Source: Nemertoderma westbladi
Taxonomy: Eukaryota; Animalia; Xenacoelomorpha
Assembly: GCA_032718475.1 (NCBI GenBank)
Contig: JAUCBJ010008780.1
Coordinates: 1 to 64,000 of the forward strand
Direction of reading: 5' to 3'
DNA length: 64,000 bases
Shown here piece after piece: positions 1 through 64,000 of this stretch. The translations under genes and the position numbers were made by a program. The notes beneath the pieces are model-generated. The model was not told where the DNA came from, searched no databases, and saw only the letters and a program-made list of their open reading frames with translations. Positions within the stretch are counted from its first letter, which is position 1, and every line of letters begins with the position of its first letter.

Positions 1-1597
1 CGTACTATACTTAAGCCGGGTCAATGGGACCAATAGTAGTACTTAATATGTATCACATTTAGGATTAGATTATTTAGGATTAGAAGGATACATAATACCA
101 CATTTAGGATTAGATGTGTACACCATTACGTACGTCTGATGAGCACTATGTGCAAATGTACTTAATAAGTACTAATGCTGGGTCAATGGGACCATATATA
201 GCCTAGAGTCATGAGTAAAGGGTAACTGAGAAGACATATGGGTTAGAGAGAATATCAACACATAGGGAGAAAGAGGAGAAAGGGGTAGGCCATCCCGAAT
301 TTTAACACTGAATCAGGTAGAATTGGTCGTCTCTTGTCATACTGAACCTTACCAAGGCACCATCAGTTTGGTGAGAGATTGGGATGGTGGAGAAACAGTG
401 AAAAAGATAACGGCTAGTGGGGATCCATGGGACACTGAATAAAGGTGGATAAAACGATTGGCAGGCTCCTCCACTGCGTCGTAGAGGGGTGGAATGTTCC
501 ATGTAAAGGAAAACCTCGGACAACCGGGAATAAATTGCCATTTGCCCACCAGGCTGCCGGGAGGTAGCACACGGAGGGGTCACCAATATCCAGCGACACC
601 TGGATGTGTGGTCATTAAACAACAGGGCGGAGTTTAGGATTTATTATGAGGGCTCATATCCTGCGAGATAAGAAATGTCCCAAGGGGCGCAACCGGGGGT
701 ATGGGTAGGAGGGACACTTGATGGGACCACCAGCGAAACGTTATCAAGAGATGTTAACAACGAAGCCCAGGGAACTGACAACAGGGATTAGTAAAGCCAT
801 GGCGGCAAATACATCCATGACTAAGAACAAACAGGATGGCAGGGAGCGTCCAAGCCAGGATGGGAATAAAAGAGAAGAACTACAATGAACTGGAAGGATG
901 GGATAGAATTCTAGACCGACGCTCCAGATGTTGTCCACTGATGTCATTTAATGACGAGAAAGCATCAGGATGCCTGGAAGGCAGCGCCGGAATTGTAGAC
1001 TAAAGTAAAATATTCTCACCCTAGATATAAACAATATAAATAAGATTTATAAAAGAACCAATCGTAGTGTGATCATATATAACCATCAGACAATGTACTA
1101 TAGTCACATGTAACCTTTTCCAATTAGCTACTGGGACTGGGGACTAATTGACTGAAACACGAGGACGAGACAGAGGGCTCACTTACCATACATACAGCGT
1201 GCGTATGCAGGGTTATGTGAAACCCAACTGGAGTATAGAGAGTGAGAGTAAAACGGGATTGGGTACGAGAGGAATATGGCGAGGAGGTGCGATAGTTTGG
1301 GGAAAGATGAAGGGCTCGAAAATTCATATGTGTGGAGCAAGCGGAGTGGAGGATGAGTCCTATGGGTCTAATGAGGTGAGGAGGAGGTGAGGAGATTAGA
1401 CGATGGTGTCCGGGAAAGAAAATTTGGTGAAGAAGAAGGGCGATCGTCTAAACAGAGACACCAAACACCTTGGTACAACTTAGCTCGCAGATGTACCAAG
1501 GGTGGGTGGGTAGTGAGAACAGACCCAGAGGGACCAGTCTGTAAAACTGGCCCCAAGAAAAAACTCCACCCCACATCCAGTATAGTATCATCCAGTA

Positions 1598-1741
1598 CAT
1601 CCAGTACATTATGATGACTTTTCAATATTCTCCCGTGCTTCGAACAGTTATGACATCTTAATTAAGGAAAGCATACTAATTCGAAAATACAGACCTTCTC
1701 TCAACATCCAAGAATCATCTTTTCCCTTATTTTTGTTTTGA
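1598..1741 (+). pseudogene. C-terminal end of a Penelope-like element GIY-YIG endonuclease (5'-truncated copy)
   Basis: Manual translation HPVHYDDFSIFSRASNSYDILIKESILIRKYRPSLNIQESSFPLFLF* matches the typical Penelope C-terminal F.I...L.IKES..I....P.LN....S.PL.LF pattern; a hammerhead motif follows in the 3' UTR. Confidence 0.8.
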
Positions 1742-1849
1742 GCTTACAGTACTTCTTGTTAGGAATTGGCGGGTAATTCGAACTTTTGTTGTAGTCCTAC
1801 ACTAGGTTTAATTGTATAACTGTTTTATTGTCCGTTTGTGCCGCTTATT

Positions 1850-1889
1850 TACGCTGATGATGTTATTAGTAAATAACGAAACGTCCGTA
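1850..1889 (+). ncRNA. Minimal type I hammerhead ribozyme in the Penelope pseudo-LTR
   Basis: TACG-CTGATGA-T-GTTATT(AGTA)AATAAC-GAAAC-GTC-CGTA: core boxes present, 6-bp helix II, helix I TACG/CGTA, palindromic ACGT in place of helix III; predicted cleavage after C1885. Confidence 0.8.
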
Positions 1890-3511
1890 CTTGCACTGTA
1901 AACTCATTTTATTATGGTTTCAACATTCTACCAACTCGTCTTAGTAATTTTAACTCTATTGCGACTTAGATTCCCTCCTGGGACCTCATTAACATCCAGT
2001 ATTCGATTGAATTCCAGCGGAATTGCAGCGCACTTTAAGTTGATGCTATCTTCTCACTGGGAAGATAGCATGCGAGGGAGTGTTAGCGGATCCAATTTGC
2101 TGCACCACCCAGCGGAAAATGGGGAAAGGTATGATTTACATAATTGGATATGCAATATTACCAATATAATATCACTACCGAAGACACCAGGGAAATATGC
2201 ATTGCCAGCTAGAGAGAGAGATGCCGGCACATTAGCCCATCTCAGGAGGAAGCTAGCATTGGACCAGGGAAAATGGGTTTGGCCAGACAATAGATCAACC
2301 AATGATGGGGCGGTTTACCATTAATTATCGCGCATTCATTGGTAGGCCAATCCTAGGTAGGAATGTGTATCCCATGTAATATATAACCGTTACTCTGTTA
2401 ATTGTGCTTCAGATGGCTATGTAGAGTGTAGAAGTCAAATAAGTAGTTAAATAAGAAGTTAAATATAACTAATATAAAATATAAAACTTTATATTCATTA
2501 CATAATACAAATAAGTAAGACATATTCTTAGAACGTGCATAATAATCATTTAATTACGTAATACATCACCAAATTAAATCGCTCCAAATAAAACTAAATA
2601 GAATTTATCACTATAATATAATATAGTGTCCTCCTGACGACTATAGAGTTCGTCCTACTGGTCTAGTCCTTTATCTGGGCGCATAACGCTTTGGTAGGCT
2701 CGCGAGCCTTCCGTCTCCTTGTATTCACTCGTTACCGCTTCCTCGCCCCCCTGAAATGACTCATTGGTGATTTGATTCCACGTGGGCTAGGACTCCTGCG
2801 ACGGATCGCCTGTGGGTCTGGAACGCTAGGAAAGGGTATGACCGGTGTTTCACAAAGTCGCCTTGTGCTCCTCATCCAAGTAATCCTTATCCAATTCCAG
2901 GTATTTGTCTAATCGGATCGGATTTGGATGAAATATCGGAATATACGTAACAAACGGTATGCCAATATATAATATTCAGCCTATATAAAAAACTGTTGAA
3001 GAACAAAAAAGGTCAAGTATTTCGGTTACCACGTGCGGATTCCACAATAGTCATAAAATATATATACAACATCTAAGTATCCTGGAATGTGTGAGTTCCA
3101 AATGTGACAGATACAGACAGGGTTCCGGCGGTAGATATTGTAATTCGCGATATCCGCTCGAATATTGTCGATAAATCTCCCGGTAAGATTAAGAGGGAAC
3201 CTTGTTCAATACCGAGGATCTGGATAATTTGTGTAGAAAGTGTGGCATCGACACGACGGGGTTGCATGATACGCTTGATGCCCAATCAGTGCACTTTCAG
3301 ATTCAGCAACTGCAAACGGATGAACACTACAATCACATTTTATTATATTAACCTCAAGGTGAAGTCACAGCAATTAATAATAAATACTCGGCCCTAACGG
3401 ACAATGATTTTATTTTTATTATCCAAGTATCTGAGTACCAACTTCAATGCCTGGTGGACTTTTCCAAAATCTTTGTAGCAATAGACTCGACACTAATACA
3501 TCAGGGTACAT

Positions 3512-3720
3512 GTCCCATTGTCTGAGTGGATGTAGTGCCTGAACTGCTTTCATAATAGTGTTTGCAGCGCGTACGTTCGAATCCGTCTAAAGGCTGTATA
3601 AATTTCTCACTATTGTGTCCCTGGGCAAGGAAAACTTTAGACTACATCGGAGCAACACGTATGCGCCCTTTGCCCCAGTTCCCAAGGAGGGCAACCTAAC
3701 GCTAACCCTCGGAATATTTT
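3512..3720 (+). mobile_element. tRNA-derived SINE (degenerate)
   Basis: A-box-like TGTCTGAGTGG, B-box GTTCGAATCC at 3575-3584, followed by a TGTGTCCCTGGGCAAG central-domain-like motif; 3' boundary approximate. Confidence 0.55.
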
Positions 3721-3814
3721 TGCAGAATCTCGTTGATTGATCTCGATTGCTGCAAAGCTATACAATACTATAGAATTCTATATCTGTCATAGCAAAGGAG
3801 ACCACCATTTTAGC

Positions 3815-3980
3815 ATAAAAAAAAACCAAACAGTTGGCCGAATCCAGAGGCACCTCTTTTGATAGCTGCTAACCGAAGGTAGGGGTGGGCGCTACTCCAA
3901 TAGATTGTTCAGCTACCAGTAATTCAACTTGTCCCAATTTTATCGACCCCATGGGAATTGCAGACGCAGCCCTCGACCAA
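3815..3980 (-). mobile_element. SINE body fragment (Meta-domain-like)
   Basis: Minus strand contains CCCATGGGGTCGATAAAATTGG, resembling the conserved Meta SINE central domain; tRNA head not seen. Confidence 0.35.
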
Positions 3981-4635
3981 CTGACTTCCACAGACCTTTC
4001 TTTGCCTTCCTTTTTTGGCATTAGAGTTCCGCAAGATATCTATTTTCCGATTTTGTATCTGAGTTCCTGGCACTTTATCTACTTGTCTACATGCCTACAA
4101 TTTCACTACATGAGCAGTGACATTATGATGTTGACAGATAAACTTAAAACTAATTACATACCCTTTCTTTGGTTTGCTACTACTATCTATATCCTGTCTC
4201 GCCCTAAAGTAAACAAACTAACTAATATTTTATATATATTATGGAGATTAAATTACGAAAGATTTCCTGAACTGTTTACTAAACATATTTATTTAGTTAT
4301 ACAGCTATTAAATTCACAATGTAACGGAATTATGCTAAAGACCCCACCTTATATGGTGTTGCATATTATTCATATCTTATGTACAACTTTCCTACTTATA
4401 TGCGGCGACACATTTAATAGATGAATGTTATCATATATAACGGATCAACACAACCTTATATAAAAATGAGACGGGGTTTGGGCATATTATTTTTGCTCTA
4501 TTCAATATCACACTTATTTATCAAAAAATTTCTCGTTAAGTTTTCTTGAACCGGATTCAATTTAGTAAAATTACAATTATGGAATAAAATGACAAATTCC
4601 AACGGCAAATCAAAATTAACTAATGTCGAGGACAG

Positions 4636-4880
4636 TTCGCGTCGGGTTTTCAGGGGCATTGATCCAGAAAACCTGTTACATCAATGCAGAAGAACAGGTG
4701 GCAGTTGTGGCTGCATAGTTATTCTTACTAAGGGTATAATCTGGTCTTGTAATTAGGGCCACCTTGGTTTCTGGGATAAGGACATAAAGTCATCTTTTGT
4801 CTTGGGTCAATAACGACACATGTACTCGTCCACAACAGGTGTATAACCTGACCAGGTAGTTTGTAATCAACTGAGAAATC
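4636..4880 (+). mobile_element. Decayed copy of the RTE LINE 5' UTR seen at about 53640-53870
   Basis: Colinear shared motifs with the 53.6-53.9 kb leader: cattgatc.agaaaac, gctgcatag, aatctggtc, ttctgggataaggac, cctgaccagg. Confidence 0.6.
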
Positions 4881-5021
4881 TATTTTATCGAGGAATATCT
4901 GTCTGCCAATCTCTCTGTCAAAATGTAAGACAGACAACAGACAGACGGACTAGATTCCATAAAATATTGAAACTAAGGTTTGAGATGAAATCACGATCCA
5001 GAAAACCCCCGTAAATACAAT

Positions 5022-5608
5022 GTTGCTCGGGGGTGTGCTTCCTTGCTCGGAGGTGTGCTTCCTTGCTCGGGGGTGTGCTTCCTTGCTCGGGGGTGTGCTT
5101 CCTTGCTCGGGGGTGTGCTTCCTTGTTCGGGGGGGTGCTTCCTTGCTCGGGGGTGTGCTTCCTTGCTCGGGGGTGTGCTTCCTTGCTCGGGGGTGTGATT
5201 CCTTGCTCGGGGGTGTGCTTCCTTGCTCGGTGGTGTGCTTCCTTGCTCGGGGGTGTGCTTCCTTGCTCGGGGGTGTGCTTCCTTGCTCGGGGGTGTGCTT
5301 CCTTGCTCGGGGGTGTGCTTACGTGCTCGGGGGTGTGCTTCCTTGCTCGGGGGTGTGCTTCCTTGCTCGGGGGTGTGCTTCCTTGCTCGGGGGTGTGCTT
5401 CCTTGCTGCTCGGGGGTGTGCTTCCTTGCTCGGGGGTGTGCTTCCTTGCTCGGGGGTGTGCTTCCTTGCTCGGGGGTGTGCTTCCTTGCTCGGGTGTGTG
5501 CTTCCTTGCTCGGGGGTGTGCTTCCTTACTCGGGGGTGTGCTTCCTTGCTCGGGGGTGTGCTTCCTTGCTCGGGGGTGTGCTTCCTTGCTTGGGGGTGTG
5601 CTTCCTTA
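5022..5608. repeat. 20-bp minisatellite (CCTTGCTCGGGGGTGTGCTT)n, about 29 units
   Basis: Directly visible tandem array with few variant units. Confidence 0.97.
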
Positions 5609-6041
5609 CTCTCAGACACTAGCCAACAAAGTTGTAACAAATTATGTAAAGTCCTACGAAATATATGCAAAAAATAATTAAAAAATATTAGTAATGGATT
5701 ATTTTAAAAACATTAGTCACCGTAAAGTTCTATCTACCTTTAAAACAACACAGGGTATAACAAATTTGAAGACCAACAAGTCATATCCAAAAATATTTGA
5801 AAAGAGGCTTTATTAAAGAAATTATTATTAAATTTTATAAAAATTAAACATTATATTATTCACTATTTTGTTAACTAATATAAACTGAATTGACTTGTTA
5901 TTTGACACTATCAATTCAGGACATTTTGCATAACATAAACTACTATAATTGTTAGAAATAAGAATTCCAACTCCAGTGAAAGTTCAGTCACCGTAAATGT
6001 AACATTCGCGAAAATTTATTACAAAACAAAGCACATTGACT

Positions 6042-6611
6042 ATGAACTCAAGCATACTACTGGCGTTGTTAGCGTTAGCCACAGCTACTATTAGTGATAC
6101 TGTTACTGCGGATGGATCTAAAAGATATTGTTACTGTGAACCAGCAAATTGTACTTATAAAGAAAATGATTTGGGTAAAATTGGATGTACGAATAGAGAT
6201 CTTATACCTTTTGAAGTTAATATACCCGAGGAAGACCATACATGGAGTTGGGTATTTAACGACCCACCAGTCGTACAATTAATAAAAAATGTAACACGTT
6301 ATGATGATAACAAGGAATTTCATTGTATAGCGACGGGCATTGCCATAGAAGTTGAAACATGTAAAATTACTGTTGAATATCCTTCTGGGGAGATTGAAAA
6401 AGGTGAAACTGGGAGTATTCAAATAAACTGTAGCCATGATGGTGATACGAATTTGAATACATTTGATTGGGTTTTGAAGATTGATGAAATAGAGCAAATT
6501 AACGACAAAAGCGAGTCAAATGCCATCGGTTCTTTGAAAGCAACACATAATGGTAACTACACATGTGGGGCGAGTAAGCTTATCGGTTACTATGATGATG
6601 GAAAGAAGTAG
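6042..6611 (+). CDS. Intronless secreted immunoglobulin-superfamily-like protein, possibly truncated by a premature stop
   Basis: Signal peptide MNSSILLALLALATAT; Ig-like motifs NVTRYDDNKEFHC, ITVEYP, INCSHDG...FDW...GNYTCGAS; TCAGT initiator-like motif near 5984. Confidence 0.6.
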   Translation: MNSSILLALLALATATISDTVTADGSKRYCYCEPANCTYKENDLGKIGCTNRDLIPFEVNIPEEDHTWSWVFNDPPVVQLIKNVTRYDDNKEFHCIATGIAIEVETCKITVEYPSGEIEKGETGSIQINCSHDGDTNLNTFDWVLKIDEIEQINDKSESNAIGSLKATHNGNYTCGASKLIGYYDDGKK

Positions 6612-6744
6612 ACAAAGAATACCAAATCTCTAAAAGTTGAATCAAGTACAGAATTGATGTAGGGGTAAAACGAAGAGTTAATCTATAAAATTCTGAATCA
6701 AAGTGCATTTTATGTGCTATTTATATATTGATACTGTTTTACTT

Positions 6745-6950
6745 ATGCAATGTTATAAATGAATCAATACCTGAAGGAATTATGCAATGTTATAATGGAT
6801 CAATACCTGAATTAATTTTTCAATGTTATAATGAAAAAATACTTGAATTAATTGTGCAATGTTATAATGAATAAATACCTGAATTAATTTTTCAATGTTG
6901 CAATGAATCAATAACTGGATTAATTATTATTCAATGGTATTACGAATTTA
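6745..6950. repeat. Degenerate AT-rich tandem repeat of about 37 bp (caatgttataatgaatcaatacctgaattaat...)
   Basis: Five to six visible units. Confidence 0.75.
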
Positions 6951-7004
6951 TTCCTGACATAATCATGACTTCCTTTGTTCTGGAAGGCCACTTGTGTCAA
7001 CCTC

Positions 7005-7110
7005 CAGTAAAGAAGGTTGAAAATTTCTACCACAATCTACAAGCAGCTACTGATGAAGTGGATCAGCATGCATTCTTAACTTTCCTGGGTGCCTTTGATG
7101 CCAGCCATCA
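7005..7110 (+). pseudogene. Small LINE APE endonuclease fragment (RTE-like)
   Basis: VENFYHNLQAATDEVDQHAFLTFLGAFDA resembles the E.FY..L......P.H.....GDFNA segment of APE domains. Confidence 0.45.
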
Positions 7111-7619
7111 TTCCTCAACATCGCCAGCCATGCGTCTATGTATGTATGGATGGATGTGTAATATCGACTATTGAGTTCATAAGCACTGAATTAGAGCACA
7201 AAATTGGAATAATTAAACGAATACACAGAAATCTAAATGATATACCAATAAATAGTCCTATGAATGAATATCAATATAATGATGATATAGAATAAATTAA
7301 TTGTCGTTGTGTATGTCAAAATTGAAATTGTAATACAAAAACCATTTTTAGGGGGTCGGAGCCACCCACCCCCCCTAATTTTTTTCAAATTTCAATAAAA
7401 TGCTACAAAATTGATGATGATGATGATAGATCGACACCTTTTCTTACTGTTGGCCTGGCCAGATTTTTCAATTTCTCAATTTCTCAAGTTGTATTATTAT
7501 CATTTCACCGCGTTATCGCTCATTGTCTGTCATCACATATCATTCCGTCGGGTGGCGTTAAAAAGGTGCTAAGTACCAGTTCTATCAAACTGAGGAAATT
7601 TCATTAATTCAAACTGAGT

Positions 7620-7885
7620 TATCACATGAAGTTAGGTCATTTTAAACGGCACCGTTTAAAATGGCCTAACTATGAATCGACAAAATCATGTAGAGTTAGG
7701 CAATTTAAACGGCACCATTTAAAATGGCCTAACTCTGAACCCATAATACCATGTAGAGTTAGGCCATTTTAAAAGGTGCCGTTTAAAATGACCTAACTAT
7801 GAATTCACAAAAACATGTAGAGTTAGGCCATATTAAATGGCGCCGTTTAAAATGGCCAAACTCTGAATCGAAAAAACCATGTAGA
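7620..7885. repeat. Subterminal tandem palindromic repeat of about 57-58 bp (gttaggccattttaaacggcaccgtttaaaatggcctaac); more copies at about 30785-30875
   Basis: Each unit is an imperfect inverted repeat; copies lie near both ends of the Sola element. Confidence 0.8.
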
Positions 7886-8939
7886 AAACCATCGTTTATA
7901 CCCACCCTATTCGCACGTTTAAATTATATTTTTTGTTACAGGCTGTTGTTACAGCCTCTTAGGTTGTTAGAAATAAATAGACAAAAAATAAATATGAAGA
8001 TTGAAGACTTTAATTATATCCAATGGATAAGCATAATTGTTTAAAAATATTGTTACGAACTGTATAAAAAATAAATTAAAACTAAAAGATCCAATAAATA
8101 AATAATTAAAAAGATGACATGAGAGAGCTTAATCAAGCGCCTGTAATAAATATAGCATTTTTATTATAGAAACAATTCTGGGGACATTTCTTCCGGGGAC
8201 ATTTATTCCAGGGGACATTTCTTCTAGGGACATAATTGGAGGGACATTTCTTCAAGATACATTTTTTTCTGGGCACATTTTTTCATGAACCGCACTGGCT
8301 GACAGCCACAGTGCAGATTTTTTGCAGATTTTATGGGGTAGGGAAAAACCGTGGACGCGGACAAGGATGCTGACACTTACACGGATGAATATAATTATAA
8401 TGCTGTACAAGTGTACAGTGTAAAAGTGTACCTCTAAACAACGCTACAGTATACTGAGGACTATAATAATAAAACTTTATCTCATCCATGAAGGACATCA
8501 AAATTAATTCAGAAATTAATTCAGTTTTCTTAATATTAAAGAACAAATAAATAAATAGATGCCACATGCCAATTTAAGGCCAATGTAGCACATATAATAT
8601 ATAGACTACCAGTCTCATTTAAATAAAGACAGCGACAAGGATTGTAACGGGTTTCCCCCAAACTGAAATTATCCAAAAGAAATATTGCCCCCATAGTAAA
8701 GATTGCCCACTGGTAAGATTGCCCCAATAAACACTGCCTACAGGTAGCAAAGAACTTATTATGGCCCCCCATCCAGCCATCGAGGTTTATTGAATGACAA
8801 TGATGTTCACTCTGTCCCGCCGCCTCCATCAACCTTCACATCATTACAACATGCTACCAGCAATGACCCTCTTTCTCTTTTGTTCTATGAGTTACCGGGA
8901 GAGGAGGTCCCATTAAATCCCGCTTGTACCGGTATGCCT

Positions 8940-10803
8940 ACCAATAACGAAATCACTGGCGACTCCAACGAGGAGATAAATCACATGATGGTGGACCAGG
9001 ATAAAGGAAGTGTCTTCTAGTCCTTTGGATTGCTCAGGTGATTCTGCCAGTAAGACTGGTAGGAAGCGCTCCCGAATTGTCAGCAACTGGAAAGTGACTA
9101 AAAACAAAGCAGCATATAATGGTGGGAAGTCATACGTAAACAATAGTGGAGTGACTATACCAGAGAAAAATGTAGGCATACCAGCTGCATTTAACAATTG
9201 TAATGTAAAGTGTAGGTTCCAATGTGCTGAATCTTGCTCAATTCAAGACTGAAAGCGGTTCCTAAAACGAATACTATACATTGCCTGATCTTCGAGAGAA
9301 AAGGTTCTGGTTATTGGCTCATACAGAACGGGTATCCATTAAATCCAGGAAGTCTAAAGGCGTAAAGTCATATAATTATGTGTGTTTCCTTCAAACCCAC
9401 GAAGGGAAGCGTTTGAGAGTTTGCCAGGATTTCTTTGTAAAAACTCTGAAAATCAGCAAAAAGAAAATATATGCAGCCTATTCGCGTAACTCTACAGGAA
9501 TTCATTCCGTATGCTGATTAGCGAAAAGGGGGTAACAACACTCATTTGTTTGCTGATCGGGTCCGTAAACATATAAGATCTTTAAAACTGTGGAAAGCCA
9601 TTATTGCTGTAAAAAAAACGAATCGCCGTTATTTGGATTGTAGGATGAAATCTGTGCAGAATTAGTACAGACTATATGTTGTAGGATAGAAGGAAGCTGG
9701 CTTTACGGATATTGCAAGTCTTACATTATTGCATATTACATATTGCAAGTCAATATATATTTAACCGCGAATTTAACTTAAGTTTCCATTCACCTAGAAT
9801 GGATCAATGTGAAACATGTATTCAATTCAAGGAAGGAATTATTCCTGCAGATAAAGAGGTTTGTATTTAATTGATAGGCCTATATATTATATATATATAT
9901 ACCAGACCGGAGCAGGCAAAATTCCATATTCTTCTATCGTTTCCTAGCTAGTGTGTCGAAATATTTTCACAGACTGACATTTGGCAACCCTTAGCTCATT
10001 GGAAATGCCATTTATCAAAGTATTTTGCAACCAAAAATTGTTATATTATATATCCTATATATATTATATATAGTCAGGGTAAGAAACAGCTGTGAATAAG
10101 GGGTAAAAAAACACAACATTTTTCTACATTCACATTGTTTTTATCCAGTAATACTCATTTTCTTAGTCACTAACATTCGTTGTCAATAATATCAACACAT
10201 TTATCAATAATATAATTTTTATGCGCTTTGACTCTCTTTTTTTCCGCGTTCCTGAAAAATGTGTTAACTATTCCACTTCGTACATCAAGGACCATTTCTA
10301 TAAACATAAACTCAAGGTATTTAATTTGACTGAATCGTTGCGCTTACTGAATTCCGTCAAGCCAATTGGGATCAATGTTCTTTGGAACGAGCAGGAAGGG
10401 AGGCGAGGCGGGAATGACCTAGCTTCGGGGGTGGTAAAGGTGGTTAATACTGCAATGAATTTTATTCCAAACCATTACAAGAAACTTATAATATAGTTGG
10501 ACAGCTGTGTGGCATAGAACAGAAATTCGTTCCATTCCACCGCACTGAAATTGTGGCTGCAGGGACAGACCTCAATTTATATTATTGAGCTATATTATAG
10601 TGTTGCTGGACACTCTCTTGTCCACTTGTCCAGGAGGTGGATGCTATACACTCGATAATAGAGAAGCATTTAAGGATGCTCGAAACGTGGTCCCCGTTGG
10701 GATTATTTAGCCAACTAAAAGATGTACGAAGTGAAGATTGGGTAGTTACGAGGCTATTGTCAGCAGATTTCAGAGACTATCAAAGTGTAGCTGCACGGTA
10801 CAA
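8940..10803 (+). pseudogene. Sola1-type DDD transposase, disrupted (probably with an intron near 9860-10200)
   Basis: Motifs RVCQDFFVKTLKIS, ESHY, FNREFNLSFHSPRMDQCETC, WNEQEGRRGGNDLAS, DSC...NRN, GHS...EVDAIHSIIE; several stops and frameshifts. Confidence 0.75.
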
Positions 10804-11058
10804 GTGAGTATTCATTTTTTTGTTTGAACTAAATTATTATTTAAACTAAATTATTAACCTCGTAGTAGGAAAGAGACCTACTCAGAGTCCTACTCCTCGG
10901 GTTAAAACAATAGGAAAAACAACAAAACAACCGGTCAATAATGTACGTTAATTATAATCATTAAACAATGTATGTTATTGTTAATTAAACCATCTTTTCA
11001 TTTTAAATTCTAAATTGTTAATTACAGCTTGATGTTTAGTTGTCTTTTAATTAAAGTC

Positions 11059-12531
11059 TGTAAAGGCTTTTGCGTAATCAGCCGGTTATTTTCCCCGTAA
11101 AGTACTCTGTAGTTGGTTTAACAGGCATAAAAAGCCGTGTCCTTACTGTATTGTTGTTTTAGAGGACATAAAAGCCATTTCTTCTGTATGTGTACTTTAG
11201 CGGACATGATTAGCAATTCTATGACGCAATACGCCGGATCCTCTTGAAACAGTGTAGATACCATGACGACGGCTAACAGCTGATATTGCCACGTGGAAGT
11301 AAAAGTAAAGTAAAGTAAATTTTCTTCGGCCGCTAGGCCAGGGATTACGCACAAAGTCTGACGACTTATTTCCAGTGCGGTCCCCCCAGAACTTTACTCC
11401 CCAGAGGAAACTCCAGTACTCATTTAGCTACCACTTAAGGATGCAAGGCAGAGATGCGCCCTGGCTGGTCCCTTTAAAGCATTCGTGCCGAAACGAAAAC
11501 TGCCCTGGCCCATGTGAGGATCGAACCCACGACCTACAGGAGATGGGAATTCAATGCAACCACTACACCAAGGTGGAACCTTGGTGGAACATCTCTTTGT
11601 TCTTTGTTCTCTCTTTGTTCGGTCGACCAATCAGAGCGTTTTTTGCCTCTGTGTTGGAGATTGTATATAGAAACTAGTGAAGTGAGTCAGTATGTGATTT
11701 TGTCCACAGCCTACAACACCGGCGTGGAACCTCCGTGTTTCAGTCTTTAGTTCAACATTAGTAGGCTTAATTATAGAGCGTATATCCGTTATCTCAACTT
11801 ATCACACTAATCTAATCTCATAACTTAATCATAAATCATACTCACTCATAACATACTTTAACATTACTGCTTTTGCTGTCGGTTATTCATTATATTTGTT
11901 GATGGAATATTATATTTGAAATACGGATCAATAATCAGACACCCCAATCTTCTTGATATACTAAAGGTTAGAGAGACCGGTTACATATAACGATTGCGAC
12001 TTATATTAAGTGGTTTGAAGTGAATCTAACGCTATTTTATAGGCCCTACATGTATTGTCTGTTATTCTCTTTGTATGTGACTAAAATTAGTGAAGGTCGG
12101 CAGATTGGTGTGCAGCATTGTGCAGTATTGTGTATGATTGTGATTGATAACGAAGCATCTCCTAAAGAATGCGCCATATACGTGAATCTATAGCCATCCC
12201 GTTGTGTATAGTTTAAGTCATAACTCTGTTTATATATTTAAAGCGCCACGTCCTAAAGGAACTGTTAATATTTCCCGAAAGTGAATAATATTTGTCAGAG
12301 ATTATATATATTAAGATCAGTCGAATAATACAGTAGGCCTATCCCGCAATACGATTAGGCTTCCGAATCCAGTCTCCCGGGTATATCCAACCAACGGGTG
12401 AATGATCGCGCATAGACTGGTTTCGGCTAATGTAGTGTATCAAATATTTGTCGTAGGCTAAAGACTATCTATTATCTAGAAGACATCCTAATTTGGCAGG
12501 TTAAACTGCTAAAGGTCTGAAAGCGCGAACA
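11059..12531 (+). repeat. E1 5' LTR (carries a SINE insertion)
   Basis: Near-identical to 25019-26196 apart from the insertion and a few substitutions; TATA-like TATATAG near 11664 and TCAGT near 11687. Confidence 0.95.
11299..11583 (-). mobile_element. tRNA-derived SINE of about 285 bp with (TTTAC)n tail, inserted in the E1 5' LTR
   Basis: Absent from the 3' LTR; TSD GTGGAA (11293-11298 and 11584-11589); A box TGGTGTAGTGG, B box GGTTCGATCC; tail type suggests an RTE partner (inference). Confidence 0.9.
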
Positions 12532-12542
12532 ATAACGGATAT
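12532..12542 (+). promoter_or_regulatory. Non-tRNA primer-binding-site position ATAACGGATAT, complementary to LTR 11782-11792
   Basis: Directly follows the terminal CA of the LTR; no TGG; exact reverse complement of ATATCCGTTAT within the LTR. Confidence 0.75.
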
Positions 12543-12859
12543 TTCGTCTAATTGCAGGGTAGGCAATAAATACAGTTTAATATTGTTCTGGTAAGAACAA
12601 TAACGGTTATAGCTTCTGTATTGCAGTAGGCAATAAAGCTGCCTGACTACCTAACCACCCGGACCGGTACCTACAGCAGTACAGGTACAGCAGTATTATT
12701 CGATTGTGAAATTGTATACCGGTAGGCTGTTTAAGAGATTAGGGACTGTACACCCCTTGTTTCTTTTGGAGCTTACTTATTTCTGTCAGTTTTATTTATT
12801 TGTAGGCCAGTATTGAGCAGAAGGCGTGTAAGCCTGCTCAGATTGTATAGACAATTTGT

Positions 12860-13440
12860 AGGTTAGACTGTTGTCTGACTGTTGTTAAGTCTGAACGGAT
12901 TGCAGTGTGTGTAGAGCATCTGTCCGATAAAGTGCTAGTTAGGAACGTAGGGGCTTCAAGTGCTGTGAGGTAAACCCCCTTTGAAAGAATAAGTCGTACT
13001 ACTAGGTTAGAACGCATACTAACTAATCATTTCGGAGTCTGCATATACTGTAGTTTATTTAGGCTTGATAGTAGTCTGCCATCGTTTGGTCTGTACTTTG
13101 TTTGTGTAGTCTGTACGGGTAGCGTATAATTCTTATTTAGATAATTTGTAGGCTGGATAGTTGTCTGGCTGTTGTTAGGTCTGAGGAAAATTCGGTGTGT
13201 GTAGAGTGTATGTCCGATAAAGTGCCAGTTGGGAACGTAGGGGCTTCCAGTGCTGTGAGGTAAACCCCCTCTGAAAGAATAAGTCGTACTACTAGGTTAG
13301 AACGCATACTAACTAACCATTTCGGAGTCTGCATATACCGTAGTTTGTTTAGGCTTGATAGTAGTCTGTCAGTATTTGGTCTGCATTTTATTTGAGTAGT
13401 CTGTACGCGTAGCGTAATATTTATTATTCAGAGTTTATGC
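12860..13440 (+). repeat. Tandem duplication of about 290 bp in the E1 5' leader (also in E2 at about 44690-45240)
   Basis: Two near-identical copies of tgtccgataaagtgc...gtaaaccccct...tagtagtctg. Confidence 0.85.
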
Positions 13441-14322
13441 TATTATTCGCAACATTCATATCCCCAAGTTTATTCCTACAGTAATTGTGCTTGTTATACA
13501 TACCGTTATAGTTAAACTAACTCCGGTACTACATCAGGGCTGCTCGGCGTAGGTAAAGACTGGAGATTTTATGCTTTGGTCACTCCGGCAGATACCGTGG
13601 TTCTTTTAGCTGTTCAAGTATTTTTAACTATTGATTATTTGTTGTACAAGTACCTGTACCTAATTTAGGGTTTAGTGTACAGTGCTTTCCAAAGGTAATT
13701 AGCGTGTAGGCAGTATATTTGTGTTGTAAAGTGGTTAATAGGCACGTTGGTTCTGGTAGACCGCGGTAATTAACTTCTGGGTAGGAACACTCCGTGATAC
13801 ATAACGTAGTACTTATAGCGATACGGCTATAAGTCGTCAGACGGTGGTATTTTCCTATCTGGACAACGCAGTATATTTACTACTAATTATTATTTTCAAA
13901 TACCGTAGTACTCTGTCCGTTGTAATAACCAGATATTCTAACCCTTTGTTAGGCTGGTTTGTAGACTTCTTGTAAAATTACCCTAAAAATTCGTACTTGT
14001 AAATTTTTGTGTTTATTTAGAGATTGTAATCTCAACCCGAATTGTACGTAATTTGTAGTATTAAGTAACTTAGGTAAATTAGAATTATTTGTTTTAGTGT
14101 CCAACAAGTAGCACTCCACTGAGAGCGCACAGCTTCTGTGTAGTGACTCCCCCAGAAATAATAACATTTATTTCAAATATTGACAAAAACCCATTAAACG
14201 GGTATATATATTATAAATCAACTCAAACGATTTATAAATAGTAGGCCTGCCATACAACAACTTGGTCTCAATATCAGTTGGACTACTGCTTAAATAACGG
14301 TAATAAAGTATTCGTCAGCTCT

Positions 14323-17300
14323 ATGGAGCGATTAGAAAAACAACTGTTTCAACAACCCCAAGGACCTCAAGAGCAGGGACAGCTGCTTTATCAAGTTAGA
14401 GAAAGAATTCTACGAATCAGGCTAATCTTATCGGCCTTTGAGGAGGCTTCTAAAAGAAGACAAGACACGTCGTTGCAAGTTGCCGTAAAGACTTGGTTTC
14501 AATGGGTGAGCCTCCAGGTGCAAGGAACGACTCAGTGGAAAGCCCAGCTGGATGAGCGCTCAACCCATGGAGAATCAACAGACGCTACTTTTTCCCAAGT
14601 GGAAAGTGAAGCGGCGGCAGAGAAGCCGCATAAGAGGGATGCCATTGACATCTATCTGTCGGACTATCAATGTTTTGTAGGAGATGAAGAGTTGAGGAGA
14701 AGACTAGAGGGGCTTAGCCCTAATAGTGAAGGAGCCCGGCGTGTGTTGGACGCAATCGATGTGGATAGGCTAGCTGCGAACCAAGCTAAATTCAATGAAA
14801 GCATCCGCATCGCTAAGGTTCAAGAAGAACAAGTATAGAAAAAACGTATAGAAGATAGAAAGACAGCAGCAGCGGCAGTGGCAGCGGCAGAAGCGGATAG
14901 AAAAGCGGCAGAAGCAAAAGCGGCAGCTGCAGCAGCCGAAGCGGAAAGAAAAATAGCAGCGGCAGAAGCAAAAGCGGCAGCTGCAGCAGTAGAAGCGGCA
15001 AGAAAAGCGGCAGCGGCCGAAGTGGAAAGAAAAATAGCAGTGGCAGAAGCAGAACGGAGGGCATCTGAAGAGACAACCCAACTAGAGTTGGAAAATCTTC
15101 AAGAGAGGCAAGGCAGATGATGAATCGATCTACTCCCAAAAGACAAGGTTATACATCATCTGAGGAAGGCGATACCACCGATCCTGAAGGCGGAGGAAAT
15201 CAATCTCGCCTAAGCAGACGTAAAAGAATGTCCCACCGTCAGAAATTGCCTGATTTGCCCCCAGCTGTTAGAAGGCAACTAAATAACACAAACTTAGGTA
15301 GTACAGAACCCACAGACCAAATAATTAAAATAGAAAGACTCCCTACTATAGTAGATGAGCCTGAAATAATTAGGCCTGTTCTTGAAATCACCCCTTCGGT
15401 GATAGAGACACCTGTACTCCCAGAACCTACCTTTAAATTCCCTTTACACAGCACCAAATTATCTGTGCCTAGAGGAACAGCCCCTGAAACAGTGTCGGTC
15501 CTGGACTCCGAGCGAAATATAAAGGATATATCGCCCGTAGTCCCTCGTCTGCCCGCTACGACGTTGGCGGATCCCGCTTCGGCAGTTGATTGGGTAGACG
15601 AGAGACGGCGGGGGATGGATATTCTCCTCGGAAAGATGGAGGAGAATCGAGTGCGCTCCTCCAAACAGGTCCGAGAATTAGAAGGGACTGTTCAACAGTT
15701 AAAGGGAACCGTAAAGGAAAGTAGGTTAGAGTTGCAAGAAGTGCAGCAAAGTATCGCGCTAGAAGGCGATAAATTAGTAAATTTACAAAAGGGTATACCA
15801 CCACCCCCGGTAACAATGTGTCAACCTGTTAGGTTTGAAGTATCTCATGCGCAAGGTGTGGAGCCTACACGCATATATACTGCTAGCGAAGTATAAACTC
15901 CTATAGTGAACCCTATTAAGGGTAATTATAGACATGTTGATAATGATATTCCCTATAGACCTGATCATAATCCGAGAAATTTATATACCGATAACTCGAT
16001 ATTAAATAACACGATGGCCCAAGAAAGTTTTACGCGTCAAATTGCTAGAACCGAAGCCCGGCAAGTGGTAAAGGTGGGAGAGATCATCAAGTTCAATGGA
16101 GATGAGATGAAATGGTTACCTTTTATTGAATATTACAAAGATAACGTACAGAACTCTGTACTATCTAATGGAGAGAAACTTAGATTCCTCATCGAGTGCT
16201 TGGAAGGATCTCCCAAGTTAATGGCGTTAAAGTTTATTGGACATCCAGACGGATTAAGGCAAGTTTGGGATACCCTAAACTTCAGGTATGGTAATAGGAA
16301 TAACATAGCTGGGTATTTGTATGCCAAGTTGGTAGCGCCCCGAAAATTTATTAGCAGCGGGATTATAGAGTTTTTCGATGAGATTCAGGAGATCTGCCGA
16401 CAATTAGATTGGCTAGGTAAGTCTCATGAGTATCAGAGTGCTATGGTTATTAGGGCAGTGGCTTCTACTTTACCGAAGGGTGGAGTAGGTACACGCTGGG
16501 ACAAGAAAGTGTTATATATGATGGAGCAACAACAACGAGACCCTACCATGGCTGATCTCATGTCATTCTTGGATGGCGAAGTGAAATTACAGCTCATAAA
16601 GCAGTCCAGAGAGAAGACACCGGAAAACAAGGTAAGTGAGAAACCCGTCTCTAGGAGAAAGGTAACACCAGTGTGTTATACAGACGACGGCGAAAGCCAG
16701 ACTTCTCAAGGAGAGGATAGCGGGAAAGACACTGAAAGATCTTATTATGTCAATAAAACGCCTAAAGAACAGGTAAGTAAATTCAAGTCTCGAACCAATG
16801 ACAGGAGAGAACAGGTAAGAAAAACTCCTCCTACGTCTCCCAAGAGAATTCAGGTGAGAAAGCCCGAAGAAAGAACGAGTGTGCACACTGTTATTCAAAA
16901 TAAGGTAAGTAACATCAAACCGAAATGTGCGCTATGTGACGGGACTCACCGTTTGAATATGTGTGATGAATTCCTGAAGAAATCATTAGCAGAGAGACGG
17001 GAAGTCATGTGGGATAAGCGGTTGTGTTATAATTGCCTCAGACAAGGACACCAACGGCGAACCTGTTACTCCGACACAAGGGGTGCAAAGTGCAGTGCGA
17101 AACATCATATCTTGTTGCACACTGAATTCGAGCGAAATAGTCCGAGTCAGGTAAGTGATTCCGAACTACATGTCCAATTCAGTGATGTGAACGACACTGA
17201 TCAATCTGAGATGGAAGGATTCTATATGGACGAGTTCTCCGACGAAAACGAATCCTGTTACATGATAAATACCGCAGTGTATCGAGCACTCACGTATGAA

Positions 17301-20300
17301 AAAGATACAGACAGCGACCTCACCCTAACTACTTCTGATCGACAACCAGCTTGGAAAGCGCCATCTTCCAATGTAGGAATCCGAGAATTTCCTGTAGTAC
17401 AGGTAAGGGTCCACGGACCTAAAAGAAGTTATGTAGTGAACGCCCTCCTTGACTCCGGTAGTACAGGAACATTCATCGACAAAGAACTAGCCGAAGACAT
17501 CTTTGCTGGACAACCCAAGTTCCGAACTAAGCTAAACATGTCAGGAATTATGCAGGTTTGGAAATCTACAGTAATCGCGGATTATTATGTAGGTGCGTTG
17601 TCCACCCCCCAGGATGAACTAGGAGAACATAGTATAAGGTCAGTAAAAATGGTGGCGATAAAGAACTTCGCTACCACCCAAGTGGAACCTTATAACTGGG
17701 ATGAGGACGATTTCACCCAGCAGCTGGAAATACCTAGATTCAACACCGATTACCCTGGAGTGCAAATACTCATCGGTCAAAACGTGCATGAAGCGCTCGA
17801 GACATTGGAGAAACGGCCCGCTCAACCGCAACCACTACAAGCTTATGCGGGAAGAACTAGAGTGGGTTGGTACTTTACTGGCCCTTCCCGTAGAACTCTC
17901 ATGGAAAGATTACCGAAAGACCAGGTATGTCAAGTGAGAGAATGGGAAGTCGAGAGCAGTGAGTTAGACGATCCAACTGAGGGAACACCATACTCCTCAG
18001 ATAATGACGATGTCCACCAACTTTTTGACGAGGAGAATGCCATCGATCTCCTTAAGGAAAACGAGACTTGGCAAAACCAAGTGAACTTATGTCAACTCTT
18101 TCTTCCATCAGAGCGAGACGACTATAACGACGAGCTTAATGACGTCATTGAACGTTATAATGCCTAGACTCGGGACGAACACGCCGTACGATTCTTTACT
18201 CAAGAGGCTATAGAGCCCAATTCCTATGATAAGGCCCTATCGGTAGAGGAAGAAAGAGCCAAGCAGATCCAAGAGACAACTACACGTTTTCTTAAAGATC
18301 AAGGTAGATATGAGATCGGTCTACCTTTCCGAAAGCGAGAACCAAAGTTTGTAAACAACAGACCCTTGGCGGAGAAAAGAATTGCTCAACTACATCGACG
18401 CCTTATGGCAAATTCTTCAGCTAAAGAAATGTATCAAACGCAGTTGAAGAAGTTTATTAGCAAGGGATATGCGGAGCTAGTACCGGAAGAAACACCTATA
18501 ACTGAGAGAACGTATTATTTAACTCACCATTACGTTCCCAAACCCGGTAAACCACATGAGGTACGAGTGGTGTTTGATGGCTCCGCCCTCTATATGGGCC
18601 AATCCCTTAATTCTGAATTGCTACCCGGACCCAACTTACTCCAATCATTGTTGGGAATACTTTTAAGATTAAGACAATATTCCATTGCTTTCGCCTCAGA
18701 TATAGAAGGCATGTTCTTACAAGTCAAAGCGCTGGATAGGGATCGAGATAGCCTACGATTTCTGTGGTGGCCTGAAGGAGACCTCAACCAGAAACCGGTG
18801 GAGTACTGGATGACCATCCAAGCTTTTGGGATAATCTCGAGCCCTTCAAACGCCTGTTCCATGGTGCGCACCACTGCGGATGACAACCGAGACGCCTTCT
18901 CTAAAGAGGTGATTGACAACATTAAGCAGGATATATACATGGACGACAATCTAAAGTCCCTTCCATCAGTCGAAGAAGCCATCGATGTCGCTAAAGGAAC
19001 GGTAGAGTGCTTAAAAAGAGGTGGATTTCGATTAACTAAATTCACCAGCAACTCCCGTGAGTTTCTGGAGTCGATCCCGGTAGAAGATTGAGGAGCAAAA
19101 GACCTGGATCTAATAAAAGATGATCTCCCAGAAACTAAGACCCTTGGTTTGAAATGGGACACCAAAAGAGATATCCTGTTTTTCCAACTAAAACAGCGAG
19201 ATAATCCAGTTCGGACTAAACGGATTTGTTTAAGTATCCTGAGCACTTATTTCGATCCATTGGGATTTATTAGCCCAGTTATATTGATTGCTCGGAGTTT
19301 AGTACAACAAATGTGGCTTGAAAACCACTCATGGGACGATCCACTTAAGGGAGAGTTGTTAAAGAAGTGGATGAAATGGGAAGATTCTCTACCAGCTATC
19401 GAGAACTTTATAATTTCCCATTCATATTTTGGTCATGTTCTCCCTACGTATTCCTATCAACTCCATGTGTTTGGAGACGCCAGCGATATGGGAATAGGTA
19501 TAGTAGCCTACCTAAGGGTGGAAACTCCGGACGGAATCAAAGTTGCCTTGGTTACCTCTAAGGCATTGATAAACAATAAGTTGAAAGTTCCTCGAGCGGA
19601 GTTAAAAGCGGCTCTATACGCTACAGCCATCGGCCGGAATGTAACAGAACAGATCGACTATCCACTGGAGAAAACTGTCTATTGGACCGACGCTTTACTC
19701 GTGTTGGAGTATATAACCAATGAAGTCTGTCAGTTCAGTGTCTTCGTTACCAATAGAGTAGCTATTATACTCAGTCGCACAACGATGGATCAATGGAGAC
19801 ATTGCCCCGGAACGATTAACCCAGCAGATATCGCCTCCAGGGGAGCAACTCCACAAGAACTGGTAGATACTCCAGACTGGCTAGGTGGACCCGACTTCCT
19901 CTACAAAGAAGAAGAAGAATGGCCTCCTCATCTTACTACCACAGAGATTAGACAGGCCAAGGGAGCGGAGAAAGTCAAACCTAAAACTCGGGCGAGTAAA
20001 TCGAAGTTATTCAAACCTATGGTAGATCTGTCTGTACTACATACTTCCGGAGACAACGCTTTGGATCAGAAACCCACAGCCACAAATAAACTTGTTGTGG
20101 AAATCCGTGATAAGGATTGGAAATCTGGAATACCAGACGTCTCGCAAGGACTCTCACCTCTTCTGCAGAGAGCGATACATCACTACAGTTCCTGGAATCG
20201 GCTCTGTAAGGCCGTTACATATTTAAAGAGATGTTTTCACCATCACTACTCCGGGATGAAGGCCAAAGGTGATACCGCTCCAATAACATCAGTGCAGGTC

Positions 20301-21821
20301 CATGTTATTAAAGATCTTCCCAAATATAAGATACCCGACAGGTTTCTGAAGGAGAAGATCAGTTATCAGGAGCATGAAGAAACCAACAAGCAGATGCTGA
20401 GACTCCTGCAATGCTATGAAGATTCCGATAAGTATTTCCTGTTGTTGAGAAATCCACAGATGCGCTTAAGGGATCGTTTCTCTAGCACAATGATAGATGG
20501 GTTGATATGTGTTGGAGGAAGATTAACGAATGCTCCATTATCCTTTGACACTAAGTTCCCCATACTCATTAGAAATCTTGAAATACAAGTCAAGATGATT
20601 GTAGATGTTCACAGCAAACTTTATCATGCTGGTAGGGAACGAGTTCTTAGCGAAATTCGAACTCGCTATTATTTTTATAAACCCCGTAGAGCTCTGAACC
20701 AAGTTCTTAGGAACTGTATACCCTGTAGGAAAGCATTCAGTAGGCCTTTAACACAGCGAGAGGCAGAATTACCTAGGGAACGAGTAAGCTTCTATGAACC
20801 ACCCTTCACTAATACCGGTGTGGATTTATTTGGCCCTATTGAAGTATATCGTGCTAGGACTATAGTCAAGAGATGGTGTGTAATCTTTGTTTGTATGACT
20901 TGTAGAGCTATCCATCTCGATATGGTGAACGATTTATCGACCAACAGCTTCCTATTAAGCTTACGACGACAGATCGCTCGCTTTGGCACTAGTAACACGA
21001 TGAGATCTGATAAGGGAACTAACTTCATTGGTGCCAACAATGAAATCAAAGCTTATGTCAAAGATTGGAACCAAAGACAGGTGGACGATCAGCTACGAAT
21101 AACAGCGTCTAGCTGGACCTTCAACGCCGCCGACGCCCCTTGGTGGGGATGAAGTTGGGAGAGATTAATAAGAAGTGTGAAGACAGCATGTCACTTTATA
21201 GTGCCTTGCCGCGCGTATCTCACCGACGAACTTTTGCGGACGTTAATGGAGGAAATCGCCGCCTATCTCAATGAGAGACCGCTTATGCCAGTCTCATCGA
21301 GTCCCGATTCCCTGGAAGCGCTAACACCCGCGCACTTCCTACTGAAGAAACCTGTAGCCATGCTACCACAATCGGAAATCACAGACGGAGACGAATACTG
21401 CCGGCAAACTTGGCAACTCATGCAGTTGTTATCCCGTCGTTTCGCTGATCATTTCAAAAAACATTATCTGCCCACGCTACAACTTCGAACTAAGTGGTTT
21501 GCGCAGCAAGAAAACGTCAGCGCTGGAGACATGGTTCTTATTGTGGATGTAGATCTTCCACATAAGCGGTGGCAGACAGGTCGTATCATCGAGACTCACA
21601 TCTCTGATGATGGTTTGGTGCGATCGGTAGAACTCGTCGTCATGCGACGTTACTTCAAGAAATCGGGAATTGTCTTCGAGACGCAGCAGCTCAATCGCCC
21701 AGTTGGTCGCTTATGTTTACTGGAAAGAGACAGAGAACTCTCCGGAAACTATGGGAGACAAGATACTCTTCCCACGACCACCTCCCTAATCCAACAAACA
21801 TCTAGGGACTCCCCAGCTTAG
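14323..21821 (+). pseudogene. E1 gag-pol polyprotein lacking the gag N-terminus, with premature stops
   Basis: DUF1759-like gag, zinc knuckles CALCDGTH..C and CYNCLRQGH..C, protease LLDSGS, RT YMDD, RNase H VFGDAS/YWTDA, integrase HHCC, GVDLFGP and RSDKGTNF; stops at about 14838, 15896, 18167, 19091 and 21152 and a frameshift near 15118. Confidence 0.93.
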
Positions 21822-23452
21822 TAGCATATGGAGTGGGTGTGTGACCATATTATTTTATATTCTTATTATTTTATATTTATGTATGTATTATTATGTAATT
21901 TTATTATAATCGTTTTATTTAATTTTATTTAGTAGCATGTTATTTTAGCGATTATTTAGTAGATTAGTGCAATATGTTCGCGTTTATTACGTAATTACTT
22001 ATATTATATATTTAGTGCGACGTCGAGAAATAATTATTTTTCTCTTTCCTTACTGCCCGTATTACATTACGAATACGTAACTACAGTAAGATGAAATGTC
22101 CGTACTTATTAAAGTACCATAAAGCCACTACTATATTCAAGTATTATTGGTAGGCAGAGTATTAGGAATGCAAAGTTCAGATCCTCGTGTCTCAGCTAAA
22201 CCAAGCTCTGGGTAGACCTTGGAAACGACTTGCCTCTTCACACTGACATTGCTTTGTGCGATATTGCTCTCATACCGTATATTAAATAATATATATAGTA
22301 GCGTGATGTCCCTTTAACAGTAGCGTATAACGCAAAATAAATCTGTTTAACCCTTTGACCATCTGCAATTCTAGTCGATTAAGATATCGTGGCACCCACC
22401 GATATACTTGAAAGACAAAATTCTAGAATCAGTGGTTAACGTCCCCAGACAAGTTCTGGAATAAACTGGTGCCCATCCTAAATATGAATTATTAATCTTT
22501 ACAAAATATGTCAAATATCAGATCCTTTAAAATTCTAGTCGATTAAGATATCGTAGCACTTACCGATACTCTTAAAAGGACAAAATTCCTAGAATCAAGG
22601 ATCCCAGTCCCCAGACACGTTCTGGAATAAAATTGTGTCTATTTTAATATTAAATAATAAAATTTACGGGAATAAATTTAAATTCATATGTTTCAATGAA
22701 TTTAATAAATTGTCATTTTATACAATTTATAACATTCCCAAAATTCCATTAATTAATAGATCATGGGAGTGGAGATTCACTCTATTAAGTGTATTTGTGT
22801 GCGAGAATCTCCAATATATAGTCAATAGCCGATAAAATTCATAAAATCATATATAGAGAGGATATTGACAATTAAAGAATTACTATTAAATAGCATCCCA
22901 GATCTGCATGCATGAGAATTACCCTAATTCTACCGCTAGCTTTCCATAATGTCACCATGGCAACAACCACGCTAGAATTAGAAGTGAGTTAAAAGAACAA
23001 TAGAAAGCTTGCCCCATTGAATAGCATAGTGAATAAATAGCGCACTGCTAGTATCCAAGGATACATAATAAATACAGTGACATTCTGGAAGGTACTGACT
23101 AACGGACAAATGGCCCGAATGTGTGCAGTTTATGGCAGTTGTGTTGAATTTGTGCGTTTGTAGGTGAATGTTACTACTAAGGTGTGTTTACAGTAGCGAG
23201 TCGCAATTGTGAAAGTAGCCCTAACCCTCCAGAAAGAACCTGAAGTACATCTAAGCCTTTGGGACGGACAGTGGAGTGACTTGTGCCGGTTATCGTTGTC
23301 GTTGTGTAGCTACATCGTTGGCGAAAGCACAGCGACGACGGTACATCGGCGCTGAGGATCTTACACTGTCCGGGGGCAAAAGAGGGGTAGGCAGCGACGC
23401 CCGCTAGCCTAATATATAAACTCATTATAATATTGATAAACTCATAGCAGAT

Positions 23453-24950
23453 ATGACTGAGTTGATAGAAGATGATCTTGGTATCAGGGAGCGATATACT
23501 CTACCTTTACAAGCGTTTGTCGATAGCTTGATACGCGGCGACGCTGGTCCAACTACTACGGAGGATGATGGTCGTTATATCGAACCGCCAATGTCCCCGG
23601 AGCAACTTCTCGCTATACGCATCGTAATGGTACGTATATGGACTTCTTAGCTACTGGTCATCCTATCGACCTACACGATATGAACGATATAGACACCAAA
23701 AGGGAAATGGTTTATTTAAATATCATACCCAGCGGAAGCGGAACGATAAACTGAGACTCGAACACGAAAATTATATTCGAAACCGACTCGAGAGTGCAGA
23801 TGTCGAAGAGCCGGATAAACGCAGCGACTTCACCAAATACCTGGAATTCTTGAGAGAAACCTATCTCGATATTACCAGTCAACAGAATCTAGAAACTCGA
23901 TATCCTCAAGGTATACATCATGACCGCATGGTAGAACTCAAACGGCTCTATTCCACTATGATGTATCTTACCGCCGATCGACCGCTACCTGTTGTACCGG
24001 ATAGCTTCGAACGGATGGAGGAATATTGTAAGCTGGAGAAAGATCACTCGCATTTCCCCTACAAGACGTGCGTTTTTGGTATTATTGCGATGAATGTCCA
24101 AGACCCAACCAACAAACGGAAAGACATAAACATCCGCGGAGACGTTGCTTTAAACACGGTTTTACTCGCTATATTTACGGGAGTTTCAAGCGAAACTTGT
24201 TCGATGTATCACCTACGCTCGTTCGACTCAGACGATCCTTAAATAAACCAATGATCAGAGTTTTGGAATACTCGATCAGATCTCCTCATTCCCTAGTGAG
24301 ACCTCAGACTCTTGATCCTATTAGTATGACGGATCCTCCCGAGCTGTATTCACTGTTCAAAGATCTAGTGTTACCCTAACAATTAATCGGTAACACTCCG
24401 GCAGTGAGCTCTAGTTAGCCGCCCATCTTACCTAGCCGTATTGGGACGCGGACACCTAATATCGCCATTCAACCATATAGTCGTCCCAGTTTAACGCGAT
24501 ACAACCCTTCATCAAGGTGGAGGAGAGCGTTGTACGAAACGAGTTAAACGCTATTCTACAAAGATCAGAAAGGAAACCTGCGTTTGTTCAGATAAACGTA
24601 AGTTGTAATAGCAGGTCCAAGCGGTAAACAAAGTAAATTTATCTCAGTTCGATCGGGAAATCCAGAATCTCTAAGAAGTTATCGAACTTGGACGACCCTA
24701 TTCTCTGCGAGAGTTTTTGGATGAACGTATCCAGCTACGAGCGGAGGAAAATCAGCTCGAGGAGAAGCATATCGAAACGGCGGATACCCCGACCATAATC
24801 CTACACCTTCTGATGCAATCATATTGCACCCTTCACCCAGGATTTATAGCCCTCCTAGTAAAGTGGCTCCCCCCAAAGAGAAAAGGACTCTTGTTAGCCT
24901 CAAAAAACTGCGTAAACGCCGTCCGTGTAAGAAAGACTAACTGTTTAGAG
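23453..24950 (+). pseudogene. E1 additional 3' ORF (ORF3), frameshifted and internally deleted
   Basis: Start MTELIEDDLGIRERY matches E2 ORF 36408-37037; about 24775-24950 matches the C-terminal coding sequence of E2 ORF 33966-35741. Confidence 0.8.
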
Positions 24951-25018
24951 TATTTCTATATTTTAGAAACTGTGATTTGTTATATTTTATAGACTTAAAT
25001 CCCATTTTCTGGGAGCGG

Positions 25019-26196
25019 TGTAAAGGCTTTTGCATAATCAGCCGGTTATTTTCCCCGTAAAGTACTCTTTAGTTGGTTTAACAGGCATAAAAGGCCGTGT
25101 CCTTACTGTATTGTTGTTTTAGAGGACATAAAAGCCATTTCTTCTGTATGTGTACTTTAGCGGACATGATTAGCAATTCTATGACGCAATACGCCGGATC
25201 CTCTTGAAACAGTGTAGAGACCATGACGACGGCTAACAGCTGATATTGCCACGTGGAACATCTCTTTGTTCTTTGTTCTCTCTTTGTTCGGTCGACCAAT
25301 CAGAGCGTTTTTTGCCTCTGTGTTGGAGATTGTATATAGAAACTAGTGAAGTGAGTCAGTATGTGATTTTGTCCACAGCCTACAACACCGGCGTGGAACC
25401 TCCGTGTTTCAGTCTTTAGTTCAACATTAGTAGGCTTAATTATAGAGCGTATATCCGTTATCTCAACTTATCACACTAATCTAATCTCATAACTTAATCA
25501 TAAATCATACTCACTCATAACATACTTTAACATTACTGCTTTTGCTGTCGGTTATTCATTATATTTGTTGATGGAATATTATATTTGAAATACGTATCAA
25601 TAATCAGACACCCCAATCTTCTTGATATACTAAAGGTTAGAGAGACCGGTTACATATAACGATTGTGACTTATATTAAGTGGTTTGAAGTGAATCTAATG
25701 CTATTTTATAGGCCCTACATGTATTGTCTGTTATTCTCTTTGTATGTGACTAAAATTAGTGAAGGTCGGCAGATTGGTGTGCAGCATTGTGCAGTATTGT
25801 GTATGATTGTGATTGATAACGAAGCATCTCCTAAAGAATGCGCCATATACGTGAATCTATAGCCATCCCGTTGTGTATAGTTTAAGTCATAACTCTGTTT
25901 ATATATTTAAAGCGCCACGTCCTAAAGGAACTGTTAATATTTCCCGAAAGTGAATAATATTTGTCAGAGATTATATATATTAAGATCAGTCGAATAATAC
26001 AGTAGGCCTATCCCGCAATTCGATTAGGCTTCTGAATCCAGTCTCCCGGGTATATCCAGCGGGTGAATGATCGCGCATAGACTGGTTTCGGCTAATGTAG
26101 TGTATCAAATATTTGTCGTAGGCTAAAGACTATCTATTATCTAGAAGACATCCTAATTTGGCAGGTTAAACTGCTAAAGGTCTGAAAGCGCGAACA
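25019..26196 (+). repeat. E1 3' LTR (1178 bp)
   Basis: TGTAAAGG...GCGCGAACA, preceded by the PPT and followed by TSD AAGTC. Confidence 0.95.
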
Positions 26197-26519
26197 AAGT
26201 CGTTAAGTTATAATTACTCGCACATTACTATTTTAGTAACTTTATACAGTTTTAAAGCTTTCATTATATTATAAGTTTCCTACAATATAAACTATTGTTC
26301 TTAATTAATTAATTAGTTCTTAACCCAGCAAGTCCCGGACCATGAATGCTTCAATGAAATTTCTTGAAATTTTTATTGTGAGCATAAAGTGGACCTATTA
26401 AGAAAATTCCAAACTTTGGTTAACGTACATATATGGGAAGATAGATTTTACATAGGGTCTACAAATGTAGACGTTAGGACTTCAAGGGTACAAAAATACA
26501 CTTATTTTGTGCAAAAATA

Positions 26520-27086
26520 TGTGCAGACAGTGGTGCGGACACTGGTGCAGTCAGTGGTGCAGACACCTGGTGCAGACAGTGGTGCAGACAGTGGTGCAGA
26601 CAGTGGTGCAGACACTGGTGCAGACACTGGTGCAGACAATGGTGCAGACAGTGGTGCAGACACTGGTGCAGACTTTGGTGCAGACAGTGGTGCAGACACT
26701 GGTGCAGACACTGGTACAGACACTGGTGCAGACAGTGGTGCAGACACTGGTGCAGACAGTGGTGCGGACACTGGTGCAGACAGTGGTGCAGACAGTGGTG
26801 CAGACACCTGGTGCAGACAGTGGTGCAGACAGTGGTGCAGACAGTGATGCAGACAGTGATGCAGACACCTGGTGCAGACACTGGTGCAGACAGTGGTGCA
26901 GACACGCGTGCAGACAGTGGTGCAGACAGTGGTGCAGACACTGGTGCAGACAGTGGTGCAGACAGTGGTGCGGACACTGGTGCAGACAGTGGTGCAGACA
27001 CCTGGTGCAGACAGTGGTGCAGACACTGGTACAGACACTGGTGCGGACAGTGGTGCACACACTGGTGCAGACAGTGGTGCAGACAC
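26520..27086. repeat. 12-bp minisatellite (GGTGCAGACAST)n
   Basis: Directly visible tandem array. Confidence 0.95.
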
Positions 27087-27089
27087 ATG

Positions 27090-27860
27090 CATCATGCTGC
27101 ATGAAGGCCTTTTAGCAGTTTCAACAGCCCTTTTCAGCATTTATCATGCTGCACGAAGGCATCTGAACAGTTTCAACAGCTATTTTCAGCATTCTCATAT
27201 TGCACAAATCCCTCTGAACAACTTCAAATGTTATTTTTTAGCATTTATGCTGCATGAAGGACTTTGAACAGTTTTATAACTTTCAACAGCAATTTTCAGC
27301 TTTTCTCATGTTGCACAAAGCCATCTGAACAGTTTTATCAACTCTTTTCAGTATTTCACCTTCTGTGCGAAGGCCTGAAAGTTTCAAAACTTATTTTCAG
27401 TCTTTCTCAAGCTACTCGAAGACCGCTGAACAGTTTCAACAGCTCTTTTCAGCATTTATCATGCTGCACAAAGCTCTGAATAGTTTCATTTCAAAATCTT
27501 TTTTCAGCGTTTATCATGCTGCACAAAGGTCTCTGAGCAGCTTTGAGAGATCTTTTATGTATTTTTCAAACTGTGCGAAGGCCCCTGGGCAGTTTTATCA
27601 GTTCTTTTCAGTTTTTCTCATGATACATGATACCCTCTGAACAATTTCAACAGCACTTTTCAGCATTTATCATGCTGCACAAAGGACTCTGAACAGTTTT
27701 AGTGGCTCTTTTCAGGTATTTAACATGCTGCGCGAAGGCCTGAATAATTTCAAAAGCTCTTTTCAGTATTTAAAATGCAGCAAGAATGTCTCTAACCAAA
27801 GCGTTTTGACAGCTTGTTTCAGTATTTGTGATGCTACTTGACTGCTTGAAGGCCTCTAAA
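27090..27860. repeat. Degenerate tandem repeat of about 59 bp (catgctgcacaaagg...ctgaacagtttcaacagc..ttttcagcattt)
   Basis: About 13 diverged units. Confidence 0.8.
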
Positions 27861-27899
27861 TAGATTTGGTGGGGTTGAAATGAACATAAGAACCCAGCG

Positions 27900-28160
27900 T
27901 TCATGTCAATATTGACATTAGATGTCAATATTGACATGCAATAAAACATACTGTATCATTAAAATTATTACAAACAACAATATACATTGGTTGGATTCAA
28001 CAATATTTTAATTAAAATAGATATTCTCTTTACAAAAAAACATTTTCTACTTTTCAAATCACAATATTTAAAAAATTTATGATCAAAACATGTCAATATT
28101 GACATCATGTCAATTTTGACATGGAACATGTCAATATTGACAACATGTCAATATTGACAA
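27900..28160. repeat. Clustered palindromes TGTCAATATTGACA
   Basis: Six copies in two clusters (about 27903-27937 and 28090-28159). Confidence 0.75.
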
Positions 28161-28929
28161 AGTGCCCGACTGTACAGTACCTACTCTATGTCAGGTGAAA
28201 TTATGAGCCCCTGTATCCTGTATCCATATTCCTGTATGAAATGTCTTCTGAAATTACAGTATATACTGTACTACAGTAATTTCAGTGATATTTTGTACCC
28301 CTTAAGTCCTAAGGTCTACATTTGTAGACTTGCTCATTCAGGACATCACGAATTCTAATTACATGTTGTTGGGAGCTTCATAATTCATTTATATGTTCAG
28401 AAATTATCAGGGATGATAATATTTGCATCTCCAAGTCACATGAGGCAACTTTCGTCCTAAAATTAGAGTTGAATTGACTCGCCCTTTTTTTGCATAAATT
28501 CACTAAAATTGAGCTTTTGTCAGATGTTAGTATTGCGAACATGAGGGCTAAAATTTACTTTAAATAGTACTCCCATGCCTCTAAGTCTGATTTATAGTGA
28601 AAATACTAAATAAATTGGTACAGCTTTTAATTGAGAGCACCATATTGCATGGGTCTACAAATGTAGACCTTAGGACTTAATGGGTTAATTAATTGAATTC
28701 TTCTAATTATGTAACAAATATTGATTTATTAATTAGATTTATCACATTTTCTTAAGGATTTATATTAATGAATGATTTATTGTTATATGTATAATTTATT
28801 CAGTGCCTCTGTATAAAGTAATTAATTATTTTTATTGTCTGAGTTAGAAAAGTCGCCTTCCTAAATTACTGGTAGTCGAATTTCAATAATTCTTAGAATC
28901 GTTTAACATCATGTACATTACATCTTTAT

Positions 28930-29187
28930 CGTTGAGTCGGGCATTGTCATGCTCTCGGTAAAGTTGTACATGTACATAGTGTAATTACGTTTTATATGGG
29001 TTTTAGGTTAGCGTAGTGTAATATTGTATTTGTAACCAAGTAACATAAAGGACCCCCTTGGAAATAAGCTGCAAAGCTTTAGGGGTAATCCTATATGTTA
29101 TATTGGACAATACCTTTATACCGGTAAATTGTTTGGTGTATTTGTTATTGTTTTTACATAATGTATAAATAAATCTATCTATCTATC
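28930..29187 (+). mobile_element. Probable LINE (L2/CR1-group) 3' UTR fragment
   Basis: Stem-loop gaccccc...gggg, AATAAA and a (CTAT)n tail. Confidence 0.35.
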
Positions 29188-29512
29188 AGTAAATACTCCA
29201 AATTCAAATGCTTTTATGTTATAATGCATGATTTTGTTATCTTGGAAGTAATTTACAGTGCATAGTAAGCCACATCAAAGTTTTGATTTTTGGAATCACG
29301 TTCTTTACATTTGGAAATGTGGGAAGACAATACTTTTCCGATGGGATTTTCGGTGCAAAACAACTAAAAATACATTTCTACATTGGATTTTAATTATGGT
29401 AAAAAAAAGGTTCTACCACTGAAATGAGAGTAATATTTTCGTAAAGTACAGGATTTCGAAATGACCATAAGGAAAATAATTTATGATATATTTTTTCAAA
29501 TATAATGCTTAA

Positions 29513-30597
29513 CCCTATTACCACTGGGGTGTTTTGACCATTAGCACCCCTGGGGGGGGGGGGGGGGGGGGGATTCGGCCCACCCACTATTTGTAGTCGT
29601 CCAATGAAATCCTACAAAATTTGGGCTGTTGGTGAAACAACTATAGATGAACACTACCAAACCTTAAAAAGTTAAAATTTCATAAGCAGCGACTCATAAT
29701 TTTGATGAAAAATAAAAGTAGTCCCAGGACAAAATTACAAAATTTTTCGTTTTCTAAAAACTAATAGTGTGGCAGTGTTGGTTAGATTTAGTAGGTTTTT
29801 CAAGACGCTGAATCGAATGTGATTATATTCCACTTCCAAAAATTGAAGTTAATGCTATTTTTCGTGCACCTAAGAAGTGGGCGTGGCACTTCAAATTTTG
29901 AAAAATACGAGATTCGGAAAATAAACCAAAATTGAAATTTTAACGAATTTATATAGGTTTTCCAGACCGCTGAATCGATTGAAAGTAATATAGAAGCCTG
30001 AAGACTTAGAAGTTAGCCATTTTTTGAAATCAAAACTTTAGTGTTTTTTCCGAATAAAGTAATTTTGAAAATTTGAAGTGCCACGCCCTAATTTTGGTGC
30101 ACCAAAAATGGCGAACCACTAAGTCTTCAGGCTTCTATATTACTTTCAATCGATTCAGCGCTCCAGAAAACCTATAAAAATGCTTCGAAATCAGAACTTT
30201 AGTAAATTTTCCGAATAAAGTAATTTTGAAATTTTAAAGTGCCACGCCCTAAATTTGGTGCTCCAAAAATGACGTACCACTACACTTACATACTTGTATA
30301 GAGCATTAGAGTGATCCAAACCAATAAAAATAGCCAAACATAAATAATTACTAAATCACGAATGACTTTGTAAAATTCGAAAATTTCAAAAAATTTGGTG
30401 CTGGAGACCAAATTTTGAGGTGGCACCCACATCAAAAAGTAGAAATCCAATTGCAACGGCGTTTTTTGCAAAAGATGCGGCATTAAATTTGGCTAATTCT
30501 CACAAAAAATTGGGCCGGTACGTAATGTGGTTGCATAGTTACAGCAACTAAAAACTAAGAAGGGGCCGATTCGCCCCCCCCCCCAGTGGTAATAGGG
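29513..30597. mobile_element. piggyBac-like MITE
   Basis: TIR CCCTATTACCACTGGGG at both ends, TTAA TSD, internal inverted duplications. Confidence 0.85.
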
Positions 30598-30877
30598 TTA
30601 AGCCTAAAGATCTGGTGTCATTGTGTCCCTATATGAGTATATAGTAGATCGTTTGATCAAAGTTGATAGCAAGAAAAATTACAGTATTGGACGGACGATC
30701 ACAATGGAAGCTGGAAATTTTCAGATCACATATTAATTGTTGATTGCAGTGTACACCAACGGTTAGTAAAAATTAAATTACAATTTTAAACATTGCCGTT
30801 TAAAATGGCCTAACTCTGAATTTAGAAAATCATGTAGAGTTCGGCCATTTTAAACGGCACTGTTTAAAATGGCTTAA

Positions 30878-31580
30878 GGGGGGGGTACACCATTTTCGGT
30901 CAACTCTTCGATTTGTCACTCTCAGCGTTTCAAAATTGTTTGGTTTTGGCTAAAATTTGGCTTATAGGTGCCTAAGATGCTATTCTACATGACAGGTCAG
31001 AAAAAAAATTTTTTCCGCTATTTAATATTAGTTAATACTAGTTAACAATAAAAAAAACTTGGTTGCGCGTAAAACCCTAAGGCTTTTACAGTTTTGATTC
31101 TAATCACATGAAAGTTTTTTTATATGATAGATCAAAGATGGGGCAACATAACTATCAGGCGAAATTTTGTTAAAATAATTCTGCACCGCTAGGTGGCGCT
31201 GCAAATTTATGCAAATTTTTAGGTTTTTTATAAATAGCATTAAATTTTATTAACAAAAAATTTCGAAAAGTTGCCTGATACTTTTATGCAGGGTGGCTAT
31301 CTAGACACCCACAGGAAGTTTCAGACTAATTACTCAAAAATTGTAGAAGTAGTAGGGTTTTGAAGTTGACAATTTCATGAAAAAAATATTTGGAGATAAT
31401 CGACCTTTTATTATACATAGTAATAGTAATTTCAATAGGATTCCCTAAATGGAAATTTACATAACTTAAAAACTAAAAGAGCTATTAAAATGCGGTTTTC
31501 AGATTTGGAAACACCATTCAATGGTGCATTGTAATAGACCATAAAAAAAATTTCGACATATTTTGGACCAAAATGGTGTA
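30878..31580. mobile_element. Kolobok-like MITE with a damaged right end
   Basis: TTAA followed by GGGGGGGGTACACCATTTTCGGTC; the right end has GACCAAAATGGTGTA. Confidence 0.5.
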
Positions 31581-32058
31581 AAAATGTAAGATTCAAATGT
31601 ATTATTCAATGACAAATGAAATTAAATTATTTAATTGTACTGGCTCGGAACATTGAAAATTTATATATTTCATTTTCAAAAATAGATCTAGTTGACAGCA
31701 AATTTTTTCAGCTTTCCATTGATATTTATAACTCATTTTTTTCAAAAAAATCACTTAGCACCTTTTTAACGCCACCCGACGATTCCTAACTCAGTTGTTC
31801 GATTCAACCGCGTAATCTTTTTCCAACTTAAATGGAGCAAGTGACTGACTGACTTCTTGCTTATGTTTCATGGACGCGGAGGCAACTACTGACTGGCTGA
31901 TACAATACAGCAATAGGCCTAACTACACAAAATGCAGTATTATTGCCTAGTAACCGAATTATACCTACTACAATACAATATTTTTAATAAAGCAGCATAC
32001 AGTATATTTTATCTTTTTTATTTTTACAAAGTAACAATTTATTTTTTCTAGATTCAAG

Positions 32059-32676
32059 ATGCCAATGTCCACAAATAAAGTCAACTGCCCCATCTGCGAT
32101 AAAGAGATGCGGAGCAATAATTTACCCCGCCACATTAAAACTCATTTCGCGCAATATAGATGCGACTGCAGCTGGACCTGGTCCTCCAAAAAGAAGACTA
32201 TGGTTGCCCTAGACCTATGGTTGCCCCCGACAAGAACTCCTATACCCAGTCCGACTATTACGAGTGCTCAGATCGCGAAACCATTTTCTGCATATCTCAC
32301 ACTGATCGGTATTAGTACCTTGCCGATCGAGCAAGATCCGCGCCATCAAGAGGGCGCTCCACAACTAAACTATTATCGCGACTCAGACGAATTCATCGAA
32401 GAAACCCCAAGGAGACGAACATCAGGCGAACCAAACCCGCGGGTTTGGAATACGTGAATGGATCATCGACCCAGTTCGAAGGAAAACTTCTGGGTTAAAC
32501 TGGAAGAAGGATCATATGAAAGGCAAAGGCTTACCCAAATAGAGCCAACAGCTCAGCGGAACCCTAGCCAGGAGTTAAGCGCCAGTCTAGCGCAAGCTAT
32601 ATCACCCCACATCCAACCTACAATGGACATGCTTAGTAACTTACAGCTAAAGAAAGCAGCCCAGGTAAGGACTAAT
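32059..32676 (+). pseudogene. N-terminal gag region of older BEL/Pao element E3, beginning with a C2H2 finger
   Basis: CPICDKEMRSNNLPRHIKTH; the frame ...AAQVRTN continues as SNPSRQEQ after removing E2 and one CTAAT copy. Confidence 0.65.
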
Positions 32677-33887
32677 TGTTCGCGCTTTTGAAGACCTTTA
32701 GCAGTTTAACCTGCCAAAATTTATATGTCTTTTAGTTAATTAAAACACCTTTAGCATACGACAATATTTTATGCTAATAAACAAAACATTAGCCGAAGTC
32801 AGCCCATGCGCGATCATTCACCCGATGGATCTACACCAGGGAGGCTGAATTCGGATGCTTAAATTATATTATTGCAGTGTAAGGTTGCAGTGTGAACCTA
32901 CTGTATTATTCGATAGATCGTTAATAATTAATCTCTGACAGATATTATTGGCTTTCGGGAAATATTAACAGTTCCTTTAGGACGTGGCGCTCTATCTATT
33001 TAAACAGAACTAGGACTTATACTAAACGCAACGATACCGCTTATGATTAAAGTATAAGGCGTATTCTTTAGGAAATACTTTGTTACCAATCACAATCATG
33101 TACACTATTCTGCCGACCGTCAGTATATTTGACCACACATAAAGAGAGCAGCAATTGACTCATGTAGGGTCTGCTAAATAACATTAGATTCAATACACAC
33201 CACATTAATATAAATCGCAATTGTTATGTATAGCCTGTCTCTCTAACCTGTAGTGTATCAAGAAAATTGGGAATTTTGGGTGATTTATCCGTATTCTTCA
33301 AAGAGCAATAATTCATCAACAAATAGATACAATTAACAACTGACGGTAAATAACAGTACAAACAATATGATTAGTGCAGTTAAATTAAATGATTGAGACT
33401 CGTTAAGTTCGTTAGTTAAGTGAGTTAAGGTAACAGTTATACTTTCGGTAATTTAAGCAGTTTTACTAAAGTTCTTCCCAAAAGCCGGTGTTATGGCGAA
33501 AAATGGGAACACAACAACAGAATCATATAAAATCATATGACTACTTGACTATACGAGGATACCAACTACCCTTATTCCCCGAAGCTCCCGTCCAACACAG
33601 AGGATGAGCATACAGATAGGAAATTCAGTTCAGTAGCTCTGGGATAGGTCAAAATCAACGCCCACTCAAATTCTATTGGCCGATACGGACAGCAAGGCTA
33701 AGGCAACCTCCCTAAGCTGGTTGGCCGCCGATCGAACAGAACCCAGATACTCTCGTACAGCCCATCAGCCAATAAGCTGGTAGCTTGCACTATTTTACCT
33801 ATAGCTCCCTTTTAGAGTATTCTAGCGACCGGGGGGGAACTGGCCAGCAAAGGCAAACGTATCAGTTATCCCACAAAAGCTTTTACA
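32677..33887 (-). repeat. E2 3' LTR
   Basis: TGTAAAAG...GCGCGAACA on the minus strand; PPT at 33888-33895. Confidence 0.95.
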
Positions 33888-33965
33888 CCGCTCCCAGAAA
33901 ATGGGATTTAAGTCTATAAAATATACAAAATCACAGTTTCTAAAATATAAAAATACTCTAAACAG

Positions 33966-35741
33966 TTAGTCTTTCTTGCGCGGATGGCGTTTACGCAGTT
34001 TTTTAAAGCTAGCAAGAGTCCTTTTCTCTTTGGGGCGAGCCACTTTACGAGGAGGGCTATAACTCCTGGGTGAAGGGTGCAATATGATTGCATCAGAAGG
34101 TATGGGATTACGATCGGTATATCCGCCGGTCGAAGTACCGGGTTGATTGACATCAACGTCCGGGGAGAGGGGTCTAACGGCTTTGAGAGCTCGTTTCAAG
34201 ACAGCCGCTCTTACGGGTCCTGTACGAGTGGTCTGCACGAGGGCCGTGGGTGGACCATAGGTAGTTAGAAACTTCCTTGGTTTAATGGTTCTTTCCAACT
34301 CGCGTTCGCGGGCTCGATACTCGTAAGGCCGTCGATATACTTCCTGTAACTCGGGGTGTGAGTTGACAAATAAGTCTCCATAGGCAGGGTCTTGACGGAT
34401 AAAGTTTATTAAGTTGTAAGAATGGATGTCACTCGGATTAATGCTCCTGAGGAATTTGCGTACATATTTAGTTGAAATACATTCTCCAACGCGCTTCAAT
34501 AGTTCATAACTTGATAGGCGTGATTTCTGCTCGACGGAGGCAAACAAATAAGGATGGAACGCATAAACTCCTTCGTAAGCGCGTCCAGGGTAATAGCGAT
34601 GGCGTGAATCACAATGTAAATCAGCGTTCGCTTCCCAAGCTCTGATATAACGTAGTACAATCATTTCATCTACGCTCTCTAAATCATGATTAAAGGGACA
34701 ATCAAAGCTGGCGTGTCCTTTTAATTGACAATGATGGCATTGAGTCATAAATTGGGGGCAGACAGCAAAAATGTGCAAATTATTAAGCCGACAATATGCA
34801 CAATAGATTTCCATCGACGGTTGCTCGTGGAAATAGGAACAGAGATCGTTGGTGTCCATAGACGTAATATGGTCTCTCGATGCGCACAGCCGACAACGTT
34901 GTCTAGAAACATAATTGGCATGGCGATAATCATACGCAGTAAGACACTGTGGACCTTGATACCATTCCAATATGTAGTCGCTATCGCTACTCCGAGACAT
35001 GGGGGGCTGAATCTCTTCAGATTCTAAACATATGGGTTCGTCTTCCCCTTGTATAGTTGAGGTAGGCGTGGCTGTCTCCTCAAGTGGACCTATCGTCTGA
35101 ATTTCCACGACAGAATAACCTGTGGGGATCCGAGGTCTTTGGATAACCGAGGAGTGCAGGTTTATTATACAAATGTCTTTGAAAATAGCGAATCCAGCGC
35201 TATCTAACTTCTCCGCAGCCGAGTCTCTTAAGCTGAGCTTGGTCAAAGCGCGGTCTTTGAATTGGCTATCCACGTTGCGAAACGGGGTTAAAAACCGTCG
35301 GAAACATTCAAAGCAGATGAATTTATTATGTTCATCTAGCTTAGCGAGTTTGGTCCCAAGGATTAATGGATGGGCGCGTATAATGCGACTGCACACATCG
35401 GCTAGCCAACCGGAAAGTGCGGTGTTTTCGAAGATCGTGTAGATAGCTAAGGAGGGACGGAGTGGAACACTCATGAAGCTATACACGGCGCCAGGTGCGG
35501 TCAACGGTCCGTCAAAGTATAATCGAGAATAATGGTCTCCGTATACTTGTTGATAGTTGATGGGATTTCCGACCTTGAAATTCCATCCGTATTCCTGAAA
35601 AGCAAGATGTCCGATGGAAGTTCGTTGCACCTTTGTAATGTTGCTAGACGCATTAGCATACATGGTGCGAAAGAAACCTCGGCTTTCTGCCCAGGGAACA
35701 ATCAGCTGAGTATCCACGAAAGGGTATGGAATGTTCTCCAT
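33966..35741 (-). CDS. E2 ORF3b, 591 aa: putative DEDDy-exonuclease-like C-terminal half, three CCHC-type knuckles, basic tail
   Basis: Open frame; FVDTQL...SIGHLAFQEYGWNFK...GPLTAPGAVYSFMSV; CRLCASRDH..C, CAYCRLNNLH..C, CHHCQLKGHASFDC; KKLRKRHPRKK; no signal peptide or TM segment. Confidence 0.65.
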   Translation of the reverse strand: MENIPYPFVDTQLIVPWAESRGFFRTMYANASSNITKVQRTSIGHLAFQEYGWNFKVGNPINYQQVYGDHYSRLYFDGPLTAPGAVYSFMSVPLRPSLAIYTIFENTALSGWLADVCSRIIRAHPLILGTKLAKLDEHNKFICFECFRRFLTPFRNVDSQFKDRALTKLSLRDSAAEKLDSAGFAIFKDICIINLHSSVIQRPRIPTGYSVVEIQTIGPLEETATPTSTIQGEDEPICLESEEIQPPMSRSSDSDYILEWYQGPQCLTAYDYRHANYVSRQRCRLCASRDHITSMDTNDLCSYFHEQPSMEIYCAYCRLNNLHIFAVCPQFMTQCHHCQLKGHASFDCPFNHDLESVDEMIVLRYIRAWEANADLHCDSRHRYYPGRAYEGVYAFHPYLFASVEQKSRLSSYELLKRVGECISTKYVRKFLRSINPSDIHSYNLINFIRQDPAYGDLFVNSHPELQEVYRRPYEYRARERELERTIKPRKFLTTYGPPTALVQTTRTGPVRAAVLKRALKAVRPLSPDVDVNQPGTSTGGYTDRNPIPSDAIILHPSPRSYSPPRKVARPKEKRTLASFKKLRKRHPRKKD

Positions 35742-36407
35742 ATTCCTGTTGCACGCCTAACATGTTTTCCGCCATCGATGGGAGAGGGCAAGGAAAACCT
35801 ATGACACATTCAACAAGGTTTAAAATACGATCTCAGTAGGAGGATTATGTCATTCGAAGATTATCTCCAAATTAATTTATCCCCAATTATTAAGGGAGGT
35901 GAACAACCAGATTTATGACACACAATGGTACCAGTTGTTCACAGACTAGCCGCGTATCCTTTTAGTCCTTGTATCGGGTTGTGGACCTAAGGAAATTATC
36001 GGTGGTTGATTATGTAATCAACGACAAAGAGATGGGCGTTGATATTATAAATACCAACACAATGGTATATGGACAGGAGGTGCGGACACGAATATAGGCA
36101 TCCAGATAAACAGTAAAGGGTGGGGAGATTTATTAGGAAGCGGTATGATTCATACCACGATACCACTATGATTGGTCGATCGATGAAGGGAGTAAAGAGG
36201 AGGAAGGAGATATGGTAGTATCCATAAGACACCACAATGGACATGTTTTCCGTTACCTCATCATTCATTCTTATCTGCTTACTGTGACACTGATCACAAT
36301 AATTACAGGAAAACGATGAAGGAAGAGAAAGTTACAGCCTCCCGAAGGAGACCGCCCGCGAGCACCCGTGCCCCGGGGAAAACTATTCACATTATGGACC
36401 CTAGACA

Positions 36408-37037
36408 TCAACTCATGTCTCTTCTCCAGTGGTTCCCTTCTATTAGTTCAAAGCTATCTGAGACAACAGATAGTGGACGATCTGCGGTAAGATACATCAT
36501 GGTGAAATAGAGTCGTTTGAGTTCTACCATGGGATCGTGATGTATACCTTGAGGATATCGAGTCTCTAGGTTCTGTTGACTGGCAATATTGAGATAGGTT
36601 TCTCTCAAAAATTCCAAGTAGTCGTTGAAGTTAATACGCTTATCGGGTTCTTCAACGTTTTCTCTGTCGAGTAGGTTGCGAATAGAGTTCTCGTGTTCTA
36701 TTCTCGGTTTATCATTACGATTCCGCTGGGCATGATATTTAAATAAAACCATTTCCCTTTCGGTGTCTACATCATCAGTATCATGTAAATCGGTAGGATG
36801 GCCGGTAGTTAAGAAGTCCATATACGTACCATTACGATTCGTATAGCGAGCGGTGAATTTTCTATAGTCCGATTCACGCGTAAGTTGTTCCTGGGACATC
36901 GGCGGTTCGATATAACGACCATCGTCCTCCGTAATAGTCGGATCGGCTTCACCGCGTATCAAGCTATCCACAAACGCTTGTAAAGGTAGAGTATATCGCT
37001 CTCTAATACCAAGGTCATCTTCTATCAATTCCGTCAT
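36408..37037 (-). CDS. E2 ORF3a, 209 aa, N-terminal part of the additional ORF
   Basis: Open frame homologous to E1 23453-24020; the two diverge after SFE. Confidence 0.65.
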   Translation of the reverse strand: MTELIEDDLGIRERYTLPLQAFVDSLIRGEADPTITEDDGRYIEPPMSQEQLTRESDYRKFTARYTNRNGTYMDFLTTGHPTDLHDTDDVDTEREMVLFKYHAQRNRNDKPRIEHENSIRNLLDRENVEEPDKRINFNDYLEFLRETYLNIASQQNLETRYPQGIHHDPMVELKRLYFTMMYLTADRPLSVVSDSFELIEGNHWRRDMS

Positions 37038-38656
37038 ATCTGCTATCTGAGTTTATTAATATCAATATGAGTTAATATTTTAGGCAAGCGGGCGTCGCTG
37101 CCTACTAGGCTTTGCCCCCGGACAGTGGGTTTCTCAGCGCCGATGTACCGTTGTCGCAGTGTTTACGCCAACATGTAGCAACAGCACGACAACGATAACC
37201 GGCACAAGTCCCACCACTGTCCGTCCCAAAGGCTTGAATCCACTTGAGGTTATCTCGGTAGAGTTAGGGCTACTTTACAATTGCGATTAGCTACTGTAAA
37301 CACACTTTAGTAGTAACATTCACCTATAAACGCACAAATTCCATACAATCATTACTTACTGCACACATGCATGCCATTTGTCCGTTAGTCAGTGTCTTCC
37401 AGAATGTCACGTTATTACTGTGTATCCTTGGATACTAATAGTGCGCTATGTATACTCTTATGTTACGCAATGGGGCAAGCTTTTTATTGTTCCTTTAACT
37501 TGCTTCTAATTCTAGCATGGGTGTTGCCATGGTGACATTATGGAAAACTAGCGGTAGAATTAGGGTAATTCTCATGCATACAGATCTGGGATGTTATTTT
37601 AGTAATTCTTTAATTGTCAATATCCTCTTTATGCATGATTTTATAAATTTTATCGGCTATTGACTGTATGTTGGAGATTCTCGCACTCTAGTACACTCAA
37701 TATAAATCTCCGCTCCCATGATCTATTAATTACTGGAATTTTGGGAATGTTATAAATTGCACAAAATGACAATTTATGAAATTCATTTGAATATGAATTT
37801 AAATTTATTCCCGTGAATTTTATTATTTGATGTTAAATTGACACAAATTTTATTCCAGAGCATATCTGGGGACTTAGGATCCTTAATTCTATAAAATAGT
37901 CCTTCTAAGAATATCGGTAAATACTGCGATATCTTAATTGACTAGAAATTTTAAAGGATCAGGATTTTACAGATTTTAATAAATATTAAATTAATATTTA
38001 GGATGAGCACCGATTTATTCCAGAACTTGTCTGGGGACGTTAACCACTGATTCTAGAATTTGTCTTTCAAGTATATCGGTGGGTGCCACGATATCTTAAT
38101 CGACTAGAATTACAGATGGTCAAAAAGTTTAACAGATTTATTTGCGATTTACGCTACTGTTAGAGGGACATCACGCTACTATATGTATTATTTGTTATAA
38201 GGTAGAAGAGCAATATCGCACGAAGCAATGTCAGTGTGAAGAGGCAAGTCGTTTCCAAGGTCTACCCAGAGCTTGGTTTAGCCGAGACACGAGGATCTGA
38301 ACTTTGCATTCCCAATACTCTGCCTACCAATAATACTTGAATATAGTAGTGGCTTTATTGTACTTTAAGAAGTACGGACATTTCATCTTACTGTAGTCAC
38401 GTATTTATAATATGATACGGACAGTAAGGGAAGAGAAAAATAATTATTTCTTGCCGTCGCACTAAATATATTGTAAGTAATTAAATACGTAATAAACACT
38501 AATATATTGCACTAATTTACTAAATATTCTAAAATAACATTCTACTAAATAAAATTAAAGAAAACGATTATAATAAAATTACATAATAATACATACATAA
38601 ATATAAAATAAAAACAAATATAAAATGATATAGTCACACGCCCACTCCACATGCTA

Positions 38657-41600
38657 TCACGTTATGGAGTCCCTAGATATTTGTCGGATTAGGGAAGTAG
38701 TCGTAGGAAGAGTATCTTGCCTTCCATAGTTTTCGGACAGTTTTCGGTCTCTTTCCAGTAAACATAAACGACTAGCTGGGCGATTGAGTTGTTGTGTTAC
38801 TTTCTCCGCTCCCTTGGCCTGTCTAATTTCTGCCGTGGTAAGATGAGGAGGCCATTCTTCTTCTTCTTTACTTAAGGAGTCGGATCCACCTAACCAGCCT
38901 GGAGTATCTATCAGTTCTTGAGGAGTTGCTCCTCTGGAAGCGATGTCGGCTGGATTAATCGTCCCAAGGCAATGTCTCCATTGATCTACATTGGAGTTAA
39001 TATCGTCATTATCTGAGGAGTATGGTGTTCCCTCAGTTGGATCGTCCACATCACTGCTCTCCACTTCCCATTCCTTTACTTGGTATACCTGTTGTTGAGG
39101 TAATCTCTCTTTGAGAGTTCTACGGGAAGGGCCAGTGAAGTACCAACCTACTCTAGTTCTTACCGCATAAGTTTGTAATGGCTGTGGTTGAGCAGGCCGT
39201 TTCTCTAATGTTTCGAGCGCCTCGTGCGCGTTTTGGCCGATGAGTATTTGCACTCCAGGATAATCTGTCTGGAATCGAGGTATCTTAAGATGTTGGATGC
39301 TCTCATCTTCGTCCCAATTATAAAGGTCTGCTTGAGTAGTAGCAAAGTTCTTTATAGCCACCATTTTTACTGACCTTATACCTTGTGTTCCTAACTTATC
39401 CTGGGGGGTGGACAACACACCTACATAGTAATCTGCCGTTAGGGTAGATTTCCAAACCTGCATAATTCCTGACATATTCAATTTAGTCCGGAACTTGGGT
39501 TGTCCAGCAAAGATATCTTCGGCTAGTTCTTGATCGATGAATGTTCCTGTGCTGCCGGAGTCAAGTAGGGCGTTCACTATGTAACTCTTGTTGAGACCAT
39601 GAACTCGAACTTGCACTACAGGAAATTCTCTTATTCCTATGTTGGAAGTTGGAACTTTCCAAGATGGTTGTTTGTCAAAAGGAGTTGGAGTAAACTCGTC
39701 AGTGTCCTTTTCATCCGTAAGTGCTCGATACACTGTGGTATTTATTAGATAACAGGATTCGTTGGCATCGGAGAATTCGTCTGTATAGAATCCTTCCCAC
39801 TCAGAACCTTGGTCAGTGTCGTTCACATCACTGAATTGGACATGTAGTTCGGGCTCACTTACCTGACTCGGGTTGTCTCGTTCGAACTCACTGTGTAACA
39901 AGATGTGATGTTTCGCGCCACACTTTGCACACTTTACGTCGGAGTAACAGGTTCGCCGTTGGTGTCCTGATCTGAGGCAATTATAGCATAACCGCTTATT
40001 CCACAGGACTGTACGTCTGTCTACAGGTGATTTCTTTAGAAATTCAGCACACGCACTCAAACGGTGGGGCCCGTCGCACAGCGCACATTTTGGTTTGATG
40101 TTACTCACCTTAACTTGGTTAACGTTCTGCACTCTCGTTCTTTCTTCGGGCTTTCTTCCGTGAATTCTCTTAGGAGACGTAGGAGGAGTTGTTGTTACCT
40201 GTTCTCTCCTGTCACTGGTTCGAGACTTGTATTTACTTATGTCTTTATAGGTCTTGTTGTCATAGTAAGATTTTGCTGTGTCTTTCCCGCTGTCCTCTTC
40301 TTGAGAAGCTTGGCTTTCGCCGTCGTCAGTATAACACACTGGTATTATCCTTCTCCTAGAAACGGGTTTCTCACTTACCTTATTTTCCGATGTTTTCTCT
40401 CTGGACTGCCTTATGAGTTGTAATTTTACTTCACTATCTAAGAAGGACATGAGATCAGCCATGGTAGGACTTCGTCGTTGTTGTTCATTCATGTACAACA
40501 CTTTCTTGTCCCAGCGCGTACATACTCCACCCTTTGGTAAAGTAGAGACTACGGCTCCAATGACCATGGAACTCTGATATTCATGCGACTTACCTAACCA
40601 GTCCAGTTGTCTACAGATCTCTTGAATTTCATCGGAAAACTCTATAATCCCGCTACTAAGGAAGTGTCGGGGGGCTACTAATTTTGCATACAAATACTTA
40701 GCTATGTTATCCTTGTTACCATACCTGATGTTTAGTGTATCCCAAACTTGTCTTAATCCATCTGGATGTCCAATAAACTTTAACGCCATTAACTTGGGAG
40801 GTCCTTCCAAGCACTTGATGAGGAATCTAAGTTTCTCTCCGTTAGATAGTACAGAGTTCTGTATGCTATCTTTGTAATATTCGTTGAAAGGTAACCATTT
40901 CATCTCATCTCCATTGAATTTGACGATCTCTCCCACTTTGACCGCTTGGCGGGCTTCTGTTCTAGCCATCTGACGCGTAAAGCTTTCTTGGGCCATCGTG
41001 TTATTTAATATCGAATTATCGGTATATAAATTTCTCGGATCATTATCAAGTCTATAGGGAATATCATTAATAACAGGTCTATAATCACCCTTAATAGGGT
41101 TTGCTATAGGAGTTTCAACTTCACTAGCAGTGTAGATGCGTTTAGGCTCCACACCTTGCGCATGTAGTACTTCAGACCTAACAGGTTGACACAAAGTTAC
41201 AGGGGGTATTGGTATGCCCTTTTGTATATTGACTAATTTGTCGCGTTCTAGCGCGATACTTTGCTGCACTTCTTGCAACTCTGCTCTACTTTCCCTCACT
41301 GTTCCCTTATGTTGGTGGACAGTCTCCTGCATCTGTCCCAGCAGGAGATTCATCCCACGCCGTCCCTCTTCCACCCACTCAACCGCCGAAGCGGGAGTCG
41401 CCAACATAGTAGCGGGCTGACGCGGGACGACGGGAGACAAATTTTTAATTTCTCTCTCTGCTATCTGGACAGGGATATTCTCTTGGACTGTTCCACCGGG
41501 TACAGGCAGTGTAGTACTATGTAAAGGGAATTTTGAGTTAAGCTCTGGAAGTACAGGGGTCTCTAACACAGAAGTGACTTTGGGAACGACAGGCCTAATT

Positions 41601-43345
41601 ATCTCAGGCTCATCAACTATCGTAGAGAGTCTTTGGACCTTAATACTTTGGGCCGTAGGTTCTATACTACTCAAGTCTGTGCTAGCTAGCTGTCTTCTAA
41701 CAGCTGGGGGCAAATCAGGCAATTTGCGACGGTAAGATGTTTTTCTACGCCTACTTAGATGAGATCTATTTCCTCCGCCTTCAGGATCGGTAGTGTCGCC
41801 TTCCTCCGAGGATGTGTATCCCTGGCGCTTGGGAGTAGATTTTCTCATCATCTGCATCTGATTAGCAGTAAACTGTTTATTTATACTGTCTTGCGTCTCT
41901 TGCAGATTTTCCAACTCTAGTTGGATAGTCTCCTCAGACGCTCTCCGTTCTGCTTCTGCCACTGTTGCCTTTCTTTCGGCTTCCGCCGCTTTTCTTTCTG
42001 CTTCTGCTTCTGCTGCTTTTCTTTCGGCTTCTGCTTCTGCCGCTTTTGCCTTTCTTTCGGCTTCTGCTTCTGCCGCTTTTGCCTTTCTTTCGGCTTCTGC
42101 TTCTGCTGCTTTTCTTTCGGCTTCTGCTTCTTTTCTTTCTGCTTCTGCTTCCGCCGCCGCTGCTGCTGCTACCTTTCTTCTCTCTATCAGTTCTTTCTTT
42201 ACTTGTTCTTCTCGGACTCTAGTGAGGCGGAGTTTTTCATCACATTCAGCTTGGTTTGCAGCTAACATTTCGGCATCGATTGAGTCCAACACAAGCTTGG
42301 TTCCTTCACTATTAGGGGAAAGTCCAGACAGCCGTCTCCTCAACTCTTCGTCTCCTAGGAATCGCTGATAGTCGGACAAATAAATGTCGATAGCGTCTCT
42401 AGTTCGCGGTTTCTCGGCGGTCTCTTCGCTTTCCGCTTGAGAAAGGGTGACATCAGTTTGTTCTTTACAGGTTGATCTCTCAGCCAGCTGGGATTTCCAC
42501 TGGGCCGTTTCCTGTACTTTGAGATCTACCCGATGTAACCAAGTTTTGACAGCAACCTGCAGCGACGTGTCCTGTCTTCTTTTGGAAGTTTCCTCAAAGG
42601 CTGAGAGGATTAGTCGTATGCATAGGGTTCTTTCGCGTATTTGATATAGCAGCTCTTCCTGCTCTTGAGGTCCTTGAGGTTGTCGAAACAGTTGTTCTTC
42701 CAATCGATCCAAGGAGCCGAAGAATCCCTGCACATATCCTGCTGCCGACCTCTTCCAAACAGCTGGATCCATAGTATCTTTAGCCACTCCCATCCTGTGT
42801 ATATCTTCCCAAGTAGCCTCGGACAGATCCAACGGGAGTCCGAGTCCGGGAAAGTTCCATTGTGATTCAACAATAGACATCAATTCTTCCCTGGCGTATC
42901 CCGCATAATTATCTTGGGTCGCTCGCTTATTTCTCGCCCAGTCGGCTTGATGTTCCTCCACCGCAATATATATAGTAGTTAGCACTGCAGCAGGAAGGGT
43001 AAGAAGGGGGTCCGAGTATACTGTAGCAGCCATCTGCACTCCGCGTTCGGGGGTCAGCTCTACAGTATCCGAACTGCTGGAGCTATCAGGTCGCTGGGAA
43101 GTAGGTTCTTGACCAAGATGTTGCTGCGATAGGACAGCTGCCTCTTGGTTCCGTTTGACCTGTGCCCGAGTGCCTATGATGGACCTATGGTGGATTAGCC
43201 TAGGGTCTGATACTACTGGAGGGATGACCTTTTTTGCAGTAGGAGGTGAGCTGAACTCCTTTCTTATTCGCTCCACACTCCTATCTGAGTCACAGATAGT
43301 TGTATCGATCAGACTGTCTGACAGGTTTTGCTGAGTGTCAGACAT
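38657..43345 (-). CDS. E2 Gag-protease ORF (1562 aa) fused in frame to short RNase H and integrase-tail remnants
   Basis: Uninterrupted ORF with an AEAERKA coiled coil, DUF1759-like domain, three knuckles and LLDSGS; junctions DNDD|..DQWRHC and GAEKV|TQQLNRP delete RT, most of RNase H and integrase. Confidence 0.9.
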   Translation of the reverse strand: MSDTQQNLSDSLIDTTICDSDRSVERIRKEFSSPPTAKKVIPPVVSDPRLIHHRSIIGTRAQVKRNQEAAVLSQQHLGQEPTSQRPDSSSSSDTVELTPERGVQMAATVYSDPLLTLPAAVLTTIYIAVEEHQADWARNKRATQDNYAGYAREELMSIVESQWNFPGLGLPLDLSEATWEDIHRMGVAKDTMDPAVWKRSAAGYVQGFFGSLDRLEEQLFRQPQGPQEQEELLYQIRERTLCIRLILSAFEETSKRRQDTSLQVAVKTWLHRVDLKVQETAQWKSQLAERSTCKEQTDVTLSQAESEETAEKPRTRDAIDIYLSDYQRFLGDEELRRRLSGLSPNSEGTKLVLDSIDAEMLAANQAECDEKLRLTRVREEQVKKELIERRKVAAAAAAEAEAERKEAEAERKAAEAEAERKAKAAEAEAERKAKAAEAEAERKAAEAEAERKAAEAERKATVAEAERRASEETIQLELENLQETQDSINKQFTANQMQMMRKSTPKRQGYTSSEEGDTTDPEGGGNRSHLSRRRKTSYRRKLPDLPPAVRRQLASTDLSSIEPTAQSIKVQRLSTIVDEPEIIRPVVPKVTSVLETPVLPELNSKFPLHSTTLPVPGGTVQENIPVQIAEREIKNLSPVVPRQPATMLATPASAVEWVEEGRRGMNLLLGQMQETVHQHKGTVRESRAELQEVQQSIALERDKLVNIQKGIPIPPVTLCQPVRSEVLHAQGVEPKRIYTASEVETPIANPIKGDYRPVINDIPYRLDNDPRNLYTDNSILNNTMAQESFTRQMARTEARQAVKVGEIVKFNGDEMKWLPFNEYYKDSIQNSVLSNGEKLRFLIKCLEGPPKLMALKFIGHPDGLRQVWDTLNIRYGNKDNIAKYLYAKLVAPRHFLSSGIIEFSDEIQEICRQLDWLGKSHEYQSSMVIGAVVSTLPKGGVCTRWDKKVLYMNEQQRRSPTMADLMSFLDSEVKLQLIRQSREKTSENKVSEKPVSRRRIIPVCYTDDGESQASQEEDSGKDTAKSYYDNKTYKDISKYKSRTSDRREQVTTTPPTSPKRIHGRKPEERTRVQNVNQVKVSNIKPKCALCDGPHRLSACAEFLKKSPVDRRTVLWNKRLCYNCLRSGHQRRTCYSDVKCAKCGAKHHILLHSEFERDNPSQVSEPELHVQFSDVNDTDQGSEWEGFYTDEFSDANESCYLINTTVYRALTDEKDTDEFTPTPFDKQPSWKVPTSNIGIREFPVVQVRVHGLNKSYIVNALLDSGSTGTFIDQELAEDIFAGQPKFRTKLNMSGIMQVWKSTLTADYYVGVLSTPQDKLGTQGIRSVKMVAIKNFATTQADLYNWDEDESIQHLKIPRFQTDYPGVQILIGQNAHEALETLEKRPAQPQPLQTYAVRTRVGWYFTGPSRRTLKERLPQQQVYQVKEWEVESSDVDDPTEGTPYSSDNDDINSNVDQWRHCLGTINPADIASRGATPQELIDTPGWLGGSDSLSKEEEEWPPHLTTAEIRQAKGAEKVTQQLNRPASRLCLLERDRKLSENYGRQDTLPTTTSLIRQISRDSIT

Positions 43346-45599
43346 GTTTAGCTATACAGTTGAATGTCTACTACTATAGTTTCAGTTAAAGCAAGTCTGG
43401 TAATTCAGTATGACCGCAAGCCTAGCGATTTATTACCGGTACCGTTACTCAGTGTAACGTGATATATATACAATATATTAGAATACCGGTATGCTTATAA
43501 TATATATAAGTATTATTACAGACTAGATTTGTCACAGAGTACCGGTATATAAGTTTAGCACAAATATATATAAATATATAATAGGCCTATCGTGAATACC
43601 GGTATACAGTTTACACTTATAGTACTGTAGTATATATAAGTATAATTATGAACTAGAATTTATTACAGAGTACCGGTATGATTTTAGCTCAAATTTATAG
43701 AAATAAATATAATAAGCCTATGGTAAGTACCGGTATGTCAATTATTTTTAGAATAATTGAATTCCTGAATATTTTTGGGTTACTTAGCTACTTTAACTTA
43801 CTTTATTACCGTTATTTAAGCAGTAGTCCAACTGATAGTGAGACCTAGTTGTTGTATGACAGGCCTACTATTTATAAATCGTTTGAGTTGATTTATAATA
43901 TTTATATACCCGTTTAAAATGGGTTTTGTCAATATTTGAAATAAATGTTATTATTTCTGGGGGAGTCACTACACAGAAGCTGTGCGCTCTCAGTGAAGTG
44001 CTATTTATTTGACACTAAAACTGATAATTCTAATTTACCTAAGTTACTTAATACTACAAATTACTTACGATACGGGTGAGATTAATTCTCTAATTAAAAC
44101 ACAACAAAATATTACGTACGAAATTTTGTAGGGTAATTTTAAAGGAAGTCTACAAACCAGCCTAACAAAGGGTTAGATTTCTGGTTATTACAACGGACAG
44201 GGTACTACGGTATTTGAATAATAAGTAGTAGTAAATATATTGCACTGTCTAGATAGGAAAATACCACCGCCTGACGACCTATAACCGTATCACTAAAGGT
44301 ACTACGTTATGTATCACGGATTGTTCCTACCCAGAAGCTAATAGAGCTAACGAATGTGCCTATCAACCACTTTACAACACAAATATACTGCCTACACTAA
44401 TTACTTCGGAAAGCACTGTACACTAAACCCTAAATTAGGTACAAGTACCGGTATAACAAATAATCAGTAGTTAAATATACTTGAACAGTTAAAAGAACCA
44501 CGGCATCTGCTGGAGTGACCAGGGCACAAAGTCACCAGTCTTGTCCTACGCCAAGCAGCCCGTGTAGTACCGGGGTTAATTTAACTATAACAGTATGTAT
44601 AACAAACACAATTACTGTAGGGATAAACTTGGGGACATGAATGTTGCGAATAATCGCATAAACTCTGAACAATAAATATTACGCTACCCGCACAGAATAC
44701 TCAAACGAAATACAAACCAAACGCTGGCAGACTACTATCAAGCCTAAACAAACTACAGTATGTGCAGATTCTGAGACTGTTAGTTAGTATGCGTTCTAAC
44801 ACGGTAGTACGACTTATTCTTTAAGAGGGGATTGACCTTACAGCATATGGCTGCCCCAACTTACTAACGGCACTTTATCAGACCAACTCTACACACGCAG
44901 CAATCCCTTCAGACCTAAGAATAGCTAGACAACAATCCAGCCTACAAAATATTTGAGTAATAACTATTACGGTACCTGAACAGACCACACAAACAAACAC
45001 AGGCTAAAACACTGGCAGACTACGATCAAGCCTAAATAAACTACAGAGTATATGCAGATTCTGAAACTGTTAGTTAGTATGCGTTCTAACACGGTAGTAC
45101 GACTTATTCTTTAAGAGGGGATTGACCTTACAGCATATGGCTGCCCCAACTTACTAACGGCACTTTATCAGACAAACTCTACACACGCCGCAATCTCTCC
45201 AAACTCAACAACAGTCAGACAGCAACTCAGCCTACAGTTATCTGAACAATCTGAGCAGACTTACACGTCTTCAGCTCAATATTAACTTACTAGGAAATAA
45301 AACCGACAGAAATAAGTAAGCTCCAAAAGAAACAAGGGGTGTACAGTCCCTAATCTCTTAAACAGCCTACCGGTATACAATAATCAAAATCGAATAATAC
45401 TAAATGTACTTATAGAGCAGTACCGGTTAGGACAGTTGGGCCTACAGACCTACAGAAGTACCGGTTCTGGCAGTTGGACCTACGGACCTACAGCAGTACC
45501 GGTTCTGGCAGTTGGGCCTACTGACCTACAGAAGTACCGGTTCAGGTTTACCGGTCACTACGGTATTTTGCAACCTTATTGCCTACTGCAATAAGATCG

Positions 45600-45610
45600 A
45601 TAACTGTTAC
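45600..45610 (-). promoter_or_regulatory. E2 non-tRNA primer-binding-site position GTAACAGTTAT, complementary to LTR 46364-46374
   Basis: Abuts the 5' LTR end at 45611; exact complement of sense-strand ATAACTGTTAC within the LTR. Confidence 0.75.
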
Positions 45611-46821
45611 TGTTCGCGCTTTTGAAGACCTTTAGCAGTTTAACCTGCCAAAATTTATATGTCTTTTAGTTAATTAAAACACCTTTAGCATACGACAATA
45701 TTTTATGCTAATAAACAAAACATTAGCCGAAGTCAGCCCATGCGCGATCATTCACCCGATGGATCTACACCCGGGAGGCTGAATTCGGATGCTTAAATTA
45801 TATTATTGCAGTGTAAGGTTGCAGTGTGAACCTACTGTATTATTCGATAGATCGTTAATAATTAATCTCTGACAGATATTATTGGCTTTCGGGAAATATT
45901 AACAGTTCCTTTAGGACGTGGCGCTCTATCTATTTAAACAGAACTAGGACTTATACTAAACGCAACGATACCGCTTATGATTAAAGTATAAGGCGTATTC
46001 TTTAGGAAATACTTTGTTACCAATCACAATCATGTACACTATTCTGCCGACCGTCAGTATATTTGACCACACATAAAGAGAGCAGCAATTGACTCATGTA
46101 GGGTCTGCTAAATAACATTAGATTCAATACACACCACATTAATATAAATCGCAATTGTTATGTATAGCCTGTCTCTCTAACCTGTAGTGTATCAAGAAAA
46201 TTGGGAATTTTGGGTGATTTATCCGTATTCTTCAAAGAGCAATAATTCATCAACAAATAGATACAATTAACAACTGACGGTAAATAACAGTACAAACAAT
46301 ATGATTAGTGCAGTTAAATTAAATGATTGAGACTCGTTAAATTCGTTAGTTAAGTGAGTTAAGGTAACAGTTATACTTTCGGTAATTTAAGCAGTTTTAC
46401 TAAAGTTCTTCCCAAAAGCCGGTGTTATGGCGAAAAATGGGAACACAACAACAGAATCATATAAAATCATATGACTACTTGACTATACGAGGATACCAAC
46501 TACCCTTATTCCCCGAGGCTCCCGTCCAACACAGAGGATGAGCATACAGATAGGAAATTCAGTTCAGTAGCTCTGGGATAGGTCAAAATCAACGCCCACT
46601 CAAATTCTATTGGCCGATACGGACAGCAAGGCTAAGGCAACCTCCCTAAGCTGGTTGGCCGCCGATCGAACAGAACCCAGATACTCTCGTACAGCCCATC
46701 AGCCAATAAGCTGGTAGCTTGCACTATTTTACCTATAGCTCCCTTTTAGAGTATTCTAGCGACCGGGGGGGAACTGGCCAGCAAAGGCAAACTTATCAGT
46801 TATCCCACAAAAGCTTTTACA
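45611..46821 (-). repeat. E2 5' LTR
   Basis: Near-identical to 32677-33887. Confidence 0.95.
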
Positions 46822-46826
46822 CTAAT

Positions 46827-49800
46827 TCTAATCCCAGCAGACAAGAACAAGGTAAAGCCCAATCTGGCGCACGAGTACGCATATCGGAGGCAACAATACC
46901 ATAAAGGCCTCAGGTAAGAACACCCATTCCTACGATCCATAATCCCAATATTTTGCATTCGGTCGAAAGATTTACAGAGGAAGCTTGGATTAGAGCTTCA
47001 ACGCGTAAACCAATACGAGCGCCGAGAAACGACACTGACTCGAGTGAAGAAGAGGAAGATTTGAGGCGTCAGAAGTCCCAAAACTGGAAGGAAAGAAGGA
47101 CTAACGCGGAACAAGTAAGTATGAACCCTCGGGAAGGGACCAGTCTTAACAATCCTGCAGAGTTGACCAACTTGATGCCCCGAAATAAAGATACCCTCAG
47201 GGACATTGGTAAGTTTGCTGCCAGGCAGGGTTTGCCGGCACAACAACCCCAGAAGTTTATGGGCAACAACAAACATTGGAGGACGTTTAAGATGTATGTC
47301 GACAAGCAGTTGACGAATAGTACCTTTACTCCCAATGAGAAATTCAATTACCTATTACAAATGCTCCATAGAGAACCGAGAGCCATTGCCGATACCTTCG
47401 TCGGCAATGAAAGAGCATTCGAACTAGCAATGAAGACACTTAGCGACATTTATGGGAATAAAACCAAAATGGCGCAGTCGATAGTTGAAGATTTGGGTAA
47501 GGGCGGAAAAATTATGACCCCTTTGGAGCTGTTGAACTTAGCCAACGCCATCTCGAACGCTTTGGATATTTTAAAGACGGTGAATCTACCTCATCATGGT
47601 GATCATGCGGAAGTCTTGAAGAGTATAATAAGACGCCTAAAAATGCGTTGTAGACAAAAGTGGCAAAAACTAGAAAATAAACTGGAGGGTCAGGACAATG
47701 TGTTGACTCTCAGACTTATTCATGATATGATAGCCACAGACGCGGTAGCAGAGATGAAGTCGAATTTTTCAGAAGAAAACATGAGAGAGACCAAGCCTGT
47801 TATCGGAAGGTCAATGGTGAGGTTTGATGAGGACAAATCAACTGTAACGTTTAACTCAATAGACAAATACAATCCAAGTCCAAGTAGCTTCATCCTAGGG
47901 TCAGATAGACCCAGGACAAAGCAACAGGAGTTGCCGGACGGTTTTGTAGGTTGTCAATTCTGCCTACTAAAGGAGGTAAGATCAGATGACCATAAGTTAG
48001 AGAGCTGTAGACGCTTCAAGGAGCTGACTTCAGAACAGAGGAGGGTTCAAGTGCGGTCATTAGACACCTGTTGGGCATGCCTTGCCCCAGCTCATGTACG
48101 GCGCCAGTGCCCAAACAGTAAAGACGGACGTGTGGAGTGTGGCAGATTACATCACAAGCTGCTACATGCGGATTTCCATGCTCCAACAGACCGTTATTTA
48201 CAGTGGAATCCTCAAAGGAAGGGAAGCTTAATACCCGCAACAATAAGGAAGAATACCTACGCCGGCATCCTAGACAATGGATATCAACCAGGTTCATCGG
48301 ATGAGGACGGTGAAGCGAGCGCGAGGGAGGTAACTTGCGAGGGATTTACCATCGATAGCTTGTCAACCAGCGCGAGGACGTATTTATCATCGGCCACGTC
48401 AGAAATATTCAGCATGATACCGGTGAAACTTACTGGAGACAAAGGGTTGAAAAGAATATATGTAATGTTGGACACCTCTTCCACATTATCATATATAGAC
48501 GAGGAAGTGGCGAGGGCTGTTTCCAGCTTCCAGGATGCTGAGGAGATAAAGATAAGTAAAAATCCATGCACAGGGTAGGAGATGTCAAAGGACATAAGAT
48601 TTCTGTCGAAATAGACTCCCTACTTCCGAGAGAAGAGCACACTCGCCAGGAAAGGAGAGCTTTGCCGCTGGATGGGTTTAAATGTTTGGCTATGAAGGGG
48701 TTCGGAAGGCAGTTAGGTAAGGTGCCACTAATGAGTCCCATAGCACAAGAGTATTTTGACGAGCTCAAAATACCAAGACACCAGATAGGTTATAGAAATG
48801 TGTCTATGTTGATTAGAGAGGAACAGCTAATCACGCACCAAATATGGGAAATGAGACCAGTTGAGCCATATGTAAATGGGCCACACGCCCATAGGACCAT
48901 ACTAGGTTGGTATACACGCATACCCATTCCATACGAGTTTCCAGGTGGCGACAAGCTGAAGGATGGACACGACGATTCGCAGTCTACATCACAGCCATCG
49001 TTAGTAGAACCACCAGATGTTGACGACTTTATGAGAGCCTGTATTGATCACTACAGCGACTTTAGCGAGTCGGAGGTGGAGTTGAGTCCTGATAATGTTA
49101 GATTATTGGAACCGCTCTAATACAACCGAACAGATAGTGAACCCGAGGACTACTGCTATCAGACCCATGGGTCTGGTTCAGTCTCCCACGCCACTTATTT
49201 GAGTAACGTCTTGACATATACCAATATAGTGGAAGGACAGGTGGCGAAATTTCGAGACCTCGACAATTTCCAATTCAACGAAGAGGAGTTGCAAAAGGAA
49301 TTGATGCAGCAAGACCTCGAGACAGGAGCTAGAACCATCGAATGGTTGGACAAAGACGTGATGGAACCTGGTGGATATGACTTAACTATGTCTACAGACT
49401 AGTAAAGATCTCTGGAGATGATGGAGGACACAATATGCCTGTTACCAACAGCACACTTCGAGGTTGGAATGTTGTGGCGTCGGCAACCCCCTAAATTGGA
49501 AAATAACTACAACCTAGCTTTGAAAAGATTAACCGGAGTAAGAGCGCAGTTGTTGAAGAATCAGGATATTAGGGAGAAATATTGCGCCCAAATTAACAAC
49601 TATCTAACCAAGAGATTTGCCAGGAAGGTAGAGAACCCCGACATTGAGACGGACCAGACTTATTATCTCCCGCACCATTATGTAACCCACCCTGATAAAC
49701 CAAACAAGGTACGAGTAGTTAATGACTACGTAGCAGTCTATAAAGGTATGTCTTTAAACTCCGAACTAATGGATGGTCCTAATCTCAACAACTATTTAAT

Positions 49801-52030
49801 AGGGATACTGTTACTCTTTAGACAGCGCCGATTTGCCTTCACTTGTGACATCGAGGCAATGTTCTACCAGGTGAGAGCCTGCAAGGCGGACCAAGATAGT
49901 CTCAGATTTCTCTGGTACGAGAATGAGGACCTATCAGGCCCAGTAGTTACATACCAGATGTACGTCAGAATATTCGGTGCCCGCGACAGTCCCAACGGCA
50001 CGCTGTTTGTCTTAAAGAAAACGGCGACAGCCCAGATTGGAAATTACCCGGTAGACATAATCGAGTCCATCTTAAGAAACTTTTATATGGACGATGGGTT
50101 GGTGTCAAAGGACACGGCAGAACAAGCCATAGATGTGGCTCACGGTCAACAGGAGTGCCTGGCTATGGGAGGGTTCCCGCTAACCAAGTTTACCACCAAT
50201 TCGGAGGCTTTATTGGAGTCATTCCCGGTGAAAGATCATGGGAGCGGAGACATCAAGTTGGGTGTAGAACCCATCCCTATGGCGCGAGTACTGGGACTCA
50301 GATGGAATCCGAACACGGATAAATTTCAGGTGAGGGTAAGATTTGAGCCCAGTAGCCCAGACAAAACCTTGACTAAGAGGATCTGCTTGTCGACCATGAG
50401 CAGACTATTTCACCCGATGAACTTTATCAGTCCAGTAATATTACAAGCACGAATATGTATGAGGAAAATATGGCTGTCCGACTTAGAGTGGGACGAGCCG
50501 ATATCCCCAATACACGCGAAGCAGTGGAGAGAGTGGGAAGCCGAGTTGCATCTATTGAAAAATATAGATGTACCCCGCTCCTACTTTCCAAATCAGCTGG
50601 TATTTCCAGCTGTTTAGAGCTGCACTTATTCAGCGACGCAAGTGACACTGGCTTTGGTATGGTAGCCTACCTTCGCCGAGAGGGAAGTCAGGATAAGTTT
50701 TAAACGGCCTTTGTTACTTCTAGATCAAAGACAATGCCAATCAAATACATGACTGTCCCTCGTGCAGAGTTGCAGGCAGCAGTAGTATAGGTCGAGGTAA
50801 GTAAACAGATAAGGGATGACTTAGACACGACCTTGACATTATTCTATTGGACGGACGCATCTTTGGTGCTAGTGTATATTGCAGCTGATAATATCGCACT
50901 AAAGACATTTGTAGCCAACAGACGTGCCCAGATCGTTGACTTTTCAATGAAGGAGCAATGGAGACATTGTCCAGGAGTGTTAAACCCCGCCGACATAACT
51001 TCACGAGGTGCCATGCCATCAGAATTCTGTCAGGAAGATTCCCAGGAGTTTTGGTTACATGGACCGGATTTTCTGACAAGGACACAGGAACATTGGTCAC
51101 AGATGCTGAAGATTGTTACCAATCCGATGCCGATAGACGCAGAGGTCAAGTTAGCTAAGGTTTCCAAGTCCAAGTCGAAGGCCAGACTAGAATCACTGTA
51201 GCGGCCTGAGGAATCATTGGAGCGGCCTGAGGAATCATTGGAGTGGCCCTGAGACTTGTCGGACCAAGAGACATATGTGACTACAAGGTCCGGAAGGGTA
51301 AGTTATGACATAAAACCACCCTTACAGACTGCCCAATGTTCACAGTTTGTAAGTGACGGACAGCAAATAATCACAAAGGTGGAGCCTTTGGTTTACAGAT
51401 CTGCGGATTTGGATTCGAAGATTCCATTAGCAAATACGCAACCGTCACCAACACTAGAGCCATGTAGTATTTATGACAAATTGATAAAATTGTCCGCCTC
51501 TTGGCTGACGATTTGTAAGAGAACCGCGTGGTTGAGCCGATATGTTTCGTCCCTTTATTTAAAATATACGAAGCATTTAGGAGATTAAACAAGTACTAAC
51601 AGTGAGCGAATTCGGAAGTTGAAACAACCTCTGACAGAGACTGAGATCGATCAAGCGGAATTAAAACATTTGAGACATTATCAAATGTGTTCCTTCCCAA
51701 AATAATTCAATCTATTATCGGCTCAACAACCAGTTCTTTATAAACCCCTCAGGAGGTGGAGTCCACTAATACATAAGAGTTTGATTTGTCATAGATCATA
51801 GATCATCTGTTACAGCCAAGCAAGGCGGTAGGTACAATGTACAACGCATGTCTGGTTTGCAAGAGAGTAAACGCCAGAGTATTGAAACAGGAAATGGCTG
51901 AACTCCCGAAAGCGAGAGTACAGGCATACGATCCACCCTTTATGAACACGGGAGTGGATTGTTTTGTCCCGATTGAGGCAAAGAGTGGACGACTGATGTT
52001 ACGATATATGGCGCTGTGTACTACTATCAG
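46827..52030 (+). pseudogene. E3 BEL/Pao gag-pol remainder (decayed, 3'-truncated within integrase)
   Basis: DUF1759-like gag, CWACLAPAH..C, protease MLDTSS, RT FYMDD, RNase H FSDAS/YWTDA, CLVC..PPFMNTGVDCF; many stops and frameshifts; no LTRs recognised. Confidence 0.88.
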
Positions 52031-53619
52031 CCCATTATACAGTATAAAATATTTAGATAAGTCATAATGATGTACGGCCGTAATTAGATAGGGCAATAAA
52101 ATATCCAGTTTATATATTTCATCCGTTTTTTGTATAGTATGTAGTTGGAGTACATAATTTTGTAATAAAACCTTAATAAATAACCTTATTAGTGGCAAAC
52201 TCCTATAAAACCTTAATACGAATTTGCCGTTTATCTATATTAACTGAATTAATTGTGCATTTGTGCTAATTTCCATTTATATTTCCCTCTAAATTGGCTT
52301 TATATCGAATTGTGCTTAATGTACTTTAATAATCACAAAATTAATGTTATGGCCAGCAACCTATAAGCCCACCGGGACAGAATCATTACCTTATATGGTA
52401 ATAATTTGCGATTTAAGGGGGAGAAGGAGCACAATCCGGCTTCCCTTTTGGCCCAGCTGTTCCAGGTTGGTCCAATGGCTTGTTGTACCAATGAGACGAT
52501 TATTGCGTCATCCCTATTTCATCATCTATAAATTGGCCGTGTTCCGGTATGTGCTATGCAATATTTCCTTACCCTTATGTCCTTATTCTTTGCGATATAA
52601 TGTGTAATTTCTTCTGCCCTTAATGCTGTTATTCTGCTTCTGTGTTTTGCTGATTATGAATTCTTTGCTTTTCTTTTTTTCAAGTACGTAAATTGTTGAT
52701 AATGATTACTTCTTAAATACAATCTCGAACTATGATTTCTACATTTAATTCTTGATTTCTATGTAATTGAAATGCGATAATCCTACGGGATTTCTCTTAG
52801 ACTGTCAGACTGTTTTGCGAATGCATGCGCCGATACGGTAGCTATTTGTTTTAACAGGGAGGGCTAAAGTACCGGTAGGTGCGGTGGGCGCACCGGGGGG
52901 AAGCGACGAAGGGAAGTGCAGAGGATCCAAAGCGGGGCGACACTGGCGGGGGCCACCGTTGCGGTCGGGGCTAGTCAGTTGAGGACCGGGGACCAGCCGC
53001 TGTTACAGTATTAGGGGGCTGACGATCCAGATTTTCGTCTCTACTTTGTAGTATTAGGGGGCAGAATTTGGGTTTAGTTAGGATTCCTATGTGTGGCTTT
53101 GTGTGACCTGTGGTTCGGTTCTTACACTGACTGTCTGAATGACTAATACTGGCATACTGATGTACTAATGTACGGGTATTTAGTGTACTGGCTGATTGGT
53201 GATGTTAGCGCTATCTGCTGTACTACTAGCTTATTGCTACGCTATTTGTGTTGTGTTGCTAAAGAGGGCCTGAATGAATGTGAATGCTTAGATAGGCGCT
53301 GTTTCCTTGATTGATTTCCATTTCTTAGTTTATGTTTATTAATTGCTGATTAGGTCAAAATAATACAGTATTTAGGCTGTTGCTAGTATAACCCAGTATG
53401 TAATAAATTAGAAGTACGTATTCTGGAACATCTAGTAATTTGTACGCAATTTTGTATTTGTGACTGTAATTAATTTAGTGATATTAAATAAAATAAGAAT
53501 TTGTACGCAGCATAGCGGAGAGTAGTTTAAGTGATTGTTTAGAATACTGTAGACTATTCACACTAGGCGGTTATTTGAAAATAGCGGGGCAACAGGCTGA
53601 CATCAGTATCCAGTATACA

Positions 53620-54693
53620 GTAGTAAGTTTGCTGGTCTCCGGTCAGGTCAGGTATTCTAGGTCATTGATCAAGAAAACTTGCCACCTCCATGCAGCATAA
53701 AGGAGGTGCCACCTGTAGCTGCATAGACCCTCTTACTAGGGCAAATCTGGTCCTGTAACTAGGACCCCCTTCGTTCTGGGATAAGGACGCCCTTGGTCCT
53801 GGATTAAGGACCCATATACTTGGCTGCAGGGGTATATGGCCTGACCAGGCAGATGGTGATCTACCAATGGCTGGTCAGGAGTAGAGTGTTCTCATGTCCA
53901 CTCTGAGAGCACTTCACTGCGACCTGCACCTGGCAGCAAGGGTACAGGGCATGACCCAGCAGATGAGCTGCAACAGCCAATGGTGGGTCATGTGCGCCAG
54001 AGTAGATATGGGTGATGGGCCTCATATCTGACTCCATTGCGACACCCACCCTGTGGAATGGCAAACCAGGGTGTGGTATTTGCCCCGAGAGCTGACTCGG
54101 CAAAAAAGCACCCCCCAACCCCCACTATGGATTACATTAGCAATGCGGAGGTCCGGCCACTAGAGGCCAGTGGAATTACCGGACACAATCGGCCTCACAG
54201 GCGTCAGTTAACTCCTGACCGGCTGCCTGTCTCACCCCCTACTGGAGAGAGAGCAGCCAACAATTCTTTGAGTCCCTTTCCTGATGACCTTTCTGGCCCA
54301 AACCCTGGGTCACCAGGAAGGCCAGATTGTGATGGGGAGAGGGATTCTGGAGTTGGAGGCTACTCTCATGTTCCACCCCGACCAACAAAGCCATTGGTGA
54401 ATCTGAGGCAAGTCACAAGACTAGCCTCAGTAAACACCCTAACACTCGGGTCCCCAATGCGACAAGGTGAGCTGACTGCCTTGGCAGATAAGCTTTCTCT
54501 TAGCGCAGTGGGTGTTCAAGAGCACCGAATGCAGACTGGACAGACTGATGAGGTTCTGATTAAGGACATGGGGGGTGGTTGGCGACTCGCCCTCGCGTCA
54601 GCAGATGATAGTGGCAATGGTGGAATTGGTCTATTGATGAATCCAACTGCACATGCAGCATTGGACAAAATAGACCAAATCTCTAACCGCATC
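53620..54693 (+). mobile_element. 5' end of an RTE-clade LINE (structured leader plus APE endonuclease N-terminus), cut off by the Polinton-like element
   Basis: RLASVNTLTL...VGVQEHR...GGIGLLM...ISNRI are APE motifs; the frame is interrupted at AGTAGT 54694. Confidence 0.8.
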
Positions 54694-55339
54694 AGTAGTA
54701 AGATGAACCCCTTTTCGGCGACAGTTTAGTCCCACTTCGCACCTTGGGTGTTAAGTAGGTCATTAATTAATTAACCAATTAATTAATTGGTCGATTAAAC
54801 AATTAATTAATTGTTTAATCAATCGATTTGTATCAAATAATGTTGCCAAAGGCAATTTAATTTGATACAAATCAATCAGATAGGGACGCGCGATGAATAA
54901 ATTGTACTACAGCAAACGAAATATACAATACATAGGCACTGTCATACAATATACAATACATTTGTATTATTTTTGCCATACAGTAGGTAAAGATAGAATT
55001 AAATATAAAGACACGAGCGGGGCCCAAAACATAAATTACCCACTCACGATAATAAAGTGGCCCAGTTTGGCCCCTGAGTCATCCCTCAATAATCTGTGGC
55101 TGTTGGGCTCTTATTAACCGTAGCATGACTAACCCAAACATCAATGCGTGAATGGGGCCTGCCTACAGAGCTTTAAATTATTCAAACCTACAGCTTCGTT
55201 ATTACATCAATTCATCCAAGAAATTAGAATAAACATCTGCTCTTGCAATAGTTTGCATTCTTTCATATTGTATTGCGAAGCAGTTTACGCATGCATTAGC
55301 TCAACAACAAAGGCCATACCCAAACGCCATGTGTCAAGT

Positions 55340-55409
55340 CCATGTGAGGGTTGAACCCACGACCTATTGGAGATGTGAATTCAAAGCAACCACTACACCA
55401 AGGTGGAAC
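55340..55409 (-). ncRNA. tRNA-like Pol III unit in the left arm (same family as the SINE head at about 11510-11580)
   Basis: A box TGGTGTAGTGG and B box GGTTCAACCC. Confidence 0.5.
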
Positions 55410-55477
55410 AGTAACGTTTGAATTTGTTCGTTAACGTTCGAATTTGTAAGACTCTGATTTAAGACCTGAGGCACTCC

Positions 55478-55707
55478 CCACAACCACAGCCACATCCACA
55501 ACCACAGCCACAGCCACAGCCACAGCCACAGCCACAGCCACAGCCACAGCCACAGCCACAGCCACAACCACAGCCACAGCCACAACCACAACCACAGCCA
55601 CAACCACAGCCACAGCCACAGCCACAGCCACAACCACAACCACAACCACAGCCACAACCACAGCCACAGCCTCAACCACAGCCACAACCACTGCCACAAC
55701 CACAGCC
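55478..55707. repeat. (CCACAG/CCACAA)n hexamer array, left arm
   Basis: Directly visible. Confidence 0.95.
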
Positions 55708-56118
55708 TCACCTTCACCCACTTTATTGTTAAATACGCCTGAGAAAAATTCAAGAAACATCTGGTTTACAATAGATTATTCTTTTTTCACAACTCCATTC
55801 TAGCCTCCCTCTATAAAAGCCCCCATTCACCGCAACTGGTCATGTAAATGTTTACTGTTACTGTTTACTGTCTAAATGTTAAATGTAACTGTTTAACTGT
55901 TTTGATGTTCTTTGTTTAACCCCTATATTATTTATCCAAAGTTGAAAAAGAAAAATGAAATATAGTCGACTATTTTCTTATTTTTAATATAGCAACATTG
56001 AAATATATATTTATAACATAACACATATACATATACATATAGCAGAGTAACATTTAAGATATAACACATTGTAACACATAAGATATAACACATTGTAACA
56101 TTTCATTCAATTGTCTAA

Positions 56119-56877
56119 TTATCTTCTGCACTGTCTCGCATTAACTGTACGACTGTTACTGTTCATAATCCTAGGTAGATATACAACAGTTGCTGGAGAT
56201 ATAACTTTTCCATTCCCTACTCTGATTTTCTGTCCATTTTCATTGTCATTCTCCTCTGATGCTTCCTCACTGTCATCGCTTCCCTCCTTTGATTCTTCCT
56301 CACTGTCATCGCTACTCTCCTCCGATTCATCCTCATCACTCTCATTTCCTTCATTATCACTCTCCTTATGCGAATGTTTCTGCATTTCATTCAATTGTCT
56401 AATTATTTTCTGCAATTTATTTTTATTTCCTAATACATGTCTTAATATCTCCTCATTATCTGAGTCATTATCCTCACCACTTTCATGTTCCTCGACTTCT
56501 TTCTCGCTCTCATTTTCTTCACCACCACTCTCATTTTCTTCTTTCTCTATCTCACTCTCCGTTTCATCATTCTCACTTTCCTCTGATTTATTCTCTTCCT
56601 CACTCTCATCGTCCTTTTCACTATGTGGCTGTTTCTGTATATTCTTCAAAATATTCATGATTTTCTCGAATTTATGTTTCATCATTTGTTTAATCTCTAG
56701 AAAATCACTCTCAACTCTCTTTTTGTTTTCTTCTTCACTAAAAATATCATCATTATTTTTTAATTTCTTTGGTAATGGTTCCATTACACCTTCCTTTCTA
56801 TGTATACTCATATGACGGGATATACTGTCTCGTCTCATTTCTTTATTACAAACCAAACATCTTTCATAGCTAGGCAT
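56119..56877 (-). CDS. 252-aa protein with an N-terminal C2H2 finger, NLS-like segment and two acidic repeats
   Basis: CLVCNKEMRRDSISRHMSIH, PKKLK, duplicated helix plus E/S/D-rich blocks; upstream TATAAAA (57018-57024, minus) and TCATT initiator-like motif. Confidence 0.7.
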   Translation of the reverse strand: MPSYERCLVCNKEMRRDSISRHMSIHRKEGVMEPLPKKLKNNDDIFSEEENKKRVESDFLEIKQMMKHKFEKIMNILKNIQKQPHSEKDDESEEENKSEESENDETESEIEKEENESGGEENESEKEVEEHESGEDNDSDNEEILRHVLGNKNKLQKIIRQLNEMQKHSHKESDNEGNESDEDESEESSDDSEEESKEGSDDSEEASEENDNENGQKIRVGNGKVISPATVVYLPRIMNSNSRTVNARQCRR

Positions 56878-57128
56878 TATATAGCAATGTCAATTGATAT
56901 TATGAATTTTCGCTGAATGATTTTACAAAATTTTAAATAAATAAAACTTTTATGAAAATAAATAAAACTTTTAAAAATAAAAATTAGAGAATGAATGAGA
57001 ATGCGGTGAATGGGGGCTTTTATAGAGGGAGGCTAGAATGGAGTTGTGAAAAAAGAATAATCTATTGTAAACCAGATGTTTCTTGAATTTTTCTCAGGCG
57101 TATTTAACAATAAAGTGGGTGAAGGTGA

Positions 57129-57742
57129 GGCTGTGGTTGTGGCTGTGGTTGTGGCTGTGGCTGTGGCTGTGGCTGTGGTTGTGGCTGTGGCTGTGGTTGT
57201 GGCTGTGGCTGTGGCTGTGGCTGTGGTTGTGGCTGTGGCTGTGGTTGTGGCTGTGGCTGTGGCTGTGGTTGTGGCTGTGGCTGTGGCTGTGGCTGTGGCT
57301 GTGGTTGTGGCTGTGGCTGTGGTTGTGGCTGTGGTTGTGGCTGTGGTTGTGGCTGTGGTTGTGGCTGTGGTTGTGGCTGTGGCTGTGGTTGTGGCTGTGG
57401 TTGTGGCTGTGGTTGTGGCTGTGGCTGTGGTTGTGGTTGTGGCTGTGGCTGTGGTTGTGGCTGTGGCTGTGGCTGTGGCTGTGGCTGTGGTTGTGGCTGT
57501 GGCTGTGGCTGTGGCTGTGGTTGTGGCTGTGGCTGTGGCTGTGGCTGTGGTTGTGGCTGTGGCTGTGGCTGTGGCTGTGGCTGTGGCTGTGGTTGTGGCT
57601 GTGGTTGTGGCTGTGGCTGTGGTTGTGGCTGTGGCTGTGGTTGTGGCTGTGGCTGTGGTTGTGGCTGTGGCTGTGGTTGTGGCTGTGGCTGTGGCTGTGG
57701 TTGTGGCTGTGGTTGTGGCTGTGGCTGTGGCTGTGGTTGTGG
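57129..57742. repeat. (GTGGCT/GTGGTT)n hexamer array, right arm, about 100 units
   Basis: Directly visible; inverted, expanded counterpart of 55478-55707. Confidence 0.95.
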
Positions 57743-57810
57743 GGAGTGCCTCAGGTCTTAAATCAGAGTCTTACAAATTCGAACGTTAACGAACAAATTC
57801 AAACGTTACT

Positions 57811-57880
57811 GTTCCACCTTGGTGTAGTGGTTGCTTTGAATTCACATCTCCAATAGGTCGTGGGTTCAACCCTCACATGG
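57811..57880 (+). ncRNA. tRNA-like Pol III unit in the right arm
   Basis: Inverted copy of 55340-55409; a TTTT run follows at about 57896. Confidence 0.5.
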
Positions 57881-58457
57881 ACTTGACACATGGTGTTTTG
57901 GGTAGGGCTTTGTTGTTGAGCTAATGCATGCGTGGACTGCTTCATAAAGTACAATATGAAAGAATGCAAACTATTGCAAGAGCAGATGTTTATTCTAATT
58001 TCTTGGATGAATTGATGTAATAACGAAGCTATAGGTTTGAATAATTTAAACTCTATGGCAGGTCCCATTCACGCAGGCCCCATTCACGCATTGATGTTTG
58101 GGTTAGTCATGCTACAGTTAATAAGAGCCCGAACAGCCACAGATTATTGAGGGATGACTCGGGGCCAAACTGGGGCCACTTTATTTTCGTGAAAGGGTAT
58201 ATTTATGTTTTGGGCCTCGATTGCGTCTTTATATTTCATTGTAGAGTATAACTCAACAAGGGGTTCCATGGGATGCTTAATCCTTCACGCATGCCATACC
58301 AAAAACTATGGTTCTGTTTGAAATGTTAAGGTGGACCTTTCTATATAAATAAAACCATGTAAAGTTAGATCATTATCTCTAAAAATATTAAGTGAGGTTT
58401 TTAAAAGTTTTTTAAAAAGTATATCTCAATAAATTTTGTTTTTTGTCTTTTGTTACT

Positions 58458-58760
58458 ATGGAATATTTCATATGTCCTTATGATGCCACACACAGAATTC
58501 ATTCAGAAAAATATGTTACGCATTTAAGAAAATGTCGTAAGAACTTTTCGAATCAAAAAATGGTTCAGTGTCCTTTTCAACCCGCACACAGCTTTAGAGA
58601 AGCTGAAAAGGATCACCATTTGCGGTTTTGCGAATATAGGTCCAGGAACTCAATTTTTCATATATTAAAAGAACAGAAAAAAGAAGAGAAAAAAGAAGAG
58701 AAAGAAGAGAAGAAGGGAGAATGTTCAATGGCGTGGGGAGAAGAGGTGTGGGATTATTGA
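58458..58760 (+). CDS. GTSF1: GTSF1/Asterix-like protein, 100 aa, with two CHHC U11-48K zinc fingers
   Basis: CPYDATH-x9-HLRKCRKN and CPFQPAH-x9-HLRFC match the GTSF1 tandem fingers; C-terminal WGEEVWDY resembles the Trp/acidic PIWI-binding segment; TATATAAA near 58342 and TCATT near 58370. Confidence 0.88.
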   Translation: MEYFICPYDATHRIHSEKYVTHLRKCRKNFSNQKMVQCPFQPAHSFREAEKDHHLRFCEYRSRNSIFHILKEQKKEEKKEEKEEKKGECSMAWGEEVWDY

Positions 58761-59984
58761 TCACATGGTGTTTGGGTAGGGGTTTGTCTTTGAGTTAATA
58801 TGCGCGTGGACTGCTTCATAAAGTATAACGCAAAAGAATACAAACTATTGCAAGAGTAGATGATTATTCTAATTTCTTGGATGAATTGATGTAATAACGA
58901 AGCTATGGATTCAAAGGGATTAGTCAAACTGGGGCCACTTTATTTTCGTGTGAGGGTATATTTATGTTTTGGGTCCCGATTCGTGTCTTTTTATTTAATT
59001 CTACCTTTACCTATTGTATGGCAAAAATAATACAAATGTATGTATATTGTATTGCACAGTCCTATTGTATTGTATATTTCGTCTGTTGTAGTACAATTTA
59101 TTCATCGCGCGTCCCTATCTGATTGATTTGTATCAAATTAAATTGCCTTTGGCAACATTATTTGATACAAATCGATTGATTAAACAATTAATTAATTGTT
59201 TAATCGACCAATTAATTAATTGATTAATTAATTAATGACCTACTTAACACCCAAGGTGCGAAGTAGGTCCAACTGTCGCCGAGAGTGGCATACTATTACT
59301 ACTGCGCTTATTTCTGTCTTATAACCTGTAAATATACTCATTCGTTTATTGTTTTGGTTAGATTCACCCCTTCTATAACCTGTGTTTTTGGTGAAAACCT
59401 GGTATTCTTCACATGGGGGTAACTGCAAAGTGAAATATAACGGCAGAAAGACTGGTATTCTTCACATGGTCCTTTAATTAACTCATATTTGGGTTTAAAA
59501 AGATTGTAATTACGGATTGGATTATACAAACAAATACGTACAAACAAATACAAATACTAATATTGAAATAACTCATATATATTTAATTTAATTTGTTTAA
59601 TTACTGTAAACAGCAATAACTGCCATATAGATAATATACCAGCACCAATAATTATATTTTTTATTAATTATATTTAATTATATGTGGATATGTACAAGTA
59701 TAACGCCCCGAATTCAATAATTATCCGCCAAACCCACCCTATGGATCCCCGCCCCATCTCCGAACCCTAACCCTCGCAAAGACCGCCATCCACCACGGAG
59801 GCAGAGGGAGCTGGACTGGAGGAGCGCAAACTGCAGCCACCGGCAAACACCCCTGAGGACACATGCGAGGCCCCTTAATTATTTTGCACTTAGGAGTTCG
59901 TATTATTCCCACGTGTGGTGCCTTCCCGGCACGCCAAAATCTCCCCCTCTGAGTCATAGTTCGCTCCTCCCATCTTGGCATCGT

Positions 59985-61097
59985 CTACCCAAACACTACC
60001 CATGGTGCCATTCCTGGCTGCTCGCCCAACCTGATGATGCTCCCCGCGAAATCCATCGCCGGCTCCTCGTGCACCCAGGTCCGCTTGCCGGGTTTATCCC
60101 CAAAGGCCCTTGCCCCGCTGGCCGTCACCACTCTCCCGCCCACCCAGTCCGTATCTGAGTGGCCGATCCTCTCGATGGGCGGCATCTCCCCGAACTCGTC
60201 GCCATCTTCCTCCGTTGCTGGGAGTGGATCCAGGCCCAGTATCCCGGTAGATCCACCGTGCTCCTTTCCGCCTTGGCCTCCGCCCGTTACTCTCCACCCT
60301 TCCTGTTCCCTTGGTCTCTTCCTCACAAAATCACCCTCAGAGCCCGCTGGCATGGGCATCGCTTGCAATCCCGATGTCGACTGTTTCGTTGATTCTTCCA
60401 TCCATCCTAGCTCCTCCCCCAGAAACTCGCCCGAGCTGCCTGATCCCCACCTCAGCTTGTCCAAGTTCTGGGCCTCAAATTCGCAATCCTCTCCCTTATC
60501 CTCCGCCTCTCTCTCATCTGCCTCCCTCCTTTCTTGCCTGGCGACTTCTTCCAGTCGCTTCTCCTCAAGTCTATTCGCTTCTAGCTTCTCCCATCTCTTG
60601 TATGGTGTATCCACCTCCATGTCTACTAGGTGCCGGCTGTTGTACTACACCGACTCGCCCTTCAGCCCCGGGTGTTCTACCAGACCTTCGAAGGCCACCT
60701 TAAAGGCTCTTCTGTAGTTTAGAGGTGTTCCTGATAGCAGAAACGCCGTCGGCTCTCTTCCAATAACCACAGCCATGAATAGGCTTAGTAAACCTATCAT
60801 TACCCAATCATCCTGTAGGATATATCTCTTCTGATATATCTTTAATGCTCCTCTTCGGAACTGATACACCTCCTGTTTCCCTGGCCTCGCTCCCCATTTC
60901 AGCGAGTTCGCCAGCTCCGCTCTGTACTCCTCCCGGAACTTACCCCAGTCCATCGGCTTGTGGCAGACAAGTCCCATGAGCTGGCCCATCGCCACTGCTT
61001 CCCATTGCCCACTCCATGCTCCTCCCGGAACTTGCCCCAGTCCATCGGCTTGTGGCAGACAAGACCCATGAGCTGGCCCATCCCCACTGCTCCACAA
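59985..61097 (-). pseudogene. E4 additional 3' ORF of about 370 codons with one in-frame stop at 60645
   Basis: ORFs 60645-61097 and 59985-60620 share a frame; no recognisable domain. Confidence 0.45.
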
Positions 61098-62254
61098 TGT
61101 CCTGTGTTCTGTACTACCCCCAAAGTTATTTAGTTTATTTTATTTTATTTTACCTATGTTACCCCTGTCTGTGCTATTATCCTATCTACCTTTCTACTTC
61201 CTTCTTACTATGTACCCTACTACTACTATGGTATGCCTACATACCCTTTACTTTCTTACTACATGGCGCTCTCGGTGCCCAAAACTTCTAACTTCTATGG
61301 TACTATGTACCCTAATACTGCTACTACATACATAATGCTACTACCTAATACCAACATACCACACCATTCACTCTCTCACTACGTGGCGCTTTCGGTGCCC
61401 ACAACCCCTCTGCTACTACCTCTATGGTATACCTACATACCATACCCTCTACTCTCTTACTACGTGGCGCTTTCGGTGCCCACAATCCCTAACTCTCTCG
61501 GTACTATGTACCCTACTACTACTCTCGTGGTATGTCTATGTACCACACTCCCTAATCTCTAACTTAACTCTCCTCTTACTCTCACTAATTTCTAACTCTT
61601 CTCTTACTCTTACTAACTTCTACTAACTTTCTAACTTCTTACTCTTACGGTACTATGTACCTCGCTACTCTCGTGGTATGTCAATATACCACACTCCCTA
61701 ACTTCTAACTACTTACCGAGTGCTACGTATTATCTACTACTATTATGTTCTACTTTCTCACTACTTATTTTATTATTATTTATTTTATATTTTTATATTT
61801 GTGTGGGAAGGGCGTCTCGCCCTCATTTCCACCCACCTCAGTCCAACATATTGGACGACTAAACATTAAGGCGATTCTTCCAGTAGGCACTCTCCCACAG
61901 CCCCCCTGTAGGTCCTCTTATCCTTCGCCACACTCTCCTTGTCAATTCCAACTCTCTAGGAATTGATCCTCCCTCCTCCACCACCCTAAAATCGGGTCTT
62001 TCGGTCGCCTTCTTGATTTCCTCATGGTCCCCTGGCAGCAAAATGCCACCCTTCATTTTGTCGTCACCTGGCGGTAGAATGAAAGGAAATCGAAAGAATA
62101 GATAGAACAGAATTGATAATACTAATCCTATCCCTTTCTACCTGTCTTCTTACTTGACCTCCCCCTTTTCGGTATGCCTCTCAACCGGACCAGCGTCTCC
62201 TCCAGACACTTATCCGGACATCTCACCGTCCACTCTTCTCCATCCTCATTGTTT

Positions 62255-63521
62255 CTAAGTCTTCTGCATCGATTCCATTCTCCTCCACCCACTCCTCCAT
62301 CCCGTCCTCATCTCCAGGACCTCATCCTTACTCGAGATAGTAGTTTCCACCATCCTACTCGGCCTCGTCTGTAACCCTATCTCCTCGGCCACCCAGTTCT
62401 CCACCAGAGTGAAGGCTGCTCCGCTGTCGACCAGCATCAATGTTGTGACTGATCGGCTGCCCTTTCCTGTTATTCTCACTGGTACTACCCCGAGTAGTAC
62501 TTTCCTATTTCTTCTTGCTCCCGTGGTGCTCGAAGCCATAGTTTGGCCTCCAGTCTCATCATATCCTATCGGTGTTTTTTCACACTCTCCGATTCTGTGT
62601 CCTTCCACCACGCAGCGATGACATAGTCCATTTGTTTCTGCATAGGCTACCCGATCTTGTTTAGGCGACGCTTGCCAATGCTTACAACTCATGGTCTTAT
62701 GGGTTCCATCCCTATGCAATTGACATTTGTATCCTGGATTGTAGCGTTCCTTGTATAGTCCTTCACATATTGCGCGTAGATTCATATCTACCGGTTTAGT
62801 GTTTTGATATTTGGACTTGGCCTACTGGGTATGTTGGTGTATTTTGTTTCTGTCCCTGCCACGGTGTGGCCCTACTCCCAGCTAACTGTGGACTAGCAGT
62901 CCCCTGCGTGGCCGCATGTGGTAGCGTCTGTCTCATTCTTGGGAATGGATCCGCCAGACTGTGAATGGGTTTAGGCCTGTTGTATTCAGCTTTTGGTGCC
63001 TTCCCCAAACTATCCTCACTGTAGACTGGGTCTGTAATCAACTCTGCCTCATAATTGAGGAAGTTCGACATTTCCTCTAGGCCCGGTTCCGCACCTTTCT
63101 TCTCCCGGGTGGAGAAGGCGAACTTCCTCCATTTGTTTCTTAGCCAGATTGGCAGTGCCTGCGCTATCATGGTGATGTTATTTGAAGCGTTGAGTTCGTA
63201 TGGCGCATCCAAGGTCTTTAGCACAATTAATGCCTTCTCAACCTTATTCGCAAAAGTCTTTATACTGACAGGGTTGTTCTGTAGGCCACCCAATGTTATC
63301 CCCCTCAAGGTCTGCCGGATGATTTTGGCAGGGTGTCCGTATTCCCTGTCCAGGGCCCGCCATGCAGTCGTGAATCCGCCCTCGATACCTTGATACTGCC
63401 TTATGATGTCGTAGACTGGGCCCCCTATGTAAACTTGTAAATATTTTAGGCACTCCACCTGCGTCAGATCGAATTTAAATGGCACCTCTGGCCTCGATCC
63501 TAGTCTTAAGTGCATCGACAA
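62255..63521 (-). pseudogene. E4 gag and aspartic protease, frameshifted
   Basis: LKYLQVYIGG...AWRALDREYGHP, CHRCVVEGHRIGEC, LMLVDSGA. Confidence 0.8.
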
Positions 63522-64000
63522 TTGCCATTCCCATCGCCTGTGCTTCCAATGGGTTCAACGGATGCTGTACAGACTCTCCTGTTGGGTGCGGTTCACCTGT
63601 CGGGCCTGTCGATTTTTTCTGTGTCGGATATATCATTGGGGGTAATGGCCCCCTCCATATCTCTGCATCGCACGATCTATTCTGGTCCAAGGGGTTCGGT
63701 GTTTATATTCTCGGCTGAGTGTATTGCTGATATTGTAATGGGGGAATGTCACCCTGCCCCCCCCCCCCCACCGGTGTTATGTTTGGTACTGGGATTGATG
63801 TTAATATATTGGGGCCCACACACATATTGGCAATAACTCCCCCCTCCCCTGGGTATATGTTATATCCCTGCATATTATAGTCATACTGGTGTGCAGGTAC
63901 CGGTGTAGGCCTATCCACTTCTTGCCTACCTACCAGTATGTACGCCGCAACTTCCGGATCTAATCCCGTTGTTCGCGCTACCCTATCGCCTACACTATCT

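Follow-up and report, generated by a model that had tools for sequence, protein, structure and literature searches.

Two BEL/Pao retrotransposons without a tRNA primer-binding site and their predicted self-priming by a fragment of the 5' leader

E1 and E2 are two BEL/Pao retrotransposons found in the window, the whole 64,000-nt stretch of Nemertoderma westbladi DNA that was analysed. In both, the 11 nucleotides that follow the 5' LTR lack TGG and are the exact complement of a segment of the element's own LTR, and the two elements differ there by three changes, each matched on the other side. We consider it probable, at roughly 0.7, that E1 and E2 prime their reverse transcription in the manner of Tf1, by a fragment of their own 5' leader, and that they represent an intron-less form of this system. 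In most families of their relatives, the same kind of primer appears to be built from two exons around an intron in the LTR.

Structure and classification of E1 and E2

The coordinates of both elements and of their features are collected in Table 1. Pfam families DUF1759, Peptidase_A17, Integrase_H2C2 and DUF5641 identify E1 and E2 as BEL/Pao elements, and their RT relatives agree with this assignment (Peptidase_A17 is found in most of the RT relatives listed). Moreover, the order of their motifs fits the BEL-type domain order PR-RT-RH-IN, acidic motifs of RNase H were found in E1, and LTRs with TG...CA ends, target site duplications (TSD) and a polypurine tract (PPT) are all present. The primer-binding site (PBS) of 18 nt for tRNA-Arg or tRNA-Gly that the ICTV profile gives for Belpaoviridae (PMC8742986) is missing from E1 and E2, and also from most of their relatives; the two elements are nevertheless assigned to BEL/Pao because Pol decides membership, the PBS trait being descriptive. 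The Pol of E1 and E2 likewise sets them apart from the Tf1/sushi group, which is characterized by a Ty3/gypsy chromovirus Pol. The marine hosts of the best hits provide a lead towards a Sinbad/Suzu-like (Sailor) clade.

Both elements are defective, as the pol of E1 is broken by stops and that of E2 is mostly lost. E2 is best read as a young element, with deletions that keep the 1564-aa frame open and nearly identical LTRs, and as a non-autonomous one, since its RT, RNase H and integrase are mostly deleted. Between pol and the 3' LTR, E2 holds further ORFs on the minus strand, namely the 596-aa frame of Table 1, which has cysteine/histidine knuckle-like motifs, and a 214-aa frame at 36408-37052. 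A broken counterpart lies in E1 at 23444-24242 (plus strand), and none of these sequences matched a Pfam family above the cut-off. The insertion in the 5' LTR of E1 is accompanied by a 6-nt duplication, and a 70-nt part is found again at 55340 and 57880; the insertion is possibly a SINE.

Table 1. Positions of the elements E1 and E2 and of their features in the window.
Feature	Position	Strand	Remarks
E1, whole element	11059-26196	+	TSD AAGTC at 11054-11058 and 26197-26201
E1 5' LTR (TG...CA)	11059-12531	+	Contains an insertion of ~290 nt, 11299-11589
CCAAT box (11627) and TATA-like box (11664)	11627-11669	+	E1 only; candidate promoter 118 nt upstream of the 11-mer
E1 LTR 11-mer, predicted 3' tip of the self-primer	11782-11792	+	Ends AT, then C
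G-poor tract directly after the E1 11-mer	11793-11865	+	Highly variable across the family
AG/GTTA, weak candidate acceptor	11965-11970	+	Rival splice model, 10/11 pairs; low acceptor score
Predicted 8-bp U5 hairpin, 18 nt ahead of the LTR end	12492-12513	+	Common to E1 and E2; loop is the second AG/GTTA
E1 PBS	12532-12542	+	Exact complement of 11782-11792
Duplicated PBS-like site (second copy), E1 leader	12600-12610	+	One mismatch; preceded by GAACA, as is the first
E1 gag-pol	14245-21821	+	Several stops; DUF1759, RT YMDD (18936), Peptidase_A17/RNase H region, integrase zinc finger, DUF5641
E1 polypurine tract region	25005-25018	+	Adjoins the E1 3' LTR
E1 3' LTR	25019-26196	+	98.9% identity with the E1 5' LTR; 11-mer copy at 25451-25461
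E2, whole element	46821-32677	-	TSD ATTAG at 46822-46826 and 32672-32676
E2 5' LTR	45611-46821	-	
E2 LTR 11-mer	46364-46374	-	Ends AC, then C
E2 PBS	45600-45610	-	Exact complement of 46364-46374
12-bp hairpin (predicted), adjoining the E2 PBS on its 3' side	45571-45599	-	Core ATTGC/GCAAT, also after both E1 PBS copies
E2 gag-protease ORF, 1564 aa	38657-43351	-	RT, RNase H and integrase mostly deleted
E2 extra ORF, 596 aa, ahead of the 3' LTR	33966-35756	-	No Pfam family above the cut-off
E2 3' LTR	32677-33887	-	99.7% identity with the E2 5' LTR; 11-mer copy at 33430-33440

A covarying 11-nt complement at the end of the LTR

An earlier note on this DNA had proposed self-priming from six 11-mers of E1 and E2, and all six are present where it placed them. 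Its description of the junction also holds: TGG is missing after the 5' LTR of both elements, and the complement starts at offset 0, the first base past the terminal CA, as the geometry of a primer demands. In both elements the match ends at 11 nt, this being the longest exact complement of the sequence after the LTR, and the 11-mer occurs once per LTR (at position 433 in E1 and 448 in E2). By chance, 0.00077 (E1) and 0.00063 (E2) exact 11-nt matches would be expected per LTR, and a match of 11 nt arose in 0/200 dinucleotide shuffles for each element, with offsets of 0-4 allowed.

The three differences between E1 and E2 fall at positions 4, 6 and 11 of the LTR 11-mer, and each is matched in the PBS, exactly as the earlier note had claimed. 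Given that R-U5 is 81% identical between the elements over 640 aligned nt, the rough chance of three exactly matching changes together with eight kept sites is ~8e-5, a figure for covariation within a lineage of two elements only. Predicted duplex energies are in line with this pattern, at -12.0 and -11.7 kcal/mol for the cognate pairs versus -2.7 and -5.0 kcal/mol for the swapped ones.

The leader of E1 contains, at 12527-12640, a tandem duplication of the LTR end, the PBS and the core of the hairpin. The second PBS copy would pair with the primer at -7.7 kcal/mol, versus -12.0 kcal/mol for the first, and a joint between 12539 and 12608 in one contig of run X3 leaves out one of the copies.

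A model for self-priming

The earlier note had offered a choice between two readings, in which the 11-mer is either the 5' end of the transcript or the 3' end of R; this choice misses a third case, in which a longer 5' fragment has the 11-mer at its 3' tip. In the model that we favour, the transcript would begin within the 5' LTR, either with the 11-mer itself or as much as ~90 nt ahead of it, and the 11-mer would pair with the PBS over ~750 nt of R-U5, between the U5 hairpin and the leader hairpin. A cut just after the A-Y end of the 11-mer, probably made by the RNase H domain as in Tf1, would expose a 3' OH at the base that directly follows the LTR, so that minus-strand DNA would start at the LTR end. 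The RNA that supplies the primer might be the very one being copied or a different LTR transcript. During plus-strand synthesis the primer would be copied back into the PBS, a step that we assume to proceed in E1 and E2 as it does in Tf1, and both sites would therefore stay matched without separate selection.

Primers across splice junctions in related elements

By RT alignment, 91 relative loci (RT 40-48% identical) were collected from MAG and metagenome contigs. The end of the 5' LTR could be fixed from two LTR copies in 17 loci, which reduce to 16 as L012 and L013 are one family. Under strict splice-site rules, an exact self-complement of 10-15 nt is present in 14/16 of these relatives. In 13 of them it is formed across a GT-AG intron in the LTR, and in one (L006) it is contiguous. 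The two exceptions reach 11 nt under a looser rule (L052) and 10/11 across a clear intron recognized by eye (L002). When PBS and LTR were swapped between elements, 8/420 pairs reached such a match, and six of these pairs come from three related families that have one primer in common. As the families surveyed share ancestry, the counts do not represent independent events, and the introns are DNA-based predictions.

A blind scan covered 49 further loci; 25 others were left out because their upstream DNA was too short or an RT hit was lacking. Spliced complements of at least 11 nt were found in 15/49, versus 0.5 expected in shuffles, whereas contiguous matches (13/49 versus 10.3 expected) were not above chance. 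Contiguous 11-12-mers are present in L006, and also in L034, L036 and L047; the latter three, chosen afterwards from the contiguous matches of the blind scan, form one subclade with like geometry and covarying letters. In relatives of the splice-junction type, the complement forms only across a strong predicted GT-AG intron of the LTR, whereas in E1 and E2 it is contiguous and the splice sites are low-scoring.

The last two bases of the primer segment are AC in 21 and AT in 2 of 23 families, with L088 trimmed by one base (22/23 by maximal pairing), and the base after the primer is C in 15/23. E1 (AT/C) and E2 (AC/C) fit this A-Y end rule only as the unspliced 11-mer. Moreover, AATAAA or ATTAAA is found within ~170 nt downstream of the primer in 23/23 relatives, and upstream in 2/23. 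The relatives' primer therefore lies on the 5' side of R, which argues against priming by the 3' end of the genome.

A FastTree tree of RT-RNase H (116 sequences of unnamed elements and 518 columns, rooted at the midpoint, with hits below 300-330 aa omitted) pairs E1 with E3, a BEL/Pao remnant of the same window (support 0.99), and places the pair beside a large marine clade (0.97), not inside it. Spliced types are spread through the marine clade, and contiguous types are nested within it at two places. Since E1 and E3 stand outside the clade of the relatives, and E1 and E2 are both defective, the rules derived from the relatives are applied to E1 and E2 by inference.

Taking these patterns together, we tentatively suggest a wider scenario, to which we give somewhat less than even odds. 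In a large branch of animal BEL/Pao elements, tRNA priming may have given way to a single inherited mode of self-priming whose cleavage end, A-Y, is fixed, and host splicing would assemble the primer from two LTR exons in most families. E1/E2, L006 and L034/L036/L047 would then be repeated intron-less versions, the primer intron having been gained or lost several times, and E1 might be primed by a capped leader ~100 nt long, of which just the tip is paired.

Several side observations came from the survey. Eleven GTDB MAG contigs (L001-L011) encode BEL/Pao RT relatives, with full LTR pairs in some (L002, L005, L006), and are probably host contamination within bacterial MAGs. A search of viral contigs with RT found no relatives, and the DNA pattern of the LTR end had no match in viral or metagenome contigs. 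Elements with offset 0 (L005, L002, L075, E1/E2) have a GGGAGC-type PPT end in common, and those with a PBS spacer of 2-4 nt mostly end their PPT in GGGGCCGG plus 0-4 nt, so that PBS spacer and PPT end may co-vary.

Promoter signals, sequence variation and RNA folding around the 11-mer

The TATA/TCAGT pair that the earlier note had reported upstream of the 11-mer is present in E1, with TATA at 11664 (118 nt upstream) and TCAGT at 11687 (95 nt upstream), but E2 has no TATAWA upstream, and an AGTAAA is found there 27 nt ahead of the 11-mer. Among the relatives, TATAWA occurs within 130 nt upstream of the primer in 4/23 (L041 at -31, L034 at -55, L047 at -49 and L068 at -105) and is absent in 19. 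Judged by TATA, transcription would begin at the primer itself in L041; the start would precede the primer by ~20 nt in L034 and L047 and by ~90 nt in E1. No canonical poly(A) signal (AATAAA/ATTAAA) was found in the LTRs of E1, E2 and L006, in agreement with the earlier note for E1 and E2.

Contigs from public runs were aligned to the E1 LTR. The bin that bears the 11-mer is well covered, and the G-poor tract right after it is almost uncovered: in run X1, depth drops from 180,245 in the preceding bin to 257 in bin 11810-11853, and a contig joint skips 11794-11875 in two runs. In a second contig alignment, bin 11816-11842 has no cover. The second alignment shows no variant of at least 5% at either 11-mer (40/42 rows, from E1-like contigs only and with the sites near the ends of the stretch). 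At 12510, within the predicted U5 hairpin, T is replaced by C in ~40% of the depth of both runs, a family variant by which a G-U pair becomes G-C. The family of the E1 LTR (11590-12900) appears to be very abundant in organism A, with 9410 contigs aligned in run X1, and is also found in organism B.

Folding predicts the long-range helix of E2 in 3/3 windows when the RNA starts at the 11-mer (probability 0.93-0.94), versus 0/3 windows when it starts upstream (0-0.44); for E1, the helix is predicted in 1/6 windows. These predictions weakly favour a transcript start at the 11-mer in E2. No tRNA gene was found in the window, and an Rfam search gave one match, below its threshold.

Alternative explanations

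The pairing could be real and yet serve regulation, as an RNA switch or as a packaging or dimer signal, or the two sites could be near-palindromic protein-binding sites (TAACNGTTA, Ovo/Myb-like). Indeed, both the 11-mer of E2 and the second copy in E1 come close to a palindrome, and the predicted helix closes the entire R-U5 domain. However, the two sites match as direct repeats at 8/11 positions and as inverted repeats at 11/11; the palindrome is thus broken at just the positions that are matched. Furthermore, the primers of the relatives are not palindromic, a fixed site at the LTR end is the geometry of a primer, and a purely regulatory role would leave the elements without any primer. We regard this explanation as improbable, with an outside chance of being correct.

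Splicing might also build the primer in E1 and E2 themselves, with the GT in the 11-mer acting as donor and joined to a downstream AG/GTTA, which would rebuild 10/11 pairs. Both elements have GT at positions 7-8 of the 11-mer and two conserved AG/GTTA sites (introns of 179/187 or 708/724 nt), the resulting 6+5 split is that of the L005/L003/L068/L076 type, and the high variability just past the 11-mer is intron-like. Against this, the donors score -5.7 and -1.0 (ranks 54/86 and 24/80 among GTs) and the acceptors -8.0 to 1.5, versus 5.8-12.6 and 3.5-15.8 in the relatives, whose scores are inflated by a matrix trained on themselves. About 10% of shuffles reach such a spliced match, the matched change at position 11 would fall inside the intron, the A-Y end of the primer would be lost, and the distal AG/GTTA is the loop of a conserved hairpin. 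Splicing in E1 and E2 is thus quite unlikely.

We find it just as unlikely that priming falls to a host RNA (spliced-leader RNA, a small RNA or a tRNA fragment) and that the match to the LTR is secondary. Priming by half-tRNAs does occur in copia lineages, according to passages of PMC6317226, but E1, E2 and about twenty further PBS sequences would each require a host RNA of their own, TGG is found within the first six bases after the LTR in 1/21 rows only, and the match of each PBS to its own LTR would be left unexplained.

In another version of self-priming, raised in the earlier note, R ends with the 11-mer and the 3' end of the genome itself serves as primer at the PBS. This version draws on the upstream TATA and TCAGT of E1, on the AGTAAA of E2 and on the lack of AATAAA downstream in both LTRs, but it is very unlikely in view of the downstream poly(A) signals of all 23 relatives, the 3-11 nt terminal exon that a spliced primer would require, the fact that neither TATA nor AGTAAA is common to E1 and E2, and the poly(A) tail that a Pol II genome, capped and polyadenylated (PMC8742986), would bear. 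The other part of that note's proposal, self-priming as such, is supported by the geometry, the covariation and the self-complement of the relatives.

Comparison with known systems

By sequence criteria, E1 and E2 would work like Tf1, yet they lie outside the Tf1/sushi group. As described in passages of PMC7175516, Tf1 RNA pairs with its PBS through its first 11 bases and is cleaved by RNase H between bases 11 and 12; Tj1 and Tf2 resemble Tf1 in self-priming (passages of PMC4600332 and PMC5341516). Like E1 and E2, the Ty3/gypsy elements concerned (Tf1 and Tf2 of Schizosaccharomyces pombe, Tj1 of S. japonicus, Tf1/sushi and Tcn1) have no tRNA PBS, and an 11-nt LTR segment complements the PBS beside the 5' LTR (the same three sources, in part). 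In contrast, E1 and E2 belong to another superfamily, their loop is ~750 nt long and their relatives appear to use an LTR intron; moreover, the primer of Tf1 is its first 11 bases, whereas the transcripts of E1 and E2 are predicted to start at the 11-mer or some way before it.

Self-priming has also been predicted for Tcn1 and for the TAR lineage of plant Ty1/copia elements (Houba, Osr-1), from a complement of at least 10 nt located 0-5 nt after the LTR (passages of PMC6317226). E1 and E2, at 11 nt and offset 0, would be recognized in the same way; the TAR elements differ in being plant copia elements, and there too the prediction is made from sequence only.

With Belpaoviridae (Semotivirus), E1 and E2 share LTRs, a PPT, gag DUF1759, PR-RT-RH-IN, Peptidase_A17, DUF5641 and a 5-bp TSD. 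They depart from the ICTV profile, which describes BEL/Pao replication as tRNA-primed and poorly understood and gives genomes of 4.2-10 kb (PMC8742986), in having no tRNA PBS and in spanning 14-15 kb. The earlier note knew of no self-priming BEL element, and none was found in our literature search, which ran outside most subscription papers, Repbase, GyDB and supplements. The main text of two BEL/Pao surveys (PMC3118150 and PMC554778), as far as available, is silent on priming, the only primers in PMC554778 being those for PCR, and the passages available from PMC3601003, PMC8220671, PMC5443660 and PMC12451622 contain nothing on BEL priming.

Significance

Self-priming thus appears to extend to BEL/Pao elements, with E1 and E2 as the intron-less form of a system that their relatives would mostly build by splicing. 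To the earlier proposal, the present work adds a survey across hosts with controls, the A-Y end rule and the position of the poly(A) signal. If the model is correct, a third LTR superfamily self-primes, in many marine animals, after Ty3/gypsy (Tf1/sushi, Tcn1) and the predicted case of plant copia TAR, and PBS annotation that looks for TGG overlooks such BEL/Pao elements. E1 and E2 offer the simplest test case, as their predicted primer end is one defined base, and their comparison with spliced relatives would allow splicing to be tested as a gate on reverse transcription.

Other sequences in the window

Two more BEL/Pao remnants are present in the window, E3 at 46905-52004 and another at 62255-63554, the latter with a gag fragment at 62796-63554; no LTR pair was found within the window for E3 or for the gag fragment. 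E3 begins just past the insertion site of E2, and its RT is 42% identical to that of E1. Finally, two short ORFs (32035-32454 and 56119-56889) have similar N-terminal C2H2-like zinc fingers and possibly come from another mobile element.

Follow-up and report, generated by a model that had tools for sequence, protein, structure and literature searches.

GTSF1/Asterix and its paralogues (structures 6x46 and 9nhb/9nhc) combine tandem CHHC fingers, a basic finger 1 and an acidic Trp motif located about 40 residues downstream. According to the available text of PMC9385479 and bioRxiv 2020.08.11.246769, residues R26, R29, K36 and K39 of mouse GTSF1 are required for RNA binding and for the stimulation of slicing, and tight PIWI binding depends on W98, W107 and W112; the former source further describes slicing stimulation as requiring RNA binding (PMC9385479). 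GTSF1 and Mael act in one PIWI complex, as stated in the accessible part of PMC13269885 and in the title of PDB entry 9nhc, which names a SIWI-piRNA-target-GTSF1-Maelstrom complex.

Polintons or Mavericks (adintoviruses) display long terminal inverted repeats (TIRs), intronless accessory ORFs near their ends, and (AGT)2//(ACT)2 termini, the latter being the commonest end type among vertebrate Mavericks, whose intact members measure 12.7-24.6 kb (PMC8097293, text available). Host-derived accessory genes such as IAP and Bcl2 are carried by these elements (PMC8502044, text available), and MAEL is labelled in at least four places on the adintovirus maps of the supplement to that paper, in whose searchable text the terms CHHC, GTSF, U11-48K and gametocyte gave no matches. 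MAEL on such elements is also named in the accessible parts of two preprints (10.1101/2025.02.07.637071 and 10.64898/2026.07.28.741253), where no function is assigned to it.

Whether mobile elements of animals act directly against the piRNA pathway has long been a question. A 2019 review counts, in the part available, only three anti-silencing mechanisms encoded by transposable elements (TEs), all of them from plants; the plant factors that it treats include VANDAL VANC21/VANC6, rice mir820 and the Athila6 tasiRNA (PMC6719617).

In this work, we analysed a window of 64,000 nucleotides from the genome assembly of Nemertoderma westbladi (contig JAUCBJ010008780.1), and describe an intact GTSF1-like ORF (58458..58760, + strand) that lies within a terminal repeat of a 4.6-kb, largely palindromic carrier element (54694..59303) with AGTAGT...ACTACT ends, a position that supports the proposal, made in an earlier note on this DNA, that a mobile element has captured a member of the GTSF1 family. 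The locus differs from each of the described systems. In comparison with GTSF1/Asterix, the protein has neither the N-terminal leader nor the tail past the Trp motif, and its gene is intronless, occurs in several versions and is placed inside the terminal repeat of a mobile element. The carrier, in turn, differs from Polintons in size (4.6 kb), in the lack of pPolB, integrase, ATPase, protease and capsid genes and of a target-site duplication (TSD), and in having GTSF1 as cargo. Like the plant factors, it would present a TE gene possibly acting on host silencing; those are, however, element-specific inventions or small RNAs of demonstrated function, whereas the gene described here is a captured animal cofactor known from sequence alone. 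Since MAEL is already annotated on adintoviruses, a Polinton that has acquired a piRNA-pathway gene is not new in kind; no GTSF1 borne by a mobile element came up in the literature searched, where papers mentioning both were judged by title and the start of the abstract, and the supplements of the two preprints could bear on this novelty. Judging from the features detailed below, the GTSF1-like gene is probably a selected cargo acting on PIWI.

Identity and relatives of the GTSF1-like ORF

The uninterrupted ORF encodes 100 aa with two CHHC fingers (C6-C26 and C38-C58), a Lys/Glu-rich linker, W93 and EEVW98DY, and its C-terminus reads WGEEVWDY; the intronless frame, its two fingers and this terminus agree with the earlier reading of the letters. 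The Pfam search for zf-U11-48K advised at that time was carried out and returned two stretches above the cut-off (E 3.3e-10; 40 bits versus 21.1). The closest solved structures were mouse GTSF1 (6x46, E 2.6e-11) and the GTSF1 chain of 9nhb (E 2.9e-8). An 81-row alignment, in which all 8 zinc ligands of both fingers were invariant, yielded an AlphaFold2 model that is confident over residues 1-60 (pLDDT 90-95), with 6x46 and the GTSF1 chain of 9nhc as its top fold matches in the PDB; the same model gave no match at E 0.001 or better among viral structures by Foldseek. Membership in the U11-48K or TRM13 families was considered and rejected, as the protein consists of 100 aa with two fingers and no further domain, and U11-48K matched with an E value of only 0.063, versus 2.6e-11 for GTSF1.

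A total of 434 relatives were retrieved with HMMER at E 0.001 or better, none of them close: among the best 150, identity reached at most 57%, and finger identity was 47% to the best N-terminally matched relative. Named relatives (from HMMER and from 64 profile matches) are animal GTSF1-like proteins, with many rows carrying no name, and no named row among the 64 profile matches or the 10 clusters looked up bears a viral or Polinton label. In the Atlas, 29 of 30 matches fell in zf-U11-48K sets and were eukaryotic. A word-index protein search retained none of 76 candidates, and pattern searches, which reach close relatives only, found no relative of the ORF in metagenome contigs, nor any relative of it, of the 252-aa core ORF of the carrier or of two short homologues in viral contigs. 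The gene was likely captured from an animal host. No donor is named here because in a tree built from 34 of 36 rows over 61 columns the ORF occupied a long branch and belonged to no supported set.

Functional surfaces of the protein

In the alignment to mouse GTSF1, the ORF has H15, K18, K25 and K28 at the positions of R26, R29, K36 and K39, so that three of the four positions of the basic ridge on finger 1 are basic. This alignment bore out the residue mapping that had been made by hand, in which K36 and K39 were kept, R29 was replaced by Lys and R26 by His, and nothing remained past the Trp motif. The earlier suggestion of a PIWI decoy finds no support in these residue changes. Among the 138 of the best 150 matches that have a regular double finger, only 30 have Arg at the R26 position, where 5 have His, and at the R29 position 107 have Arg and 21 have Lys; both substitutions are thus ordinary, and tail-less relatives exist in 4 clusters. 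A decoy crippled by R26H and R29K was rejected on this account.

The motif EEVW98D aligns with the conserved Trp of the homologues and sits 39 residues past the last Cys of finger 2. Of 145 double-finger proteins (a set that includes 8 extra cluster members), 104 show an acidic Trp motif, and the median distance in these is 41 residues; two Trp residues are present in the ORF, versus three in mouse GTSF1. Only 8 of the 104 motif-bearing homologues, belonging to 4 clusters, end within 5 residues of the Trp motif, and 96 carry more than 5 residues after it. Two unnamed database proteins of about 105 aa, P0021 and P0023, have the same minimal build and end one residue after W-D/E; two members lie on 49-kb contigs, and no match was obtained in viral contigs. 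Because the basic ridge and the Trp motif fall within the natural range and tail-less relatives exist, the protein has the appearance of a minimal working GTSF1 that retains both surfaces and lacks the variable tail.

These surfaces would suit an activator as well as a competitor, and the sequence does not decide between inhibition and activation. The protein could be a minimal, fully working GTSF1 that stimulates PIWI slicing and is kept for a host dose benefit or for the suppression of competing retroelements such as BEL/Pao, a reading that we consider rather unlikely. The ridge and acidic-Trp motif within the natural range, the existence of P0021 and P0023 as short proteins ending one residue after the motif, the report that mouse paralogues remain activators of particular PIWIs (PMC9385479, text available) and the many Pao domains nearby in the window are all consistent with it. 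On the other hand, an activator would also strengthen the silencing of the carrier's own family, and the majority of homologues continue past the motif (by more than 5 residues in 96 of 104). Interference with silencing is preferred over activation because a selfish element gains from less silencing, which is a prior expectation, and because Polintons also carry MAEL; data from the locus itself do not enter into this preference.

The cassette, its promoter and the direct repeats

The ORF belongs to a 513-bp cassette (58244..58756, + strand; 33% GC) that is unique in the window and comprises promoter, leader and coding sequence. TATA boxes and initiators of Pol II promoters follow a spacing rule. 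Upstream of the ORF, TATATAAA begins at 58342 (TATA box, 58342-58349) and an initiator-like TCATT occupies 58370-58374, its A lying 30 nt from the first T of the TATA box; the pair (58342..58374, + strand) shows Pol II spacing, and a comparable one arose in 187 of 20,000 shuffles of the 214-nt leader, in a post hoc test. The gene's own TATA and initiator-like motifs, as claimed in the earlier note, are thereby confirmed, together with their correct spacing. At 58392-58457, the leader also contains a donor-like GTGAG and, immediately ahead of the ATG, a T-rich tract, with no AG acceptor; this segment may be what is left of a short intron, and would then favour capture at the DNA level over capture from mRNA.

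The cassette is located in the right inverted arm of the carrier only (57002..59303, - strand), which is interrupted by it and by a duplicated arm segment; the left arm (54694..55834, + strand; about 1.14 kb) is without it. It is flanked by direct-repeat copies. The 5' module (57883..58243, + strand) is ordinary arm sequence that is present in the left arm as well, and the 3' module (58757..59003, + strand) is a shortened duplicate of it: 57883-58032 and 58757-58906 are 88% identical, and 58166-58243 and 58925-59003 are 89% identical. The TGA of the ORF is located within the opening bases of the 3' repeat. The joint 58032 to 58166, which defines the shortened 3' form, was seen in two independent DNA runs (X1 and X2). 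In all four runs, loose ends occur at 58240, corresponding to versions of the repeat module that run on into other sequence and not into the cassette. Recombination between the direct repeats would delete the cassette and produce the left-arm form.

Copies and selection in public DNA runs

Three public DNA runs from two studies contain the stretch (X1, X2 and X3, with X1 and X3 from one sample); the best-matching run may be the window's own source. No RNA run with the stretch came up in this look-up, which has no bearing on expression. Contigs were compared over 57760-58679, that is, codons 1-74 of the ORF and the sequence upstream. Over one ORF interval, at least 4 (X1), at least 5 (X2) and at least 5 (X3) distinct contigs were counted, 0-20% diverged and with no joints between the two fingers, in the 32 records listed out of a set with 2,835 further ones. 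Four listed records with 6-8% divergence run across the start codon and contain the non-coding leader of the cassette, and the indels listed in these versions fall in the leader and not in the ORF. The records diverged by 14% and 20% are restricted to coding sequence and show no link to the repeats; such coding-only contigs could be host genes and may inflate the selection signal. One listed contig crosses the 5' junction of the cassette with 28 letters on the arm side, versus a bar of 31 letters. In run X5, from a third study under the same species label, the arm is covered and the cassette is without cover, which we count as no evidence of absence.

Codons 1-74 hold 15 listed differences, of which 8 are synonymous and 7 non-synonymous; they alter no zinc ligand and create no stop, and they were drawn from 40 listed differences, with 69 further ones, and the same versions recur across runs. 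The synonymous share of 8 in 15 exceeds a neutral expectation of 0.18-0.28 (p 0.002-0.036), giving a rough omega of 0.19-0.35. Gaps were found in none of 10 diverged ORF-only records versus 5 of 13 diverged non-coding ones (p 0.046), a comparison of non-independent records in which 5 mixed and 4 identical records were set aside; overall, none of 13 ORF-only records was gapped. A dN/dS estimate had been suggested beforehand, and this small, truncated and mixed sample of contigs over codons 1-74 gives at least 4 to 5 versions per run and a rough omega below 1. The several diverged versions, the synonymous excess and the intact frames argue against a single neutral retrocopy, which would have undone the proposal. 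As far as these sequences indicate, the GTSF1-like gene has likely been kept by selection across a family of copies.

Equally unlikely as the activator, in our estimation, is that the gene is a passive passenger, i.e., a host GTSF1 paralogue of which a copy entered the repeat and multiplied through the success of the element, the synonymous excess stemming from host paralogues or from an earlier functional phase. Such an account is compatible with the cassette being dispensable, as the left arm is without it, with the coincidence of the TGA and the repeat junction, as expected of a truncating capture, and with the 14-20% diverged contigs that are not tied to repeat sequence; moreover, several GTSF paralogues are common in animals (PMC9539491, text available), and the selection test is based on 15 sites. 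Nevertheless, among the records listed, the 6-8% diverged versions share the cassette leader and confine their indels to it, a promoter stands at the correct spacing upstream, and the ORF-only records are free of gaps (0 of 13), all of which speaks against a passenger.

The carrier element

The edges of the inverted repeat coincide within one base with AGTAGT (54694) and ACTACT (ending at 59303), so the locus shows the long TIRs ending in (AGT)2//(ACT)2 that define Polintons/Mavericks, with arms of more than 1 kb. Arm-to-arm identity is 94.6-100% of aligned bases, with 4-5% mismatch plus indels except in the innermost 120 bp, and the arms differ already within the first 30 bp. The 1.2 kb between them holds a single ORF of 252 aa (56119..56877, - strand), with an N-terminal CxxC...HxxxH finger-like motif followed by an acidic low-complexity region, and TATAAAAG in the arm (57017-57024, minus strand) is directed at it. 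This core ORF had no Pfam family above the cut-off, a word-index search retained none of 11 candidates, and the Atlas returned only leads below 0.9, two of which are C2H2 clusters of large DNA viruses.

None of the 21 frames scanned within the element (stop-to-stop, at least 45 aa, low-complexity frames dropped first) matched the Polinton core proteins pPolB, integrase, ATPase, protease or capsid; no polymerase, ATPase, protease or capsid family of Polintons appeared in 56 other long frames of the window, and the only integrase-type matches in the scanned frames belong to a Pao element. A 6-bp TSD was not found between the flanks (CGCATC versus GCGCTT), and one 5-mer with one mismatch was obtained among 30 combinations of length and offset. 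The flanks do not continue each other: an ORF on the left runs into the end of the element, and on the right all three + frames close within 30 codons. No exact copy of a 25-nt TIR motif was found in viral or metagenome contigs.

The earlier description of a Polinton/Maverick-like element bounded by AGTAGT is consequently upheld for the end motif and the long inverted repeats, and not for the core genes or the 6-bp TSD, in a unit of only 4.6 kb. Polinton ancestry is inferred from the end motif and the long inverted-repeat architecture alone, and from its sequence the carrier is likely at most a non-autonomous Polinton derivative rather than an intact Polinton, which would work like a helper-dependent Polinton satellite. 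The absence of a TSD and of core genes, together with arms that show 4-5% mismatch and indels, marks an old, recombined or misassembled copy, which may have arisen by recombination between two insertions.

That the carrier is not Polinton-derived, or that the 4.6-kb unit is a recombinant or an assembly join of two insertions, with the cassette coming from another repeat (an LTR-like direct-repeat unit, or a longer element seen by one end), is in our view very unlikely. The missing TSD and the flanks that do not continue each other, the arms that differ in their first 30 bp and the fact that no listed contig spans the whole of 57760-58679 all point in that direction; against it, the inverted repeat ends at the Maverick motif with arms above 1 kb, and a recombinant of two family members would leave the claim of a cargo gene standing. 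An LTR-type origin of the direct repeats is a weak rival, given that the direct-repeat module is ordinary arm sequence with loose ends at 58240 in all four runs.

Several minor features of the arms were recorded. A 70-bp repeat inside both arms (57811..57880, + strand, and 55340-55409), found also outside the element (11510-11579), reaches very high depth in all four runs; by eye we take it to be a tRNA-derived SINE head, probably an ordinary one, ARAGORN found no tRNA in it, and its one Rfam match was below threshold and was rejected. The closeness of a tRNA-like repeat to a gene whose family binds tRNA is curious. Two adjacent AT-rich palindromes in the outer repeat (54766-54876 and 59122-59232) are possible replication or integration signals. 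Finally, both arms contain a (GTGGCT/GTGGTT)n microsatellite (55478-55721 and 57125-57745) that differs in length between them and keeps an ATG-led frame open in each (109 and 237 aa); the two frames share their start and end and are probably non-coding.

Proposed mechanism and significance

In the course of events that we propose for a selected cargo acting on PIWI, the captured cassette would be gained or lost by recombination or template switching between the direct repeats, and the non-autonomous, Polinton-derived element would be mobilised by an unseen helper. The GTSF1-like gene would be transcribed from its own TATA/Inr, and the protein would bind target-engaged PIWI through W93/W98 and RNA through finger 1. 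The tail-less copy would then compete with host GTSF1, leading to weaker silencing of the element's family. The complete chain, including the inhibition of silencing, is put forward tentatively, as a real possibility that falls short of being probable. A counter-argument is that broad TE-encoded suppression of piRNA silencing would be self-defeating, as it harms host fertility and so the element itself (PMC6719617, text available).

A wider generalization, which we regard as doubtful, is that both cofactors of the target-engaged PIWI complex are captured by Polintons (Maelstrom in some lineages, GTSF1 here), with stripped versions serving as antagonists; the present gene would in that case encode a protein suppressor of piRNA silencing belonging to an animal transposon or virus, which satellites would provide in trans from a pop-in/pop-out cassette in the terminal repeat. 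Considered alongside the MAEL genes of adintoviruses, which are unexplained, the locus suggests that capture has repeatedly targeted the PIWI-GTSF1-Maelstrom complex. A natural GTSF1 variant of 100 aa can be used in the published PIWI slicing assay, which makes the question of direct conflict testable, and an activator result would still define a minimal working GTSF1.

Surroundings in the window

The ORF that runs into the left end of the element (54058-54729, + strand) is not continued by the right flank and has no Pfam match; by eye, we presume a resemblance to the N-terminus of a LINE endonuclease. A frame at 6003-6608 (+ strand) begins in the manner of a signal peptide, includes a Cys-rich part and gives a weak Ig-domain match (E 8e-5, below the cut-off). 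The window is otherwise a nest of BEL/Pao pieces (DUF1759, Peptidase_A17 and DUF5641) at 14245-21818, 38657-43345, 47121-51201 and 62255-63515. An intact Cys/His-rich ORF of 591 aa (33966-35741, - strand) and one of 209 aa (36408-37037, - strand), both without a Pfam match, adjoin a BEL/Pao gag-like ORF of 1562 aa, and their recurrence as related sequence near 23700-25030 suggests a Pao family with extra genes.
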